Translations under genes and position numbers: made by a program
Shown here: positions 1-57,958 of the stretch, in pieces
How positions within the stretch are numbered: position 1 is the stretch's first letter
How the letters are laid out: the number at the start of each line of letters is the position of its first letter
Notes under the pieces: generated by a model
What the model was told of the DNA's origin: nothing
Seen by the model: only the letters and a program-made list of their open reading frames with translations
Database searches by the model: none
From: a virus
Taxonomy: Duplodnaviria > Heunggongvirae > Uroviricota > Caudoviricetes
IMG/VR virus record: IMGVR_UViG_2778261152_000005
Span: 1 to 57,958 of that record
Direction: 5' to 3' (one strand)
DNA length: 57,958 nt

Positions 1-1
1 C

Positions 2-1366
2 ACCACGCACCGCCCCGCCACCCTTCAGCACCTGCGTATCGGTGCCGACCAGAGCGGGAAAATCACAGCTATCTCACATGAAAGCTGGTCCGGAAACCTG
101 CCCGGCGGCACGCCGGAAACGGCGGTACAGCAAAGCGAATTACTCTACGCCGGGGCAAACCGTCATACCGGCCTGCGGCTCGCCACGCTTGATTTGCCGG
201 AAGGGAACGCCATGCGTGCGCCCGGCGAAGCCCCCGGTCTGATGGCGCTCGAAATCGCGATCGACGAACTGGCGGAAAAAGCGGGCATCGATCCCGTCGA
301 GTTTCGCATCCTGAATGACACTCAGGTTGACCCCGCCGACCCGACGCGCTGCTTCTCTCGCCGTCAGCTTATCGAGTGCTTGCGCACCGGAGCGGATAAA
401 TTTGGCTGGAAGCAGCGCAACGCCACACCCGGACAGGTGCGCGACGGGGAGTGGCTAGTCGGCCACGGTGTTGCGGCGGGCTTTCGCAATAATCTGCTGG
501 AAAAATCGGGTGCTCGGGTTCACCTCGAACAAAACGGCACCGTTACCGTAGAAACGGACATGACCGACATTGGCACCGGCAGCTACACCATTCTGGCCCA
601 GACGGCAGCGGAAATGCTTGGCGTACCGCTGGAGCAGGTTGCGGTTCACCTCGGCGATTCCAGTTTCCCGGTTTCTGCGGGTTCTGGTGGACAATGGGGC
701 GCGAATACCTCCACCTCCGGCGTTTACGCCGCCTGTATGAAGCTTCGCGAAATGATTGCCTCGGCAGTCGGGTTTGATCCTGAGCAGTCGCAGTTTGCCG
801 ACGGCAAGATTACCAACGGTACCCGAAGCGCCACGCTACATGAAGCCACCGCAGGCGGCAGACTGACAGCGGAAGAGAGCATTGAATTCGGAACACTGAG
901 CAAAGAGTACCAGCAGTCGACCTTTGCCGGGCATTTTGTGGAGGTCGGCGTGCATAGCGCGACGGGAGAAGTTCGGGTCCGGCGTATGCTCGCTGTGTGT
1001 GCTGCAGGACGCATCCTGAATCCGAAAACTGCGCGCAGCCAGGTCATTGGCGCAATGACTATGGGCATGGGCGCGGCACTGATGGAGGAGCTGGCGGTGG
1101 ATGACCGTTTGGGCTACTTCGTTAATCACGATATGGCGGGGTATGAGGTGCCGGTTCATGCGGATATCCCAAAACAGGAGGTGATTTTCCTGGATGATAC
1201 CGACCCCATATCCTCCCCGATGAAGGCCAAAGGTGTCGGTGAGCTGGGCCTGTGCGGCGTGAGCGCGGCTATCGCCAACGCGGTGTATAACGCCACCGGT
1301 ATTCGGGTACGGGATTATCCCATCACTCTGGATAAGCTGCTCGATAAGCTGCCGGATGTGGTTTAA
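2..1366 (+). CDS. paoC: aldehyde oxidoreductase molybdopterin-binding subunit PaoC (YagR), C-terminal part; 5' end lies outside the window
   Basis: Frame 2 is open from nt 2, with no stop before the first listed Met at 194. The C-terminus is of the xanthine-dehydrogenase/aldehyde-oxidase Mo-binding type (…KAKGVGELGLCGVSAAIANAVYNATGIRVRDYPITLDKLL…). An XdhC-like gene follows 9 nt later, as in E. coli paoC-paoD. Confidence 0.85.
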   Translation, partial: TTHRPATLQHLRIGADQSGKITAISHESWSGNLPGGTPETAVQQSELLYAGANRHTGLRLATLDLPEGNAMRAPGEAPGLMALEIAIDELAEKAGIDPVEFRILNDTQVDPADPTRCFSRRQLIECLRTGADKFGWKQRNATPGQVRDGEWLVGHGVAAGFRNNLLEKSGARVHLEQNGTVTVETDMTDIGTGSYTILAQTAAEMLGVPLEQVAVHLGDSSFPVSAGSGGQWGANTSTSGVYAACMKLREMIASAVGFDPEQSQFADGKITNGTRSATLHEATAGGRLTAEESIEFGTLSKEYQQSTFAGHFVEVGVHSATGEVRVRRMLAVCAAGRILNPKTARSQVIGAMTMGMGAALMEELAVDDRLGYFVNHDMAGYEVPVHADIPKQEVIFLDDTDPISSPMKAKGVGELGLCGVSAAIANAVYNATGIRVRDYPITLDKLLDKLPDVV

Positions 1367-1375
1367 GGAGGAACA

Positions 1376-2332
1376 ATGTCATACCCGCTTTTTGACAAAG
1401 ACGAACACTGGCATAAGCCAGAGCAGGCGTTTCTCACCGATGACCACCGGACCATTCTGCGCTTCGCCGTAGAGGCGCTAATGTCCGGTAAAGGAGCGGT
1501 GCTGGTGACGCTGGTGGAGATACGCGGCGGCGCGGCGCGCCCGCTCGGGGCGCAGATGGTGGTGCGCGAAGATGGTCGTTACTGCGGTTTTGTCTCTGGC
1601 GGCTGCGTGGAGGCCGCTGCCGCTTTTGAAGCGCTGGAGATGATGGGCTCAGGCCGCGATCGCGAAATTCGCTATGGCGAAGGTTCGCCGTGGTTTGACA
1701 TCGTTCTGCCCTGCGGCGGTGGGATCACGCTGACGCTCCATAAACTACGCTCGGCACAGCCTCTGCTCGCCGTGCTGAACCGCCTGGAACAGAGAAAACC
1801 GGTGGGGCTGCGCTACGATCCGCAAGCACAATCGCTGGTGTGCCTGCCCACGCAAACCCGGACGGGCTGGAATCTCAATGGCTTTGAGGTGGGGTTCAGG
1901 CCATGCGTCAGGCTGATGATTTACGGACGTTCTCTTGAGGCGCAGGCAACCGCGAGTCTTGCAGCAGCCACAGGCTATGACAGCCATATCTTCGATCTTT
2001 TTCCGGCCTCAGCCAGCGCTCAGATCGATACCGATACGGCGGTCATTTTGCTGTGCCATGATCTCAACCGGGAGCTGCCAGTGTTGCAGGCCGCGCGAGA
2101 AGCAAAACCCTTTTATCTCGGCGCATTGGGCAGCTATCGAACCCACACGTTACGTCTGCAAAAGCTCCACGAGCTGGGATGGTCCAGGGAGGAAACAACG
2201 CAAATCCGGGCACCCGTCGGGATATTCCCCAAAGCCCGGGATGCGCATACTCTGGCACTCTCCGTGCTGGCAGAAGTCGCCTCTGTACGTCTCCATCAGG
2301 AGGAGGATTCATGCCTGCCCCCGTCGTCCTGA
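1376..2332 (+). CDS. paoD: XdhC-family molybdenum-cofactor insertion chaperone PaoD (YagQ)
   Basis: 318-aa ORF with an aaggagg SD just upstream, tightly following paoC. The sequence is XdhC/CoxI-like (…VTLVEIRGGAARPLGAQMVV…GFVSGGCVE…). Confidence 0.85.
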   Translation: MSYPLFDKDEHWHKPEQAFLTDDHRTILRFAVEALMSGKGAVLVTLVEIRGGAARPLGAQMVVREDGRYCGFVSGGCVEAAAAFEALEMMGSGRDREIRYGEGSPWFDIVLPCGGGITLTLHKLRSAQPLLAVLNRLEQRKPVGLRYDPQAQSLVCLPTQTRTGWNLNGFEVGFRPCVRLMIYGRSLEAQATASLAAATGYDSHIFDLFPASASAQIDTDTAVILLCHDLNRELPVLQAAREAKPFYLGALGSYRTHTLRLQKLHELGWSREETTQIRAPVGIFPKARDAHTLALSVLAEVASVRLHQEEDSCLPPSS

Positions 2333-2721
2333 TCCTTGCGGCCGGGCGTGGAGAGCGCTTTCTCGCCTCCGGGGGAAATACCCATAAGTGTATCGGCTGG
2401 CGTCAGTCCCCGGAGGTTGCGCCTTATCGCTGGCCATTTGAAGAAAACGGGAGAACTTTCGACCTTGCGATTGAACCGCAGATTACGACTAATGATCTGC
2501 GTCTGATGTTGAGGCTGGCTCTTGCCGGCGGAGGAATAACAATTGCCACTCAGGAAACTTTCAGGCCATATATTGAAAGCGGTAAGCTTGTATCGCTGCT
2601 TGATGACTTTCTTCCACAATTTCCGGGCTTCTATCTGTATTTCCCACAGCGTCGCAATATTGCACCAAAGCTCCGCGCCCTGATTGACTACGTCAAAGAA
2701 TGGCGGCAGCAATTGGCTTAA
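2311..2721 (+). pseudogene. yagP: chimeric scar: first ~26 codons of a MobA/MocA-like nucleotidyltransferase (MPAPVVLILAAGRGERF…) fused to the C-terminal substrate-binding part of a LysR-family regulator (yagP-like)
   Basis: The ATG at 2311 overlaps the paoD end. The N-terminal ILAAGxGxRF motif changes abruptly, around nt 2390, to a LysR C-terminal sequence (…LRLALAGGGITIATQETFRPYIESGKLVSLLDDF…YLYFPQRRNIAPKLRALIDYV). There is no LysR HTH and no complete transferase. Confidence 0.6.
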
Positions 2722-2843
2722 ATGTCTGCACCTGCACTGCCTGATGTCAGAACAGTATTTTGATGAATTGCCAAGGTTACAATGGCACAAATACGGCACA
2801 GGAGGAAACGTGGTGTATTTAAATATGGGGTAACTCTTTGATT

Positions 2844-2873
2844 TTAATGGTGCCGATAATAGGAGTAAAACAC
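2844..2873 (-). repeat. att copy 1: 19-nt thrW 3'-end fragment (2848-2866) inside a 30-bp direct repeat (ptwF-like)
   Basis: ttaatggtgccgataataggagtaaaacac is identical to 15535-15564. tggtgccgataataggagt is the reverse complement of the tRNA-Thr(CGU) thrW 3' end …ACTCCTATTATCGGCACCA. Confidence 0.85.
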
Positions 2874-3008
2874 TCGATTAATCTCGTGTTAATGCCATCA
2901 CCTACGACCATTACTAATTGATTGAATCTTATAGAAAAATCATCATTTTCTATGCGTCACAATCAATTTTCACATTACAAACGCTCCGACACTTTAGCCG
3001 GAGATTTT

Positions 3009-4286
3009 ATGAGATACAAGCCTAACCAATACTTAATCTGTGATTCTTACGGTAACTACTATTTAAGGATAACGCTGCCTGTGTATATGCAGCCCTTTTT
3101 TGAAGGAAAAAGGACGTTTGTCAGAAGTCTACACACAAGTAATCTTCGTGTTGCACGTAGAAAGCGTGATCAGATTGCAGATGAATACCATTGCTTACGG
3201 GAGAGTGTCGCCCCTGTAAACAGCACAATAGAAAACACGCTGGAACTGTTACGCAGTAAGGCTAAATACGCCAAAACAGCTACCAGAATGCAAGATACAG
3301 CGTCTTCGTGTCCGTCATTGCTTAAAATTCTTGAAATCTACCTGACAATTAACAGCACGAAGAAGAAGCCAGCCACTTTAGCTAAGGCAAGAAAAGCGGT
3401 AGAGATGTTTCTCTCCTACCGTAAAAAGCCTGATATTGCATTGCAAGATGTAAGCCGCACCACTGTTACAGGCTGGATTGAACACATGCAAAAAACCCTT
3501 TCACAACAATCAATTGCAAATTATATCAGCCCAATGGCCCAGCTATGGGAATTAGCTTCATCACGTTACCACGATGCGCCAGAAAGGGCGCTCTCCCCCT
3601 GGCGAGGGCATAGGCTTGATGTGGCACAAAGTAGAGAGAGCTACGAGGCATTTTCTAACAAAGAGCTATTGCAGGTGTTGCAAGTATTTTCCGGTGATTC
3701 AGCAGAAAACAAAGAAATGATGGCTTTGTGTCTTATCGGTGCCTATACAGGTATGCGGATCAATGAGATAGCAAGTCTCACAATAGACGATGTGAAAGAG
3801 ATCGAAGGTGTGCTGTGTTTTGAAATCACACAGGGAAAGACGAAAGCAGCGGCACGTGTTGTGCCTGTACATAGCCTTATCACTCCGTTGGTGTTGTCGC
3901 TGCGTGAAAAGCCTCACAATGGCTTTTTGTTCTATCACGCCAGCATTACAGAGCGTGCTGATGGTAAACGTTCCACGTGGCATACGCAGAGATTTACAAG
4001 AGCTAAACGAAAGGCTTTAGGGGAAAAGGGAACAGAAAGGAAAGTGTTTCATTCTCTGAGACACGGAGTAGCACAGCTTCTTGATCGAAATCAAATTCCA
4101 GAAGACAGGATCGCCCTTCTCCTGGGCCATACACGCGGCAATACAGAAACATTCCGCACATATAGCAAGAATGCAGCTTCTCCAGTAGAGCTTAAAAAAT
4201 ATATTGAGCTTTTACGCTACCCTGAAATAGAGAAAGGCTTATCAATCAATAAAAAATCAAATTTAAGGCGTAAAACAACACTGTAG
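3009..4286 (+). CDS. tyrosine recombinase / phage integrase of element A
   Basis: The C-terminal catalytic signature is present: …GMRINEIASL… (Arg), HSLRHGVAQLL (HxxR), LLGHTRGN (His), FRTY (Tyr). An ATG at 3009 has a GGAG SD 5 nt upstream. The ORF track extends to a TTG at 2922. The gene sits next to att copy 1. Confidence 0.85.
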   Translation: MRYKPNQYLICDSYGNYYLRITLPVYMQPFFEGKRTFVRSLHTSNLRVARRKRDQIADEYHCLRESVAPVNSTIENTLELLRSKAKYAKTATRMQDTASSCPSLLKILEIYLTINSTKKKPATLAKARKAVEMFLSYRKKPDIALQDVSRTTVTGWIEHMQKTLSQQSIANYISPMAQLWELASSRYHDAPERALSPWRGHRLDVAQSRESYEAFSNKELLQVLQVFSGDSAENKEMMALCLIGAYTGMRINEIASLTIDDVKEIEGVLCFEITQGKTKAAARVVPVHSLITPLVLSLREKPHNGFLFYHASITERADGKRSTWHTQRFTRAKRKALGEKGTERKVFHSLRHGVAQLLDRNQIPEDRIALLLGHTRGNTETFRTYSKNAASPVELKKYIELLRYPEIEKGLSINKKSNLRRKTTL

Positions 4287-4293
4287 ACGTAAT

Positions 4294-4326
4294 AAAGAGG
4301 CTTCAATATAGACTGATGCCTCTTTT
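4294..4326. terminator. bidirectional rho-independent terminator between convergent genes
   Basis: The hairpin aaagaggc-N16-gcctcttt is flanked by A/T runs. It lies between the integrase stop (4286) and the stop of the 4367-5044 ORF. Confidence 0.6.
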
Positions 4327-4366
4327 ATGATTATCTCGTTACAGAGCGTTTCATAGGCGTTTAAGG

Positions 4367-5044
4367 CTATTGTTTAAATACTGGCGTTACAACGTCTTGC
4401 CCTGGGCTTTTTTGATTTTTCTGTTCTGTTGTATTTACCTGCATTTTAACCTGTCCCCCTACAGATTTATTTGGTGCTGTTTTTACCGCAATTGCGCTTG
4501 TAGTTGCTTTAGAGACAAGACGGATTTGCTCAAAATCAAGAGTAAACAATAGGCTTTCGCTTGCTTCTTCTGCGTAAGACATGCCAACTAACACAACGTT
4601 GTCATAATTTTTTAACTCAGTGACAAGTAGGAAAGGTTGGCGACTGTCCATCAACTGATTTAGGTATTCAAGCATAAGCATACGTCGATTGCCGTTAATT
4701 CCCGCATTCTTAATCATATCGGGATTGAGCTTCAATACGGTTTCAGAGATACGCCCTTGTAATGTGAACTTGTTATTCCGTATTTGAACATGATCACTAA
4801 CTTCTGATCCTGATTCGACGGCATAGCTTGTAACGTCTGCATTTCGGCTAACTTTCGTCGATTCCACGCTATCAAATGATAATGCCTGGTAGTCATTGTA
4901 AGCAGCATTTGCACCACTGCCGAGGTTAGAGGTAATGATCGCAAAGCCGTTACCCCCTTTAGTTGTTCTACCGTTGCTATCGTTGCTTGTGCTGTTGATT
5001 TTCGCCTCAGTCGGGCGACCAATGGTTAACGGACCCATTGCCAT
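4367..5044 (-). CDS. putative tail/baseplate (Dit-like) virion protein
   Basis: 225-aa ORF immediately downstream of the tape-measure-like gene. The motif …VTSYAVESGSEVSDHVQIRNNKFTLQGRISE… resembles the conserved core of small phage distal-tail/baseplate proteins. This rests on memory of the family only. Confidence 0.4.
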   Translation of the reverse strand: MAMGPLTIGRPTEAKINSTSNDSNGRTTKGGNGFAIITSNLGSGANAAYNDYQALSFDSVESTKVSRNADVTSYAVESGSEVSDHVQIRNNKFTLQGRISETVLKLNPDMIKNAGINGNRRMLMLEYLNQLMDSRQPFLLVTELKNYDNVVLVGMSYAEEASESLLFTLDFEQIRLVSKATTSAIAVKTAPNKSVGGQVKMQVNTTEQKNQKSPGQDVVTPVFKQ

Positions 5045-5091
5045 AATTTGTAATCCTTATTTAAGGGGGCTAAACCGCCCCACAGTGATGA

Positions 5092-6933
5092 TTAATAGGT
5101 TGACCCGCCTGACATAACACCCAGCGTTAATAGCTTGCTAAACTCAGCGGAAGATGCCTTTGATTTGAAGTCGATAAATTCGCTCAATCGTCCGGTGTCT
5201 GATTCGATAGTTAGCGGCACTTCTGCATTTACTTGTAATTCTGGATTGAAGTTAATAACAGGTGCAAAGGTGTGGGAAGGAGTCTTGATAGCTTGTTGTG
5301 CTGCACTCTGTTTCAGATTTGCAATGTTTTGTCCTTCGAGAGTGTATTGATTTACAGCCTGCGCCCCGCCTACCGTCTCTTCTGGCGTAAACCAGCCTTT
5401 AATAGTGTTAACCAGGGAATTGCTGTTATCTGGCTTAGTTGTTCCGGTGCCAGCGCCTTTATATTGGTTAGGAGTGAGATTAGAAAGATTCTGCTTCATT
5501 CCTTCGTTAGACAGTGGCGGTGCATCACCTAAATTCTTTTGAATAGCAGCCGTCTTCTCGTCGTTTTTCATCAGCCAGTTGATTGCTTTCATTACAGCGT
5601 TAACCAATCCGCCGATAGCCTCGCCTAATTTGGTAAACATTGGCAGCATTGCAACCATGCTCTTTTTAAACTCTTCAATCACTTTCGGATCAAGAGATTT
5701 CATAAAGCCATCAACAAAGGCGATCCCTTGTGAGTCAGAAAGCCCACTAAGTGCATTATTCAGTTCACGGAATTTAATAACGCTTTCCTGTTGTGCCTGC
5801 GTTACCCAGCGCCCTGATTCTCGTTGTTCTCGTGCTGATTGTTCCACTTCTTTAGCGGAGCGTGTCCAGTATTTAGAGGTGAGCATCAAATCATCAGCCA
5901 GATCTTCCAGACGACTACCGATTTGTGCATCTGAATAGCCTTTAGCTACCATTCCCTGAACTGCTTTACTAACCAGACCAGCCGGATTATCAGCAAAGTC
6001 TTTTAGATCCTTTTTAGTTAGGAATCCTTCATTCATTAAAGTATTGATGCCGCTATCGCCGCCCTTCCATTCTCCTTTACCAGTTTTCTTATCAACTACA
6101 TATTCAGCCTCATCATAAGATTTAGTAGCCTTCTCCCGTACATCTTTCATCTGATCGAGATACTTACGTTTACCTTGTTCGCCCATCATTGAATCAACGC
6201 CGTTTTTATAAGCCCATTGTTCAATATTGTTCATCTGGTTAACGTCTACACCGCCCAGCTTCGCACGGCTATACAATTCACCCAGCGTTTCAGCATTCGC
6301 AAAGCTGTTAGTAACAAATTCAGAGGCTTTGCTCATAGCCATATACGTAGCGCCAGCGCCTAAGCCACCCAGCATAACAGCCGCAGCACCGCCGCCAATA
6401 CTCCCGCTACCCTTAACAGGTGCATAGGCTTTAGCGTGAGCGTTACGATTGCCATTAATCTTACGTTGTTGCTGTTGTAGGCGTTTCATTTGGCTATTCA
6501 TACGTGCCAGACTAATAGCTCCTCTTTCATATTGGAGGGCAATTTCTCTAGCCTGTGCAATAGCTTTATATTGTTCCGCTACAGAAAGACGGTGCATTGC
6601 ACTAATGCTTGATCCAACGTCTAAAAGCTTTAATTCTGCCTTCTCTTTGCGTGCTGCCAGGGCTTTTTGTTCTCTTGCAACTACACGTTGAGCGGCTAAT
6701 TGTGCTTTAGCATTAGCTTTATCAGCCTGTGCTTGCTTTTTAGCAATATCGTCTACGTCTTTTTTTGCTTTAGCGGTTGATTGTTTATGTGTCTTAACAC
6801 GCAATTCTATATCTTTCACCGCCGCCATTTGTTTACGAAGTTTTTCTACTTCTGCTTTTGCTTTCTCTAATGATGGTCGGTTAACTTCGAAGGTGACAAC
6901 GTTCGAGAGGCGTGCCACGTTTAGCTCTAACAT
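5092..6933 (-). CDS. tape-measure-like protein
   Basis: 613 aa. It has an N-terminal Lys/Ala/Gln-rich coiled-coil region, a Gly-rich hydrophobic segment (GSIGGGAAAVMLGGLGAGATYMAM) and a long helical remainder. This composition is typical of phage tape measure proteins. Confidence 0.45.
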   Translation of the reverse strand: MLELNVARLSNVVTFEVNRPSLEKAKAEVEKLRKQMAAVKDIELRVKTHKQSTAKAKKDVDDIAKKQAQADKANAKAQLAAQRVVAREQKALAARKEKAELKLLDVGSSISAMHRLSVAEQYKAIAQAREIALQYERGAISLARMNSQMKRLQQQQRKINGNRNAHAKAYAPVKGSGSIGGGAAAVMLGGLGAGATYMAMSKASEFVTNSFANAETLGELYSRAKLGGVDVNQMNNIEQWAYKNGVDSMMGEQGKRKYLDQMKDVREKATKSYDEAEYVVDKKTGKGEWKGGDSGINTLMNEGFLTKKDLKDFADNPAGLVSKAVQGMVAKGYSDAQIGSRLEDLADDLMLTSKYWTRSAKEVEQSAREQRESGRWVTQAQQESVIKFRELNNALSGLSDSQGIAFVDGFMKSLDPKVIEEFKKSMVAMLPMFTKLGEAIGGLVNAVMKAINWLMKNDEKTAAIQKNLGDAPPLSNEGMKQNLSNLTPNQYKGAGTGTTKPDNSNSLVNTIKGWFTPEETVGGAQAVNQYTLEGQNIANLKQSAAQQAIKTPSHTFAPVINFNPELQVNAEVPLTIESDTGRLSEFIDFKSKASSAEFSKLLTLGVMSGGSTY

Positions 6934-6967
6934 GCTAATTGTTTCCCTGTATTATGATTGTTGTTTG

Positions 6968-7165
6968 TTATTGTTTTTTAGAGCAATAATATTGGATTGC
7001 TTCGAAAGTGCTACATCCAGTCTGAAAGACACGCTGACGCACATTATTTGCATCAATTGAAAGCATTCTGCATAAGGCACTGACATTGATTATTGAGTCA
7101 TCGCTAATAGCTGCCAGTTCTTTTACAGATTTAAGAATTAATGCCTGTGAATTTTCTGTATTCAT
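6968..7165 (-). CDS. hypothetical small protein
   Basis: 65-aa ORF in the same orientation, between the capsid-like and tape-measure-like genes. Confidence 0.4.
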   Translation of the reverse strand: MNTENSQALILKSVKELAAISDDSIINVSALCRMLSIDANNVRQRVFQTGCSTFEAIQYYCSKKQ

Positions 7166-7318
7166 TGGTTTTCTCTCACATATATATTTTTATTTGGGTT
7201 TGTAGACAGTAGAAAAACAAAAAGGGCAAAGAGATTCGTTACTGTATTTGCGCCTACAGGTTAGTTAATCCCTTTACCATTATTTTCCAGACGATGGGAA
7301 TCGTCTATTAATGCTTTA

Positions 7319-8350
7319 TTACGCAGCAGATCCGAAGATGATAGCTTGCGGAATGTTGTTTACTGGCAGATAAGATGTCTCAGTAACCACAGATGGGAAT
7401 TGGAATTCATCCTTGATTAGATATTGGTGATGCAACACGGCATCTTGACCTAACTCAGCATGACGCACACCAACGCCGCTATGAAGCTGGTAACACTGTG
7501 CCGCTTTATCCATTACCGGGACAATTGCGAAACCGTTCTCTCCGATGTGAGCAACAATCTCAGGAAACATTGACACATCAATAACAGTGATCCCACCAAT
7601 CTGGAAAGAGTCATAGGCTGGGTTAGAATCAACCATACGGGTAAACAGGGCCGTAGCACTCGCATCGCCTGCATATTTCACCATGTCACTGATCAGCGGG
7701 TTAGATGACAAACCATCAGCAGCAGCGCCAGCAGCAAAGATAATTACACCAGTTCGCTTTGCAGCAAGACCAGACCCCAGCTTTTCACTCTGTAAGCGCA
7801 CCGCTTTACGAATAGCAAGGAACGGGTTAACAGTAGTCGATGCAAAGTCGATAGCGGGTACCGTGGTTTTAGCCTGACCGTCGAGGAAGTCGAGATCACC
7901 TTGTCCGGCATATTCAGATTCAACTTTCAGTCCCAGCAGCGCGGTAATCAGATCCACTTCAACACGGTTTGCGTGTGAACGGTAATGAGCCTCAGAGAAA
8001 TCATTAACCGCTACCAGCATAGCATCAGAACGGTTTGGATATTGGCGGCTGTATTGTTCCAGGTCACGAGAAGTAACAGCGTTAATACTGCCGACGTGTT
8101 TCATCTGGAAAAGTTTGTTTGACCATTCCTGACGTTTAGAAGCGTTCCAGTTGCTTTGAGTGTAAGGCGAGGTTTCCCCGGCTACCTGCACAAACTGCTC
8201 AATCAGGTCGGTAAGAAGAATGCTGTTTTCTGTATGATATTGCACATCGAACAGATCGAGATTAGTAATCAGGGTATTAAGTGCATTCTCATAAGCAAAT
8301 GGAGTTACTACCGCAGTATTAACGCCAAAATATGTTGATAAATCATTCAT
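7319..8350 (-). CDS. putative major capsid protein (lambda gpE-size class)
   Basis: 343 aa, directly preceded by a ~127-aa gene. This matches the decoration-then-capsid order and sizes of lambda D/E. There is no other long ORF on either strand here. The assignment rests on size, order and general composition only. Confidence 0.45.
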   Translation of the reverse strand: MNDLSTYFGVNTAVVTPFAYENALNTLITNLDLFDVQYHTENSILLTDLIEQFVQVAGETSPYTQSNWNASKRQEWSNKLFQMKHVGSINAVTSRDLEQYSRQYPNRSDAMLVAVNDFSEAHYRSHANRVEVDLITALLGLKVESEYAGQGDLDFLDGQAKTTVPAIDFASTTVNPFLAIRKAVRLQSEKLGSGLAAKRTGVIIFAAGAAADGLSSNPLISDMVKYAGDASATALFTRMVDSNPAYDSFQIGGITVIDVSMFPEIVAHIGENGFAIVPVMDKAAQCYQLHSGVGVRHAELGQDAVLHHQYLIKDEFQFPSVVTETSYLPVNNIPQAIIFGSAA

Positions 8351-8364
8351 TATTATTTTCCTTG

Positions 8365-8748
8365 TTAAGTCGTAGGGATCGCAAGTTCTTCATAACCAGC
8401 AATTACAAAGCCGAGAGATTGCAGTTTTGCAATAACACTTGCCTTTTCCATGCTGTTAAATTCAATCCCATCTTCAGCCAGAATAACGAAAGTAGGATGT
8501 GCAACCACTACGCTTTCCTGTCCTTCATAAGCCGGTTCAACTACTACGTGAGCAATATCAGAAGCGGTTGTTGCTTTGGTGCCATCGGCTTTCAGCAAAG
8601 CCCCGACAATAAGATCGTCAGTGAGAGGTGAAGCCAGTTTGACGAGGCGATCTTGCAGCACTGGATCAGCAGCGTAAGCTACTACCTTACAGCGTGAACG
8701 GGAGTTATCCGCATTCACTGCTTTTAATTTTCCATATGGGTTAGCCAT
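8365..8748 (-). CDS. putative head decoration protein (gpD-like)
   Basis: 127-aa ORF ending 14 nt before the capsid-like gene. Size and position match head-decoration genes. The assignment is weak. Confidence 0.35.
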   Translation of the reverse strand: MANPYGKLKAVNADNSRSRCKVVAYAADPVLQDRLVKLASPLTDDLIVGALLKADGTKATTASDIAHVVVEPAYEGQESVVVAHPTFVILAEDGIEFNSMEKASVIAKLQSLGFVIAGYEELAIPTT

Positions 8749-8752
8749 AAGA

Positions 8753-8950
8753 TTATTTTCCTTTCAGTTGTTTAATTTTAGATTTAAGGGCATCAGCAAG
8801 ACTAACCGCATCAGCCGATTTAAATAATTGAGCAGTGGTAGAACGAAGACTTTCGGGAGTAACTCACAACAGTGCGGCAACCTTAATGAGGTTTTCATCA
8901 CTAACAATCATCGTTTCCCCGTCTTTGCTGATAATCATTTCTTGTTTCAT
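8753..8950 (-). pseudogene. 66-codon reading frame interrupted by one in-frame TGA (codon 29; tca at 8864-8866 on the + strand)
   Basis: MKQEMIISKDGETMIVSDENLIKVAALL*VTPESLRSTTAQLFKSADAVSLADALKSKIKQLKGK. The frame is unchanged across the TGA. It ends at a TAA 4 nt before the ATG of the decoration-like gene. Confidence 0.35.
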
Positions 8951-9945
8951 AAATAACGTTCCTGTTAGTGCCAGACAAATAAAAAGCCCCAATGCCGTAA
9001 GAGGTTAATTCTGACCAGCAAAGGGGCTTTAACGTGCGGGCAATTACATAATTGATAAGTTAAACTATAAGAGGATTAAACATATCAGCAAATACACTTT
9101 TTAAATATACTTGATGATATGCTTAAAGAGTGAATATCAGACCTTAGAAAGGAAGGCTCTTAGGAGTTTGCCACTGGAATCACTAAGATCTGATATTCTG
9201 GGTGCGGGGGGCTAACCGCTGCCTGTTTTTGCTGTGGATGCAACAAAGTAAGGCTGTAAGGAATCACTATTCCAATTCTCATCTACTCACAGATCAAATT
9301 TTAATAGGATTAACTACACCAACAGTAATCTACCGTTTCAGAAAATCGTTTTTACAACCAAAGCTTATAGATCCGCATTCTATAAAACCCGTTTTGCTAT
9401 CAATATTTCCAAAGGTTATTGCACAATTCTTAGCTAAACTCTCTCTGCTTGCGGCTAACGCTATGCAGATGATTGTTTTTGACAACAACTTAATAGATTA
9501 TTCTGTTACTAACTTCTGTCATTAAATAAGAGTTTAATGATGTTAGTAAATAGTTATAAAATATAACTATCAGTGTAAGGCTCTTTAATGTTTTCGGACA
9601 AAATAAGGAGCTTTAGGATAAGCATAGATGAAAAATAAGAGCGGGAAGGGCAAGGAGATAACACCTACCCACCTTTATCAAAATTAAGCACAATGCCTAA
9701 CAACATTCATCAACACAACGTAGAAACAATCAACAATCAAAGAGGGAGTTATGATTATTCTAAAACTTCTTGAGAGATGGAAGGTAATATTTGTTAGAGG
9801 TTAATGCCACTCAACCCTTGAGGCTATCACCTTCCATATGCAGGGATTTATGACAATAGAAGGATTAACGCCAACTAAAATCTTTTTATCTATCCCTAAA
9901 ATTATTATATAACAAAATCATTATAAATGCAAATGATTTTCATTA

Positions 9946-10257
9946 TCATTTAGAGAAAATAGCACTTTTTGCTAAATCATCTACTAATTGCTGAATCTCT
10001 TCACTTGTAGCCTTTAACGTGCGGGCGGTGTCTGTGATAGTTCGAGTGCACAGCTTGGCATCGTCCTCAGATAGCTGCTCTAAATCGCTCACCAGAGAGA
10101 TAAAATCGTCAAGGCTTACATTCACCTTCATTAAGCTAATTACGCATTGAGAGAGCGTGTAATCGCATAAATCTGAATAGGCTTGATTGATACGTGTCTG
10201 TAGGGTGATCATCCGATCCGAAAGAGTGTCCATAACTTCCAGAATGTTGTCTGTCAT
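9946..10257 (-). CDS. hypothetical helical protein
   Basis: 103-aa ORF. Its start overlaps the stop of the upstream ORF (10254-10257), which implies translational coupling. Confidence 0.5.
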   Translation of the reverse strand: MTDNILEVMDTLSDRMITLQTRINQAYSDLCDYTLSQCVISLMKVNVSLDDFISLVSDLEQLSEDDAKLCTRTITDTARTLKATSEEIQQLVDDLAKSAIFSK

Positions 10258-10484
10258 TGTGCAATCTCTCCTTGATCTGCTGATTCCATCTCTTGCTGAA
10301 TCTGTTTATCCTTGTTTAGTGCAATCTGTAGTGGTATACGATAGGTTGCAATGTCATCCAGCACATCATCAAGCAAGGCAAAATCATTTTCTTCTTTTGC
10401 TCGTTCAGCCAGTGAAATAAACACTTCTGCAAGTTGTTTTGCTTCTTTAAAAAATGTTGTTTCTAATAGTTGATAGTTAATCAT
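10254..10484 (-). CDS. hypothetical acidic helical protein
   Basis: 76-aa ORF coupled to 9946-10257. Confidence 0.5.
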   Translation of the reverse strand: MINYQLLETTFFKEAKQLAEVFISLAERAKEENDFALLDDVLDDIATYRIPLQIALNKDKQIQQEMESADQGEIAQ

Positions 10485-10542
10485 TATTTTTCCTTTTTCG
10501 AATATTTTTCATTGGGCGCTTATACATACGCCCGTCATTTTA

Positions 10543-10926
10543 TTAGTTAGAACGTTTGTTAGAAGCTAATGTATCTTCTAAATGAGCCATCAGATCGACT
10601 TCCGAAACACCACCTACACAATTATTGAAAGCGTTAAATCCCAAAAAATGATGATAGGAGCTAAACCCTAAAAGCTGCCAACGTTTCAGAGTGCCATCAG
10701 AAATGATAGTTTGTTTTCTTGTTTTTGGGCGAAAGTAAACGCCTGGCATTGATTTGATTATTTCTTGTTCTTCATAGCTTAATTCAGGGGATTCTGTTTC
10801 AAGAATAAATATTATCTCTTCCCCTGGAATTTCGTTATTGGTGTGTGTCGGTGGACGTTGTCTTGTTGAATTGAAGTTACTGTTTTTTTCAATACGTTTT
10901 AAGTTGTTCTTTTTCTTTCTTCCCAT
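10543..10926 (-). CDS. hypothetical protein with basic N-terminus
   Basis: 127-aa ORF (MGRKKKNNLKRIEK…) in the same orientation as the Rep-like operon. Confidence 0.45.
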   Translation of the reverse strand: MGRKKKNNLKRIEKNSNFNSTRQRPPTHTNNEIPGEEIIFILETESPELSYEEQEIIKSMPGVYFRPKTRKQTIISDGTLKRWQLLGFSSYHHFLGFNAFNNCVGGVSEVDLMAHLEDTLASNKRSN

Positions 10927-11061
10927 TTTCCCTCTTTTTATGTGGATTATAAAAACTTGATGCCATTGTTACAATGAATATCGCCATAAATGCATTTGCC
11001 ATATGTATTGCCCGATCTGTTGTTATTGATTGTTTGTGATGTTATAAATCATTTATTCTCC

Positions 11062-11631
11062 TTAGAATGGTATTGAATCGTATATTTCACTTTTTTCTCT
11101 TAGAGATATTATCAGATCGTGAAAAGCCTGTTTCTCAAGATAGATATTCTTTGAATCTAATGCTCGTTTTACAAAATCTTCTGTTTCTTCGTGCGGTGGT
11201 TTCTTCTTATCAAGGGAAAGAAGCCAAGTAAAAATTTCGGGCCGTTCAGGGAACTCAGGCTCTTGTGTTTCTTCTTCAACGATGATTTCGGAAACATTCA
11301 ATATTTCATTAGATTCGTCTTCTTTCTCAGAAGGATCAGGTAGTGATGATTCTCCTTTTGGAATATCAAGCACTCGATAAAGGTTAGAGCTTCCTGGTCG
11401 TGCATCTTTTATAATTAATCCCATTTCGAGCAATTTCTTAACCCTTTCTTCTGCTGCTCTTGGTGTTATGCCAAAAACATCGCCTATCTTAGCGTAAGAG
11501 GGAAATGCACGATCAAACCCTCTCAAATAGCAGTAAAGGTTTTTAGCACTATCTGTAAATTTATGCCCGTTTACTTGGCTTATTTTTAGAATCCACATAG
11601 GAACTTTTACAAATTGTTCTTCATTAATCAT
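11062..11631 (-). CDS. winged-helix DNA-binding protein, putative replication initiator of element A
   Basis: MINEEQFVKVPMWILK…AKNLYCYLRGFDRAFPSYAKIGDVFGITPRAAEERVKKLLEMGLII is a wHTH of the phage/plasmid Rep/O N-terminal type. It lies downstream of a sigma70 promoter and close to five 22-23-bp iterons. The start is taken at the Met at 11631; the track ORF extends to 11655. Confidence 0.5.
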   Translation of the reverse strand: MINEEQFVKVPMWILKISQVNGHKFTDSAKNLYCYLRGFDRAFPSYAKIGDVFGITPRAAEERVKKLLEMGLIIKDARPGSSNLYRVLDIPKGESSLPDPSEKEDESNEILNVSEIIVEEETQEPEFPERPEIFTWLLSLDKKKPPHEETEDFVKRALDSKNIYLEKQAFHDLIISLREKSEIYDSIPF

Positions 11632-11684
11632 TAAAAATCTCCTTGATGTAATCACGCTCTACGGCGCTACTATGGTGATAAAAA

Positions 11685-11855
11685 TCACTTGCTTTTGTTT
11701 GAGAGTGTTTCAGCCTCTCTTTTCAACATATCAAGAATGTAATCTGTAACAGTGATACGTTTACTTCTGGCTTCTTTAAACAACACCTGAAATACTTCAT
11801 CAGGAATATGAAAGCAAGTGCGTGGTTGTCTTTTCTTTTCTGTAGTTTCGCTCAT
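11685..11855 (-). CDS. ribbon-helix-helix (CopG/Arc-like) protein
   Basis: 56-aa ORF not in the track: MSETTEKKRQPRTCFHIPDEVFQVLFKEARSKRITVTDYILDMLKREAETLSNKSK. It shows the basic strand-helix-helix pattern and has a ggagaaggag SD upstream. Confidence 0.55.
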   Translation of the reverse strand: MSETTEKKRQPRTCFHIPDEVFQVLFKEARSKRITVTDYILDMLKREAETLSNKSK

Positions 11856-11876
11856 AGTTTTCTCCTTCTCCTGTTA

Positions 11877-12053
11877 TTATTCTTTCTCTGCCTTACGCAG
11901 TTCATCAATAATTTTTAGTGCATCGTCAAAGCATTTTTCACGCTCTGGATAACCACAGCGTCGCGCTGTGTTCCTGTTCATCCTTACTTTAAAACGATTA
12001 ATCTCACCACGTTTCCAGGCTTCAACTACATCTTGAGAAGTGAAATACTTCAC
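11877..12053 (-). CDS. hypothetical small protein, first gene of the Rep operon
   Basis: 58-aa ORF with a GTG start and an aggagg SD 7 nt upstream (VKYFTSQDVVEAWKRGEINRFKVRMNRNTARRCGYPEREKCFDDALKIIDELRKAEKE). It is too short to appear in the track. Confidence 0.45.
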   Translation of the reverse strand: MKYFTSQDVVEAWKRGEINRFKVRMNRNTARRCGYPEREKCFDDALKIIDELRKAEKE

Positions 12054-12169
12054 TAATTAACCTCCTATTCTATTTGGTTAAAAGAAAAAACACCTTGCAA
12101 GCCTGACGGCTTCAAAGTGCATTGATTTTAATTATTTAGAGGATGGGAATGTTTTCCTGTCCTAATATT

Positions 12170-12198
12170 ACTTTACCACGACTAAAGGCTTTTGTCAA
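12170..12198 (-). promoter_or_regulatory. sigma70-type promoter of the Rep operon
   Basis: The minus strand reads TTGACA-17 nt-TAAAGT. The -35 is flanked by the inverted repeat cgacta…tagtcg, a possible operator. Confidence 0.5.
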
Positions 12199-12491
12199 CC
12201 CGTAGTCGTAAAAATATTGATCTTTTTCAGTAAGTTATGATATTGCTTAACAATTCGTGCTCTTTTTCTTCCTTATTGTCTAAAACGCTCTAAAACGCCC
12301 TCTGACGAGGTTTTGATAAATACAATAATTCCCTTATGTAGAGGCTGTTTAGCTCGCCAGAGGCTTGATTTAAGCGGTAGAATCTCATCTACTACCTAAC
12401 ATCTTTAAACCATATTTTTCTTTTTTGTCTGTTTGATGGTTGATCTATAGTTATGCGTTAGCATCCCCAAAGGGGTAACGCTACTCTAATT

Positions 12492-12865
12492 GCATTCGCC
12501 AGAACATTGCACAAGAAATTTATTTTAGATGATTGATGATCGTTAGATTGGCGTAAGCCTCATCAATGGAACTATTGAAGCGCACAGCGCATAGACACTA
12601 ACAACCATTCGCTTACGCTCAGGTTATTGCACAAGTAAATTTCAATCGTTAGATGGTAGTTAGTTAATTATCGTTCTGCGCACAGCGCAAGACTATTTAG
12701 CCTTACGCAAGCCGTAGGCTATTTGCACATAGTAGATTACATATTCGTTGTGAGCGGCATTAGCGAACATAGATCTACTAACTAACATCAACAAACAAAA
12801 ACTATGTGTTATGACAAGCAGTCTAACGACTAACACTCTAACTTGTGCAAGGTTCTGGCGAATGC
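12492..12865. repeat. pair of 24-bp inverted repeats (23/24 match) bracketing a 326-bp internally repetitive segment
   Basis: gcattcgccagaacattgcacaag (12492-12515) matches the reverse complement of cttgtgcaaggttctggcgaatgc (12842-12865). Inside are further ttgcaca(a/t)ag copies at 12627 and 12723. The hairpin motif gcgcacagcgca recurs at 12580 and 12678, about 98 bp apart. Confidence 0.75.
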
Positions 12866-12982
12866 CAATAGATTAAGGGATAGTCAAGGACTCCCCTAAC
12901 GGGTATCCCTATAATTATTCTTTAAAGATAAAAGAATTTATAAAAGATAATTTAATTGTAGTTTTATAGTTGATCTAATAGG

Positions 12983-13119
12983 TAACAAAATTCTGTAGGG
13001 GTGGCTAACAGTTTTCTGTGGGGGTGTCTAACATAATTCTGTTAGGGTTGGGGTAACAGTTTTCTGTTAGGGTGCATATTTCTTTAAAAGTTAAGGATAA
13101 CAGAATTCTGTGGGGGTAG
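12983..13119 (+). repeat. five direct iterons, putative replication origin of element A
   Basis: taacaaaattctgtaggggt, taacagttttctgtgggggt, taacataattctgttagggt, taacagttttctgttagggt and taacagaattctgtgggggt start at 12983, 13006, 13029, 13054 and 13098. The first four are spaced 23-25 bp apart, with a 44-bp gap before the last. Confidence 0.7.
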
Positions 13120-13523
13120 TTCACAGTGACCTACCGTTATTACCGATGTGTAATATCGTTACATCCATTTATCACATAACATCTGTGCAATGATCTTCTT
13201 ATAAGTTGTAAAAGTGTTTCTTGCTATCAAAAATTAAACATCTAAAACAGGCTTAAATTCAAGATTAATTGATGATTAATCCCTGTGTAATTCCATACTA
13301 AAAAATTTAATGAAAAGTAGCTTAAAAGAGCAATGTTAGCTTTCTTCACTTTTACATCACTTTCGCAAAGCCTTGTGTAATGCGGCTTACAGAGCACTAT
13401 CAGAAATTGTTGATTAAAAATCAATCTATTATCTGTCGAACAAGTTTTCTTTAATGCAACAAAAAATTAATTTTTTCAAAATAAACACGCTATTTAATAG
13501 CTTGCTAATTTTACCAAAACATA

Positions 13524-13650
13524 ACTACACGATTCTCATGCAAGACGTGTAGTGATAAAGCAGGCTAAATCACCACACTAAAAACCTTCGAATTTCGTAG
13601 TGAAAAAAGTCCTTTACACACCTAATCAACACGATCAATAATCACTACAC
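13524..13650. promoter_or_regulatory. res-like recombinase binding sites upstream of the serine recombinase gene
   Basis: The imperfect inverted pairs actacacg-N14-cgtgtagt (13524-13553) and tcaccacac-N17-cgtagtga (13570-13603), plus an extra half-site tcactacac (13642-13650), share the 9-mer TCAC(C/T)ACAC. They sit where Tn3/gamma-delta-type res sites lie relative to tnpR. Confidence 0.4.
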
Positions 13651-13671
13651 ACAAATCAACACAGAAGGAAA

Positions 13672-14229
13672 ATGAAAATGGCTAATATTGGATACATTAG
13701 GGTATCGACTGTCCAACAAAACACAGACCGTCAATTAGCTGGAGTAACTCTTGATAAAGTCTTTGAAGATAAAGCGTCAGGCAAGAATACCCAGCGCCCA
13801 CAGTTTGAGGCAATGATGAACTATGTGCGTGAAGGTGATGTTTTGCATGTTCACAGCATTGATCGACTTTGCCGTAATACAGCCGACCTACTGGCAACGG
13901 TTGAGCAATTAACAGAGCGCGGCGTGTCTGTGCATTTCCATAAAGAAGACTTTAAGACAGGGAAGAACTCTCCCGCAGGGAATATGATGCTCACAGTGCT
14001 TGCAGCAGTGGCACAAATGGAACGTGAAATGATGCTTGAGCGGCAACGTGAAGGGATCGCCGCAGCTAAGGCCGCTGGACGTATAGCAAAACGTGGTAAT
14101 GGAAAAGCAATTGATCGAGCGGGAATTGTTGCCGCTCTCGCGAATGGTGGATCAATTCGGAGCGTAGCAAAAGATTTCAGTGTCAGCACACAGACGGTGC
14201 AACGTATCAAGAAAGAGCAGGAAGCGTAA
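13672..14229 (+). CDS. small serine recombinase (resolvase/invertase family)
   Basis: 185 aa. The N-terminal catalytic motif IGYIRVSTVQQNTDRQ (Ser nucleophile) and a C-terminal HTH (SIRSVAKDFSVSTQTVQRIKK) are present. A ggaa SD lies upstream. Confidence 0.9.
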   Translation: MKMANIGYIRVSTVQQNTDRQLAGVTLDKVFEDKASGKNTQRPQFEAMMNYVREGDVLHVHSIDRLCRNTADLLATVEQLTERGVSVHFHKEDFKTGKNSPAGNMMLTVLAAVAQMEREMMLERQREGIAAAKAAGRIAKRGNGKAIDRAGIVAALANGGSIRSVAKDFSVSTQTVQRIKKEQEA

Positions 14230-14445
14230 TGCCTCCTGATATTTGAGAATTGTCGCTGCGTGGACCTGACGCCGCTGATCTTCGCGTTAAACATTGATCA
14301 CGTCTGCGCCGATTTCAGATAAAAAGGTAGCTATTAAGCAATACGTAACTTTTACAATTAGTGAAATTATCTAAAACACAAGTTATATAGATGAGAAAAT
14401 GAAACATTATCTTGAACAAATCAAACAAAACAACACATCATCTTG

Positions 14446-14474
14446 TTGACACCATGCAAAGTGAATAGTAAACT
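14446..14474 (+). promoter_or_regulatory. sigma70-type promoter
   Basis: TTGACA (14446-14451), a 17-nt spacer, then TAAACT (14469-14474). It lies about 80 nt upstream of the 52-aa membrane ORF. Confidence 0.5.
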
Positions 14475-14554
14475 ATTATATGTGAAAATTTGCATGTTGC
14501 GTGCAATAAAAAATAAATGATACTTTGCTATTGTTAAATCAATAGGGGGTATCT

Positions 14555-14713
14555 ATGCGCTTTATCTCATCCATTTTAAAAACCTGCAGAACCACAATTA
14601 CTTTAGCTGTAATTGTTACCATCATATACCTCATCTATTTTACCCCTCGAGATAAAATCGATTCACTAGCGATCATCGTTCATGCAATGGCTACATTAAC
14701 TAAAAAACTTTAA
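14555..14713 (+). CDS. small hydrophobic membrane peptide (52 aa)
   Basis: MRFISSILKTCRTTITLAVIVTIIYLIYFTPRDKIDSLAIIVHAMATLTKKL. It has a gggggt SD-like sequence upstream, one clear TM helix, its own promoter, and a terminator directly downstream. It is not in the track because it is under 60 aa. Confidence 0.45.
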   Translation: MRFISSILKTCRTTITLAVIVTIIYLIYFTPRDKIDSLAIIVHAMATLTKKL

Positions 14714-14726
14714 TAATTTCACTATC

Positions 14727-14770
14727 AGGCGCATAAACACATCTTTGATCGCTGGATGTGTTATGCGCCT
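14727..14770. terminator. bidirectional stem-loop terminator
   Basis: aggcgcataaacacatc-N11-gatgtgttatgcgcct forms a near-perfect 16-bp stem. It lies between two convergent small ORFs. Confidence 0.65.
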
Positions 14771-14779
14771 ACTGGTGAT

Positions 14780-14932
14780 TCAATCCTTAAGCCATTTCAA
14801 CTCACTAAGGAGTTTTCTTTCTTCGTTCTCTCGCTGTTTACGCTCTAGCCAGGCTTTTCCCTCTGGAGTAGACAGGAACTTACGAGCGTGAATCTTGCGG
14901 TTATTACGTTTGATAGCTGCAATGTTTTTCAT
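14780..14932 (-). CDS. small basic protein (50 aa)
   Basis: MKNIAAIKRNNRKIHARKFLSTPEGKAWLERKQRENEERKLLSELKWLKD. It is convergent with the membrane peptide. It is not in the track because it is under 60 aa. Confidence 0.35.
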   Translation of the reverse strand: MKNIAAIKRNNRKIHARKFLSTPEGKAWLERKQRENEERKLLSELKWLKD

Positions 14933-15534
14933 CGTGTTGCCTCTGTATTCATATGAAAATGAACAAGTTACATACTACACAGGGAGACTACGCATAAAAC
15001 ACAATACAAGTAAAGATACATTTTCAAGACAATAGGAGCCATAAAGCGCCTTTGATGGTTATACCAAAAAATAAGCGCCGTAGGCGTATCCACTAAAAGG
15101 GCTTTTTCACAAAAGCTATGAAGTCTTAGCAGTTCTTCTCTTATCAGGCACCCGTTGTACTCCGGTGGACGAAACCGTGCTAGAGCTTGATTCTTTCCCG
15201 ATCAAGTTAGGTTTTGAAGAGGTGGGCTTTAATCCACTATTGCACTTAAAACTCTTCCCATCATTTAGCCTGTTTATCCTCTGCAACGTCATCTCGACGT
15301 GTAGCATCATTGGACACCGCGCCAGGTGTGGAACATCTTGCTAAGAGTTTTGGTAGAAGGTTTAGAGACGGTGGCACGTCTTCCAGCTTCAAAGGAACTT
15401 GTTACGAGGTTGAGCCTGGGAACTACTCGCCCATACGTGTTACACTACCAAAGCCCATAACAACGTATAGGCGTTTGTAATTGATAACAGAAGATACAAT
15501 TTCTTAGAGAAGTTAAGCTAAGTTATTGATTTTC

Positions 15535-15564
15535 TTAATGGTGCCGATAATAGGAGTAAAACAC
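15535..15564 (-). repeat. att copy 2: the same 30-bp repeat with the 19-nt thrW 3' fragment; junction of element A and prophage B
   Basis: Identical to 2844-2873. The similarity continues leftward, with a 2-nt indel, as ttgatttt(ct)taatgg. Confidence 0.85.
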
Positions 15565-15614
15565 AGCAAATAACCACATGTATTTACTGTATTTTGTTTT
15601 TTACAAATTAGATA

Positions 15615-15638
15615 GATACCCGAATTGATACCCGTTTT
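15615..15638 (+). promoter_or_regulatory. arm-type integrase binding repeats (left arm)
   Basis: gatacccgaattgatacccgtttt closely matches gatacccgattatgtacccgttttt at 50577-50601, in the same orientation, at the other end of the prophage. Confidence 0.5.
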
Positions 15639-15669
15639 GATTTCGCTCCCGATTGAGGAACAAAACGGG

Positions 15670-15909
15670 CTATTCAGTAGCCCTGTACCAAGCTTGCCAA
15701 CGGTACTTATCCAGCCGTAACTGGCGTAGGCATTCCGCTGTTTCGATGTCCGCCTGCAGGTCTTCGTCGCTATCCCGCCCGGCATCACTTGCCTTGCACG
15801 GTGGGTTCATCAAATCCTGGGATATTGTTGGCCGCATCGATTGCTCGCTGCCGCAACTGCACAGCGTGATCGTCAAAATCGCACTTAGTATGATTCGGGT
15901 CGTTAACAT
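15670..15909 (-). CDS. o-spanin (Rz1-like lipoprotein), overlapped architecture
   Basis: 79 aa with a signal peptide and Cys-containing lipobox-like sequence (MLTTRIILSAILTITLCSCGS…) and a Pro-rich mature part. It starts inside the Rz-like gene in another frame and extends past its stop. Confidence 0.6.
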   Translation of the reverse strand: MLTTRIILSAILTITLCSCGSEQSMRPTISQDLMNPPCKASDAGRDSDEDLQADIETAECLRQLRLDKYRWQAWYRATE

Positions 15910-16144
15910 ATTTCACCACGTCGCGATAAATGGTCCGGTAAATCACTTTTCCTTCTGCGCTGGCCGCTGCCGCTTTCTGCTCACTAGTGGCGACGGCTTT
16001 CTCAGCCTTTTTGTTTTTCGCTGCATGCTCACTGTTTACCTTGTCGCTGTGCGCATACCAGCCTTTCAGATAACCCGCGTAAAAGGTAACAGCGACAAGC
16101 GCCAGGAGAGCGGCCAGCGCTAACAGCTTTGCTTTAATGGTCAC
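15785..16144 (-). CDS. i-spanin (Rz-like)
   Basis: A GTG at 16144 overlaps the endolysin TGA (GTGA). The protein has an N-terminal TM (KLLALAALLALVAVTFYAGYL) followed by a charged coiled-coil. The track ORF extends upstream to 16237 inside the endolysin gene. Confidence 0.7.
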   Translation of the reverse strand: MTIKAKLLALAALLALVAVTFYAGYLKGWYAHSDKVNSEHAAKNKKAEKAVATSEQKAAAASAEGKVIYRTIYRDVVKYVNDPNHTKCDFDDHAVQLRQRAIDAANNIPGFDEPTVQGK

Positions 16145-16680
16145 TGGTCTATCCCCCAGCACGTCAGTGCGCTTTCCTGATCCCGGCGCTCGACCTGACC
16201 ATAGCAACCATTCTTCTGGCCTTTGGTCAGTCTGCAATCGCGGCCGCCGTCTTTAATCCACCAGCGGATCGCTTCGCATGCACCTTTGCGGTCACCGGAA
16301 TTGATGCGCTTGTAGAACGTCGAGGGAAAACATTTACCGGGGCCGATGTTGTACGGGCAGAACGAAGCAATACCAGCTTTCTGCGGCTCAGTCAGCGGCA
16401 CCTTGATATTGCGGTCAACCCACGCCAGCGCCTTATCGCGTTCGATGGCGTTTACCTGGTCACATTTCGCTTGCGTCAGCTTCATGCCCTGCACTACCGG
16501 CTTACCATCGACCATCGTGGCGCCACGGCAAATTGTCCAGATACCGCCGCCGTCTTTATATGCCGTGAGATTGTTACCCTCTTTCTCATTCAGGAACTGG
16601 TCGAGAATAACCGATGCTGGCGCACCGGCAAGTACCAGTCCCAGAACGGCAGCGCTGAGCTTAGTCCTGTTGCTGGCCAT
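16141..16680 (-). CDS. SAR endolysin (T4-lysozyme-like muramidase; P1 Lyz / phage 21 R type)
   Basis: The N-terminus is a Gly/Ala-rich weakly hydrophobic SAR segment ([20 protein letters not shown]). It is followed by an E-x8-D-x5-T catalytic triad ([16 protein letters not shown]). Confidence 0.85.
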
Positions 16681-16897
16681 AGAGCTGAGCCTCTTTACGA
16701 CGATCTTCTTTAATTTTGAAATACAAATTGGTCAGATAAGTAATCAGGCCAAGGACAATACTGGCCAGAACCCCGATAGCTGCCCACTGGCTAGGGCTGA
16801 CCTTATCGAGTAGCTGTAGTAACCAATAGCCGCCGCTACCAAGAGAAGTTACGTAGGAAGCGCCCGCCGCTATGTCTGAATGGTTGTTCATCCTCAT
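16661..16897 (-). CDS. holin (probable pinholin class) with dual-start motif
   Basis: 78 aa with an MRM… double Met start, two hydrophobic segments and a charged C-terminus. It overlaps the endolysin start by 20 nt. Confidence 0.7.
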
Positions 16898-16955
16898 GCC
16901 TCACCCCCGAGGGGAAATGTGTAAGTATTGGGGGTTGAGGTTAAGACAACGATGC

Positions 16956-16971
16956 GGTCGGAATCCTGACT
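16956..16971 (-). repeat. late-region palindrome, copy 1 (degenerate)
   Basis: ggtcggaatcctgact matches the 16-mer ggtcggaatcccgacc at 14 of 16 positions. It lies about 60 nt upstream of the holin start. Confidence 0.6.
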
Positions 16972-17051
16972 ATCCAATATGTTCACCCGGATCGAAAAAT
17001 GCTACTCTTTGTTTTTATATAACTTATGTTCAATCCATGGCGAGCTAAACT

Positions 17052-18041
17052 ATGAACCGTATTGGCTGGATCTCATTAACTAGAGTAATAGCAGTAACAT
17101 TTATCGTAATGCTGCATTCTGCCTCATTCTATTTCAATAATTTTGATATTGGTGTTTTTGGCTGGGAAGTTGGGAATCTTGGTAATGCGGTTAGTAGATG
17201 GGGGGTTCCAGTTTTCATTATGCTATCAGGGGCTTTATTACTAAATAATAACAATTCGAATGACTACGCCTCTTTTTACAAACGCAGGCTCTCTAAGATA
17301 CTTATACCACTTATTTTCTGGTCTATCTTTTATTCTGCGATATGGCTTTTCCAGAATAAAGGTGACGCCACTATTTACGAAGCTTTAATAAATATTATAA
17401 GTGGACATCCGTTCTATCATATGTGGTTTATGTATATGATTCTTGGACTATACGCATTTACACCTTTGTTCAGGAAAATTGCATCTGTAATAGAAGATAA
17501 AGAAGCAACTTACTTAATCACCACTGTATTTATGCTTTCTGCCGTATGGATAAGTAATAAATACATAGCTGATGCTCATGATCCATTGTGGTTTTTCTGG
17601 TTCATTCAATACATTCCGTATTATTTTGCGGGGTATTATATTTCAAAATCATCTAGAAACATAAAGCCGACTCTTCTATTAATTGTAACGATTATAACCG
17701 TAGCAGCCACTTTTATAGCCACACATTACGCCTCGGTACAGTTTGGTAAGACTCAATACTTCTACGAACCGTTATCCCCTTTCATTATTATAATGTCATT
17801 GTGTGTATTTTGTTTATTCAAAAGGTGGAATTCAGGATTCTCCGACTCTCTCGCAAATTTAAGTTTAGGTGTTTATTTAATTCACCCTTTCTTTTTGCTG
17901 GCCTTCTTTAAGGTGTTTAAGGGGTTTGCAATGTCGTGGCCTCTTATGGGTTTTATTTGTGCGTGGATTATTTGCACAGTACTGTCTTTTGCTTCGACCT
18001 TCATTATCAAAAAAGTTAAATATTTAAATGTGATAGTGTAG
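17052..18041 (+). CDS. acyltransferase-3 family integral membrane O-acetyltransferase (O-antigen modification moron)
   Basis: 329 aa and polytopic, with the typical start …ISLTRVIAVTFIVMLHS… and about ten TM segments. It is AT-rich and opposite in orientation to all neighbours. It is convergent with the tailspike gene. Confidence 0.8.
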   Translation: MNRIGWISLTRVIAVTFIVMLHSASFYFNNFDIGVFGWEVGNLGNAVSRWGVPVFIMLSGALLLNNNNSNDYASFYKRRLSKILIPLIFWSIFYSAIWLFQNKGDATIYEALINIISGHPFYHMWFMYMILGLYAFTPLFRKIASVIEDKEATYLITTVFMLSAVWISNKYIADAHDPLWFFWFIQYIPYYFAGYYISKSSRNIKPTLLLIVTIITVAATFIATHYASVQFGKTQYFYEPLSPFIIIMSLCVFCLFKRWNSGFSDSLANLSLGVYLIHPFFLLAFFKVFKGFAMSWPLMGFICAWIICTVLSFASTFIIKKVKYLNVIV

Positions 18042-18051
18042 TTTATTAATG

Positions 18052-18077
18052 AAGGGGGAGCAGATAACTCCCCCTTT
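18052..18077. terminator. bidirectional rho-independent terminator
   Basis: aagggggag-cagataa-ctccccctt lies between the convergent acyltransferase and tailspike genes. Confidence 0.7.
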
Positions 18078-18093
18078 GGGTATTAGAAAGAGT

Positions 18094-20034
18094 TCAGACA
18101 AAATCAACTGCGGTATATCTAGATAAAAATCCACCCATACCCGAATATGAGATATTGGCGACCAAACTTACATCCGTAACGACAGTCGTAGAATTTATTG
18201 TCGTTGTGGATTTTTTTAATGTACCAGTCGCGGTTGTTACCTGCACAGCTACAGAACTAGCCCCCTGCTGGAAAACCTGCATATTGCCAATAAACCCACT
18301 ACCTTGCGCCATTCCAAATTTGCTGTATGCAGAACCACTCACTCCCATGTAGGGATAATGATATTTAGATAAATCGGCCTGCAATGAAACAGGATATGAG
18401 ATATTCACTGAATTTGCAGATGATAACATTGATAAATTACACCGCCAATGGATGTATTTACCTACTTGCCGGGCCTGAAGTGTATTTGTTACACTAGTGT
18501 TTAAATAGGTATTGTTTTTTGGAAAGTCTACCCATCCTGAATCGAACTGTTTAATTGGTGTCTTAATTGCAATCATCCCCCCGGCTAGAGCCCGAGGGCT
18601 ACCATCTGCACTTGGCTGAAGATATACGTCATCCCAAAGTAACTGAGCACTTCCCCCACCATCTAATGCGATGGCATGATGAAATCCTTCGTTTACACAT
18701 AACTCCTGTAGTTCAGAATATAAAATACCAAATGAAGATGATTGCCCTTGCACTTGAAGTATGCCGTAGTCTCCATTTGGGAAAACACCAAATACGGTTC
18801 TTGCGCTTATATCAGTTTGTGATGATACATCCTCATACGCCACACCGTTTTTAACAAGCAAATAATGCCAACCAAAACAACACCATGCACCTTCATTGAC
18901 ATAATCTTGTGCCGTCTTATTATCTGTATATGCCGCAATGGAAACTGAACCATCTTTCAATATCAATAAAGAGTAACGTCCATGTGTTTCTGTTTCGCCG
19001 CCGTCAAAATCCTGGTATGCAACCCCCCCTGATATCTGCAGCCCCCATGGTTTATACCCAACGCCATCTGTAATATTTGAATGCCAACCATCGCCATTAC
19101 AAATAGCAGGAGCTTTACTTTTTGAAGCATTCTCTGTTATTGTCATCGGCTGAACGTACATCACGCCAGATGAAAAATAAGGAGTATTACCATACTCCTT
19201 ATTAATATTTTGGGAGCCTTTCGGCACTGTAATAACGTGATAATAAACGCCACTGGAATGGATTTTCCTAATGCACTGTGATGACCCACTGCCATTCGTG
19301 ATATATCCACTTAAATTTTCAATCCCAAGGCTCAATTCATCAAGTTCATCCTGAACCGTTGTTCCATCAACAGTTCCAATTTTTGATGCCCCCGTTGGCT
19401 TTGCCAGTTCAATCATTACATCCGTTGCGGAACCTGACTGCGGTAAAACAGTTATCGGTTTACCCGCAGCGTTAAATGCCAGTAATTTGTTCGCACGTTG
19501 ATCAACTGGCGGGAGCACGTCAACATAGCTTTCTGGTACCCGAAGTGTGCGGTTTAAATTATTCTGCCCGGTTTGCTGAACATAGCGCTTTGTTGCCGCA
19601 TCCTGGTCGTTAACCGGATCGGCAAGCTCGGAAATCCGGTACCCTTCGGCATCAAACGGCCCACCAAACAAAGGTCGACGCAGTGCCAGTCCCAGATGGA
19701 TCCCATAACGTTGAATAGCCATCCATAGACGGTCGAAATCTTTATTTACCGTATCTGCAAGCAAGTCCCCGTTATCCTGATAATCAGTTAATCTGTAACT
19801 GGGGACAACACGTTCAATCATTACAACCGTGCCGGTAGCCGGAGCCGTGAGGAACGTAACATCACCGCCACCCACATTGCCTACGCCGGAGACAGAATAA
19901 CCGGACGTTAACTCCACACCGTTAAGTGTGACCTGAATGTCACTGGCACTGATAACATAAAACTCGAAAGGAAAAACGGTCGTCAGACCGTTGGCGTTGT
20001 AAATAATATAGGGCGTCTGGTTAGGTACCGACAT
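18094..20034 (-). CDS. tailspike with conserved podovirus N-terminal anchor and a C-terminal phosphodiester-glycosidase-like (NAGPA/DUF2233-type) domain
   Basis: The N-terminus …YIIYNANGLTTVFPFEFYVISASDIQVTLNGVELTSGYSVSG…DKDFDRLWMAIQ follows the epsilon15/phiV10-type tailspike head-binding pattern. The C-terminal part contains …FHHAIALDGGGSAQLLWDD…, the LDGGGS signature of that glycosidase family. Confidence 0.75.
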   Translation of the reverse strand: MSVPNQTPYIIYNANGLTTVFPFEFYVISASDIQVTLNGVELTSGYSVSGVGNVGGGDVTFLTAPATGTVVMIERVVPSYRLTDYQDNGDLLADTVNKDFDRLWMAIQRYGIHLGLALRRPLFGGPFDAEGYRISELADPVNDQDAATKRYVQQTGQNNLNRTLRVPESYVDVLPPVDQRANKLLAFNAAGKPITVLPQSGSATDVMIELAKPTGASKIGTVDGTTVQDELDELSLGIENLSGYITNGSGSSQCIRKIHSSGVYYHVITVPKGSQNINKEYGNTPYFSSGVMYVQPMTITENASKSKAPAICNGDGWHSNITDGVGYKPWGLQISGGVAYQDFDGGETETHGRYSLLILKDGSVSIAAYTDNKTAQDYVNEGAWCCFGWHYLLVKNGVAYEDVSSQTDISARTVFGVFPNGDYGILQVQGQSSSFGILYSELQELCVNEGFHHAIALDGGGSAQLLWDDVYLQPSADGSPRALAGGMIAIKTPIKQFDSGWVDFPKNNTYLNTSVTNTLQARQVGKYIHWRCNLSMLSSANSVNISYPVSLQADLSKYHYPYMGVSGSAYSKFGMAQGSGFIGNMQVFQQGASSVAVQVTTATGTLKKSTTTINSTTVVTDVSLVANISYSGMGGFLSRYTAVDFV

Positions 20035-20054
20035 GGCTAGAACCTCTGGCAGGA

Positions 20055-21665
20055 TTAATAATCGACTTCGACCTCATGGTCTCCGTCACTTAACTGCCAA
20101 TGTTCCCGCGACTGTCCGGTCGGAATCCCGACCACTTTACCGATACGCACAGGCGTTGCACTAACCGCCCCCGCACCTGAATCAATGAAATCGTCTGGCT
20201 GTGTTGTCAGCGCCGGGTTGAAGTCACGCATTTGATCATACATTGGGCCATCCAGAACATCTGAGTGTGCCCACAAGAAACTAGACGAAAGCGGCGCTTC
20301 AAATGCGTCGAGGATGCGCTTCTGCTTATTCGTAACGCTGAATTCCTCCCTGACACCGCAGCCAGTTCCCTTAAGCGCCTGACGCAACAGCTTACCGGCG
20401 AATGACCCGGGGCCGTTTACTTCCACGCAGACAACGGGGATCTGATATTTAAGGACAAGCTCTTTAATCTGTATTACCTGACCGCCAGTTATTTTGTCAT
20501 TGGAGTCGAACTCCGCAAGGTCGCCCGTTAACGCCTGACAGATATGCCAGTAGAGGTGGCCTCGCGCATCCGTGAGTACCAGAGAAAACGCTGAAGCGTC
20601 GGCCTTCACCTTACCTGTTGCAACATCCCACCAGGCAACGGCACCGACAATCTGCACGTTACCAAGCCACATCGACGCGGTGCGGTTTGCATAGCGAATT
20701 TCCGGATGGATGTTGTACTCCCGGATGCGCTCAGGATCGAGACGAACGTCGCCAACGGGCTTGCTGTGCAGCTGATACTGGCTATCCCACTCGTTGACCG
20801 TACGACATTCTTTTCGACGCAGCTCTAACTCGTCATGATCAAATCGCTCAGGCCAGGCGCATCCGGCATAGAAATCAATAACCGTATCCGGTGCCGCAGC
20901 AAACTCCACGCCGTCGGCAGTCAGCTTATAGTCAACGTCTTCGACCAGCAGGCTGGCCGCTTTATGGATCCCTGCAAAAACGTACTCTGGCCGGAACGGA
21001 ATAACATAGCGCAGCTGCGTGGCGTCTTTCGCCTCGATGCGCTTTTCTTTCTCAAACAGCTTTATGGTCAGACAGTCAGCGCCTGCCGATTCCATTTCAT
21101 CGTAGAGGCTGTCATGTGTGTGCGGCGTACCAATAAAAAGTTTTCGCCCGCCGGGGATCAGGATGTGAGTCTGCTCGCTCAGGCGATAACGCAACTTTTC
21201 TCGCGCCTCCGGCGTCTGAATATTGCCCGGGACTTCCACGTCGTCATTCTGGCACTCGTTAGCGCGGGCGCCGGTGACGTTCGACAGGATACCTTTTGCG
21301 AACATGCTGGCGTTACGCATATCCAGCGAACCATTAACCCACCATTGTTCGACCGTGCCGATCCCGTCGGGCAACATGCCTTTTGTCAGGGGGTGGTTGC
21401 GTAAAACGTTCTGTGTATCGCGGCTGGTTTTGCGCGCTGTGGAGTCCGATTCTGACTGGTGCAGAATACGGTACTGGCGATCGCAGTAGTATCGCCAGGC
21501 ATTATAGACGCCCAAAATAGTGGATTTACCGAAACCACGGAAACAGCGAAGCACCGCGAGGTTTCCGCGATGCTCCAGCCAGTGGCAGGCTTGATAATGG
21601 CAGTCCGGAACGTCCCAGTTCATCCGCTCCGCCCACATTAAAAAGAAGGCGAGGAACGAAATCAT
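20055..21665 (-). CDS. terminase large subunit
   Basis: 536 aa with a Walker-A-like RGFGKSTILG and a C-terminal nuclease-like region. It overlaps the upstream small gene by 4 nt. Confidence 0.8.
   Translation of the reverse strand: MISFLAFFLMWAERMNWDVPDCHYQACHWLEHRGNLAVLRCFRGFGKSTILGVYNAWRYYCDRQYRILHQSESDSTARKTSRDTQNVLRNHPLTKGMLPDGIGTVEQWWVNGSLDMRNASMFAKGILSNVTGARANECQNDDVEVPGNIQTPEAREKLRYRLSEQTHILIPGGRKLFIGTPHTHDSLYDEMESAGADCLTIKLFEKEKRIEAKDATQLRYVIPFRPEYVFAGIHKAASLLVEDVDYKLTADGVEFAAAPDTVIDFYAGCAWPERFDHDELELRRKECRTVNEWDSQYQLHSKPVGDVRLDPERIREYNIHPEIRYANRTASMWLGNVQIVGAVAWWDVATGKVKADASAFSLVLTDARGHLYWHICQALTGDLAEFDSNDKITGGQVIQIKELVLKYQIPVVCVEVNGPGSFAGKLLRQALKGTGCGVREEFSVTNKQKRILDAFEAPLSSSFLWAHSDVLDGPMYDQMRDFNPALTTQPDDFIDSGAGAVSATPVRIGKVVGIPTGQSREHWQLSDGDHEVEVDY
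20118..20133 (-). repeat. late-region palindrome, copy 2 (inside the 3' end of terL)
   Basis: ggtcggaatcccgacc, about 85 nt upstream of the tailspike start codon. Confidence 0.6.
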
Positions 21666-22000
21666 TTTTCGCCTTTCTGAAGGCGTTTGATAATGGCGGC
21701 CGCTTCACGTTCAGCCTCATTGACCCGCTGACCCAGTTCGAATTCTTCATCAACTTCACCGGGTTTCGGGGGAACTCCGCCGCGTGTATGCATACCAATA
21801 AGAGAATGCACCTTAATCAGCAGCGTCAGCGAAGCCGCAGCGTTCTTCTTGTCCCAGTAGCGGTCGCCGCGCTCCTGCTTTGTCAATGCATTGACGCGTT
21901 TATTACCGCCAGCCCAGTTGTCCGGGTCGGCTTCTTCGAGCACCACGTCAGTGAGTTTATCGCTCAGAGCAGTAAGGCGTGTTTTGTAATCCTGATGCAT
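21662..22000 (-). CDS. putative terminase small subunit
   Basis: 112-aa ORF coupled (ATGA overlap) to terL, the position of T7 gp18-like small subunits. No SD is visible at the start. Confidence 0.45.
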   Translation of the reverse strand: MHQDYKTRLTALSDKLTDVVLEEADPDNWAGGNKRVNALTKQERGDRYWDKKNAAASLTLLIKVHSLIGMHTRGGVPPKPGEVDEEFELGQRVNEAEREAAAIIKRLQKGEK

Positions 22001-22046
22001 AAAAAAGCCCCGTAGTGAATACAGGGCTATGATGGCGCGGGTTTGA

Positions 22047-22062
22047 GGTCGGAATCCCGACC
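22047..22062 (-). repeat. late-region palindrome, copy 3
   Basis: ggtcggaatcccgacc lies between the 968-aa gene stop (22065) and the small-terminase start (22000). Confidence 0.6.
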
Positions 22063-22064
22063 GA

Positions 22065-24956
22065 TTACCGCATACCAGGATCTACCTGATTTATCAGCGG
22101 CGCAATCCAGAAAAGATTGTTCCCTGGCAGCAGGGTACGCACGTTGTGCAGAACACGATCACCAGCATCGCCATTCAGCACTCCAGCGGTCACGTCGGTG
22201 ATGGTATCTAACAAGCCAAACGTCGGGCCGAGTGCGGAACCGATAAAACCACGGCTGGCGTAACGCGACTGTGTGCCGGTGCCGAGCAGCGCTCCCAGCC
22301 CGACCATACCACCGGAAGCTTTTTCAGCCATGTTGTTGTATTCCATTAGTGGGCCGAGAATGCCGGAGCGGTCAACACCCTCTATCACCAGTTTTTCAGG
22401 CGACCAGTCAACCTCACGCCCGTTAGCGGTTTCTTTCAGTGCATACGTCAGCGAGCCCAGCCCTATCTGGAATGCGGTACCGTAGTAAAACTGCGCCGAC
22501 CCTTCCTGTAACCCGCCCAGCGTTGCACGGTTGTATGACGCCGTAGCAAACGATTTAAACTGGAAAACCGTTTTGCCAAGCGGTGTGCTGGCCCACAGAG
22601 GCGTATCGCCAATGCCGGGGGTGATAACAGTATTGTTAACGTCTTTCAGCACAGCAGACTGAAACACGCCGGCGACATGCTGATCGTCCCATTTTTCAAA
22701 ATTACCAATATGCCAGCCGTCAATCACCTCGCCGTGCTTCTGAAATTCAGTGCGGATACGCGCGGCCATATTGTCGTTAATGCCGAGCTTCGCCAGGCGA
22801 CGGCCTGCGAACGAACCGGAAAGAATACCGTCAGACGTGATCATGCCGTTAACCGATTTGTTCATATCGTCGAAATGCCCCATCAGCGTGAGCTTGCCGA
22901 ACATATCGGTAACGCGCTCCATACCGGCTTCCACCGCTGTGGTACGTGCGGAACTGTCCACCAGATCGCCCATCGTACGCGCGCGGGTATGCAGTATTGT
23001 TTCCAGCCCCACGGCCATCTTTTTCTGTTCGGCTTTACTCGCAACCCATGCAGGGGATTTGGTTATCATAGCGCCATAGCCGCGCGTAACATTGCGGAAT
23101 CCGTTCACCATCACGCCACGCGCCAGATCAGGTATTGCCGACACAGTCATACCCCCCAGTTTGGTGGCAAAGTTAGCACTGCGCAGAAACGCACCGGCGC
23201 GAACAAAGAACGACGACGGATCGTCGGGCATACCGTACGTACCGACAAGGCGGTCGCGCAACGCAGTAATATCGCGCAGGTCGTTATCGCGGGCTTTTGC
23301 CAGTTTTGCCTGATCTTTGGGGCGGGAACGCATCAACGCGTCGTACTCGTCCTGGATATCCTTAAGCTGTTTTTCCAGCGTCTTGTTACCAAAAGTGCGG
23401 GTCAGCTCAACCTCTGCGGACGCTTCGCGAATATGGCGCTGCAGGACATAGTTGGCGTCACTCTCCAGGTAGTCTTTCATCAGGCGATCGGGAACACTGA
23501 GCGTACGGCCTTTGGTGCTGCCAGCAGATTTGACCATAAACACATTAGCGAAATCCTGCGGGATTTTGGCACCCACAATTTTGTTAATAGTGGCGTCCGC
23601 CGTAATTTCGGCCTCTTCTCTGGACATGGTTTTTTCGCCGCGCGACCACCAGTCAACCAACATGTCGCGGAATTTATCGCGCTCGTTGACGATTTTCCCG
23701 ACCTTGTACACGCGCGGGAAATAGCTGGTCTGCCCGATGGCCTTCAGTTCTTCATCCGGTGGTAACAGTCCTAGTTTCTGCTGTGCCACCTTCACACGGT
23801 TAACGACGGTGCGCATTGCCTGCGCCGTTTCCTGCACTACCGGGTTGGCATGTACATCACCGCTGCGCATGGCGCTACCCACTTCTTCACGGAACGACGC
23901 AAAACTCAGGTCACCGCCGTCAGCCTTATATTTTGCATACGCCTGTTTGTTGGTCACGACTACCGCTGCTTCTTCACGGCGCCAGCCGCGAACGCGGGTT
24001 TCCGCTGCAATGGGTGTTTCAATACCACGCGCATTCCCCTGGAGCGTGAAGTTATTCTCTGCCAGCTCCAGCGCTGTACGGCGTGCTGTTTTTGAAGGGG
24101 ATTCTATCAGGCGGGTGATCGGCGTCAGGTAACTGCCTGCCTTGCGCGCGGCCTTGCCGAATGGCCCCCCCGCAACCGGGGTTAAATCTTCGAGTGTCGC
24201 TTCGCGGATCCGCGCTGCGCCCACACTCCCCCCATCAGGAAGCGAAGCCGCAGCGGTATCCACCGGCGATGTTACGCTCATATTATCGAGCGCCTCCGCC
24301 ACTTCCCGCGTGGCCGCAGTGCGAACAGAAGGTGAGAGCGCCGCGCCAGCAGCAGCAAATACGCCACTCATCAACGCACCAGCTGCGACGTGGGAAGCAC
24401 TTTCGCCCCACGTACGAGTGATCTGCTGGTTATTCAGCGCAACTTCGCTCGCTGCGGTTGCAGCCGCACCGATTGCAACCTGTGACGCAATGCGCGCTGC
24501 CGCACCGCCCTGTGCGCCGGGGATAAACATAGATGCGACGGTAACCGGGTCGACAACGCCCGCAGCAATACTGGCTAACACACCCTCACCGCCAGCCTCA
24601 GAAAGCACGCGGCGGTCTTCGTTTTCATCGTCAATCTGCTGTTTCAGCCAGGCTGTTTCTTCCGGAGAGCGGGAATCCGCAAACGCCGCCCCCCATTGTT
24701 CGTACCCGTGCAGCTCGTTTTTATCCGTATATGGGTTATACCCTTCAACCGGCTCAAACTGCTTAGCCGGTCGGAACATCTGACCCAGCAGGTTATTCTG
24801 GCGGAATGCAGCGCCCCACACCGACGGCTCGTCCTGCTGAGGTGCCGGGTTGGTTCCTTCTGGCAATGGGACATCAAATCCGGATGATGCCGCCAGCACA
24901 TTACCTGCCGGGATGAATCCGTTATTCAATTCTTCAGGAGTGGCGTATACCGGCAT
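22065..24956 (-). CDS. large internal virion / DNA-ejection protein (T7 gp16-position)
   Basis: About 963 aa, last of three consecutive internal-virion-type genes. The start at 24956 forms a TAATG overlap with the upstream stop. The track ORF starts at 24971. Confidence 0.6.
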   Translation of the reverse strand: MPVYATPEELNNGFIPAGNVLAASSGFDVPLPEGTNPAPQQDEPSVWGAAFRQNNLLGQMFRPAKQFEPVEGYNPYTDKNELHGYEQWGAAFADSRSPEETAWLKQQIDDENEDRRVLSEAGGEGVLASIAAGVVDPVTVASMFIPGAQGGAAARIASQVAIGAAATAASEVALNNQQITRTWGESASHVAAGALMSGVFAAAGAALSPSVRTAATREVAEALDNMSVTSPVDTAAASLPDGGSVGAARIREATLEDLTPVAGGPFGKAARKAGSYLTPITRLIESPSKTARRTALELAENNFTLQGNARGIETPIAAETRVRGWRREEAAVVVTNKQAYAKYKADGGDLSFASFREEVGSAMRSGDVHANPVVQETAQAMRTVVNRVKVAQQKLGLLPPDEELKAIGQTSYFPRVYKVGKIVNERDKFRDMLVDWWSRGEKTMSREEAEITADATINKIVGAKIPQDFANVFMVKSAGSTKGRTLSVPDRLMKDYLESDANYVLQRHIREASAEVELTRTFGNKTLEKQLKDIQDEYDALMRSRPKDQAKLAKARDNDLRDITALRDRLVGTYGMPDDPSSFFVRAGAFLRSANFATKLGGMTVSAIPDLARGVMVNGFRNVTRGYGAMITKSPAWVASKAEQKKMAVGLETILHTRARTMGDLVDSSARTTAVEAGMERVTDMFGKLTLMGHFDDMNKSVNGMITSDGILSGSFAGRRLAKLGINDNMAARIRTEFQKHGEVIDGWHIGNFEKWDDQHVAGVFQSAVLKDVNNTVITPGIGDTPLWASTPLGKTVFQFKSFATASYNRATLGGLQEGSAQFYYGTAFQIGLGSLTYALKETANGREVDWSPEKLVIEGVDRSGILGPLMEYNNMAEKASGGMVGLGALLGTGTQSRYASRGFIGSALGPTFGLLDTITDVTAGVLNGDAGDRVLHNVRTLLPGNNLFWIAPLINQVDPGMR

Positions 24957-27676
24957 TATTCTGTGCTCCATGAAAAGTAATTTTTAACCCTGTCCATGCG
25001 CTCGTTATGCAGACGTTTGTACTGCTCATCCAGCGCGCGGTGTTTATCTTTGAAACCGCGAATATCCTGTCCTCGCGTAAGCTCATCCTGTGCACGCTCC
25101 TCCCGCTCCTGCTGCATTTTCTTGTAAGGTTCCCAGTCCTCAAGCGACGGCTTCCAGCGCACCGGGCGCCCGTACTTATCGTAGAACGGCTGCACGGATT
25201 CGATGCCATCCTTATCCTTCATTCGCACCATGATGGCATAATCCCCCTGGCGCGCAGTAAGAACGTCGGGTGTAATTTCCAGATCACCACCGATACGGCT
25301 TTCAGGGGTTTTTGTATCGACAAGCGGCGCTTTTCCCGATGTGATCCCGAGCTGTGTCGGGCTGGTAGTTATCGTTTCTTTGCGGTCACCGTACATCAAT
25401 TGCTCTTTTTCGGCTTTCCACTGCGCCGCCTGCCACCCTGACGGACCATAGTCATAAAGCGCCTCCGGAGCGTACTTCATGAATTTAGCGTCACCGTTTA
25501 CCTCGCTGATACTCCATGTGCGGGCTACCTGCTGGTTGGTCATCTTCTTCGCCGCGTCAGCGTTACCGCCAGTTGTACGGTAGTTAATGTCATACAACGC
25601 CTGATAGTCATTACGGAAGCGTGCCGCCTCCGGCGTCTGGTCATCAGCTGAAGGATCAAACCGGAACCACTGCGACATGCTGCTCACCGCGGAATCCATC
25701 GCCTTGCTGCGGTCTTTTTTATACTCCTTAGTGCTCTGGGTTGACGCCAGCTGCGCTTTGAGTGCATCGGTCTGGTTGTAGGTCAGGTTCTGCGCCTGCT
25801 CGATAGCCGCATCAGACGCCATACCGGAATCGGTCAGCTGTTTGACCGTCAGGTAAAAACCCTGCATATCCTTCGGCATATCGCCGACAGACGCGGGGTC
25901 TGTATCGTACAGGCGATTAAACAACTCTGCGCCCTGCCGTACCGCTTCCGGGCTGCGGGCGCGGGAAATTGCCGAAAGCTGCGTTGTCACCTGCGACGGA
26001 ATAATGCCCGTCTGCGCTACCTGCTGCACAATTCCGTCATGTGTTCCTGCGTCATTAATACAGAAATTTTGAGCGGTATCGGTAGCATCGGCGGCTTTCT
26101 GCATGGATTTATTTGACGGGTCAAGTTTCTCCCCCGTTGAAAGCGCCTCGTTAAAACGACGGGCATCACGCTGCGCCTGAATTGCCGCATTACTTTTTTG
26201 TACAAGCGCTCCCAGCTTACCGTAAGCATCGAGTTTCAGGGCGTAATCTGGATCGTTGACTTCCGGCTTCACTTTGACGAGTTCTGCCTGCTGCTCTGCG
26301 GGAGATACGTACTGGATGGCCTGGAAGGTACGCGCATTATCAATGGCTATGTCCAGTTGCTTTACGGCTTTTTCCCCCTGCTCCCCATAAGCAAACATAA
26401 TCGACGCCTTATCTGGCATTGCATCAGGCACTTCACCGTTATTCAACTGTGCCATAGTATTATTGAGGATAGGATCGATTTGCTGGCGCAGGGCTGTACG
26501 CTGTTCACGGATCTGACTTTCGGCGATATTGTCGATTTTATTGACAGATACCGGATCTAGCCCCGTTTTATTTTTACGGTACCGTGACAGCCATCCGCGC
26601 GTTTCCGCCGGCAGCTTGCTGATAAATGCCGCTTCTGTGATTTCGCCCTTACGCGGGTCGCCCACTTTAGCAATCAACGTATCAACATTACCCATTCCCC
26701 AGTTATAAGCAGCGCCAGCCAGCGTTTCGGAACCATATTTGCCGTACAGTTGGTTAGCGTAATCGCTCGCGAGTAGCGCATTCTGATCTTCATCCGCCGG
26801 GTTGTATTCTACGCCGCGTTTAGCCGCCAGCTCTTTGCCTGTGCTCGGCATTAACTGAAACTTACCCTGAGCTCTCTCACCAGATTTTGTTACAGGCCCC
26901 TCAACCAGACTGCCGTCGGCTTTAAAATGCTTACCGCCCGACTCCACAATACCGATAGCGCGCATATCAAGTCCGCCGCTATCTTTAATCGGGAAGTCAC
27001 CATTAAGCCAGCCCTGCGGATTGGTTACCGCATAGTTCTGCGCACGCTGTTCCATAGCTCGCTGATCAGCCTCCGATATCGCCTGTAGAATTTGCTCGGA
27101 AGACCAGCCCTGCGCCTGGCCATAAAGCTCAATGGAGTGCTTACGCGCCCCCCGAATCAACGCCGCCGCCTGCGAATCGTCAAATGCACCGGCTTCCTGC
27201 TCGACTGATGATTTCACCGTTGCGTCAAGCTGCTGACGCTGTGCCTGTTCGGTTTGACTACGCTCAAAGCTGTTATAAGTGCTGGTTCGTCGAATCTGCC
27301 CGGCTTTCCATTGCGCATCAAAATACTGCAACTGGCTGGCAGGAACGCGTTTGCGGGCTTCTTCATAGTCGGAAGAATCCAGCTTATCCATATCAAGACC
27401 GACGCCGGAAGACTTGAACCCCTGACGGGTCGTAAGTGCGCCGGTCTCCGGGTTTTCCCAGCGGTCGCTGGACTTTGAGTCCAGGTCAAGAAGAATGGCC
27501 TGTGTTGCCGCCACATCCGCTTTATCCTGCACGCGCTGCACATCTTCAGCAGTCTGTCCAATGGCAGCGCCAAGCCCTGCGATCGCATTGCCGATTGCGC
27601 CAGCGTTCCCCACGCTGACACGGGTCGGATTCACCTGCGGCGTAACGTTGCCAAAATTACCTGTTGGTATTCTCAC
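24956..27676 (-). CDS. internal virion protein with lytic transglycosylase (SLT) domain
   Basis: 906 aa. It contains …AIGIVESGGKHF…AQGKFQLMPSTGKEL…AAYNWGMGNV…, an SLT catalytic Glu-Ser context. Confidence 0.75.
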   Translation of the reverse strand: MRIPTGNFGNVTPQVNPTRVSVGNAGAIGNAIAGLGAAIGQTAEDVQRVQDKADVAATQAILLDLDSKSSDRWENPETGALTTRQGFKSSGVGLDMDKLDSSDYEEARKRVPASQLQYFDAQWKAGQIRRTSTYNSFERSQTEQAQRQQLDATVKSSVEQEAGAFDDSQAAALIRGARKHSIELYGQAQGWSSEQILQAISEADQRAMEQRAQNYAVTNPQGWLNGDFPIKDSGGLDMRAIGIVESGGKHFKADGSLVEGPVTKSGERAQGKFQLMPSTGKELAAKRGVEYNPADEDQNALLASDYANQLYGKYGSETLAGAAYNWGMGNVDTLIAKVGDPRKGEITEAAFISKLPAETRGWLSRYRKNKTGLDPVSVNKIDNIAESQIREQRTALRQQIDPILNNTMAQLNNGEVPDAMPDKASIMFAYGEQGEKAVKQLDIAIDNARTFQAIQYVSPAEQQAELVKVKPEVNDPDYALKLDAYGKLGALVQKSNAAIQAQRDARRFNEALSTGEKLDPSNKSMQKAADATDTAQNFCINDAGTHDGIVQQVAQTGIIPSQVTTQLSAISRARSPEAVRQGAELFNRLYDTDPASVGDMPKDMQGFYLTVKQLTDSGMASDAAIEQAQNLTYNQTDALKAQLASTQSTKEYKKDRSKAMDSAVSSMSQWFRFDPSADDQTPEAARFRNDYQALYDINYRTTGGNADAAKKMTNQQVARTWSISEVNGDAKFMKYAPEALYDYGPSGWQAAQWKAEKEQLMYGDRKETITTSPTQLGITSGKAPLVDTKTPESRIGGDLEITPDVLTARQGDYAIMVRMKDKDGIESVQPFYDKYGRPVRWKPSLEDWEPYKKMQQEREERAQDELTRGQDIRGFKDKHRALDEQYKRLHNERMDRVKNYFSWSTE

Positions 27677-27678
27677 GG

Positions 27679-28146
27679 TTATTTACTCCCTGCTTTTTTC
27701 CAGCCGTTATATGCCGTTCCGCCTGCGGATAGCAGGGAACTACCAGCGTTAATGTATCCAGAGGTAGACGCATTATTCCCACTGATACGATCGGCCTGAG
27801 CCTGTGCATTTAGTCGGGCGCTCTGATTCGTACCATTCAAAATGGTCTGATACGCATCCTGCTCAGCATCACCAACGATGTCAGACTGAATACGCAGCGC
27901 AGTCCCTTCGCCGGTATCAACTCCGGACGCCGCTAATGATGCATTCGCCGCCGCGGCCTGTGCACGCCCGGCCTTGCGAATACGTTCAGCTTCAACTTTC
28001 GCCGCAGCTTTAGACGCCTCTGCATCGGCTTCAGCCTGAGCAGCCTGGTAATTAGACATTTTCTTCTGCTGTTGCCCGCTGTAAACCGCTCCGCCAGCAG
28101 CAAGGACAGAAGACGCAACAAGAGCAACCTCAACACCAGTACACAT
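27679..28146 (-). CDS. small internal virion protein (T7 gp14-position)
   Basis: 155 aa with an N-terminal hydrophobic segment then an Ala/Gln-rich sequence. Position and composition match podovirus ejection protein B. Confidence 0.5.
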   Translation of the reverse strand: MCTGVEVALVASSVLAAGGAVYSGQQQKKMSNYQAAQAEADAEASKAAAKVEAERIRKAGRAQAAAANASLAASGVDTGEGTALRIQSDIVGDAEQDAYQTILNGTNQSARLNAQAQADRISGNNASTSGYINAGSSLLSAGGTAYNGWKKAGSK

Positions 28147-28148
28147 CG

Positions 28149-28598
28149 TTACACCTCTTTGGAATAAAGCAGACCGGTACGCGACAGACCGAGACGTGAA
28201 TACAAATCACCGGTGCGCTCTTCATGTACGCCTGTGGTGATACCCATATTGATAAGCACGGCGCCGTGTCTTTCCGCCCATGCAATGAATGATTTCGCAA
28301 GCCGCGGGGCAGCTGTGCCGCCGCGGTACTCAGGCGCAATAAAAAGCCCGTATTCAAACGCCATTAGCTGACGGCTAAACCATTGCTCAGCGATCCCGCC
28401 GGCCAGCCAGCCAATTACAGCACCTTTTTTTTCGGCCACCAGCAGACAGCCAGCAGGTGATGAAATAAGGGTGCGGGCGAGTTCAGCGCATTTTTCTTCA
28501 TCGAATGGCGAATTCTGTGAATAGCGGGACTCGATATACATCCGGGTTCCCAGTTCGATCAGCGCCGGGATATCCCCGGCCGTTGCGTTACGTACCAT
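28149..28598 (-). CDS. GNAT-family N-acetyltransferase embedded in the virion module
   Basis: 150 aa from the Met at 28598, 1 nt after the upstream TGA. The acetyl-CoA motif region is …LFIAPEYRGGTAAPRLAKSFIAWAERHGA…. The track ORF (to 28805) is an upstream extension overlapping the tubular B gene. Confidence 0.7.
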   Translation of the reverse strand: MVRNATAGDIPALIELGTRMYIESRYSQNSPFDEEKCAELARTLISSPAGCLLVAEKKGAVIGWLAGGIAEQWFSRQLMAFEYGLFIAPEYRGGTAAPRLAKSFIAWAERHGAVLINMGITTGVHEERTGDLYSRLGLSRTGLLYSKEV

Positions 28599-28599
28599 G

Positions 28600-30588
28600 T
28601 CAGCCCCCGTTACTGGTGAACGTGAAAATAATTGCGAGAAGGTGGAATGGCAGCGGCTGGCGCTGCTGGATAAGCAGGGTGTCTTCCCCACGCTCCCAGC
28701 CGAGTTTCCCCCAGAAATGATCGCCGGTGAAAAGTGGCGCTGGCTGGTTGAGAATTTTCGGACCGAACCGGCGGAACGGAATGACCTGGCCGTTGCACTC
28801 TGCACCAGTAGTTTCGAGAAAACGCATCGTCACTTCGCTCGTACGTTTCTTCGCGTTCTGGGTGGTACCTTCGGTAGTGGAAACCTCAGGTGATAGCGTC
28901 TCAATCGTACTTTCAAAGTGCAGGCCGATCTCAACGCTTTTTGCCTGGCGCGACAGGGTTATTTGACCTGATGAAACTGTGTATTGGGGCATAACAGCGC
29001 CGTCTGCCACCACATCCACAACCTGCCCCTCGAGGTGAGCAAGGCCTGACCACGTGGCGGAACCGGCGCTACTGCTGCCGGTCACTGCGGCATCGGTATA
29101 AAGATTGCTGTCGAAAACCTCAACATACCGAACGGTCTGGCCGTTTATCTCACGACGAACAATGGCATAAACCACGTCGTCGGTATCGGATGGAATTGTC
29201 GCCACCGATTCGAACGCCCCCTCAGTGACCTGACGTGACCAGGCAATAACATCCTGAGCGCGATCGATAGCCATCGTAACCGCAACACCATCAGCCCGAA
29301 CCATCCAGATAAATGCATCGGGTTGTTGCTGATATGCCATGTCCAGCACGCCACCAGATGTGATGTGCTCGGCCAGCACTGTCATGTCGTTAGCGGAATA
29401 GGAAACAAAGCTGTCGGGGTCGTACGCTACCGCATAGAGCTTACGACCCGCACGCTGCACAAACATGATTTCGGTACCAACGCGCACCGGACGGATCCCA
29501 TTACATCCGTACGGGCTTGGGTTTTTTACCGAAATATTTGTCGGTGTGATGGCCGCATCGTTACCCGAGGTGATCGTAAACTCACCGCCATAGGTCAGCG
29601 CAATAAGGGTATTCATCTGCGCCAGATGCACAATCGGGTTGAGCTGGTCAGAAGACAGCGTAAAGCTGATTGCGTCATCATCTTCGGTACCAATCTCAAA
29701 CGACAGATAAACGCCCGTCTCACTCCACCAGATTGTTTGCGGGTATTTGGGTGAACCCGCCAGCACAAGCCGCTGCTGGTAAAGCGTCACCGCGCCCGGG
29801 TAACCAAATTCATCTGTCCAGACCGTGTCTTCACGTGTCCACGCGCCCGGAGAGGCCGCCTGAGTTGCCGATAAATCGCTACGGATGGTACCGACGGCGA
29901 CCTGCGCGCTGGTGATGCTTTTTATCAGTACCAGTCCTTCGTTAATTCGCACGTACGAACCAACGTCCTGAGATACCCAGCCGGTTCCGGTAAAAGGGGG
30001 GCTGGAGTTATCACCCGGGTCTTCATCGCTCAAAGTGAGCGTGATTTCAGAGCCCACAAATTCTTTGACGGATGGCTTACACCATTTTTGCGGTGTATCG
30101 CGTACCTCGTCGAAAGGTTCAACGATGAACGGCGCAGGCTCAAGCACCCAGTCAGTTTGACCGCGTCGCTGCAGGCGGTAAGGTTTCACAGACTGATGCA
30201 CCAAAAACATGGTGTCAGCACCCTGGACATAATTCACAGCAGGCAACATATCAGCGGTATAGGGACTGGCTATTTCATACGGTGTGTTGTCACCGTTAAC
30301 CAGTTGCTTACCGTTCTGGTAAATGCGCATATAGCCGTCGCCAAACTCCAGCATATAAGCCTGAGAGCGATTGAATACGTAGGGGATAAGCCGGGATTTT
30401 TTATTGCCATACTTGGTAGCCGCCGCGAATCGGGTGCCGGGCCTGCGGATTACGCCCCCCTGCACCACCACCACGGCGTTTTCGATAATCTTTGCGCCGT
30501 TGGCATAGCGGGCAATATCAACACGCCCCATAAGACGCGGAGATACTTCCCCGGCGGTGAAATTGGTTTTAATGAGGTTCGCGCGCAT
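28600..30588 (-). CDS. tail tubular protein B-like (nozzle)
   Basis: 662 aa from the ATG at 30588, coupled to the upstream gene as TGAcATG. It begins MRANLIKTNFTAGEVSPRLMGRVDIARYANG… and occupies the T7 gp12 position. Confidence 0.6.
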   Translation of the reverse strand: MRANLIKTNFTAGEVSPRLMGRVDIARYANGAKIIENAVVVVQGGVIRRPGTRFAAATKYGNKKSRLIPYVFNRSQAYMLEFGDGYMRIYQNGKQLVNGDNTPYEIASPYTADMLPAVNYVQGADTMFLVHQSVKPYRLQRRGQTDWVLEPAPFIVEPFDEVRDTPQKWCKPSVKEFVGSEITLTLSDEDPGDNSSPPFTGTGWVSQDVGSYVRINEGLVLIKSITSAQVAVGTIRSDLSATQAASPGAWTREDTVWTDEFGYPGAVTLYQQRLVLAGSPKYPQTIWWSETGVYLSFEIGTEDDDAISFTLSSDQLNPIVHLAQMNTLIALTYGGEFTITSGNDAAITPTNISVKNPSPYGCNGIRPVRVGTEIMFVQRAGRKLYAVAYDPDSFVSYSANDMTVLAEHITSGGVLDMAYQQQPDAFIWMVRADGVAVTMAIDRAQDVIAWSRQVTEGAFESVATIPSDTDDVVYAIVRREINGQTVRYVEVFDSNLYTDAAVTGSSSAGSATWSGLAHLEGQVVDVVADGAVMPQYTVSSGQITLSRQAKSVEIGLHFESTIETLSPEVSTTEGTTQNAKKRTSEVTMRFLETTGAECNGQVIPFRRFGPKILNQPAPLFTGDHFWGKLGWERGEDTLLIQQRQPLPFHLLAIIFTFTSNGG

Positions 30589-30589
30589 G

Positions 30590-31153
30590 TCAGAACCTCG
30601 ACTCATACGTTGGGTAACCGCCAAGCTCTTCCGGTGGGTCTTCCTGACCATCGATGGCTTTTGCCTGTTTGAGCAGGAATGCGGCCTCTTGCGCCAGGCT
30701 ATCGCGCAGGCTGGTTGAGCCTGTCACCGCGTATGCCAGCTTAGACTGCATCATCATTTCAGCTACATCTACCAGCGCAGGACCCCAGGTAGACTCATCT
30801 TCATTGCGGAAGATATAGCGCAAACGAATCACATCAACATTTGCCAGCAGCCGGCTCCCTTCAATTCGATAATCGATATTATCCTGCTGTTCACCAATGG
30901 ACAGGACGCGAATATGGTCACCTGGTAAAGAAAACTGATAACCATATCCAAAGACAGGCGCTGCGCTTACAGGGGACAGTACAACGCGTTTTATTGCGCA
31001 GTTCCACGGGTGAGCACGGAGTAATTTATTACGGACAGTGGGGTAAAGGTTGGCGCAAAGACGGGCATGATCCGTGTCTTCGTCGAAATCATTTATCGGG
31101 TGAGCACCCAGCGCCAGAAGTGCGTTTGAACAGATAGAGACACTCGAAGTCAT
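30590..31153 (-). CDS. tail tubular protein A / adaptor-like
   Basis: 187 aa occupying the T7 gp11 position, directly after the capsid terminator. The N-terminal motif is ICSNALLALGAHPINDFDEDTDHARLCANLYPTVRNKLLRAHPW. Confidence 0.55.
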   Translation of the reverse strand: MTSSVSICSNALLALGAHPINDFDEDTDHARLCANLYPTVRNKLLRAHPWNCAIKRVVLSPVSAAPVFGYGYQFSLPGDHIRVLSIGEQQDNIDYRIEGSRLLANVDVIRLRYIFRNEDESTWGPALVDVAEMMMQSKLAYAVTGSTSLRDSLAQEAAFLLKQAKAIDGQEDPPEELGGYPTYESRF

Positions 31154-31169
31154 GGCATAACCTCAGATG

Positions 31170-31196
31170 AAAAAAGGCCGGGGGTACCCCCCGGCA
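31170..31196 (-). terminator. rho-independent terminator directly after the major capsid gene (analogous in position to T7 T-phi)
   Basis: The minus strand reads gccgggggg-tacc-cccggcc followed by tttttt. Confidence 0.7.
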
Positions 31197-31210
31197 AACA
31201 CACCAGCGGC

Positions 31211-32122
31211 TTAAACAATAAAATCGATGGCGACGACTTTTTTCTCGTTGGCACGACCAGCACCATAAGACGCATCAACAGAGATCTGAATGGTGTTGTT
31301 TTTATCGCGACGCGGACCGATATCGACGTTGTACTCAGCGCCGGTACCGAAATGCACGGCAGACTTACACCACGCAGCTGCGGTTTTAGTGGTTACGGCT
31401 GGGTCGCCATCGGTCACAGAGTCCAGTTTTTCGTATGCCAGCCAGTTAAAGCCCAGCCACTTGGAGGACACCGCACCTTCCTGCAGCATTTTTACAGCCA
31501 TGAAGTCAGCAGAGGTCAGCGTTGTGTCGCTGAGGATCTGCGTCAACATGTCGGCGTTGTACGTCATGTACAGTTCTTCGCCGTTCTGTTCATCGCACTC
31601 ATTACGGCGGAACATTGCTTTAGCGGCAATCAGCTTGGCTTTGGTCATGCCAGTGCCGCCAGCAACGATTTTTTGCTCGGCAGGGAGCGCAACAGGGGCA
31701 AACGCACCGCCGCTGGACGTTTTACGCAGCACGGTATCGAGCAGTGCGCGATACACAACATCATCTTTTTTGCGGTTGGCGGCCGCCAGGGTGAGCTGCA
31801 GATATGGCCCCTGCGGGTCAGCCAGCAGCTTACGCAGGTCACGCTTTTCAACGGGAACGAATACGCCGTAGTCAGCCATCAACGCATTACGGGTGCCAGC
31901 CTCTGGCAGGTCCCATACGGTGTCACCGAAACGCGTGGTAATCTGCGTCATTTCGATGGTACCCATATCGTTGATGGTGAACGCTTCACCGGTGATCATC
32001 CCACGGTCGTGTACCGCAGCCTGCAGGCGGGAATCCTTCTGCTGCGCGGCGATTTCGAAAGAATCATGAAACTGCGTGATAAACGCAGCGGTGATCATGT
32101 TCTTATTGGCATCAAATGACAT
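31211..32122 (-). CDS. major capsid protein
   Basis: 303 aa from the ATG at 32122, with a GGAG SD 10 nt upstream. It follows the scaffold gene and is bracketed by hairpins, as expected for the most highly expressed late gene. The track ORF extends to 32203. Confidence 0.7.
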   Translation of the reverse strand: MSFDANKNMITAAFITQFHDSFEIAAQQKDSRLQAAVHDRGMITGEAFTINDMGTIEMTQITTRFGDTVWDLPEAGTRNALMADYGVFVPVEKRDLRKLLADPQGPYLQLTLAAANRKKDDVVYRALLDTVLRKTSSGGAFAPVALPAEQKIVAGGTGMTKAKLIAAKAMFRRNECDEQNGEELYMTYNADMLTQILSDTTLTSADFMAVKMLQEGAVSSKWLGFNWLAYEKLDSVTDGDPAVTTKTAAAWCKSAVHFGTGAEYNVDIGPRRDKNNTIQISVDASYGAGRANEKKVVAIDFIV

Positions 32123-32271
32123 AACAATCACTCCAGAAAATATCGCCTGCTGGGTTGTCGGTTGCCCGGCCCGATTAACACAATGCGCGTGGCGCTTACG
32201 CACTGCGGGAAAATTCAGTTATCCGGCGTCCCCGCCGGGCTGGTTGTGGGGAGATTGTTAGCGAGGTGTGC

Positions 32272-32287
32272 GGTCGGAATCCCGACC
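32272..32287 (-). repeat. late-region palindrome, copy 4
   Basis: ggtcggaatcccgacc lies just downstream (minus-strand sense) of the 32295-32320 hairpin and about 150 nt upstream of the capsid start. Confidence 0.6.
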
Positions 32288-32294
32288 AAATGAA

Positions 32295-32320
32295 AAAGCC
32301 AGCTTGACCCGCTGGCTTTT
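32295..32320 (-). terminator. stem-loop with U-tract between the scaffold and capsid genes
   Basis: aaaagccagc-ttgaccc-gctggctttt is followed on the minus strand by a T run. Confidence 0.55.
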
Positions 32321-32340
32321 GGTGTTGTCGTCGTGACATG

Positions 32341-33183
32341 TCACGCTACGGTTTGGCCGCCGTAACGCTTCTGGTAGTACGCTTTGACCTGCGCGGATAC
32401 CCGTTCGTGATCAGCGTGTTTCGAGTCCATGTAGGCCGGGGATTTCATCAGGTCGCGGATGGTCTGCTGCTCTTCGAGATTCACATCACCGCCAGCAGGC
32501 GCATCTTCCTGCATTTCAGCGCCGACTTTAGCCAGCATACGGATAACCATCGGATTATTGCCGATCTCGTCAATGCGGCCTTTATCGGCGTCATCAGCCA
32601 GGGAATTAAACGCACGGAAAGCCAGACCGATGTTTTGCTTAAACTCTGCATCGGTCTTCCACACCTCACGCAGCTGTGTGGTGGCAGACTGTGAATCCAG
32701 CTCAGCGGCACCGCCTACCAGCTCAGGAGCACGCTGTGCGTATTCACCCAGGATGAAGCTCATCTGGTCGTTGGTGATGCCTTTAGCGTGCGCAGTTTTC
32801 ATAAAGCTCTGCATGCGCGGGTCCGCTTTGAACTCTTCCCAGTTGAATCCCTCGACCTCTACCTTAGGCGCATACTCATCTGACGTTTTCGGCGGCGCGT
32901 CGCCGCTACCCATGCGTTTTTCAAGGTGAGTGTAATTTTCCGCCAGTTTGCGGGCAGAGCTTTCAATACTGAGCTTTCCGTCTTCGCCCATAACGCGGAA
33001 TTTCTCAGGTATCCAGTCATTAGCCCCCGGCTCGCCTGCGCCTGCGCCGGTGCTGAGCAGAGAATTGCCAGAAGGTTCACCAGTACCCGGATTATTGCCG
33101 CCATCGTCACCACCTCCGTTACCGCCGCCCGGCTGTTCTGCGCCCGCTTCTGCGTTCATGAATAAGTGTTTAAGCTTCCACAT
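32341..33183 (-). CDS. scaffolding (capsid assembly) protein
   Basis: About 272-280 aa, acidic, with a Gly-rich N-terminus and a helical remainder. It lies between the portal and capsid genes. The start is either 33183 or the Met at 33159. Confidence 0.6.
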   Translation of the reverse strand: MWKLKHLFMNAEAGAEQPGGGNGGGDDGGNNPGTGEPSGNSLLSTGAGAGEPGANDWIPEKFRVMGEDGKLSIESSARKLAENYTHLEKRMGSGDAPPKTSDEYAPKVEVEGFNWEEFKADPRMQSFMKTAHAKGITNDQMSFILGEYAQRAPELVGGAAELDSQSATTQLREVWKTDAEFKQNIGLAFRAFNSLADDADKGRIDEIGNNPMVIRMLAKVGAEMQEDAPAGGDVNLEEQQTIRDLMKSPAYMDSKHADHERVSAQVKAYYQKRYGGQTVA

Positions 33184-33403
33184 CGTCTTCTACTCCATCG
33201 GCCTTGTTGATTTCGCGCAGGATGTAATCCAGTACGGATCGCTGCCCTGCCCTGTAACACGTTTCGCGGTCGCCCTCGGTACCGCCCGGGACATATGCCG
33301 CACGCCCAAAGCGGCGGGTTAATTCTTCCAGCACCTGAGAACCACCAGGCATTTCTTCGAAAATGCGCTTAAAGTCCTGAGGCGTAGCCTGTTTTATTCT
33401 CAT
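33170..33403 (-). CDS. small conserved protein between portal and scaffold (Bbp19-like)
   Basis: 77 aa, 4-nt overlap with the portal stop. The sequence and position resemble the small Bbp19-type protein of BPP-1-like podoviruses. This is from memory only. Confidence 0.45.
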   Translation of the reverse strand: MRIKQATPQDFKRIFEEMPGGSQVLEELTRRFGRAAYVPGGTEGDRETCYRAGQRSVLDYILREINKADGVEDDVEA

Positions 33404-35025
33404 TGGTTACCTGCCAGTCGTTGTCCTATTGCCGCGCCTGCGGTCTGTCCTGCTGCTCCTGCTGCCTCAGTGCCCGCCTGCATCATGAGTTGCTGCTGTG
33501 CGGCCTGCTGTTGTGCTTTCTGACGTTGGTCGCGGAGATCCGCCACCGCATCGGATGAGCGAATAACCTTCGCCGGAACGCCGAGCGCATCAGCCACAAC
33601 GCGCGTGGCCTCGTCGGTATCGATGAGATCAACAACGTCCTGGCTGATACCAGCGAGATTTGCCACATTTGCGCCGAGGCGCTCAATAGCAGTTACGTCT
33701 TCCAGCTTCTGGGCACGCGCCAGCGGGGAGATGTAACGCACGTTGAAATTGGCGTTTTGCAGGCTCTCAGGCGGCGGGGAGAAAACGCCAGCGCGGAAAG
33801 CGATGCCAAAGCAGCGCACCACAAGCAACTGGAGATATTCAGCCTGGAAGCGGCCATACACCGGGCCAAGCAACTGACGAATCAGTGCTACGCGCACGTG
33901 AACTTCGGTGGCGGTCATGGCTGGCCCATCCTGCGGTTGCAACTGGTCCGCCATCATGATTTTGCGGATTGATGCCTGCAGACGTTCTTCAGCGGTGAAA
34001 GCAACGTTGAAATCTGCGCCAGTCAGCAACGGTTTCATGCTGTCGGTGCTGTTCGCCACGATGATACGACGCGGGCCGACCTTGACCGTACGCGGGTTTA
34101 GTACGCCGTCGTCTTCGGCAATCCACATGCCGGAGATAGCCAGATCCTGCGCAGCTTTCTCCATGCGTTTGGTTTCGTTCAGCTCTTTGCAATCTGGCAG
34201 CGCGTCGTATACCGGTCCGATGCCGTAGGAGCCACCAGGGATTTTCATCCAGCGCGGAACGCAGCACGGGAATTCGTGATAGCCGGATTCGCGCACCACC
34301 TGCTTGTTAGTCACGTCGACGTTGAATGACGCAAAGCGCATGTTCTTCGCCAGACGGGCATCGACCATGTAGGTTTCGCGCGGGAAAATGCAGTGCAGGA
34401 AATCAAATTTATCGTCGGGCTTTTTCTTCGCCGCGTCGCGGATCTTCTCGCTGACCTTGTCCGCGCCGAATTCTTTGATGGCCTGTTCTGCGGTCAGCTG
34501 GTAGCGGCGGTATATCGTGTCCACAATGCCATCCTTGCGGGTGGACGTGACATAGCACTGCGCCAGCGGCCACTGCTGGAAGGTGTAGCCGCCCTCGTCA
34601 CGGTCCTCGTCGATGTACAGGACGAACCAGCCAGCGCATACCACGTCGAGGTTTGCCTCGTAGCCCTCTGCGTCAAAGTTGGCCGCATGGATGTTTTCCC
34701 AGACCAGCGTTGCGCACTCTGACAACCAGGCTTTGGCGTCGTCCGGCAGCGATTCGCTGTCGAGGTTCAGCCATTGCGCGTTCGCCGGGGTCATGCCGGA
34801 CATGAGCGCAGAGGCCAGCATGCGGGCGCTGTCGGTGGCGGTACCGTCCAGTAGCTTCGCCACCTTGTGTTTTGCGCTCTGAGCGTCGAGCACTTCATCA
34901 GAGAATCCCGCGCCGCGCAGCGGATAGGTGTAGTCATAGCACTCGCGCCAGACGCTTTCATGCTGCTGGCGGTTGGCCTTCAGCGTGTCGGAACGCCTAA
35001 TCAGCTTAACGGCGAGTTCATCCAT
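33400..35025 (-). CDS. portal (head-to-tail connector) protein, podovirus type
   Basis: 541 aa. The N-terminus …RRSDTLKANRQQHESVWRECYDYTYPLRG… is typical of T7 gp8-like connectors. It is the first large gene of the virion module. Confidence 0.75.
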   Translation of the reverse strand: MDELAVKLIRRSDTLKANRQQHESVWRECYDYTYPLRGAGFSDEVLDAQSAKHKVAKLLDGTATDSARMLASALMSGMTPANAQWLNLDSESLPDDAKAWLSECATLVWENIHAANFDAEGYEANLDVVCAGWFVLYIDEDRDEGGYTFQQWPLAQCYVTSTRKDGIVDTIYRRYQLTAEQAIKEFGADKVSEKIRDAAKKKPDDKFDFLHCIFPRETYMVDARLAKNMRFASFNVDVTNKQVVRESGYHEFPCCVPRWMKIPGGSYGIGPVYDALPDCKELNETKRMEKAAQDLAISGMWIAEDDGVLNPRTVKVGPRRIIVANSTDSMKPLLTGADFNVAFTAEERLQASIRKIMMADQLQPQDGPAMTATEVHVRVALIRQLLGPVYGRFQAEYLQLLVVRCFGIAFRAGVFSPPPESLQNANFNVRYISPLARAQKLEDVTAIERLGANVANLAGISQDVVDLIDTDEATRVVADALGVPAKVIRSSDAVADLRDQRQKAQQQAAQQQLMMQAGTEAAGAAGQTAGAAIGQRLAGNQ

Positions 35026-35028
35026 CAG

Positions 35029-35259
35029 TTACGCCCCCAGAGTGTTTTTCTGCTGCGCTGCCTGCGCGCCAGAGGACAGCAGAGAGCTGCCAGAATCAGC
35101 TGCACCCTCTGCACCACTGGCGAGAAGGGACGAGCCTTTCTTGCGCTTCTTGCGCGCTGCTGCATCTGCGTTTGCCGCTTTTGCCGCTGCGTCGGCAGCT
35201 GCATCCGCTTCGGCCTGCGGGTCGGTCTGTACGACCTTAGGTGCTCCACCTCCACACAT
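35029..35259 (-). CDS. small Ala-rich low-complexity protein
   Basis: 76 aa (MCGGGAPKVV…), ending 4 nt before the portal start. Confidence 0.4.
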   Translation of the reverse strand: MCGGGAPKVVQTDPQAEADAAADAAAKAANADAAARKKRKKGSSLLASGAEGAADSGSSLLSSGAQAAQQKNTLGA

Positions 35260-35271
35260 AGCGATCCCCTC

Positions 35272-35691
35272 TTAGCCCGGAACGTGCCAGCCGTGCTCAG
35301 TCAGAACGGGCTTACCCGTAACCGGCTGGCGTTTGCCCTCGTCGTTCGTCACGTAGCCCAGCGGCGCGGCAGGCTCCGCCGTGGTGGCTTTTTTGACGAG
35401 CTGGAGGAATTCGATATTGTCAGTGAGCTGCTGGTCAGCCAGGTCGGTGTACCCCAGCGTTTCAAAGCGGGCGATGATGGCCGCGCCCTGCTCGTTGATG
35501 GTACCCAGCAGAGTATTGCGCTCAGTGAGCGCGGCATCGTCCAGCAGGGTAGAAACGCGCTGCTGGATAACTTCCTGCTCAGCACGGGGCTTCTCCTGCG
35601 TTACGCCTTCACCGGTGGTGTCTGAAATCAGGTCTGCGCCCGTTGCGGACTCCTGCCCGGGGACTTCAACAGTTTTCTTCTGTCGTGCCAT
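35272..35691 (-). CDS. hypothetical protein, first gene of the late operon
   Basis: 139 aa from the ATG at 35691, with an AGGAG SD 9 nt upstream. The track ORF's extra 22 codons cover the palindrome motif and are probably not translated. Confidence 0.5.
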   Translation of the reverse strand: MARQKKTVEVPGQESATGADLISDTTGEGVTQEKPRAEQEVIQQRVSTLLDDAALTERNTLLGTINEQGAAIIARFETLGYTDLADQQLTDNIEFLQLVKKATTAEPAAPLGYVTNDEGKRQPVTGKPVLTEHGWHVPG

Positions 35692-35739
35692 TGTGGTGGC
35701 TCCTGTGATGATTGAGCCGTAAGTGTGAAACGAGGTCGC

Positions 35740-35755
35740 GGTCGGAATCCCGACC
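35740..35755 (-). repeat. late-region palindrome, copy 5
   Basis: ggtcggaatcccgacc, about 50 nt upstream of the first late-gene start. Confidence 0.6.
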
Positions 35756-35968
35756 AAATGGAAGATTTGTTAAAAAACGGCCTGATTTAACATAATGTAC
35801 GTTATCGGCACCGCGCGATCGGCACTCGTTACCGATTTAGCGTGAAGAGGTTATTTGTTGCGGTTTGCTGGCGGGAAGGGACGAAAAATGACTGCATAAA
35901 TCGTGCATAAAACAGGGCGGTTTTTGCATAGTGTTTTTAACCGATGAACGCCCTGTTTTTGCAAGTTT

Positions 35969-36244
35969 TCATGGTGCCAGACGCTTCGATCGCCAGGCGT
36001 AAACGAAACGCCGTGATGTTACCTGCGCGGGCAGTTCGGAGCGTGGGCGCTGCGTGACGTAACACCAGAAGTCTATCAGCGCTTCGCCTGTGTGGTGGTT
36101 CGGTGCTGCGCCCTGCTTCCAGCCGATGATAGCAGACTTCGACACGTCGAGCTCTCTGGCAATCTCCTGCAGGGGAATACCGCTGCGCGTGATGTCGTTA
36201 ATCACCCGGAACCAGTCTGTTTTGAACGTTGCGACAACAGGCAT
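35969..36244 (-). CDS. HTH DNA-binding protein (candidate late regulator)
   Basis: 91 aa with an HTH (…SGIPLQEIARELDVSKSAIIGWKQG…). It lies between the origin and the late operon. Confidence 0.55.
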   Translation of the reverse strand: MPVVATFKTDWFRVINDITRSGIPLQEIARELDVSKSAIIGWKQGAAPNHHTGEALIDFWCYVTQRPRSELPAQVTSRRFVYAWRSKRLAP

Positions 36245-36378
36245 AGGTCACCCCCCAAAACGCGCGCACGCGCGAGCATAGAGAGCGATTTTATTGAGCT
36301 TCTGGCGCTCGTTAATCACCGTGGTGGAATCTAATCGTGTTTGCATATCGCTACCCGCAATAAATTACTTGTTCGACG

Positions 36379-36558
36379 TGTAACCACCTGTAACCACTGT
36401 AACCACCATCTTCTTAACCTTTCCCTGAACGACTTATATATATATATGGGGTTTTTAGAAAATAGGTGGTTACAGTGGTTACAGTGGTTACAACCCTTTA
36501 AATTCAATTAGTTAAAGCGTAACCACCTAAGCGTTGTAGGTGGTTACAGGTGGTTACA
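36379..36558. promoter_or_regulatory. putative replication origin of prophage B: nine copies of a 9-mer around a (TA)n unwinding element
   Basis: TGTAACCAC occurs three times (36379-36406). tatatatatatat follows at 36435-36447. GTGGTTACA, the inverted form, occurs three times (36466-36492). gtaaccac is at 36519. GTGGTTACA occurs twice more (36540-36558). The region sits at the 3' end of the primase-helicase gene. Confidence 0.65.
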
Positions 36559-38721
36559 CAGATACCCAAACGCGTTGCACTTTGCCGTTAACACGCCTCA
36601 AAACTCGCGAATAGCCGCAATTTTGCAAAACATTGCTAATTCGCATTTCTTCACGTTTTCCGATGTGGCTGGGATTTAAGCCAATCGCATCGCGCAGGAC
36701 GTCACTAGCGCGTAAAAATTCGCAATTTCGCGGAATGTCGTTAGTCATCAGGTCTGGAGTGTCGAGCCATTTCTCTACCGTTTCGAGCCACGCATCCTTA
36801 ATGGTGTACTGCTCGTGGACACTCGCACCGAGCCGCTCAGCGTCGCGGAACTGGATACCGCCGAGGCGCTTAAACGTCTCGCGAGCCTCAGCCCACAGCA
36901 GCAGCAAATCGCGCTTAATGGCCTGCACATCGACTTTCGACACCTCAACGGGCAACCATCGGCGGTTACCGGTCTTGTCCGCGAGGAACTCATCCTCGTT
37001 GGTGGTACCGACGAACACCAGGCGACGCGGGAACTGCGTGGCGAACTCCCGGTATTTGGGGATCCAGTTCTCATGCGTACGCGTCACGAATGCCTTGATG
37101 GATTCCAGCTCTTTGGTATTGAGGCCGCGCAGCTCGCCAATCTCAGCCACCAGGCGCCCGCGCATCTTGCGTGCGAGATCGTCGTCTTTCTCAGCGAAAG
37201 AAATCTCAGTGAAGAACGCCGGATCGGGGCTCAGCGCTTCCACGCCGGAGGATTTACCGCAGCCCTGCGGACCGACGAGGATCGGCACCATATCGGCTTT
37301 AACTCCGGGCTCCAGCACCCTGCCCGCCAGCGCAGTCCACATGTACATGGATACTGCGCGGGTGTATGGCGTGTCGGCGGTACCGAAGTGCGTATGGTAG
37401 AAAGTTTCGATACGCGGTACGCCGTCCCACTCCAGCCCGTTCAGCCAGGTTGTCGCCGAGTCAAACGGCTGTTCGTCAGCAGCCAGCAGCACCACGTCGC
37501 GAATGAGCTCGCGCCCCACAGGTTTAAAGCCGCGCTTTTCCATCGTGATGCGCAGGCGCGCATAGTCCGCATCGGTGAACGCCTGCCACTGGCCGGAGCC
37601 TGCCGGGGCGAACATGATTTCGTCGCGGAACTGGTCAAAGCGGATATCTATGTCCACAAAGTCAGGACGCACAACGGCTTTGGCCGCGTTGCTGATAGTA
37701 GCCTCGATGCGGCCCCACTTATCGCGTTCGAACGCCGGCAGCGGTAACGGCTCGGCCACTTCGGTGCTGGTCAGGTCTTCGAAATCGTCGTTACGAATAC
37801 CGATGGCGTTAAGGAAATCGCCGTCATCGCGGTGCGCACAGCTGGCGTGCAGGCACTTGAAATGGCCCTGCTCAAAGCCCGCGGTACCGCCCGGGAAGTA
37901 AACTGTGCTCGTCGGGTCGCCGCCGGTGCTGTGGCCGTCTTCGAACGGGCAGCGGATGTATCGCTCGCCGTTCGCACCATCAAGCAGCGTCCAGCCATTG
38001 GCATCGAGGTATTCCGCCGTATCGTCCGTGGCACCGGGCGTGAAGGTTGAACGGTCGCGCATCTTCGTGCTGCCCGCTTCGGTGGTGACTGACACAGGCA
38101 GCTGTTCCGCCAGGCGCTGCCACAGCGTTTCGAGCTGGTCAGCAGTTATGGCTGGAGGCTCGCCCGGCAGACCGCCGTCCCATTCAATACGCGCGCCGCT
38201 GCTATGCGTACCACAGGCAACGAACTGCTGCCCGTTCGCCAGCAGCTCGATAATCCCCATATCACCCGCCAGACGGTGGATGCGCTTACGGAAATCGCCG
38301 TCAACGGCCAGCAGGTACAGGCATTTGTTGCTGTTGGCGCGCCAGCGACGCGGCGGCAGCTCGCCCAGCGCTGCACCAGCGTTTTGCGAATATCGGCCTG
38401 GACGTCTTCGTCTTCGCTGTCGCAGTCCAGCGCAAGCCAGCCATGACCTGTACGCACGCAGATGCCGTAATCCGGTTCGTTTGACCAGCGGGCAAAGTCA
38501 TGCTCAGTGACTACATGCTCGGTCCAGTCTTTAATCCCGGTAGCCAGGCGGTCGCGGTTATACAGGCTCGGCGTTTTGCCGAGCATTTTGAGTTTGCTAT
38601 TCGGGGATATGGTAGCGCCCGGGTTGCACATGACCGGCAGCAGCTGGTCAGTACGCCCCAGCACCAGATCGAAGTGGAACCATTCGTCAGGCGTCGCCCC
38701 CCAGATCTTTTTCTCTGGCAT
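36554..38721 (-). pseudogene. bifunctional primase-polymerase / D5-VirE-type helicase, disrupted by a frameshift near 38368-38376
   Basis: The N-terminal prim-pol ORF (38146-38721) reads sensibly to …DVQADIRKTLVQ and then becomes nonsense. The sensible continuation …ALGELPPRRWRANSNKCLYLLAVDGDFRKRIHRLAGDMGIIELLANGQQFVACGTH… lies in another frame, that of ORF 36554-38260. That ORF carries the Walker A GPQGCGKSS. Adding one nucleotide in gtgcagcgctgg would restore a single ORF. Confidence 0.7.
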
Positions 38722-38724
38722 GGG

Positions 38725-38937
38725 TTACGCCTTTTTATCGTTTTGTGAGCCGTGCAGCAGCCAGTTGGGGTCGCAATCAAGCGCAACGGAAATTTCAAGA
38801 AGATAACGCGGGCGGGAGATAACACCACTTTCGATCCTGTTGATGGCCTGCTGACTAACCCCTGTTAGCTCAGCCAGCGTGACCTGCGTCATTTTGAGTT
38901 CCTTACGTCGCTCTTTTAATCGGGTAGCCAGAGTCAT
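38725..38937 (-). CDS. Cro-like XRE-family HTH regulator
   Basis: 70 aa from the ATG at 38937, with a GAGG SD. The HTH is MTQVTLAELTGVSQQAINRIESG. It is divergent from the S24 repressor gene. The track ORF starts at a TTG at 38955. Confidence 0.75.
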   Translation of the reverse strand: MTLATRLKERRKELKMTQVTLAELTGVSQQAINRIESGVISRPRYLLEISVALDCDPNWLLHGSQNDKKA

Positions 38938-38964
38938 AGTTATTACCTCATACAATTTTAGTGG

Positions 38965-39033
38965 TATTTAGCAACAACTAATGGTGTTTGTCAAATACAA
39001 CAAAAATTGTATTTAATAGAGGAAGGCTATAAT
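38965..39033. promoter_or_regulatory. divergent promoters and palindromic operator of the immunity switch
   Basis: The minus strand carries TTGACA (38989-38994), 18 nt, then TAAATA (38965-38970). The plus strand carries a perfect TATAAT (39028-39033). The palindrome aaatacaa-caaaaa-ttgtattt (38993-39014) overlaps both -35 regions. Confidence 0.55.
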
Positions 39034-39057
39034 TTCAACTCATACAAGGTATTAAAA

Positions 39058-39681
39058 ATGTCTCTCTCAGCACGCTTTAAAGCCCGCCGTCTCGAACTAG
39101 GAATGACACAAGTAGAGGTCGCAAACGCTGCGGGGGTTAGCCAACAATCTATCGAGTCAATCGAAAGCGGAAGAACTCGAAAGCCACGTAACCTTTTAGA
39201 CCTGGCTAAAGCGTTAAAATGTAGCCCGGACTGGCTTCTGAATGGTAAAAACATCATGCCACTCACTGAGATCAGCACCCGAAGAATCCCTGTATTGAGT
39301 TATGTACAGGCTGGCTGCTTAACTGAAGCAAGGGAAGTTACCGATCTGACTGGGGATTTCGAGTATGTACTGGCAGACTCCGACGTACCAGAGACATGCT
39401 TCGCGCTGCGCATTGATGGTGACAGTATGCAGCCAGAATTTAAGGAAGGGGATATTGTAATTATTGACCCTGACTTATGCCCCACACCTGGAGAATTTGT
39501 CGTTGCCAAGAATGGCGGCCACGAAGCGACTTTCAAAAAGTATCGTCCTTTAGGGATTGGCATAGACGACTTCGAACTGGTGCCACTTAATCCTGACTAT
39601 CCGGTTTTACGTAGCGCCGACATGAAGTTGCAAATCATCGGGGTGATGATTGAGCACCGCATTTACCGCCGTAAACGCTAA
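39058..39681 (+). CDS. CI/LexA-like repressor (XRE HTH plus S24 autopeptidase domain)
   Basis: The HTH is MTQVEVANAAGVSQQSIESIESG. A VQAG cleavage-site-like motif is present. The S24 core is …LRIDGDSMQPEFKEGDIVIIDPD… with a downstream Lys (FKKY). The start is taken at the ATG at 39058; the track starts at a TTG at 39007. Confidence 0.85.
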   Translation: MSLSARFKARRLELGMTQVEVANAAGVSQQSIESIESGRTRKPRNLLDLAKALKCSPDWLLNGKNIMPLTEISTRRIPVLSYVQAGCLTEAREVTDLTGDFEYVLADSDVPETCFALRIDGDSMQPEFKEGDIVIIDPDLCPTPGEFVVAKNGGHEATFKKYRPLGIGIDDFELVPLNPDYPVLRSADMKLQIIGVMIEHRIYRRKR

Positions 39682-39697
39682 CAACCCTACCTTCTCA

Positions 39698-39716
39698 GGA
39701 GAGCCAATGGCTCTCC
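39698..39716 (+). terminator. stem-loop after the repressor gene
   Basis: ggagagcc-aat-ggctctcc lies 17 nt after the repressor stop. The U-tract is weak. Confidence 0.4.
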
Positions 39717-39768
39717 CCTATCTTACTTGTAAAATCTTACCAACTAAATTCATTTAAATATCAATAAG

Positions 39769-39841
39769 GTGGTATTCCTTTACTGAAAAATACCACATTT
39801 GTGGTTTACACAATACAACTCAAATTGTAGATTTAACCACA
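39769..39841 (+). promoter_or_regulatory. nested inverted repeats upstream of the early rightward operon
   Basis: gtggtatt-N12-aataccac (39769-39796) and tgtggtt…aaccaca (39800-39841) enclose acaat…attgt. The gtggtatt half-site also occurs at 38962-38969 in the switch region. Confidence 0.4.
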
Positions 39842-40110
39842 AGTCGAACGGCGCGACTCTAAACCATGCGTCGGAACCGTGGCGGGACAGGATGTCGGCA
39901 ATACGGGTTAGTGAATTAATCAAAGGCTTCGGGCCTTTTACTAATCCACTGAATGAGGCCACTCCTATGAGCAAACAAGAGTTAATCGGCTTTCTGATGA
40001 ACCGCTACAACGTTTCCTGGCGTGTGGCAGAAGATGCTTTAAGAGATAACGACTGGGGTCTGATGATGGCCGCCGGCGATATTCGCGACGAGCTGGCCGC
40101 CGAAGTTTAA
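39799..40110 (+). CDS. hypothetical small protein (start uncertain; likely 39892 or 39967)
   Basis: Only the C-terminal ~48 aa (MSKQELIGFLMNRYNVSWRVAEDALRDNDWGLMMAAGDIRDELAAEV) look protein-like, with a UBA/TS-N-like pattern. The 5' part overlaps the inverted repeats. Confidence 0.4.
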   Translation: MWFTQYNSNCRFNHKSNGATLNHASEPWRDRMSAIRVSELIKGFGPFTNPLNEATPMSKQELIGFLMNRYNVSWRVAEDALRDNDWGLMMAAGDIRDELAAEV

Positions 40111-40230
40111 CCATCCCCTGAATCATCCATTGCTGTGTGTAGTCTTTGCCCGCCTCCCATGACGGGCTTTTTTATACCTGAAAGCGCATTCAGTGCAGTG
40201 CGTTCCCCGACATGAAAAGGAGCACCACCG

Positions 40231-40377
40231 ATGAAACCTGAACACCTCCACCGGCTGACGGGGCGCGACGTGCTCCTTTATCGCCGAAAACAATTCGACA
40301 TCTTCACCGGTCTGGCCCTCGCTACTGCGTTCGGCCTGGCTATTACCTTCATTCTCCTTGTAGCGAGGACTGCTTAA
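40231..40377 (+). CDS. small membrane protein (48 aa), translationally coupled to the repeat protein
   Basis: MKPEHLHRLTGRDVLLYRRKQFDIFTGLALATAFGLAITFILLVARTA. An aaaaggag SD lies upstream. Its TAA overlaps the next ATG (TAATG). It is not in the track because it is under 60 aa. Confidence 0.55.
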   Translation: MKPEHLHRLTGRDVLLYRRKQFDIFTGLALATAFGLAITFILLVARTA

Positions 40378-41072
40378 TGCAAATCACCAAAGAACAAGTA
40401 AAAGCCTGGCATGCCTGTACTGATGGCTTCCGCTGGTTTCTGGATAAATTCCCGCAGGGCGGTGCGTATGCCGATGTGCATGGTGCACTGATCGCCGATA
40501 AGCGTTTCGATGACGCGCGCTGGCTGGTCGATAAGATGTACCGCACGCATCTGGATAAAGCTGAATTCATTCAGGCTGAAACTGCTACGACCGACAAAAT
40601 GGTCGGTGAACTCACCAGCATGGAACTTCCATCTGATCAGGAAGAGGGTGAGAACAGCTCCGGCAACTACGCCCGAATCGGCAGCTCCGGCTACGACGCC
40701 CGAATCGGCAGCTCCGGCTACGACGCCCGAATCGGCAGCTCCGGCAACTACGCCCGAATCGGCAGCTCCGGCTACGACGCCCGAATCGGCAGCTCCGGCG
40801 ACGACGCCCAAATCGGCAGCTCCGGCAACTACGCCCGAATCGGCAGCTCCGGCTACAACGCCCAAATCACCGCATCAGGTAAAGGCTCCGTTGTGGCTTG
40901 TGCCGGTAGCGTGCAGCGCATTGTTCTGGGCGAAAACGGCTGTGCATCAGTGCCGTGGCACGACGGGAAACGAACCCGCATTGCAGTGGCTTACGTCGGC
41001 GAGAACGGCATTGAAGCAAACGCCCCATATTACGTGAACGACGAAGGCCAGTTCGTCAAGGTTGAGGATTAA
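40377..41072 (+). CDS. hypothetical protein with eight tandem 9-aa SSG(N/Y/D)(Y/D/N)A(R/Q)IG repeats
   Basis: 231 aa. It has an N-terminal Cys/Trp motif domain (KAWHACTDGFRWFLDKFPQGG…), a central perfect-period repeat, and a C-terminal region (…VACAGSVQRIVLGENGCASVPWHDGKRTRIAVAYVGENGIEANAPYYV…). Confidence 0.65.
   Translation: MQITKEQVKAWHACTDGFRWFLDKFPQGGAYADVHGALIADKRFDDARWLVDKMYRTHLDKAEFIQAETATTDKMVGELTSMELPSDQEEGENSSGNYARIGSSGYDARIGSSGYDARIGSSGNYARIGSSGYDARIGSSGDDAQIGSSGNYARIGSSGYNAQITASGKGSVVACAGSVQRIVLGENGCASVPWHDGKRTRIAVAYVGENGIEANAPYYVNDEGQFVKVED
40656..40871 (+). repeat. 27-bp tandem repeat, 8 units, in frame within the CDS
   Basis: The unit agctccggc(aac/tac/gac)(tac/gac/aac)gccc(g/a)aatcggc is repeated head to tail. 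It generates the spurious antisense ORF 40374-40865. Confidence 0.9.
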
Positions 41073-41075
41073 TCC

Positions 41076-42011
41076 ATGAGCTTAGAAGCAAATCTCGAAC
41101 TTAACAACAAACTGCTGACGCAGCAGAACGAGCTGCAGGTGCGTAATATCGCTCTGCTGGAACAACTGGTGCAGTCCCTGACCTCTGGTGCATCACTGAG
41201 CGCCAGCACACCATTGCAGGTGCAGGAGTACCACGAATCAGCATCGGATACGGCCAAAGAGCAGACAAAAGCGCTGACGCTGGACGATCTGCAGTTTAGT
41301 GATGTTATCGCGATGGCCGGCTTCTACCCGGTGGCTAAACCTATTACCGCAGAAATGCTGCAACGCGCTATCGATTACCGCGATGCTGAAGGCGATAAGC
41401 GAGTCGTACAAATTGACGCTCTGGATTGCGCTTTGCAAGGGGTGAAGCGTGCAAAAGAACTCCATCAGCCCGCGCTGCTGGATCTCTCCCGTCATATTCT
41501 TAGTTGTTGGGACGATTTACCCACTATCGAATCCCGTCGTGACTTTGCCGAACGACTGCTGAATACGCCAAACGGCGAAAGGCATACGGTTCAGCCGAAA
41601 AAGGTCAACGGAAAAGGCCAACAAGCAGAAGAACGCTCCGGGCCGTTCTACTGCAAGAACGCCGATGGTTCCGCCGCCAGCGAACTCCATACCTTACGCA
41701 AGCTGAACGAGCTGCTTAAAAAGGGCCATATCGAGATCAACCGCGTTGAGTATCTCCAACTGCAGGAAGAATTCGCGCGTAAAGATGCAGCAAACAGCGG
41801 TAAGGATAAAGACGCCGGAACGGATGATACTCCTGATTTTTCTGCACTGCGTAAACAGGCTGAAGGGTTGATCCTCCAGTTGGCGAAGGGTGGTTACCGT
41901 GCCGAGGCTGTGGCGATTCTGGAGAAACAGGGAGCCAAAAAACTCGGCGAAGTTGCTGACGAGAATCTCGCAGACGTTATCGCTCAGGCTGAAAAAGCAC
42001 TGGAGGGTTAA
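41076..42011 (+). CDS. hypothetical protein
   Basis: 311-aa ORF, 3 nt after the previous stop and 2 nt before the next start. It is helical and charged with no recognisable motif. Confidence 0.6.
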
Positions 42012-42013
42012 TT

Positions 42014-43315
42014 ATGCCAGACGTTCACGCACGACTTTCACCGTCTTCAGCGCATCGGTGGATGCGTTGCCCCGGTAGCCTGGCGCTGGAAGCCACTCAG
42101 CCAGACAAAGAAACGTCCTTCGCTTTAGAAGGTACCGCAGCGCATTCGCTTGCCGAAAAGGTGCTGCGCAACCGCCAGAATCACCCGGAACACTATGCGG
42201 GTTGCAATGTAGCGATGTTTCTCGGTTCTTATCCTCTTGCCGAGCTCCCGGATGATACTTCCAGCCCGCAGGTAGATGAGGAAATGGTCGAAGCCGTTGG
42301 CCGTTACGTCGACACCGTCTGGACGCTGTCGCAGGGTCATGAGCTCCTGGTCGAGCAGCGTGTCGACTTCTCCCACATCGTGGGGGTCGAAGAATCATTC
42401 GGCACCGCTGACGGCGTAATCATCGCAGGTAACGAGCTGCAGATCCACGACCTGAAATATGGTAAGGGTGTGCGGGTCGATGCCGAGCAGAACGAGCAGC
42501 TGCAGCTCTATGCTCTGGGCGCGCTTGAGCAGTTCAGCATGCTGTACGACTTTGAAACGGTGCGTCTGTTCATCCACCAGCCACGACTTAACCACGTTTC
42601 AGAGTGGGCGCTGACGGTGGAAGAACTCCAGGCGTTCGGCGAACGGGCGCAGGAAGCGGCGGCTAATGTGATCGTGATGTTCAACATTGCCGATTGCGAA
42701 GGCGTCGAAACCCTGCCGCTGGAAAACTTCACTCCTGGTGAAAAACAGTGCCGGTTCTGCAAAGCCAAAGCCGTCTGCACTGCACAGAAAATGCAGCACA
42801 TGCAAACAGCTGCCGGCGAATTCGAAGATCTGACAAAACCGGTTAGCGAAATCGTCACTGATGCCAGCTCACGCGTACCACTACTCACCATAGAGGAACT
42901 GGCGGAGATCTACAGCCAGGCCGACGCTATCGAATCATGGCTAAAGGCTGTGCGCGACCGGGTGAACAGTGAGCTGAACGCCGGGCATCCGGTACCGGGC
43001 TTTAAGCTGGTTACTGGCAAACAGGGCAATCGTGCCTGGAGCGATGAAGAAGCCGCCCGCGCGCTGCTGAAAGACCAGTTCCGTTATAAAACTGAGGAGG
43101 TTTTCGACCTTAAGCTGATTAGCCCAACCAAAGCCGAGAAGCTCATCAAAAAGGCCAGCCCTCGCCGCTGGACAAAGGTCGAAGCGCTGATCACTCGCGC
43201 TGACGGAAAGCCCTCCGTTGCACCTGAATCCGACCCGCGCCCTGCGCTAAATATCAACCCTGTTAACGATTTCGACGACTTGTCCGACGACGCGCTCGCC
43301 GCAGACCTCATCTGA
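42014..43315 (+). CDS. PD-(D/E)xK Cas4-like nuclease (DUF2800-type) with Fe-S cysteines
   Basis: The N-terminus [26 protein letters not shown] is typical of DUF2800. The DxK-type core is …HDLKYGKG…. The Cys cluster is C…[10 protein letters not shown]. Confidence 0.7.
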
Positions 43316-43330
43316 TTAAGGAACGACTCC

Positions 43331-43879
43331 ATGAAAATTAAACTGAACAATGTCCGCCTGGCCTTCCCTGCTCTGTTTGAAGCAAAAACCGTGAACGGCG
43401 AAGGCGACCCGCGCTTCTCTGCTGTTTTCCTGATGGATCCGAAACATCCGCAACTGGATGAAGTCCGCAAAGCGCTTAAGCAGGTGGCGAAGGAAAAATG
43501 GGGTGAGAAGTGGGAAACCATTTACAACCAGCTGGAGAAAAAGCTCAACCTCTGCCTGCATGACGGTGACGAGAAAGCCGAATACGAAGGCTTCCCGGGT
43601 AACTTCTTCCTGAACGCTGCCAACAAAGCGCGCCCGGCGGTTATCGATCGCGACCGTTCTCCGCTAATCCAGGCTGATGGCCGTCCTTACGCCGGTTGCT
43701 ACGTCAACGCGGTGATCGACATCTGGGCGCAGGACAACAACTTCGGCAAACGTGTTAACGCATCGCTGGGTGGAGTCCAGTTCCTGCGCGACGGTGACGC
43801 CTTCGCTGGCGGCGGTGTTGCTGCCCCTGACGACTTCGACGACATCAGTGAAGGCGCTGACGCCGACGCACTTATTTAA
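43331..43879 (+). CDS. DUF2815-type putative ssDNA-binding protein
   Basis: 182 aa beginning MKIKLNNVRLAFPALFEAK… with an acidic C-terminal tail (DDFDDISEGADADALI). It occupies the conserved position between the DUF2800 nuclease and the polymerase. Confidence 0.6.
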   Translation: MKIKLNNVRLAFPALFEAKTVNGEGDPRFSAVFLMDPKHPQLDEVRKALKQVAKEKWGEKWETIYNQLEKKLNLCLHDGDEKAEYEGFPGNFFLNAANKARPAVIDRDRSPLIQADGRPYAGCYVNAVIDIWAQDNNFGKRVNASLGGVQFLRDGDAFAGGGVAAPDDFDDISEGADADALI

Positions 43880-43912
43880 CCCAATCCATCTCTGACTCAC
43901 CTAGGACTGAAT

Positions 43913-44056
43913 ATGGACAATTACACGCTAACTGAAGACCAGGCAATCGCGCTACGAAACTTTATCGGGGAGTACTGGACCGATTTCCTTCAGAGCACCA
44001 GCTTAACAGAAGCGGAAGCCGAAACCCTTTACGAAGCCCTCGGCGGCGAAAACTAA
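43913..44056 (+). CDS. hypothetical small acidic protein (47 aa)
   Basis: [47 protein letters not shown]. It is not in the track because it is under 60 aa. Confidence 0.35.
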
Positions 44057-44132
44057 TCCACACCCACCCGGCCATGCGCCGGGTGTTTTGCAAAGAGCCT
44101 CCCTTTTCGCAAAGCACCCGCGAGGAATATCT

Positions 44133-46199
44133 ATGCCTGAAACCATTCTCTGGGGCGACCTGGAAACCTATTGCGAGATACCCATCACGAACGGCACGCA
44201 CGCTTATGCGGAAGGTGTCGAAGTGATGTTGTTTGCCTGGGCCATCGGCGACGAGCCGGTTAGCGTCTGGGATCTGATTGCTGGCGAACCTATCCCCAGC
44301 AGGCTGCGGAAGGCCATTGCCGATCCCGACACTCTGCTTTATTTCCACAATTCACATTTTGACCGTACGGTGCTGCGCCATGCAATGCCGGAGCTGGCGC
44401 CGGACGTTACCCGCTGGCACGACACGATGGTGCAGGCGCTGGCGCACAGCCTCCCCGGCGCGCTGGGGGCACTCTGTGAGGTGCTGGGCGTACCGCAGGA
44501 CAAGGCGAAGGACAAAGAAGGTAAAGCACTGATTCAGCTGTTCTGTAAGCCACGTCCGAAGAACAGCAAGCTGCGCCGCGCAACCAGCAAAACGCACCCG
44601 GTAGAGTGGCAGAGGTTCGTTGCCTACGCCGGGCTGGATATCGAGGCGATGCGCGAAGTTTATAAGCGGCTACCGAAGTGGAACTATCAGGGCGCCGAGC
44701 TGGCGTTATGGCATCGTGACCAGCGGATCAACGACCGCGGCGTATGCATGGATGTGCAGCTCGCACAGGCCGCCATCGAAGCGGTAGACCTTGAACAGAA
44801 AAGGCTGGCAAAGCGCACGCAGGTGATGACCGACGGCGAAGTACAGGCGGCCACACAGCGCGATGCGATGATTAAGCACATTGTCGAATCGTACGGCGTC
44901 GAGCTGCCGGATATGCAGCGCAGCACGCTGGAACGTCGCATCGCCGACCCTGACCTGCCGTCACCGGTGAAAGAGCTGCTGGCTATCCGCCTGCAGGCCA
45001 GCACCACGAGCACCAGTAAGTACAAATCGCTGATGAAGGGTATCAGCAGCGACGGGCGTCTGCGCGGTACGCTGCAATTCTGCGGCGCATCGCGTACCGG
45101 GCGCTGGGCCGGGCGGTTATTCCAGCCCCAGAACCTGCCCCGCCCGACGCTTGAGCAGGAACGCATCGATGAAGGCATCGAGGCGCTTAAATCCGGCTGC
45201 GCCGATCTGCTTTTCGATAATGTCATGGAGCTGACCAGTTCGGCGCTGCGCGGTTGCATTATGGCGCCGGCGGGTAAAAAGCTGGTTGTATCTGACCTGT
45301 CGAACATCGAAGGCCGAAAGCTGGCCTGGCTTGCCGGTGAGCAGTGGAAACTTGACGCATTCCGGCAGTACGACGAGGGCACTGGCCCCGACCTTTATAA
45401 GCTGGCCTACGCCAAAGCATTCAACATCACCCCGGAAGAAGTGACCAAATATCAGCGCCAGATAGGCAAGGTGATGGAACTGGGCCTCGGGTTTGGTGGA
45501 GGTGTCGCGGCGTTCCTGACCTTCGCACTGGTTTACGGCCTCGATCTTGAGGAACTGGCAACCGCAGCGCTGCCGAATATCCCGCGCGATGTGCGGCGCG
45601 AGGCTCAGAGCTGGTATGACGAATCGGTTAAACGCAAAGCGACGTATGGGCTATCGGAGCGCGTATTCATCGCTTGCGATTCGCTTAAGCGCCTGTGGCG
45701 CCGGGCACACCCGAAAACCTGCGATTTCTGGTACCAACTCGAGCGCACTGTCCGTGCCGCTATTGTCACCCCTAAGAAAACACTCTATTGCGGCTATCTG
45801 AAAGTGCGCCGCGATGGCGCATGGCTGCGTATCCAGTTGCCGTCCGGGCGCGCACTCTGCTACCCGTCGCCGTCGATTGAGAAAGGAAATATCACCTACA
45901 TGGGGATTAACTCCTACTCGCGGAAATGGCAACGGCTCAAAACCTACGGCGGAAAGCTGGTCGAAAACGTAACACAGGCCGCCGCCCGCGACGTTCTGGC
46001 CGGGAACATGCCGCTGATCGAGGATGCCGGTTACAGCATTGTGCTGACGGTACACGATGAAGTGATCACCGAAGCGCCGGACACTGACGATTTCAACGAT
46101 AAAGCACTCTCCGCGCTGCTCTCCACTAACCCCGAATGGGCGCCCGATATCCCGCTGAACGCTGGCGGCTTCGAGGCGTATCACTACCGTAAGGATTAA
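44133..46199 (+). CDS. family A DNA polymerase with 3'-5' exonuclease domain
   Basis: ExoI is WGDLETY. Motif A is [11 protein letters not shown]. Motif B is [16 protein letters not shown]. Motif C is LTVHDEV. The ATG at 44133 has a GAGGAA SD; the track ORF starts at 44088. Confidence 0.85.
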
Positions 46200-46204
46200 T
46201 CGCT

Positions 46205-46417
46205 ATGGCACAAGGTAACGTAGAAAATTTCGCAATCATTGTGTTAGTCAACGGCCGCACATCACAGGTCGAACTAACAACATCGCAAAAACGTTTGTTC
46301 GCAAAGTTAACACTCGGCGCGCTCAACGATAGTGGCCCTCTGAAACTTATGCCAATCGACGACATGGTCCAGTTACAACCCGACACCGAAGCATTTTCAG
46401 ACGGTGATCCGCTATGA
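46205..46417 (+). CDS. hypothetical small protein
   Basis: 70-aa ORF, 5 nt after the polymerase stop, overlapping the next ORF by 4 nt. Confidence 0.5.
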   Translation: MAQGNVENFAIIVLVNGRTSQVELTTSQKRLFAKLTLGALNDSGPLKLMPIDDMVQLQPDTEAFSDGDPL

Positions 46418-46626
46418 AATTCATTTTTATGGTGATGGATAGTCGTGCGCAGTTCGATATCGACAGCGCCGCCATTCTGGAATGCTGCGGCGATAAACAA
46501 CCCACCTGGCGCACTCTGCGCAGAGACTGGGGTGATCAGGGCGCAGTTCTGGTCCGCTTTCGTCTGGTACCAAACACTAACAGCGAAGTCGCTACCGACC
46601 CCGAAGTTGTCGGCACCATCAACTGA
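46414..46626 (+). CDS. hypothetical small protein
   Basis: 70-aa ORF, translationally coupled. Confidence 0.5.
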   Translation: MKFIFMVMDSRAQFDIDSAAILECCGDKQPTWRTLRRDWGDQGAVLVRFRLVPNTNSEVATDPEVVGTIN

Positions 46627-46637
46627 GGTAACCCCCT

Positions 46638-46856
46638 ATGGCATTTAAGTATCGGGACAGTCCGCTTTATTACCGGACTGCGCGGGAGGCTTTGCGCCTT
46701 GAGCAGTCCGGCGAGTATGACCGGGCGGCAAAAGTCTGGGCCAAAGCAAACCGCGAATCACGTAACGAACTGAATCAGGACTGGAGCGAACGCCGGTCTG
46801 ATTTTTGCCTGATGCAGAACATGCGCGAAAAGCGTAAGGCGGTGGACGATGCCTAA
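46638..46856 (+). CDS. hypothetical small protein
   Basis: 72-aa ORF in the operon. Confidence 0.5.
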   Translation: MAFKYRDSPLYYRTAREALRLEQSGEYDRAAKVWAKANRESRNELNQDWSERRSDFCLMQNMREKRKAVDDA

Positions 46857-47043
46857 CATCGACAACAAGGGGTGGGGTTTTCCCGCTCTGTCGAAAAAAG
46901 CGCATTTCTTTAATTCGGGGGAAGCCATATCACTATGCGGTAAATGGATGTTCACCGGCATCAGGATTGATGAATGGCATGAACACCCTGAGAACTGCGC
47001 TACCTGCATGAAGAAACGCAAAAAACAGGAAGGCGAAAAATAA
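46849..47043 (+). CDS. hypothetical small Cys/His-containing protein
   Basis: 64 aa (…SLCGKWMF…HEHPENCATCMKKRKK…), a possible zinc ribbon. It overlaps both neighbours. Confidence 0.5.
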   Translation: MPNIDNKGWGFPALSKKAHFFNSGEAISLCGKWMFTGIRIDEWHEHPENCATCMKKRKKQEGEK

Positions 47044-47312
47044 TGGCTTACGAACGTGAAAGCCTCATCGAAAAGCACCTCGTCGCCGAAGTGAAAAAGT
47101 CTGGCGGGGTCGCCTTTAAGTTCGTTTCACCCGGTCGCCGCTCGGTACCGGATCGCATTGTCCTGCTACCCGGCGGCCGCCTCGTTTTCGTTGAATGCAA
47201 AGCACCCGGCAAAGCACCACGCGCCGACCAGCTGCGCGAGCACGAACGATTGCGCGCGCTGGGCTTTACCGTGGTGGTGTTGGATAGCAAAAATCTGGAG
47301 GGGATATTGTGA
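47043..47312 (+). CDS. VRR-NUC domain nuclease
   Basis: 89 aa with …GGVAFKFVSPGRRSVPDRIVLLPGGRLVFVECKAPGKAPRADQLREHERLRALG…, a D…ExK core typical of VRR-NUC. Confidence 0.75.
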   Translation: MAYERESLIEKHLVAEVKKSGGVAFKFVSPGRRSVPDRIVLLPGGRLVFVECKAPGKAPRADQLREHERLRALGFTVVVLDSKNLEGIL

Positions 47313-47815
47313 ATCTTCCGGCCATTCTCGACATGTGCTGCGGTTCTCGTATGTTTTGGTTTAACAAAAGCGACCCGCGCGCCGTGTATTTGGATGCCCG
47401 TAGCGAGTCACACGTGCTTTGCGATAACAGGAAGTTGGAGATTCGCCCGGACGTACTCGGTGATTTCAGACAGTTGCCATTTGCCGACGGTCAATTTTTA
47501 CAGGTGATATACGATCCCCCTCATCTGCGCCGCGCCGGGCCTAACGGCTGGATGCGAAAAAAGTATGGCCAGTTGGATAAAGAGAACTGGCGTGAAGATC
47601 TTCGCGCAGGATTCGCAGAAGCATTTCGCGTGCTGGCACCCGGCGGCACGTTAATTTTCAAATGGAATGCTACGCAGATCCCTGTCCGCCAAATTATAGA
47701 ATTAACCGACCAGCAACCTACTATCTGGCAACGCACTGGCAAAGCAGATAAAACCCACTGGATAGTATTTTTAAAAGCCGTAGAGGGGTACCAGAACGGA
47801 TATGACCTCATCTAA
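47309..47815 (+). CDS. SAM-dependent (DNA) methyltransferase
   Basis: 168 aa. The motif I-like sequence is ILDMCCGS. The motif IV is DPPH. The target base is not deducible. Confidence 0.6.
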   Translation: MNLPAILDMCCGSRMFWFNKSDPRAVYLDARSESHVLCDNRKLEIRPDVLGDFRQLPFADGQFLQVIYDPPHLRRAGPNGWMRKKYGQLDKENWREDLRAGFAEAFRVLAPGGTLIFKWNATQIPVRQIIELTDQQPTIWQRTGKADKTHWIVFLKAVEGYQNGYDLI

Positions 47816-49202
47816 AATTTTCACCCCCCGCCCTTATCAAGACCTCATCATCAACCACGAAATCGACATCCTGCGCTGCAACATCTGGGCGGGCATGGGC
47901 ATGGGTAAAACCGTGGCGACGCTCACCACGCTGGAAGATCTCTTTATGGCGGGCGCAGAGACTCAGCCCGCGCTGGTTCTCGCGCCGCTGCGCGTGGCGG
48001 CCAGCACCTGGCCGGATGAAGCGGTTAAATGGGGGCATCTGCGCAATATCGAGGTACAGCCGATTGTTGGTAATGCCAAAGCGCGCGCGGCAGCGCTGGC
48101 GAACAGCAACGCCAGCGTGTTTACCATCAACTACGACAATCTGGTCTGGCTGGTGGAAGAACTGGGCGGCCGCTGGCCGTTCGGTACCGTTATCCCCGAC
48201 GAAAGCACCCGGCTGAAATCCTTCCGGCTGCGCGGTGGCGGTAAGCGCGCGGCGGCGCTGGGCAAAGTGGCACATAAACATATCCGACGCTGGATGAATC
48301 TCACTGGTACGCCAGCGCCAAACGGCCTGGTGGATTTGTGGGGGCAGGCGTGGTTTGTGGATCAGGGGCAGCGCCTCGGGCGAACTTACGGCGCGTTTAC
48401 CTCCCGCTGGTTCAACTCAATACAGTTTCCGGGGCAGAGCTGGACGAAGCTGGAACCGTTCACCCATTCGCAGGACGAAATACAGCGGGCACTGGCCGAC
48501 GTCACTATCTCCCTGGACGCCGCCGACTGGTTCGATATCAAAGAGCCTATCCATAACGTGATCCGCGTAGACATGCCGCCGAAGGCTCGCCAGCAGTATC
48601 GTGAAATGGAAAAGGAAATGTTCCTCGAGCTGAACGGCGAAGGCATCGAAGCGCCTAACGCCGCGGCAAAAACGGTGAAGTGTCTGCAAATCGCCAGCGG
48701 CGCGGTGTACACCGACGACGCCGGGAGCTGGTCAGAACTGCACGACGCGAAGCTGCAGGCGCTGGACAGTATTCTCACCGAAGCAGCTGGCGCGCCGGTA
48801 CTGGTGGCCTACCACTGGAAACACGACCTCGAGCGTTTGCTTAAAGCATTCCCTCGCGGTCGCCACCTCGACCAGGATCCACAGACGCTGCGCGACTGGA
48901 ACGCCGGAAAGATACCGGTTCTGTTCGCACACCCGGCCAGCGCAGGCCACGGCCTGAATATGCAGGACGGTGGCAACATATTGGTGTTTTTCTCGCACTG
49001 GTGGGACCTGGAACAGTACCAGCAAATTATCGAACGCATCGGTCCAACCCGGCAGATTCAGGCCGGACACAACCGCCCGGTGTTCATTCACCACATTATC
49101 GTCGCCGACACTATGGACGAAATGGTGATGGAACGCCGCAACTCAAAACGAACAGTGCAGGACATCCTGCTCGATGCCATGAAAAAGAGAGGTATAGCAT
49201 GA
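47802..49202 (+). CDS. SNF2/DEAD-like superfamily 2 helicase
   Basis: 466 aa. Walker A is AGMGMGKT. Motif II is IPDESTRLK. The C-terminal helicase lobe contains …HPASAGHGLNMQ…. Confidence 0.8.
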   Translation: MTSSKIFTPRPYQDLIINHEIDILRCNIWAGMGMGKTVATLTTLEDLFMAGAETQPALVLAPLRVAASTWPDEAVKWGHLRNIEVQPIVGNAKARAAALANSNASVFTINYDNLVWLVEELGGRWPFGTVIPDESTRLKSFRLRGGGKRAAALGKVAHKHIRRWMNLTGTPAPNGLVDLWGQAWFVDQGQRLGRTYGAFTSRWFNSIQFPGQSWTKLEPFTHSQDEIQRALADVTISLDAADWFDIKEPIHNVIRVDMPPKARQQYREMEKEMFLELNGEGIEAPNAAAKTVKCLQIASGAVYTDDAGSWSELHDAKLQALDSILTEAAGAPVLVAYHWKHDLERLLKAFPRGRHLDQDPQTLRDWNAGKIPVLFAHPASAGHGLNMQDGGNILVFFSHWWDLEQYQQIIERIGPTRQIQAGHNRPVFIHHIIVADTMDEMVMERRNSKRTVQDILLDAMKKRGIA

Positions 49203-49387
49203 CACCGGTTATCTCTGACACTGACCTGATTAACATCAAAGAGGTTGAGCGCTCTGTTGGCCTGAAAAAATCCAGCATTTATGAGCGCATCAGTAATAAC
49301 GAGTTTCCGAAGCCTAAGAAGCTCGGGAGCCGAACCTCCCGCTGGGTACGCGGCGAGGTCGAAGAGTGGAAAAAACAGTTTCTTTAA
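49199..49387 (+). CDS. AlpA-family HTH protein (excisionase/regulator)
   Basis: 62 aa: MTPVISDTDLINIKEVERSVGLKKSSIYERISNNEFPKPKKLGSRTSRWVRGEVEEWKKQ. An ATGA overlap joins it to the helicase stop. It is convergent with the integrase. Confidence 0.75.
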   Translation: MTPVISDTDLINIKEVERSVGLKKSSIYERISNNEFPKPKKLGSRTSRWVRGEVEEWKKQFL

Positions 49388-50556
49388 ATCAAACGAAGCT
49401 GGTCAATATAATCCGCATACCACTGCATCATTTCCCGACGCCCTTCCATATACAGGGCATGGTTATAAACCCCGCGTATATTGTTCTTGTCCACGTGGGC
49501 GATCTGGAGTTCAACCCAGTCAGAGTTGAATCCTTTATCGTTCAGGATAGTGCTGAACGTATGCCGGAAGCCATGCCCTACTACCCTCCCCTTATACCCC
49601 AGCGTGTGGATCATCCTGTTTATTGTGTTCTCGCTCATGACCTTTGACGGGTCATTCCTGCCGGGGAACATATTCACGTATCGACCTGTCAGCCCGTGCA
49701 GTTCTTTTAGCAAGACGACAAGCTGATCGGAAAGAGGTACCAGGTGCGGGCGGTCCATCTTCATAAATTCGGCGGGTATCTCCCACAGCCGATTATCGAA
49801 ATCTACCCATTCCCATTTTGAATGCCGCAGTTCGTAAGTACGCAGCCCCGCCAGCATCATGATCTGCAACCCCAGCCGGGGCAGCGGGCTCCCCTTGTAA
49901 CTCTCAAGCGCCGCGAGAAAATCAGGCAGTTCCTCCGCCGTCAGGAACGGGAAGGACTCTCCTTTATGCCCGGTCATTGCGCTATTCAGTTCGCTGACGG
50001 GGTTATACTTCGCGCGCCCAGTCGCAACTGCATAGCTGAATACTTCACCGCACCACCGGCGCGTTTTGGCTGCTTTCTCGGTTGCGCCGCGATTCTCAAT
50101 TTTGCGCAGTGCCCTCAGCATCTGGACAGGCTCGATTTCAGCAACTGGCAGCTTACCCACCGCTGGGAAAATATCTTTGTTGAATGCTTCGAGAATGTCA
50201 GAGGCATAGCCAGGCGACCAGCGCGGCTTCTTGAATTCATGCCATTCTATCGCGATCTCTTTTAACGTGATCGTCTTTACTGCCGCAGCTGCGGCATGGC
50301 TTTTGACTTTTACCGGGTCAACACCTGCCGCAACGTTACGCCGGGCCTCGTCGCGTTTTTCGCGAGCGGCCGCCAGCGAAACAGCCGGGTATACCCCGAG
50401 CGCCAGCATCTTTTCTTTACCGGCGAAAGTATAGCGATAGCGCCAGTATTTTGCCCCGCTGGTTTTCACCAGCAGGATAAGCCCGTTGCCGTCTGGCAGC
50501 TTATAGTCTTTCTCGGCAGGCTTTGCCGTCTCGACCTGTCGCGCGTTTAGTTTCAT
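49384..50556 (-). CDS. P4-type tyrosine integrase of prophage B
   Basis: 390 aa from the ATG at 50556. It begins MKLNARQVETAKPAEKDYKLPDGNGLILLVKTSGAKYWRYRY…, the DUF4102-type arm-binding N-terminus. The catalytic signature is HGFRHTFST…QIAH…Y. The track ORF extends to 50646. Confidence 0.9.
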   Translation of the reverse strand: MKLNARQVETAKPAEKDYKLPDGNGLILLVKTSGAKYWRYRYTFAGKEKMLALGVYPAVSLAAAREKRDEARRNVAAGVDPVKVKSHAAAAAVKTITLKEIAIEWHEFKKPRWSPGYASDILEAFNKDIFPAVGKLPVAEIEPVQMLRALRKIENRGATEKAAKTRRWCGEVFSYAVATGRAKYNPVSELNSAMTGHKGESFPFLTAEELPDFLAALESYKGSPLPRLGLQIMMLAGLRTYELRHSKWEWVDFDNRLWEIPAEFMKMDRPHLVPLSDQLVVLLKELHGLTGRYVNMFPGRNDPSKVMSENTINRMIHTLGYKGRVVGHGFRHTFSTILNDKGFNSDWVELQIAHVDKNNIRGVYNHALYMEGRREMMQWYADYIDQLRLI

Positions 50557-50557
50557 A

Positions 50558-50601
50558 GGTACCCGCCTCAAACTCAGATACCCGATTATGTACCCGTTTT
50601 T
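50558..50601 (+). promoter_or_regulatory. arm-type integrase binding repeats (right arm) / int promoter region
   Basis: ggtacccgcc…gatacccgattatgtacccgttttt carries three (g/a)tacccg copies. It matches 15615-15638. Confidence 0.5.
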
Positions 50602-50709
50602 AATTTGGATTGCAACGGCAAAAGGTGGATTATGGCGGACAAACAAAACGCCTAATATGGCGAATTTAAAGGAAAAATGGAGGACTAAGGATGTTAGCGG
50701 ATTAAAAAA

Positions 50710-50755
50710 TGGTGCCGATAATAGGAGTCGAACCTACGACCTTCGCATTACGAAT
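50710..50755 (-). pseudogene. thrW: thrW tRNA-Thr(CGU) 3' fragment, 46 nt from the anticodon loop to CCA (att copy 3)
   Basis: tggtgccgataataggagtcgaacctacgaccttcgcattacgaat is the reverse complement of thrW from …ATTCGTAATG… to …GGCACCA. The match ends in the anticodon stem, and the D-arm and 5' acceptor are absent. Confidence 0.85.
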
Positions 50756-50975
50756 TATAAGAATCCGCTTCTAATTCAAAGCATTACCCCATCAACACTG
50801 CGCTCACACGTCCCACCACATCAAAACATGTAAAGCCTTGCAAGCCATTGTGAGGCCTTATGTGTCTCAGTTTTGTCCCACTACGACCTGCACAGAAAAT
50901 AAGAAAATAGCGGTGATATCAAACAGTACAGAAGTCTTTTTTCTTTCAAATGGAGAAACTGATTAACCCGTTTAA

Positions 50976-51149
50976 TTGTACTCCTCATGGGCAATCAGCA
51001 GTCCTCAGAGTAATGGAATGGCAGAAAGGTTCGTGAAAACGATGAAGGAAGACTACATCGCGTTCATGCCGAAACCGAATGTAAGAACGGCATTGCATAA
51101 TCTTGCAGTGGCGATCGAACATTACAATGAAAACCATCCGCACAGTGCG
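50976..51149 (+). pseudogene. C-terminal fragment of an rve (DDE integrase-core) transposase, IS3-family-like, cut by IS1
   Basis: …[20 protein letters not shown]…[10 protein letters not shown] is the conserved rve C-terminal region. There is no N-terminal part upstream. The ORF runs directly into the IS1 end at 51150. Confidence 0.6.
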
Positions 51150-51204
51150 GGTAATGCTGCCAACTTACTGATTTAGTGTATGATGGTGATTTTAAGGTGC
51201 TTGC

Positions 51205-51480
51205 GTGGCTTCCATTTCCATCAGATGTCCTTCCTGCTCCGCTACTGAAGGCGTGGTGCGTAACGGCAAAAGCACTGCCGGACATCAGCGCTATCTCTGC
51301 TCTCATTGCCGTAAAACATGGCAACTACAGTTCACTTACACCGCCTCTCAGCCCGGTAAGCACCAGAAAATCATTGATATGGCCATGAATGGCGTCGGAT
51401 GTCGCGCCAGTGCACGCATTATGGGCGTTGGCCTCAACACGGTTTTACGTCACTTAAAAAACTCAGGCCGCAGTCGGTAA
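51205..51480 (+). CDS. insA: IS1 InsA
   Basis: 91 aa: [43 protein letters not shown]… (zinc finger plus HTH). Confidence 0.95.
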
Positions 51481-51902
51481 CCTCGCGCATACAACCGGGC
51501 AGTGATGTGATTGTCTGCGCTGAAATGGACGAACAGTGGGGCTACGTCGGTGCTAAATCACGTCAGCGCTGGCTGTTTTACGCGTATGACAGGATACGGA
51601 GGACGGTTGTGGCGCACGTCTTCGGTGAACGCACTCTGGCCACACTGGAGCGTCTTCTGAGCCTGCTGTCGGCCTTTGAGGTCGTGGTATGGATGACGGA
51701 TGGCTGGCCGCTGTATGAATCACGCCTGAAGGGAAAGCTGCACGTTATCAGCAAGCGTTATACTCAGCGCATTGAGCGACATAATCTGAATCTGAGACAA
51801 CATCTGGCAAGGCTGGGACGGAAGTCACTGTCGTTCTCAAAATCGGTGGAGTTGCATGACAAGGTCATCGGGCATTATCTGAACATAAAACACTATCAGT
51901 AA
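51399..51902 (+). CDS. insB: IS1 InsB' frame (expressed as InsAB' transposase by -1 frameshift at aaaaaac, 51456-51462)
   Basis: The 167-aa frame contains …[26 protein letters not shown]…[10 protein letters not shown]…, the DDE region. Confidence 0.95.
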
Positions 51903-52230
51903 GTTGGAGTCATTACCGTACTCTCCTTGGAGTATGAAGACGTTACTCACTTTAAGATTAGCATCCTCAAACCACTGTGAATTTGCTCCCATACGGAAAG
52001 AGGTGACTCAGACCTACAAAAATTTGTCAGGCCCGAAGGGTATCTTGCGCCAGCATAAAATACTGGATATAACCTAACTATTCATTTTAGCAATAGCCAT
52101 TGCTTACGAGAGCTAGCTAATCTACGTAAATGCTAGGCATAACAGTGTCTTTAAAAGATATAGGTGGAATAAGTTCTGAAGTATGAGTGCTCTTCTTTTT
52201 CATCTATTCGTAATCAAAATGTGGATGTGA

Positions 52231-55200
52231 TTGTTAATGACAAATAAAAAAAATTTGAGTAATCCTTTTTCTACAGGCGGAGGCGGTGTTCATTTTGAAG
52301 CACATGTCCAAGCGTCTTTTGTTGCTCTAATGCTAACAGGCGGTAATGCACCTTGTCTTCCTTGTTGGCCCATAGTGGAGATAAATCTCCAGGGCAAGAT
52401 TGATGGTTTTGATACCGACGACTTGATCGTCGTTGTTAAAGATTTCAACAGCAATGAAAAACGGAAGCTATTAGGACAAATAAAGCATTCTATTTCATTT
52501 ACGCAAGGTAATGCGATACTTGGGGAAGTTATACAGGCTGCTTGGAACGATTTCAACAATCCTGACTTGTTTACCAAGAACAAGGATGTTATTGCACTGA
52601 TCACCGGTCCGCTCAGTTCGACCGATACACACAATGTGCTCTGGTTATTGAATCAGGCTAGACACACAAAAACAGTCGATGAATTTTTGAGGAACGTTCA
52701 AAAAGCCAAGTTCAGCCCGCCTAAAAGTACTGAGAAACTGGAGGCCATCCAGTTTCATCTGAAGATGGCAAACAGTGGGAACGATTTAACAAACGATGAG
52801 CTTTATGACTTTTTGAACCATTTCCATTTACTAGGGTACGATCTGGGTAATGAATCAGGCGTCGTCCTTTCTTTGCTGCACTCCCACATAGCGCAATTCC
52901 ATCAACAGTATCCTCAGTGGGTTTGGTCGCGGATAGTTGATATCGTACAAACTTGGAATAAAGATGCTGGCACTATCATTTCAAGTAAGCTACCTGAAGA
53001 TCTTTTAGATGTTTTCAAACAAAGGGTTATTGCTGAAATACCTGAGAAGTTGAGGTTAGTACAACCGGTAGTCAAAACCGACTGGACTCACCACCCAGAT
53101 GCCTCTTATTTAGCCTTAGCAGTGTTGATTGGGCAATGGAATGATAAAAATGAGTGTGACCGAAATGTACTAACCCAATTGCTTGGTATCAGCTATGACG
53201 AATGGCTAAGGAAGGCTCGAGAGATTTTACATAGCCCAGACAGTCCTTTGTCCCTAAAAAACGGCATTTGGAAAGTAACAAATCGAATGGAGCTATGGAG
53301 TCTTCTTGGATCCCGCATTTTTGATCAGAATCTTGAATTGTTTAAGTCTTCCGCGATTTCCGTACTCAAAGAGCCAGACCCTGCTTTCGAATTACCTGCT
53401 GAAGAGCGTTACGCTGCTAGTATTCATGGTAAGGTGCTGAAGTTTTCATCCACGCTGCGACAAGGTATAGCAGAGGGTTTAGCCATAATCGGGAGTCGGC
53501 CAGAGGTTTGCGTTAACTGCTCTCAGGGGAATGCTGAAACTTCCGTTAACGTCGCAATACATACAATTTTGACTGATGCAAACTGGGTTTTATGGGGTAG
53601 CCTAAACGGTTTGCTACCAACTTTGGCTGAAGCAGCTCCTGCAAAATTTCTTGATGCAGTTGAGAAGGCAATGCGTCAGACTCCTTGTGTATTTGATGAG
53701 CTTTTTTCTCAAGAAGTAAATGGTATCACTGGTGGTAATTATCTGACAGGACTGCTATGGGCTCTAGAAGAATTAGCCTGGGATGAGCAATACCTAGTAC
53801 GCGTCTGTGTTGTACTGGCCGAACTTGCCAGCCACGATCCTGGGGGCAAGTGGGCTAATCGACCATCTAACTCGCTTACTACTATATTATTACCGTGGTT
53901 TCCGCAAACGCTGGCATCTATAGAAAAACGAAAAGTTGCAGTCAACGTCATCTTGCAGGAATGGCCTGACATTGCCTGGAATTTACTCGTCCAGCTTCTA
54001 CCCGGTCACCATCAAACCTCTTCTGGGTCACACAAGCCCTCTTGGCGCCGAATAATCCCAGATGATTGGGAAAGCAAAGTGACTAATCAGGATTACTGGT
54101 TGCAGACATCTTTTTATGCTGAGCTTGCCGTCAAAAACGCCGGAGAAGATATCGAACGCCTTACCTTGTTGATTGATAATTTTGATAGCCTTCCATCTCC
54201 TGCTTTCGAACATCTTCTTAAGCACCTCTCTTCGGAAACAATTAATTGTCTTAATGAAGAGCAGCGAGTTGTAATTTGGGATCATCTTCATCGATTCGCA
54301 AATAAACATCGGCGATTCTCTAATGCTAATTGGGCTTTACCTGATGATCTGCTGACCAAAATCGAAAATGTTGCCGAGCAACTGGCACCTACCAATCCAT
54401 TCAACTTATATCAGCACCTTTTTTCAAATCGAGATTTTGATCTTTACTTAGAAAATGGCGATTGGGAAGAACGGAGAAATAAACTCGAATCAAGGCGCGA
54501 ATCCGCAATATCAGAAATTCTTAGGCAAGATGGCGCAGAAGGCGTTATTCGATTTGCAGATCACGTTTCTGCGCCCCATCAAATAGGAAGTGTACTCGGC
54601 ACTATCAACGATGATGTGTTCGAAAAACTTCTTTTGCCCCGTTTCCTCAATACAAAAGAAAATAAGTATAAGGCATTGGTAAGCGCTTTTATTTGGAAGC
54701 GTTTCTATCTCAAAGGCTGGGAGTGGTTCGACAATCTGGATAAAGCTGACTGGACTCCTGAACAGTTAGGCCAATTCTTTGCTTATCTGCCTTTTAACAA
54801 GGAGACCTGGACCCGAATCTCTCATTATCCTCAAGCTTCCGAGAACGAATATTGGGCTCGCACCGATGCAAATCCTGACCTGGGTGAAGGTGATCTTACT
54901 AGTGCCATCGATAAGCTGATTGATCATGGCAGACCACTTGCGGCAATCAATTGCCTGTGCAGGATGCATCAGACAAAGCAGCCAATCGATACTGAACAGT
55001 GTATCCGCGCTTTGCTTGCTGCCACTTCAACTAACGAATCTAGCTCCAACATGGATGGTTACAACATAACTACCCTTATCCAATTTCTTCAGACTGATCC
55101 CAAAGTGAATCCGGATAATCTTTTTCAGATCGAGTGGGCTTACCTTCCATTGCTCGATGGTCACCAAGATGCTGTGCCTAAGTTCCTTGAGAATAAAATG

Positions 55201-55779
55201 GCTAATGATCCAGAATTTTTCTGCGAAGTAATCCAACTCATTTATCGTTCTGACAAAGAAGACAATATGACAAGTGAACCAACAGATGAATTGAAAGCAA
55301 TCGCAAAAAATGCCTGGACTCTTTTGTACAACTGGAAGACACCGCCAGGAAGCCAATCAAATGGGACGTTCAACGGAGAACGCTTTACTGAATGGCTTCA
55401 GAAAGTTAAGGAGGGTTCTACGGCATCAGGTCACCTGGACGTTGCACTCAGCAAAGTTGGTGAAGTCTTGATTTATACTCCCTCCGATCCGAATGGCTTG
55501 TGGATAAACCGAGAGGTCGCAGCTGCTCTCAACGATCGAGATGCTGAGAGTATGCGCAGGGGCTACATGACAGGAGCCTACAACTCACGAGGTGTTTATT
55601 GTGTTGATCCAACAGGAAAACCTGAGAGAGAGCTAGCTGACCAGTTCCGGGCAAAAGCAGAAGAAGTGGAAAACGCTGGTTTTCAGCGATTCGCCGTTAC
55701 CTTAAGAGATTTAGCGGTTGGCTATGACCACGAAGCTGCACAGGTTATCAGCAATCTAAATATTGGAGAGGATGATTAA
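52231..55779 (+). CDS. orphan 1182-aa protein: PD-(D/E)xK-like N-terminal module plus a ~950-aa helical region; function unknown (candidate defence gene)
   Basis: A single uninterrupted ORF, with an ATG at 52237 or a TTG at 52231. There are no co-oriented neighbours within 300 nt on either side. It is AT-richer than prophage B. N-terminal motifs are GGGGVHFE (16-23), E50, D63-D64-LIVVV and Q83-I-K85. No Walker A/B motif occurs anywhere. Confidence 0.8.
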   Translation: MLMTNKKNLSNPFSTGGGGVHFEAHVQASFVALMLTGGNAPCLPCWPIVEINLQGKIDGFDTDDLIVVVKDFNSNEKRKLLGQIKHSISFTQGNAILGEVIQAAWNDFNNPDLFTKNKDVIALITGPLSSTDTHNVLWLLNQARHTKTVDEFLRNVQKAKFSPPKSTEKLEAIQFHLKMANSGNDLTNDELYDFLNHFHLLGYDLGNESGVVLSLLHSHIAQFHQQYPQWVWSRIVDIVQTWNKDAGTIISSKLPEDLLDVFKQRVIAEIPEKLRLVQPVVKTDWTHHPDASYLALAVLIGQWNDKNECDRNVLTQLLGISYDEWLRKAREILHSPDSPLSLKNGIWKVTNRMELWSLLGSRIFDQNLELFKSSAISVLKEPDPAFELPAEERYAASIHGKVLKFSSTLRQGIAEGLAIIGSRPEVCVNCSQGNAETSVNVAIHTILTDANWVLWGSLNGLLPTLAEAAPAKFLDAVEKAMRQTPCVFDELFSQEVNGITGGNYLTGLLWALEELAWDEQYLVRVCVVLAELASHDPGGKWANRPSNSLTTILLPWFPQTLASIEKRKVAVNVILQEWPDIAWNLLVQLLPGHHQTSSGSHKPSWRRIIPDDWESKVTNQDYWLQTSFYAELAVKNAGEDIERLTLLIDNFDSLPSPAFEHLLKHLSSETINCLNEEQRVVIWDHLHRFANKHRRFSNANWALPDDLLTKIENVAEQLAPTNPFNLYQHLFSNRDFDLYLENGDWEERRNKLESRRESAISEILRQDGAEGVIRFADHVSAPHQIGSVLGTINDDVFEKLLLPRFLNTKENKYKALVSAFIWKRFYLKGWEWFDNLDKADWTPEQLGQFFAYLPFNKETWTRISHYPQASENEYWARTDANPDLGEGDLTSAIDKLIDHGRPLAAINCLCRMHQTKQPIDTEQCIRALLAATSTNESSSNMDGYNITTLIQFLQTDPKVNPDNLFQIEWAYLPLLDGHQDAVPKFLENKMANDPEFFCEVIQLIYRSDKEDNMTSEPTDELKAIAKNAWTLLYNWKTPPGSQSNGTFNGERFTEWLQKVKEGSTASGHLDVALSKVGEVLIYTPSDPNGLWINREVAAALNDRDAESMRRGYMTGAYNSRGVYCVDPTGKPERELADQFRAKAEEVENAGFQRFAVTLRDLAVGYDHEAAQVISNLNIGEDD

Positions 55780-56125
55780 TCTAAACACCTAAATGTGGAG
55801 AAACTGGCTGTCAATCGATGTTCCTGTCACAGACAGCCAAGTTTTAGTTATTCGCTGATCTGCACTTAGTTGATGAATATAAACTCATCTTAGCAACGTA
55901 CCTCTCCCTCTTGATTAAAGGTAGCGTACATCGCCCCGTTGAACTCACAGTACTAACAGTCCTCGTGACAGTGGTTATCTGTGATGTAGAGTCTGTGGAG
56001 GCGGTTCAAATCCTCTCAGGCAAAAATATGTAAAATCGGTAGCAGCTGGAAATCATTCAATACTCGCACTATCGAAAGTTAGACAGCCAGCCGTGGCTCG
56101 TGCTTGCATACGACGTGCTGCGGTT

Positions 56126-56257
56126 TCATTTATCTCCGACCGGAAACTTCTTATACAGAGTCGATACGCCAACATCATAGATGATCGCCACCTTCTGGCG
56201 AGAAACTCCTGATGCAATTTGTCGTCCGGCCTGTGCCTATTGCTCCGGCGTGAGAGT
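56126..56257 (-). pseudogene. C-terminal HTH remnant of a Pin/Hin-type DNA invertase
   Basis: The minus strand reads TLTPEQ*AQAGRQIASGVSRQKVAIIYDVGVSTLYKKFPVGDK*. It has an in-frame TAG (56237-56239), and the catalytic N-terminal domain is absent. Confidence 0.7.
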
Positions 56258-56338
56258 AATACAGTAAACTGTAGAAAAAGCCCATTAAACCTAATATAAT
56301 AATAAGTTACAGAATTATCTTTACTGAATAATAGATAT

Positions 56339-56884
56339 ATGAATATTAGTGAACTTAAAAAGTGTATACACTATGAAGTAATAGGTTGTAAACGCCCTTT
56401 CTCCTGGCGAAAAGCAATTGTTCGCGCAATAAAACACAGAAGATCACGTTATTTATTTTGGTGGCGCGTAGCAAAATATCTTTTTGATAAAGGCGGATAC
56501 CGGCGAAAGATTGCAGGAAAAATAGAACGCTTCATTCTTGATAAATACAATGTAACCGTTCCCTTAACTGTAAATATTGGTAAAGGGTTCGACATATCTT
56601 ATCTCAATGGCGTTGTTATCGGTCACAAAGTTACAATAGGTGAAAATTGTTCAATTAAGCCTGGGGTAACTATTGGACTTCGCGGTGAATTTAATGATAT
56701 GGATATTGTCATAGGAAATAATGTAACCATTGGCTGTAACGCCACCATCCTTGGTGGCAAAGTGCATATAGGGAATAATGTAAAAATAGGAGCTCATGCA
56801 TTGGTACTGCATGACATTCCTGATGACTCCACATTCATTACCAAATTTCACTCTGAAATTATTTATAATTCATCTCACACATAA
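56339..56884 (+). CDS. hexapeptide-repeat (left-handed beta-helix) O-acetyltransferase, moron
   Basis: 181 aa with repeated [LIV]-G-x4 hexapeptides (…VVIGHKVTIGENCSIKPGVTIG…IVIGNNVTIGCNATILGGKVHIGNNVKIGAHALV…). It is very AT-rich and sits between the invertase remnant and tfa. Confidence 0.8.
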   Translation: MNISELKKCIHYEVIGCKRPFSWRKAIVRAIKHRRSRYLFWWRVAKYLFDKGGYRRKIAGKIERFILDKYNVTVPLTVNIGKGFDISYLNGVVIGHKVTIGENCSIKPGVTIGLRGEFNDMDIVIGNNVTIGCNATILGGKVHIGNNVKIGAHALVLHDIPDDSTFITKFHSEIIYNSSHT

Positions 56885-56894
56885 TTCCGTTTAA

Positions 56895-57467
56895 TCACAG
56901 CTCAGGCCATACGATATCCGGGGCTGTATTTATATCAATCCGACTCACTAATACCCGGTATTTTTTCCAGGAAGATAGCATCGAGACCTCCTCATCAGTT
57001 GCCATTTCAAAATTAACAGCATCCTGCAGAATTGTTATGTTATCAGTCGCTTCCTGGATTAATCTTGTCTTTTTCTCTTCCGCCTCCCGGATCCGGAAGA
57101 GTTTTTCTGCTTCCGTATCCTTCACCCAGGCTGTGCCGTTCCACTTCTGAAACTCCCCTCCCGGCGACAACCAGGTGACATTTTCCGGTAATGGGCCAAG
57201 TTCAGAAATAAATAACGCGTCGCCGGAAGCCACGTCATAGACGGTTTTACCCCGATGGTCTTCAACGAGATGCCACGATGCCTCATCACTGTTGAAAACA
57301 GCCACAAAGCCAGCAGGAATATCTGGCGGTGCAATATCGGTACTGTTTGCTGGCAGACCTGTATGAGGTGGAATATATGCGTCACCGTCACCAATAAATT
57401 CATTAGTTCCGGCCAGCAGATTATAAATTTTGATGGTTCGTGATTGTTCACTCATTCTGAATGCCAT
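56895..57467 (-). CDS. tfa: tail fibre assembly protein (lambda Tfa type)
   Basis: 190 aa: [78 protein letters not shown]…. The N-terminal two-thirds are near-identical to lambda Tfa as I recall it. Confidence 0.9.
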
Positions 57468-57958
57468 TATGCAAGCCTCACAATATAGTTAAATGCGATG
57501 TTTTTGACGGTGTTTTCCGCGTTACCAGCAGCGTTAACGGTGATGGTGTGTCCATGTGAGCCAATCGCAACGGAGTGCGTATGAGCACCAATACCCACAG
57601 TATGTGTATGCGCCCCAGCACTTGCTGCAGTACCTGATACTGAGTGGGTATGCGCGCCAGCAGAATTCGTTGCACCTAAGTGAGTTTGAGCAGAGTTCGA
57701 CGAAGCTACTCTACCGGAGCTAACGTTAGCATTATCCCCCTGAGATATCGGATGCGTATGTGCACCTGCTGAAGCTGCTGTTCCGCTAACGCTATGGGTA
57801 TGCGCACCAGTGTTATTCGTAGATTTAGTTCCATAATCAAACGATGATGTGTTTTTTGTCCCTAAATCTGTATTTGAAGCACTGGCGCTGTGGGTGTGCG
57901 ATTTAATGCCGTCCTGTTCCTGAGACAATACGGCACGACCACTGGCGGGCTTGCCCTT
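57467..57958 (-). CDS. stf: side tail fibre protein (lambda Stf / StfR type), C-terminal part; 5' end lies outside the window
   Basis: The frame is open to the window edge. The sequence is …[27 protein letters not shown]…[19 protein letters not shown]…[31 protein letters not shown], with characteristic His-x-His repeats. An ATGA-type overlap joins it to tfa. Confidence 0.9.

Follow-up and report, generated by a model that had tools for sequence, protein, structure and literature searches.

The repeat gene of the analysed window, a 57,958-nucleotide stretch of Caudoviricetes DNA, encodes a 231-aa protein that is, judged by its sequence, a phage-borne member of the YdhT family, catalogued but uncharacterised. 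The best explanation of the gene, to which we assign a probability of about 0.45, is a phage YdhT-family beta-roll protein carried as an optional cassette in an early operon, with an array shuffled by units and a binding role in conflict. While the identity of the gene is ordinary (one more member of a large catalogued family), its mode of evolution is unusual: within the arrays silent sites are uniform, yet all lineages examined vary at one and the same set of three codons, an uncommon regime.

Gene order and the optional cassette

The prophage is temperate and its structural genes are of the T7 type. The features of its immunity region and early genes are given below; L008 denotes a relative whose protein P0007 is 100% identical to the 231-aa protein.

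38725-38955, - strand: cro-like gene
38950-38967 and 38995-39012, no strand: two operator-like 18-bp palindromes (ATACAAY-N4-RTTGTAT) between the cro-like and repressor-like genes, putative operators
39058..39681, + strand: LexA/S24-type (CI-like) repressor-like gene (phrog_4 transcriptional repressor, E=2.6e-51)
39805..39833, + strand: TTTACA-17-TAGATT, a sigma-70-like promoter whose spacer contains the palindrome a third time (39813-39830), proposed as a PL-like early promoter
39967..40110, + strand: 47-aa ORF, called as a 47-aa gene in L008, with a weak phrog_14709 match
40073..40177, + strand: RprA-like sRNA 3' module with an intrinsic terminator (stem 40148-40152 / 40163-40167, T-run 40168-40173)
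40231..40377, + strand: conserved 48-aa membrane-peptide ORF, first gene of the operon (phrog_11981, E=2.8e-32; hydropathy), kept whether or not a relative has the repeat gene
40377..41072, + strand: YdhT-family protein, 231 aa, consisting of YdhT_N, linker, beta-roll and C-terminal beta cap
40377-40619, + strand: helical YdhT_N domain (aa 1-81), followed by the linker
40656..40871, + strand: array of eight 27-bp units that vary only at their nt 10, 13 and 20 (codons 4, 5 and 7), predicted to form an eight-rung nonapeptide beta-roll (aa 94-165)
aa 166-231 of the same protein, + strand: conserved C-terminal beta cap
41076..42011, + strand: conserved 311-aa protein of unknown function (phrog_6784), whose ATG overlaps the peptide stop in cassette-less relatives
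42014-43315, + strand: DUF2800/PD-(D/E)XK exonuclease (PHROG matches; Pfam labels in L008)
43331-43879, + strand: Gp2.5-like ssDNA-binding/annealing protein (PHROG matches; Pfam labels in L008)
44088-46199, + strand: family-A DNA polymerase (PHROG matches; Pfam labels in L008)

An earlier note on this DNA had described a small transmembrane ORF joined to the 231-aa ORF by a TAATG overlap and had placed the pair after the immunity region, ahead of the replication genes. Both observations are confirmed: the stop codon TAA of the peptide gene (40375-40377) gives its final A to the ATG at 40377-40379, and the pair lies downstream of the LexA/S24-type repressor-like gene and upstream of the genes for the DUF2800 exonuclease, the Gp2.5-like protein and the family-A DNA polymerase. 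The likely start of the repressor-like gene is the ATG at 39058 (the mechanical ORF begins with TTG at 39007), and its counterpart in L008 encodes a 207-aa product with HTH and Peptidase_S24. The 231-aa gene overlaps the upstream gene by 1 nt and is separated from the downstream gene by 3 nt. The 48-aa peptide has a basic N-terminal half and a single hydrophobic stretch at about residues 24-45 (Kyte-Doolittle 19-residue mean up to 2.35).

Comparative gene order identifies the repeat gene as an optional cassette of ~0.7 kb between the 48-aa peptide and the 311-aa gene. The annotated E. coli relatives L001-L003 and the isolated phage vB_EcoM-606R2, which belongs to the same family and is deposited as a complete phage genome, are devoid of it, and there the peptide directly overlaps the start of the ~300-aa gene. 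The GAGGA Shine-Dalgarno embedded in the peptide gene serves whichever gene comes next. Coupling to the membrane peptide, from which the earlier note drew its functional suggestion, is therefore not specific to the repeat protein. An obligatory partnership of the two is ruled out by the gene order of these genomes and of Edwardsiella phage GF-2, Komagataeibacter phiKX1, L014 and L017, in which no membrane peptide lies upstream of the homologue; the peptide may thus be an independent neighbour rather than a partner. The region is matched by 81 complete E. coli genomes, none of which covers >=80% of the query, and a blastn search of 5,426 complete E. coli genomes with just the repeat gene gave no match, the chromosomal ydhT being equally undetected in this way. 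The slot is occupied in Salmonella (one allele), Serratia and one E. coli draft assembly. Megablast of 39700-42100 returned no match among phage records and only a 189-bp match among plasmids.

The palindrome pattern occurs three times in the 58-kb window (0.71 expected), always in the immunity region. Relatives that carry other immunity regions have different motifs, which likewise recur in the cro/repressor intergenic region and downstream of the repressor gene. Consensus scans revealed neither a promoter-like nor a + strand terminator-like site within or flanking 40231-41075. The moron status once proposed for the pair is at odds with this result, with the 1-nt overlap and 3-nt gap, and with a position downstream of an operator-bearing promoter-like site; the lack of an own promoter and terminator, together with that upstream site, suggests expression early in the lytic cycle and not in the lysogen. 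Because two hairpin/T-run structures (39922-39939 and 40148-40173) separate the proposed promoter from the repeat gene, expression would require read-through or antitermination. Homologues occupy similar places: in GF-2 the early-left operon has it immediately behind the annotated N antiterminator, in phiKX1 it comes next after the antirepressor, and distant members are found in early or regulatory regions near methyltransferases, ParB, primase-helicase or HTH regulators. We infer from these contexts that the YdhT-like gene is probably expressed early. The cassette would then be among the promoter-proximal genes of an early operon similar to the PL operon of lambda and seemingly under repressor control. 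Lambdoid phages have promoter-proximal early genes after N, such as lambda ral; the GF-2 homologue is the first gene after N, and the YdhT-like gene of the window would be second in its PL-like operon. The analogy is positional, and similarity in sequence or fold is not expected.

The YdhT family, its predicted fold and its repeat array

The model NF007410 ('protein YdhT') matches the 231-aa protein with E=5.5e-69 and 232.7 bits; the equivalog cut-off of 300 bits is missed, which makes the protein a homologue, not an equivalog, of E. coli YdhT. A BLASTP alignment with K-12 YdhT is collinear (35% identity, residues 1-228 of 231 against 1-269 of 270, E=2e-47), and PF27195 (YdhT_N) is precomputed on P0007, the identical protein, as well as on each of the 120 best homologues. 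The YdhT_N motif is conserved in a diverse alignment, in which Leu50 and Gly141 are the sole invariant residues and the N-domain holds no conserved catalytic-looking residues. The earlier remark that no function was recognised thus understates the record, as the protein falls in a catalogued, uncharacterised family; NCBI already lists an identical protein under the name 'hypothetical protein'. At 50% identity, the family comprises 1209 clusters (E<=0.001) or 421 clusters (E<=1e-10) and extends over Enterobacteria, Bacteroidota, Clostridia, Saccharibacteria and many phages. The literature on 'YdhT' and 'DUF7666' yielded no functional study, and the papers and annotations searched yielded no experiment or annotation giving a function to any family member.

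K-12 YdhT (b1669; NF007410 / PRK09946; PF27195), itself of unknown function, shares the three-part build: an N-domain with W..AC.DG..WF...FP.GG, nonapeptide xxGxxAxI(G/A) repeats and a ~65-aa C-terminal beta domain. It is chromosomal, follows ydhYVWXU immediately on the same strand, and has ~14 degenerate repeats, whereas the phage gene lies in a prophage early operon and has eight near-identical repeats, with a copy number that differs between strains. Since K-12 ydhT adjoins ydhYVWXU and its repeats are degenerate, a housekeeping rather than a conflict role is suggested for at least one member. The module of repeats and C-domain is also joined to DUF7666, and one scanned member adds a Macro domain; combinations of this kind are familiar from phage counter-defence proteins. 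The DUF7666-repeat phage proteins (PF24703), also uncharacterised, have an IGSSGxxA(R/Q/K) array, a C-terminal cap and three variable positions, all as in the YdhT-like protein, and are likewise located in phage early regions. Their N-terminal domain differs from YdhT_N, with no detectable relationship; a common origin of the two domains is unsupported by profile-profile comparison (hhalign probability 1.5%).

With a diverse 36-sequence alignment, AlphaFold gave a pLDDT of 82.5, a pTM of 0.73 and one strand per 9 residues (the model from 20 close homologues, with a pLDDT of 53, was unusable). The earlier note had suspected a beta-solenoid from the short repeat period; the modelled fold is a two-sided parallel beta-roll of nonapeptide rungs, RTX-like, with about two rungs per turn. 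The variable positions 4 and 5 (turn) and 7 (strand) should form a solvent-exposed stripe, as strand alternation and the DSSP string, rather than coordinates, suggest. Foldseek against the PDB produced no match below E=0.27, PDB sequence searches with whole-family and N-domain profiles produced nothing credible, and the structural neighbours in BFVD are all 'uncharacterized' proteins. The pI is 5.06 overall and 8.0 in the near-neutral repeat region; a DNA mimic is rejected on these values.

Tandem Repeats Finder reports 40655-40868 with period 27, 7.9 copies, 92% matches, no indels and a score of 358; its second solution has period 81 (96%). Cut in register, the array consists of eight units (40656-40871) of the form AGCTCCGGC-NAC-NAC-GCC-CRA-ATCGGC, which translate to SSG(N/Y/D)(Y/D/N)A(R/Q)IG. 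The count of eight given by the earlier note stands; its word 'perfect' is slightly overstated, because the units differ at nt 10, 13 and 20 and in the final codon of the last unit (ACC), giving five distinct unit sequences.

The array length varies between strains, as had been expected: 4-15 copies occur among the 120 best homologues, 21 units in the GF-2 homologue and up to 26 in the arrays of distant genomes. In an evolution experiment with Serratia symbiotica, a 54-bp (2 x 27) deletion was reported in a gene annotated ydhT_1 (PMC12505973), at a coordinate inside the mitomycin-inducible prophage interval given in that paper. Among 20 proteins, the flanks are identical and the arrays different. 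Across 14 arrays from distant lineages (197 units), codons 4, 5 and 7 account for 299 of the 339 minor-allele unit-sites (88%), and nt 10 of the unit is polymorphic in all 14 arrays. Silent sites are different between lineages and uniform inside each array. The array evolves as whole 27-bp units are gained, lost and shuffled, so that silent sites are kept homogenised within it, and diversity persists at three residues per rung (positions 4, 5 and 7). The di-residues are non-random, with YN, DD and NY at more than twice the expected frequency and YD, DN and NN at about 0.1 of it. A single Salmonella allele recurs unchanged on 241 contigs, and arrays are therefore stable within clones. Part of the within-array diversity could represent the shuffling of a few ancestral unit types rather than ongoing selection. 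The array was also considered as the target of a diversity-generating retroelement. This is rejected: no reverse-transcriptase domain is present among the reported Pfam and PHROG matches of scanned ORFs >=150 aa, and the variation pattern is wrong, as the array varies only at nt 10, 13 and 20, the remaining A positions of the unit being invariant.

Candidate functions

According to the preferred reading, the YdhT-like protein would be cytoplasmic and produced right after induction or infection. Its variable stripe might bind a target of the host or of a rival element, in anti-defence, host takeover or as a decoy, and the composition and number of the rungs might set specificity and reach. We infer such a conflict-binding role tentatively. 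If the stripe is indeed an early-infection binding surface, these proteins would constitute a new class of phage effectors that can be re-targeted rapidly, and would offer a compact scaffold for engineering.

The earlier note favoured a lysogen-expressed two-gene moron, in which the peptide and the repeat protein would act jointly at the envelope in exclusion or lysogen defence. Such a function appears unlikely. The pair does adjoin the immunity region, the cassette is accessory, being present or absent among relatives, and small hydrophobic peptides lie directly upstream of distant members in two of six other contexts (L015 and L018). In addition, a machine-learning study placed ydhT among the pangenome gene clusters predicting infection by one phage (PMC12579225), which prophage presence could explain equally. 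However, where the repeat gene is absent the peptide persists and is coupled to whatever gene follows, and a membrane peptide is missing upstream of the four homologues named above; moreover, the gene is without its own promoter and terminator and is preceded by the operator-bearing promoter-like site and two terminator-like hairpins. Action at the envelope is unsupported by the 231-aa protein itself, in which neither a signal peptide nor a hydrophobic segment was found (maximum 19-residue hydropathy 0.97), and neither it nor the 48-aa peptide matched PADLOC-DB v2 at E<=0.1.

A replication or recombination accessory, with the beta-roll serving as a scaffold or spacer for the exonuclease, annealing-protein and polymerase machinery, is quite improbable. 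The gene lies within the replication-recombination operon and is probably translated together with it, and the early-left operon of GF-2 that carries the homologue also holds a recombination gene. Nevertheless, the gene is dispensable (E. coli prophage relatives and vB_EcoM-606R2 are without it), its homologues stand beside unrelated replication modules (lambda-type O/P in GF-2, RepB-primase/DnaB in L017 and ParB in L015), and the absence of conserved catalytic-looking residues from its N-domain speaks against this role.

TAL-effector repeats offer an analogy without homology. In both systems the repeats are near-identical in DNA, variation is focused on two adjacent residues, and arrays differ in the number and order of units; in TAL effectors a similar evolutionary regime marked a specificity code. 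The folds differ: a beta-roll with a 9-residue unit and no known ligand or code in the YdhT-like protein, an alpha-solenoid with a 34-residue unit in TAL effectors. That the YdhT / DUF7666-type beta-roll might be a programmable recognition scaffold is highly improbable; each rung would display a variable tri-residue (positions 4, 5 and 7) to read one unit of a periodic ligand, shuffling of units would change the specificity, and phages would thus deploy, as infection begins, a beta-solenoid counterpart of the TALE or PUF codes. Scarcely likely by the same analogy is a modular reader of a periodic polymer, in which the tri-residue of each rung would specify one ligand unit (nucleic acid, glycan or cross-beta surface) and recombination would re-programme the reader. 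The near-identical repeats, varying at two adjacent residues and a third in every lineage examined, are consistent with it, as are the small non-random di-residue repertoire that combines freely with R/Q/K and a residue set (N, D, Y, S, H, G, R, Q and K) typical of base- or sugar-contacting codes. On the other hand, no nucleic-acid-binding domain was detected in the 231-aa protein, its repeat region is near neutral, the arrays are short (4-15 rungs over two faces), and the rung spacing of a beta-roll, ~4.8 A, mismatches B-DNA.

A secreted Ca2+-binding RTX-type or collagen-like surface protein, as implied by database names such as 'collagen-like protein', is largely refuted by motif tests, even though the predicted parallel beta-roll fold is common to the RTX blocks of Bordetella CyaA: the RTX family PF00353 (HemolysinCabind) has no match at E<=1; the unit GSSGxxAxI departs from GGxGxDxUx and does not keep the GGxGxD Ca-site motif, with D at position 6 in some rungs only and hydrophobics at 7 and 9, not 8; and Collagen (PF01391) scores 18.1 bits against a gathering score of 27.2, the period being 9 with Gly not at every third residue and hence no GXY period. 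Ca-dependent folding is unlikely because the protein is probably cytoplasmic; besides the lack of a signal peptide, the gene lies in an early operon, not in a structural or secretion locus, and its neighbours are phage replication genes, with no type-I secretion context (neighbouring ABC/MFP genes) seen.

The cargo slot and the RprA-like element

The gene map of the prophage family is corrected in three respects: it gains a probable PL-like promoter and a conserved RprA-like RNA module, and its true cargo slot is identified. This slot is the variable stretch between the repressor gene and the RprA-like element. It holds the 47-aa ORF in the window, a 175-aa gene in Salmonella L005 and, on the reverse strand, a gene for 189 aa in phage 606R2. 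The RprA-like module lies 55 nt upstream of the peptide gene and scores 53.7 bits with Rfam RF00034 (gathering score 70; E=2.7e-6 to 5.8e-6). Its core, ATTGCTGTGTGTAGTCTTTGCCC, is identical to that of K-12 rprA, and the element is kept in six of six prophage relatives, with terminator stems that differ in sequence.

The repeat gene and its family

Two overlapping open reading frames form the locus, and their coordinates together with the repeat analysis bear out the earlier description of a membrane peptide coupled through TAATG to a protein with eight repeats:

40231-40377 (+), 48-aa peptide, its TAA sharing one base with the next ATG
40377-41072 (+), 231-aa repeat protein, its ATG overlapping the peptide TAA by one base

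The N-terminal half of the peptide is basic, and there is a single hydrophobic stretch (residues ~24-45). Tandem Repeats Finder places an array with a 27-bp period at 40655-40868 (7.9 copies, 92% matches, no indels). Cut in frame, it yields eight units (40656-40871) of the form AGCTCCGGC-NAC-NAC-GCC-CRA-ATCGGC, which vary only at nucleotides 10, 13 and 20 and in the final codon of the last unit.

The larger protein, for which the earlier note recognised no function, is no orphan but a further member of a catalogued, uncharacterised family. It matches NCBIfam NF007410 'protein YdhT' (E=5.5e-69; 232.7 bits, below the equivalog cut-off of 300 bits), and E. coli K-12 YdhT (b1669) aligns over its whole length (35% identity, E=2e-47, BLASTP), sharing the succession of N-domain, nonapeptide repeats and C-domain. 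Pfam PF27195 (YdhT_N) is present on the identical protein P0007 and on 120/120 best database matches. The chromosomal paralogue in K-12 differs in its degenerate repeats and lies directly downstream of ydhYVWXU. No experimental function for any member was found in the literature on YdhT or DUF7666.

When 1.84 billion cluster representatives were searched exhaustively, 1209 homologous clusters emerged at E<=1e-3, of which 421 also passed E<=1e-10. Simple motif matching applied to the 150 top-ranking ones classed the N-terminus as YdhT_N-like in 44 and DUF7666-like in 29; Pfam verified DUF7666 in sampled members, one of which additionally carries a Macro domain. As no kinship between YdhT_N and DUF7666 is detectable (hhalign probability 1.5%), the array with its C-terminal cap constitutes a mobile module. 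In Ralstonia phage Bakoly (L012, 3001-3807), YdhT_N is fused to a near-perfect hexapeptide array, GI(K/E)AG(E/C/W), with variation again restricted to fixed positions; the design of an N-domain followed by a homogenised solenoid with a variable stripe recurs with another repeat type.

Gene context and regulation

The surrounding prophage carries T7-type structural genes (connector, nozzle, capsid, tail-fibre N-domain and terminase); the connector matches a PHROG head-tail adaptor in the window and Pfam Head-tail_con in L008, a locus encoding P0007. Leftward genes near the locus encode a cro-like HTH protein and a VapE primase; the rightward order is LexA/S24 repressor-like protein, 47-aa ORF, 48-aa peptide, YdhT-like protein, 311-aa protein, DUF2800 exonuclease, Gp2.5-like annealing protein and PolA. 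The 58-kb window contains three copies, and no more, of the 18-bp palindrome ATACAAY-N4-RTTGTAT.

38950-39012, two palindrome copies (from 38950 and 38995), between the cro-like and repressor-like genes
39805-39833, sigma-70-like promoter site TTTACA-17-TAGATT, the only one found in 38500-42200
39813-39830, third palindrome copy, in the spacer of that site, downstream of the repressor gene
49384-50646, integrase of the T7-type prophage

This arrangement suggests an OL/PL-like control region. In lambda, cI is followed by PL/OL and the early-left operon; the layout here matches, implying that the operon containing the repeat gene would be repressed in the lysogen. In relatives with other immunity regions, too, motifs of at least 9 nt that occur between cro and the repressor gene reappear beyond the repressor gene on its downstream side; in most of these relatives they differ from the window's. 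The homologue in Edwardsiella phage GF-2 (21 units) is the first gene past the annotated N antiterminator, that of Komagataeibacter phage phiKX1 comes after the antirepressor, and distant members likewise lie in early or regulatory regions. The repeat protein is therefore probably expressed early, to judge from gene layout. Two hairpin/T-run structures (39922-39939 and 40148-40173) intervene between the candidate promoter and the peptide gene, so that expression from this promoter presupposes read-through or antitermination.

The repeat gene occupies the identical slot, with the same gene order, in Salmonella (one allele in 241 contigs), Serratia proteamaculans and an E. coli draft assembly encoding the identical protein. 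By annotation it is missing from three related E. coli prophages (L001-L003) and phage vB_EcoM-606R2, where the peptide stop overlaps the ATG of a ~300-aa gene (GTATGA). Among 81 matching complete E. coli genomes, none covered the region query at >=80%, and the repeat gene alone had no blastn match. A GAGGA within the last peptide codons (40365-40369) serves whichever gene comes next, while the cassette brings a second (41064-41068) for the 311-aa gene. Since relatives without the cassette couple the peptide to the ~300-aa gene and the embedded GAGGA serves either, peptide and repeat protein are neighbours and no dedicated pair. In two of six further contexts (L015, L018) the homologue follows a small hydrophobic peptide; in the other four (GF-2, phiKX1, L014, L017) it does not.

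The earlier reading of a moron acting with the membrane peptide in envelope exclusion is not supported by comparative gene order and regulatory layout; joint lysogenic exclusion is unlikely. An accessory role in replication or recombination, as the neighbouring exonuclease, annealing protein and PolA genes might suggest, is somewhat less probable still; the gene is absent from several relatives.

The slot that truly varies in moron fashion lies instead between the repressor gene and an RprA-like element: a 47-aa ORF occupies it in the window, Salmonella has a 175-aa gene there, and vB_EcoM-606R2 a 189-aa gene on the reverse strand. The 47-aa ORF (39967-40110, +; weak match to phrog_14709) is flanked by the two hairpin/T-run structures, upstream of the element. 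The latter (40073-40177, +) is a full-length but sub-threshold Rfam RprA match (53.7 bits, gathering score 70; E ~3e-6). Over its 3' half, which comprises ATTGCTGTGTGTAGTCTTTGCCC and the terminator, it matches K-12 rprA exactly, and its 5' half is not conserved; the element is kept in 6/6 prophage relatives, Salmonella and Serratia included, with differing terminator-stem sequences. Possibly the prophage carries here an RprA-like Hfq sRNA module, or a mimic of one, at the 3' end of the cargo-slot transcript; no earlier report of such a module was found in the literature.

Array evolution, predicted fold and function

As the earlier note anticipated, array length is unstable between strains: the 120 closest homologues have 4-15 copies and no single fixed number, with protein lengths in 9-aa steps, and 20 proteins carry different arrays between identical N- and C-flanks. 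During laboratory evolution of Serratia symbiotica, a 54-bp deletion is reported to have arisen in a gene annotated ydhT_1 (coordinate 782,372), within a mitomycin-inducible prophage interval (PMC12505973), and would correspond to the loss of two 27-bp units. Two contigs of a Trabulsiella guamensis draft assembly (L019, L020) terminate within a homologue's array. Short-read assembly apparently stops at arrays of this kind, and draft-genome copy numbers may therefore be unreliable or under-sampled.

At the DNA level, units from E. coli do not differ from those of Salmonella; in Serratia GCG replaces GCC in 15/15 units, and in GF-2 TCA replaces TCC in 21/21, with CGT rather than CGA for Arg. The comparison of 14 arrays, 197 units in all, spans Enterobacteria, Alphaproteobacteria, Alistipes, Clostridia, Saccharibacteria and metagenomic phages. 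Codons 4, 5 and 7 hold 299 of the 339 minor-allele unit-sites, and only 23 fall at the third base of one of the six conserved codons; nucleotide 10 is polymorphic in every array. The residue pairs at positions 4-5 depart strongly from random expectation (YN, DD and NY >2x expected; YD, DN and NN ~0.1x) and pair freely with position-7 R or Q. The regime is concerted evolution with diversity kept at three residues, and its conservation across phyla as a 'repeat-variable tri-residue' pattern is the noteworthy result. A diversity-generating retroelement is not indicated, because no reverse-transcriptase domain occurs among the matches reported for scanned ORFs. TALE- or PUF-like reading of a polymer by the variable residues is improbable.

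AlphaFold reached pLDDT 53 with a shallow alignment and 82.5 (pTM 0.73) with 36 diverse homologues. The latter model predicts helices over residues 5-81 (pLDDT >90 over most, dropping near the end), a four-residue strand (RIGS) once per nine residues, which supports the beta-solenoid guessed previously, and a C-terminal beta domain (pLDDT ~94). Foldseek against PDB structures and PDB sequence searches added no relatives; BFVD structural neighbours are all uncharacterised phage proteins. The variable residues should be surface-exposed, as strand alternation places positions 6 and 8 inward and 5 and 7 outward. A secreted RTX- or collagen-like protein is very improbable: the GF-2 homologue is annotated 'collagen-like', but the 231-aa protein has no detected signal peptide or hydrophobic segment, and a canonical RTX protein is ruled out (no Pfam HemolysinCabind match; unit GSSGxxAxI, unlike GGxGxDxUx).

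The favoured, still tentative reading (probability about 0.35) is a binding protein that would be made early in the cytoplasm and whose variable stripe would contact a partner in phage-host conflict. It draws on the gene lying early and close to the promoter in three temperate phage types that are unrelated, on its accessory nature, on the fast turnover of arrays between conserved flanks, and on the module being joined to DUF7666 and Macro domains as well. Chromosomal ydhT warns that the scaffold also fills non-conflict roles.

Other features of the window

The VapE-type primase/helicase gene (36554-38721, -) is split near 38368-38371: residues 1-117 and 119-728 of an intact 730-aa homologue map to differing frames, reflecting either a frameshift, which may have left the prophage defective in replication, or an error in sequencing. 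Just downstream of it lie three tandem copies of TGTAACCAC(C) (36379-36407) and, ~60 bp on, three perfect copies of the complementary GTGGTTACA (36466-36492), an arrangement resembling iterons or an origin. A 23/48-bp tandem repeat (TTCTGTTAGGGGTGGCTAACAGTT-like, 12983-13074), ~600 bp upstream of a resolvase gene, is a candidate site for recombination or binding. Flanking the T7-type prophage are:

194-1366, host molybdopterin oxidoreductase gene
2922-4286, second integrase, to the left
4367-5044, Dit-like tail protein, to the left
13672-14229, serine resolvase/invertase, to the left
51399-51902, IS1 transposase, to the right

With these elements at 2922-16000 on the left and at 51399-51902 on the right, the window seems to be a mosaic of mobile elements beside the host gene.

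Follow-up and report, generated by a model that had tools for sequence, protein, structure and literature searches.

We propose that the gene at 52237-55779 of the analysed window (the whole 57,958-nucleotide stretch of DNA) is cargo of a lambdoid prophage, at whose end it lies, that its product is a self-contained immune protein with both sensor and effector, and that it is a candidate for phage defence; we place the probability of this reading at about 0.7. The findings support the protein as a candidate variant, free of an NTPase, of the Avs/Dsr1-like sensor-effectors. Its long C-terminal body recurs throughout a very large family that moves horizontally, in which the N-terminus varies and is one of many cell-killing effectors. 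A single-gene defence function had been suggested in an earlier note on this DNA, and the computational checks that we ran were all in favour of it, for a candidate defined by sequence and model.

The uninterrupted 3.5-kb ORF of the earlier note is there (52231-55779, plus strand), but the length of 1182 residues given for its product needs correction. TTG 52231 is the first in-frame start codon, and the ATG six nucleotides on is the start in RefSeq and in essentially all homologues of ~1180 residues; translation probably begins at this ATG, giving 1180 residues. Because we place the start there, residue numbers in the earlier note run two higher than those used here. The gene is, as had been noticed, AT-richer than the neighbouring prophage, with 43.9% G+C against 50.6% for window positions 1-49000 and 54-61% for the adjacent element. 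Literature look-ups by the accession WP_000182525 and for a pairing of Cap4 with HEAT repeats gave no match, and the accession is absent from those portions of the DefensePredictor supplement that were covered. Features of the gene and its surroundings are given in the table.

Table. Features of the candidate gene, its predicted protein domains and its flanks (window coordinates; aa, residues of the 1180-aa protein)
Feature	Position	Strand	Remarks
P4-type integrase	49384-50646		beside thrW fragment
thrW 3'-end copy	50710-50754	-	45 nt, att-sized; adjoins P4-type integrase
IS1	51150..51917	+	complete, 768 bp, without 9-bp target duplication
Upstream spacer	51918..52236	.	319 nt, AT-rich, from IS1 end (51917) to ATG
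Candidate gene CDS	52237..55779	+	complete, 1180 aa + stop; RefSeq WP_000182525.1, 'hypothetical protein'
N-terminal effector domain	52237..53022	+	aa 1-262, predicted Cap4/DUF4297-like PD-(D/E)xK nuclease
E21 codon	52297..52299	+	E23 of the earlier note; helix 1 of nuclease core; invariant or nearly so
D61-D62 codons	52417..52422	+	D63-D64 of the earlier note; start of strand beta-2; invariant or nearly so
Q81-I82-K83 codons	52477..52485	+	Q83-I-K85 of the earlier note; end of strand beta-3; (D/E/Q)xK part of predicted catalytic motif
Linker	53023..53082	+	aa 263-282, low confidence; pLDDT below 50 at aa 266-277
Winged-helix-like unit	53083..53277	+	aa 283-347; start of conserved body
Alpha-solenoid body	53278..55752	+	aa 348-1172; putative sensor; common to whole family and phrog_18693
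Most conserved body core	53569..54156	+	aa ~445-640
Downstream spacer	55780..56338	.	~560 nt to next intact gene (56339)
Helix-turn-helix (invertase-like) pseudogene remnant	~56126-56254	-	129 nt; sole feature in downstream spacer

The N-terminal domain is predicted to be a Cap4/DUF4297-type PD-(D/E)xK DNA nuclease with its site (E21...D61-D62...Q81-x-K83) intact. In the structural model, which gave the same fold when the full-length protein was used, the core has the order alpha-beta-beta-beta-alpha-beta (helices 17-33 and 93-106; strands 45-51, 63-69, 74-83 and 118-126) with an added helical extension, and its likeness to Cap4-type domains reaches beyond the generic core. The motifs earlier quoted from the sequence (G14-G17 with F20-E21, E48, D61-D62 followed by LIVVV, and Q81-I-K83) are all present, and the residues picked out there as catalytic turned out to be those conserved across alignments: in three alignments E21, D61, D62, Q81 and K83 show little or no variation, and they occur in 39 of 41 divergent homologues with 34-51% identity to the query. 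The Asp of the PD motif that would bind metal lies in the D61-D62 pair. Modelled fold and conserved residues thus bear out the nuclease assignment; the domain had no Pfam match at E <= 1, the DUF4297 model included, so that fold and motif, and not a sequence profile, are the basis for placing it with Cap4/DUF4297. The corresponding domain of family members matches the PADLOC model DUF626_VIII (E 9e-11), an accessory protein of type VIII retrons (PMC7736814).

The linker is the junction at which relatives switch their N-terminal domain, their matches to the query beginning at residues 253-292. Behind it, residues 289-347 are modelled with pLDDT of about 90-95 as helices 289-298, 306-316 and 320-331 and short strands 300-302, 338-341 and 344-347, a topology from which we infer the winged-helix-like unit. 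The solenoid that follows gave structural matches of the generic HEAT/ARM kind, with no specific solved relative, and PDB sequence searches with the single protein, an N-domain profile and a body profile found no match. Its core carries the conserved motifs W450, W453-GSL, LLPxLAEAAP, NYxTGLLWALExLAW, DPGGxWANRPxNSL and LPWxPQT, and Trp makes up 3.1% of the residues of the protein. The full-length model has pLDDT 84 and pTM 0.51, the geometry between domains being uncertain. This model agrees with the earlier description of the remainder as a helical scaffold free of NTPase and transmembrane segments: there is no Walker A motif in the protein, no NTPase family was matched in Pfam, NCBIfam or PADLOC, and no segment is transmembrane-like (maximum KD19 1.27). 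A possible P-loop, 'AAxIYGKT', seen in some relatives at a position equivalent to query residues ~391-399, was rejected, as it lies in a solenoid helix.

The body family comprises 6,663 clusters at 50% identity, and representative relatives align to the query over residues ~280-1172 only. In front of this body, relatives carry SIR2, TIR, PNP nucleosidase, FRG, Schlafen/AlbA_2, metallophosphatase, DUF4062, conflict-type GT4 or HEPN-like domains (N-terminal matches of representatives: PNP_UDP_1, SIR2_2, GT4-conflict, FRG, Metallophos, DUF4062, TIR_2/SEFIR and SLFN_AlbA_2), and several of these alternative N-termini match PADLOC effector models. Exchange of effectors on a constant body is typical of immune sensors. 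The fusion of the body to many effectors, which is the strongest evidence for a defence function, is invisible to a reader who has the one sequence alone. A similar body, at positions 354-1243 of 1258, is found in phrog_18693 (PHROGs, no assigned function), which matches residues 282-1168 of the candidate with E 5e-119 and differs from it in an N-terminus of about 350 residues. Some relatives, of the P0326 type, keep a Rossmann-like module that lacks a Walker A motif. Homologues are ~70% identical across phyla, an unusual degree of conservation where an arms race would be expected. The query itself had no significant match among Pfam, NCBIfam and PADLOC models (with PADLOC, none even at E <= 1); in these scans and the PDB searches it matched no characterised non-defence family, and the earlier note had likewise not recognised it as any named system.

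The Avs (AVAST) STAND receptors, such as Avs8A (PD-lambda-4A, WP_000963924.1) and the Cap4-nuclease forms SeAvs3 and SeAvs7, likewise join an N-terminal nuclease and a long helical-repeat sensor in one polypeptide, have interchangeable effectors within the family and have spread by horizontal transfer. Avs8A, in which a nuclease is fused to an NTPase and to a sensor made of repeats, cuts DNA once it has bound monomers of the HK97 capsid (bioRxiv 10.1101/2025.07.02.662641). The PADLOC model PD-Lambda-4_A (Avs8A) was matched at profile positions ~556-857 by 9 of 85 family members, as weak single-sequence matches (E 1.7e-5 to 3e-3); these all fall on the conserved core of the body, at query residues ~445-760, in one consistent register, although helical repeats can match spuriously, and the query itself did not match this model. 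There are clear differences: the Avs8A nuclease is Mrr-type (bioRxiv 10.1101/2025.07.02.662641) whereas that of the candidate is Cap4-type, and the candidate lacks the STAND NTPase, its nuclease being joined almost directly to the winged-helix-like unit and solenoid; tetramerisation driven by ATP, as in Avs proteins, cannot operate here in that form.

A similar design, compared by description, is that of the single-gene system Dsr1, in which the effector also sits directly on a bent helical sensor of ~900 residues with no NTPase, and whose sensor is likewise combined elsewhere with numerous effectors, SIR2 and HEPN-like domains among them. The Avs7 sensor is common to NTPase-less proteins including Dsr1 and senses capsid protein (PMC13581612); members of the Dsr1/Avs7-sensor superfamily would be those retrievable by PSI-BLAST from the Avs7 or EcDsr1 sensors (WP_029488749.1, OJX47172.1 and WP_079981830.1) and listed in Supplementary Table 8 of PMC13581612. 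The effector of Dsr1 is SIR2, in contrast to the Cap4-like nuclease here, and the SIR2 fusions of the candidate family are few, with a SIR2 that resembles the pAgo-associated type. A profile search from three SIR2 fusions recovered about 23 clusters with SIR2 and body (for example in Ca. Brocadia), then pAgo-associated SIR2 proteins; E. coli Dsr1 was not among them.

In other systems, related nucleases are under a different kind of control: Cap4 of CBASS through a SAVED domain and a cyclic nucleotide, HamA of Hachiman through the helicase partner HamB, and LmuA of Lamassu (Cap4-nuclease type) through the SMC-like partner LmuB. The candidate has neither a SAVED domain (no match in Pfam or PADLOC) nor a partner gene; it is a lone gene with variable neighbours and no CD-NTase operon. 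Control of its nuclease must therefore come from the fused solenoid. Upx (PDB 9wuf, 1212 residues), reportedly a single-gene system of Gao et al. 2020, likewise is a single protein of ~1200 residues with a restriction-endonuclease-like domain; the candidate matches neither its profile nor its structure.

We suggest that in the uninfected cell the solenoid would keep the nuclease inactive, and that during infection it would bind a conserved phage protein, as in Avs sensors and Dsr1. Because of the weak similarity to Avs8A, the trigger could be an HK97-fold major capsid protein. Binding of this ligand would change the conformation of the body and allow Cap4-like domains to pair or oligomerise, and the activated nuclease may then degrade double-stranded DNA indiscriminately, aborting the infection. 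We are least sure of what the trigger is and of the oligomeric state; autoinhibition and oligomerisation are drawn by analogy only, since the geometry between domains in the model is uncertain.

More tentatively, the whole family, with its at least ten effector types, may consist of pattern-recognition receptors that lack an NTPase and descend from STAND proteins of the Avs8 kind, in which the shared solenoid would recognise one phage protein, perhaps an HK97-fold capsid monomer, and switch on whichever effector is attached without ATP-driven oligomerisation; we regard this as possible though doubtful. If such descent were true, the P0326-type relatives would be evolutionary intermediates, and if the family are indeed NTPase-less receptors, the STAND NTPase would be dispensable here and the Dsr1-like lineages already known would be joined by another, independent one. 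Confirmation of our main reading would extend NTPase-free sensing of phage proteins, so far documented for the Avs7/Dsr1 sensor, would give a function to a family that thousands of bacterial lineages carry and that is absent from Pfam, NCBIfam and PADLOC (2023), and would explain a rare cargo gene of E. coli prophages. One sensor with about ten effectors is also a natural series in which to study how the signal passes from ligand binding to the effector.

The gene is nearly identical in all its E. coli carriers (7 of 5,426 complete genomes), where it sits just past the tail-fibre genes of lambdoid prophages, and 11 viral contigs of IMG/VR also carry it. Nine further genomic contexts again show it as a lone gene with different neighbours each time, which agrees with the earlier statement that it has no operon partner. 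PADLOC-recognised systems lie within 10 kb in four of these nine neighbourhoods, a small sample and not a statistical survey: they are AbiD, a type II-A retron (RT and NDT), PtuA/PtuB-like (Septu-like) genes inside a type I R-M operon, and PDC-S06. The remaining neighbourhoods hold toxin-antitoxin pairs, integrases, IS elements, ICE genes or prophage genes. Homologues thus occur in mobile or defence contexts (prophage ends, islands, conjugative plasmids and ICEs, once within the conjugation module), and not in housekeeping ones.

These locations, with toxin-antitoxin pairs alongside and one plasmid copy adjoining a gene whose annotation reads superinfection exclusion protein B, would also suit a weapon that mobile elements turn on one another (in plasmid, ICE or prophage exclusion, or as an addiction module) and not on lytic phages. 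We think this unlikely as an alternative, because the same locations are typical of bona fide anti-phage systems and the neighbours include AbiD, retron, Septu-like and R-M genes; the two roles are, besides, compatible with each other.

A restriction-like nuclease (type IV, Mrr-like or otherwise DNA-sensing), whose body recognises or tracks DNA such as modified phage DNA or ends, seems improbable to us also. In relatives the nuclease is replaced by NADases (SIR2, TIR), a nucleosidase, a glycosyltransferase and other domains, and the N-terminus is therefore an interchangeable killing module and not the element that defines the target; moreover, the neighbourhoods examined held no methyltransferase partner, and Mrr_cat and R-M models in Pfam, NCBIfam and PADLOC went unmatched. 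High conservation across phyla and a body like generic HEAT/ARM scaffolds could point to a structural, scaffold or DNA-repair role, or the gene might be an inactive prophage-borne relic. Both are very improbable, given that the gene is rare and patchy and always found in accessory DNA, that the partner domains of the body are immune effectors, and that the intact ORF has kept its catalytic residues and shows clear purifying selection. A candidate sensor-effector immune protein remains our preferred reading.

The flanks of the gene are largely as first described, with more than 300 nt of non-coding DNA on each side. Its native promoter presumably lies in the upstream spacer, although a simple consensus scan of 51918-52236 found no promoter-like site, and a promoter and terminator scan of both flanks gave no convincing signal on the upstream side. 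Beyond the downstream spacer follow an acetyltransferase gene and, on the minus strand, prophage tail-fibre assembly and tail-fibre genes; this module is decayed and the helix-turn-helix remnant present, as claimed. The placing of the gene in the thrW hotspot holds in part: the window has the att-sized copy of the thrW 3' end, but the tRNA gene itself is absent, ARAGORN finding no tRNA gene over the window. In other strains the gene sits in the ykgJ/yagU-pao variable region. The complete IS1 was rightly said to lack a target duplication, since its 9-bp flanks differ (CACAGTGCG against GTACTCTCC). The junction between IS1 and the gene is identical in other E. coli carriers, with the exception of strain A28, which has ISSen4 there.

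We rate the gene at 52237-55779, which an earlier note had described from the sequence as a candidate single-gene anti-phage system, as encoding a sensor-effector receptor that has a Cap4-like nuclease, lacks an NTPase and belongs to a large unnamed family; this reading is made by analogy with known immune proteins. The RefSeq entry for the identical protein (WP_000182525.1, “hypothetical protein”) begins at ATG 52237, rather than at the TTG which is the earliest in-frame start of the ORF, giving 1180 aa, and almost every homologue has a length close to 1180 aa; residues are therefore numbered here from this ATG. The earlier description of the gene holds apart from its start codon, and its residue numbers are higher than ours by two. 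The uninterrupted ORF that it reported was found, as was the AT-richer composition (43.9% G+C, against 50.6% for window positions 1-49000 and 54-61% for the neighbouring integrated element), and neither a Walker A motif nor a membrane-like segment, both said to be missing, is present in the 1180-aa protein.

Comparison of the N-terminal domain (residues 1-262) with known structures ranked SeAvs3 first (12.4; 198), followed by EcCap4 (10.0; 194), Hachiman HamA (9.1; 187), AbCap4 (9.0; 181) and Lamassu LmuA (9.0; 168), with ordinary restriction enzymes at 5-6 (110-136), and this ranking was unchanged when the full-length model was used. In the model E21 lies in helix 1, D61-D62 open strand 2 and Q81-x-K83 closes strand 3, which is the canonical placement of a PD-(D/E)xK site, as the earlier note had read it; every alignment shows the residues as invariant or almost invariant, and 39 of the 41 homologues with 34-51% identity to the query retain them. 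Two divergent members also matched the first ~180 positions of PADLOC DUF626_VIII, a type VIII retron accessory protein (PMC7736814), over residues 9-193 (E 9e-11) and 14-147 (E 5e-6). The query did not reach the Pfam DUF4297 model, so the name Cap4-like reflects the domain's fold and motif rather than a sequence profile. The nuclease is conserved and apparently active.

Beyond a disordered linker (residues 266-277), the full-length model (pLDDT 84.4, pTM 0.51) has a helix-strand-helix-helix-strand-strand unit at 289-347, which looks like a winged helix, and from there to the C-terminus helices only, agreeing with the helical body proposed earlier. The query gave no significant match to Pfam, NCBIfam or PADLOC and no match to the PDB by sequence, and we found no paper that names the protein. 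Residues 282-1168 are matched by phrog_18693 (E 5e-119), a PHROG of unknown function whose N-terminus, of ~350 aa, is unlike that of the query.

When 1.84 billion cluster representatives were searched exhaustively, 6,663 clusters matched at E <= 1e-3, 3,112 of them also at E <= 1e-30. For many representatives the match is confined to query residues ~280-1172, preceded by other N-termini of 150-520 residues; Pfam identified PNP_UDP_1, SIR2_2, GT4-conflict, FRG, Metallophos, DUF4062, TIR_2/SEFIR, SLFN_AlbA_2 and, weakly, DUF4145 (HEPN-like) among these, and plasmid relatives at 25-28% identity have HTH N-termini. PADLOC labels several of the swapped N-termini as pAgo-associated SIR2, PN-superfamily CBASS effector, PDC-S15 or bSEFIR, all of them effector domains from known systems or candidate ones, and does not recognise the common body. 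Avs, Dsr1 and other immune sensor-effector proteins are built in this way, with a toxic N-terminus that can be exchanged on a C-terminal body that stays the same. This design principle is already known, but the family is very large and unannotated, and offers a natural series of swapped effectors on one body.

Only one named system is linked to the family, by matches that are weak but recur. Nine members, between them bearing three kinds of N-terminus, matched PADLOC PD-Lambda-4_A (E 1.7e-5 to 3e-3) within its positions 556-857 of 1283, all aligning, at a consistent offset of about 90-110 residues, to query residues ~445-760, where the body is best conserved; the query itself gave no match to this model. 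PD-lambda-4A has been renamed Avs8A, in which an Mrr nuclease and a P-loop NTPase are joined to a repeat sensor; once bound to HK97-fold capsid monomers, Avs8A degrades DNA (bioRxiv 10.1101/2025.07.02.662641; PMC13581612). Remote homology between the family body and the Avs8A sensor is plausible on these alignments, not established.

Some family members differ further. P0326, P0340, P0348, P0361, P0387 and other relatives have an uncharacterised N-terminus of ~365 aa (see also residues ~330-520 of P0350), in which inspection of the sequence shows a nuclease-like motif (GxDG...WEIGTG...KAT...FVFVTP) and, after it, a Rossmann-like module (L.I.T..P.EV.DFVAA...RCL.V) resembling a STAND nucleotide-binding domain minus its Walker A motif. 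This module may be a vestigial NTPase tying the family to Avs8-like ancestors. On Buttiauxella plasmid pBTX_57 (locus L006, 5570-8664) the body stands alone (922 aa) with a separate 106-aa gene directly before it, possibly a split version with effector and sensor as separate proteins. On Rhizobium leguminosarum plasmid pPR4 (locus L005, 3443-14001) an HTH-fused distant relative of 1372 aa lies in a same-strand row, preceded by an “RHE_PE00001 family” gene and followed by two large genes that lack annotation (1281 and 415 aa). This row may represent a multi-gene form of the system.

We propose that the solenoid would bind a conserved phage protein, by analogy with Avs3, Avs7, Avs8 and Dsr1 (PMC13581612); that binding would free the nuclease from autoinhibition, the Cap4-like domains assembling; and that DNA would then be degraded and the infection abort. 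Computation shows a conserved solenoid body, the constant part of the family, and neither an NTPase nor a partner gene. A capsid protein would be the first candidate trigger, solely because of the weak similarity to Avs8A. The protein could instead be a restriction-like enzyme that senses DNA itself, a weapon for conflicts among mobile elements, or a scaffold with no immune role; we consider these readings less likely, mainly because in relatives the place of the nuclease is taken by NADases and further effectors that do not act on DNA.

The proposed sensor-effector receptor would work in the same way as Avs proteins and Dsr1. It is not a member of STAND/Avs, however, since the NTPase that defines them was tested for and is absent, nor is it a CBASS Cap4, as it has neither a SAVED domain nor an operon. 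Identity with Upx was also rejected. Its sensor may belong to the published Avs7/Dsr1 sensor superfamily or be an offshoot of Avs8.

Close homologues number more than 1,800. Full-length relatives at ~70% identity occur in Enterobacterales, Vibrio, Microbulbifer, Acidithiobacillus, Chlorobium, a Planctomycetes MAG and many Gammaproteobacteria, an unusually high conservation across phyla for a putative immune sensor, which implies recent inter-phylum transfer, strong constraint, or both. We read nine further neighbourhoods, scanning selected neighbours with PADLOC, and the context of homologues is mobile and defence-rich, as the earlier note expected. The gene directly follows AbiD and a gene annotated superinfection exclusion protein B on a Shewanella plasmid; in Kosakonia it shares an island with CbtA/CbeA and an antirestriction gene, with PtuA/PtuB-like genes within a type I R-M operon 1.6 kb off; two Dickeya genomes have CcdAB, ArdC and, at 5 kb, a type II-A retron (RT + NDT), one of them with an integrase gene upstream; and in Vibrio vulnificus an integrase fragment and PDC-S06 (E 4e-177) lie immediately upstream. 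Neighbours elsewhere are SymE, Fic and HsdR (Alloalcanivorax), IS21 (Pseudomonas) and ParE/RelB (Pectobacterium), and the Yersinia copy is within an ICE conjugation module. No neighbour gene is common to the nine loci, and the protein therefore probably acts alone or with host factors. An rpiB-like gene (LacAB_rpiB + DUF3666) is found near the gene-carrying island in both Dickeya zeae (L009, 8589-9227) and Vibrio vulnificus (L014, 3860-4495), and may mark a shared insertion hotspot.

Among complete E. coli genomes 7 of 5,426 carry the gene (99.4-100% identity), just past lambdoid-prophage tail-fibre genes, where the prophage meets the ykgJ/yagU-pao chromosomal region; three IMG/VR viral contigs have it at 99-100% identity and eight more have relatives. 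The IS1-gene junction of the window recurs in six other E. coli genomes; strain A28 instead has ISSen4 at that place.

Features around the gene in the window
Feature	Position	Strand	Remarks
ORF resembling SNF2/DEAD-type helicase	47802-49202	+	466 aa; within element bounded by the P4-type integrase
P4-type tyrosine integrase	49384-50646	-	
Copy of thrW (tRNA-Thr) 3' end	50710-50754	-	45 nt; beside the integrase
IS1, complete	51150-51917		Upstream of gene; 9-bp flanks CACAGTGCG (left), GTACTCTCC (right)
Spacer			319 nt, IS1 end to start codon
Single unbroken ORF	52231-55779	+	Begins with TTG
Gene	52237-55779	+	Begins with ATG
Downstream stretch			~560 nt, gene end to next intact gene; one 129-nt helix-turn-helix pseudogene remnant, opposite strand
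“Serine acetyltransferase” gene	56339-56884	+	Intact; hexapeptide-repeat; 181 aa; 38-40% G+C

The flanks of the IS1 differ, so that it has no target duplication, as had been noted, and this suggests arrival or rearrangement via recombination or deletion, not simple insertion. The claim of more than 300 nt of non-coding DNA on each side also stands, with the pseudogene remnant alone in the downstream stretch. That of a thrW hotspot stands in part: an attachment-sized thrW fragment and the P4-type integrase are present, but ARAGORN found no tRNA in the window, and the thrW copy is the remnant of an attachment site rather than a tRNA gene. Beyond the downstream stretch comes the acetyltransferase gene, followed by prophage tail-fibre genes. 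The acetyltransferase gene, with the defence candidate on one side and the tail-fibre assembly gene on the other, could be a prophage moron, acting for example in surface-polysaccharide acetylation.
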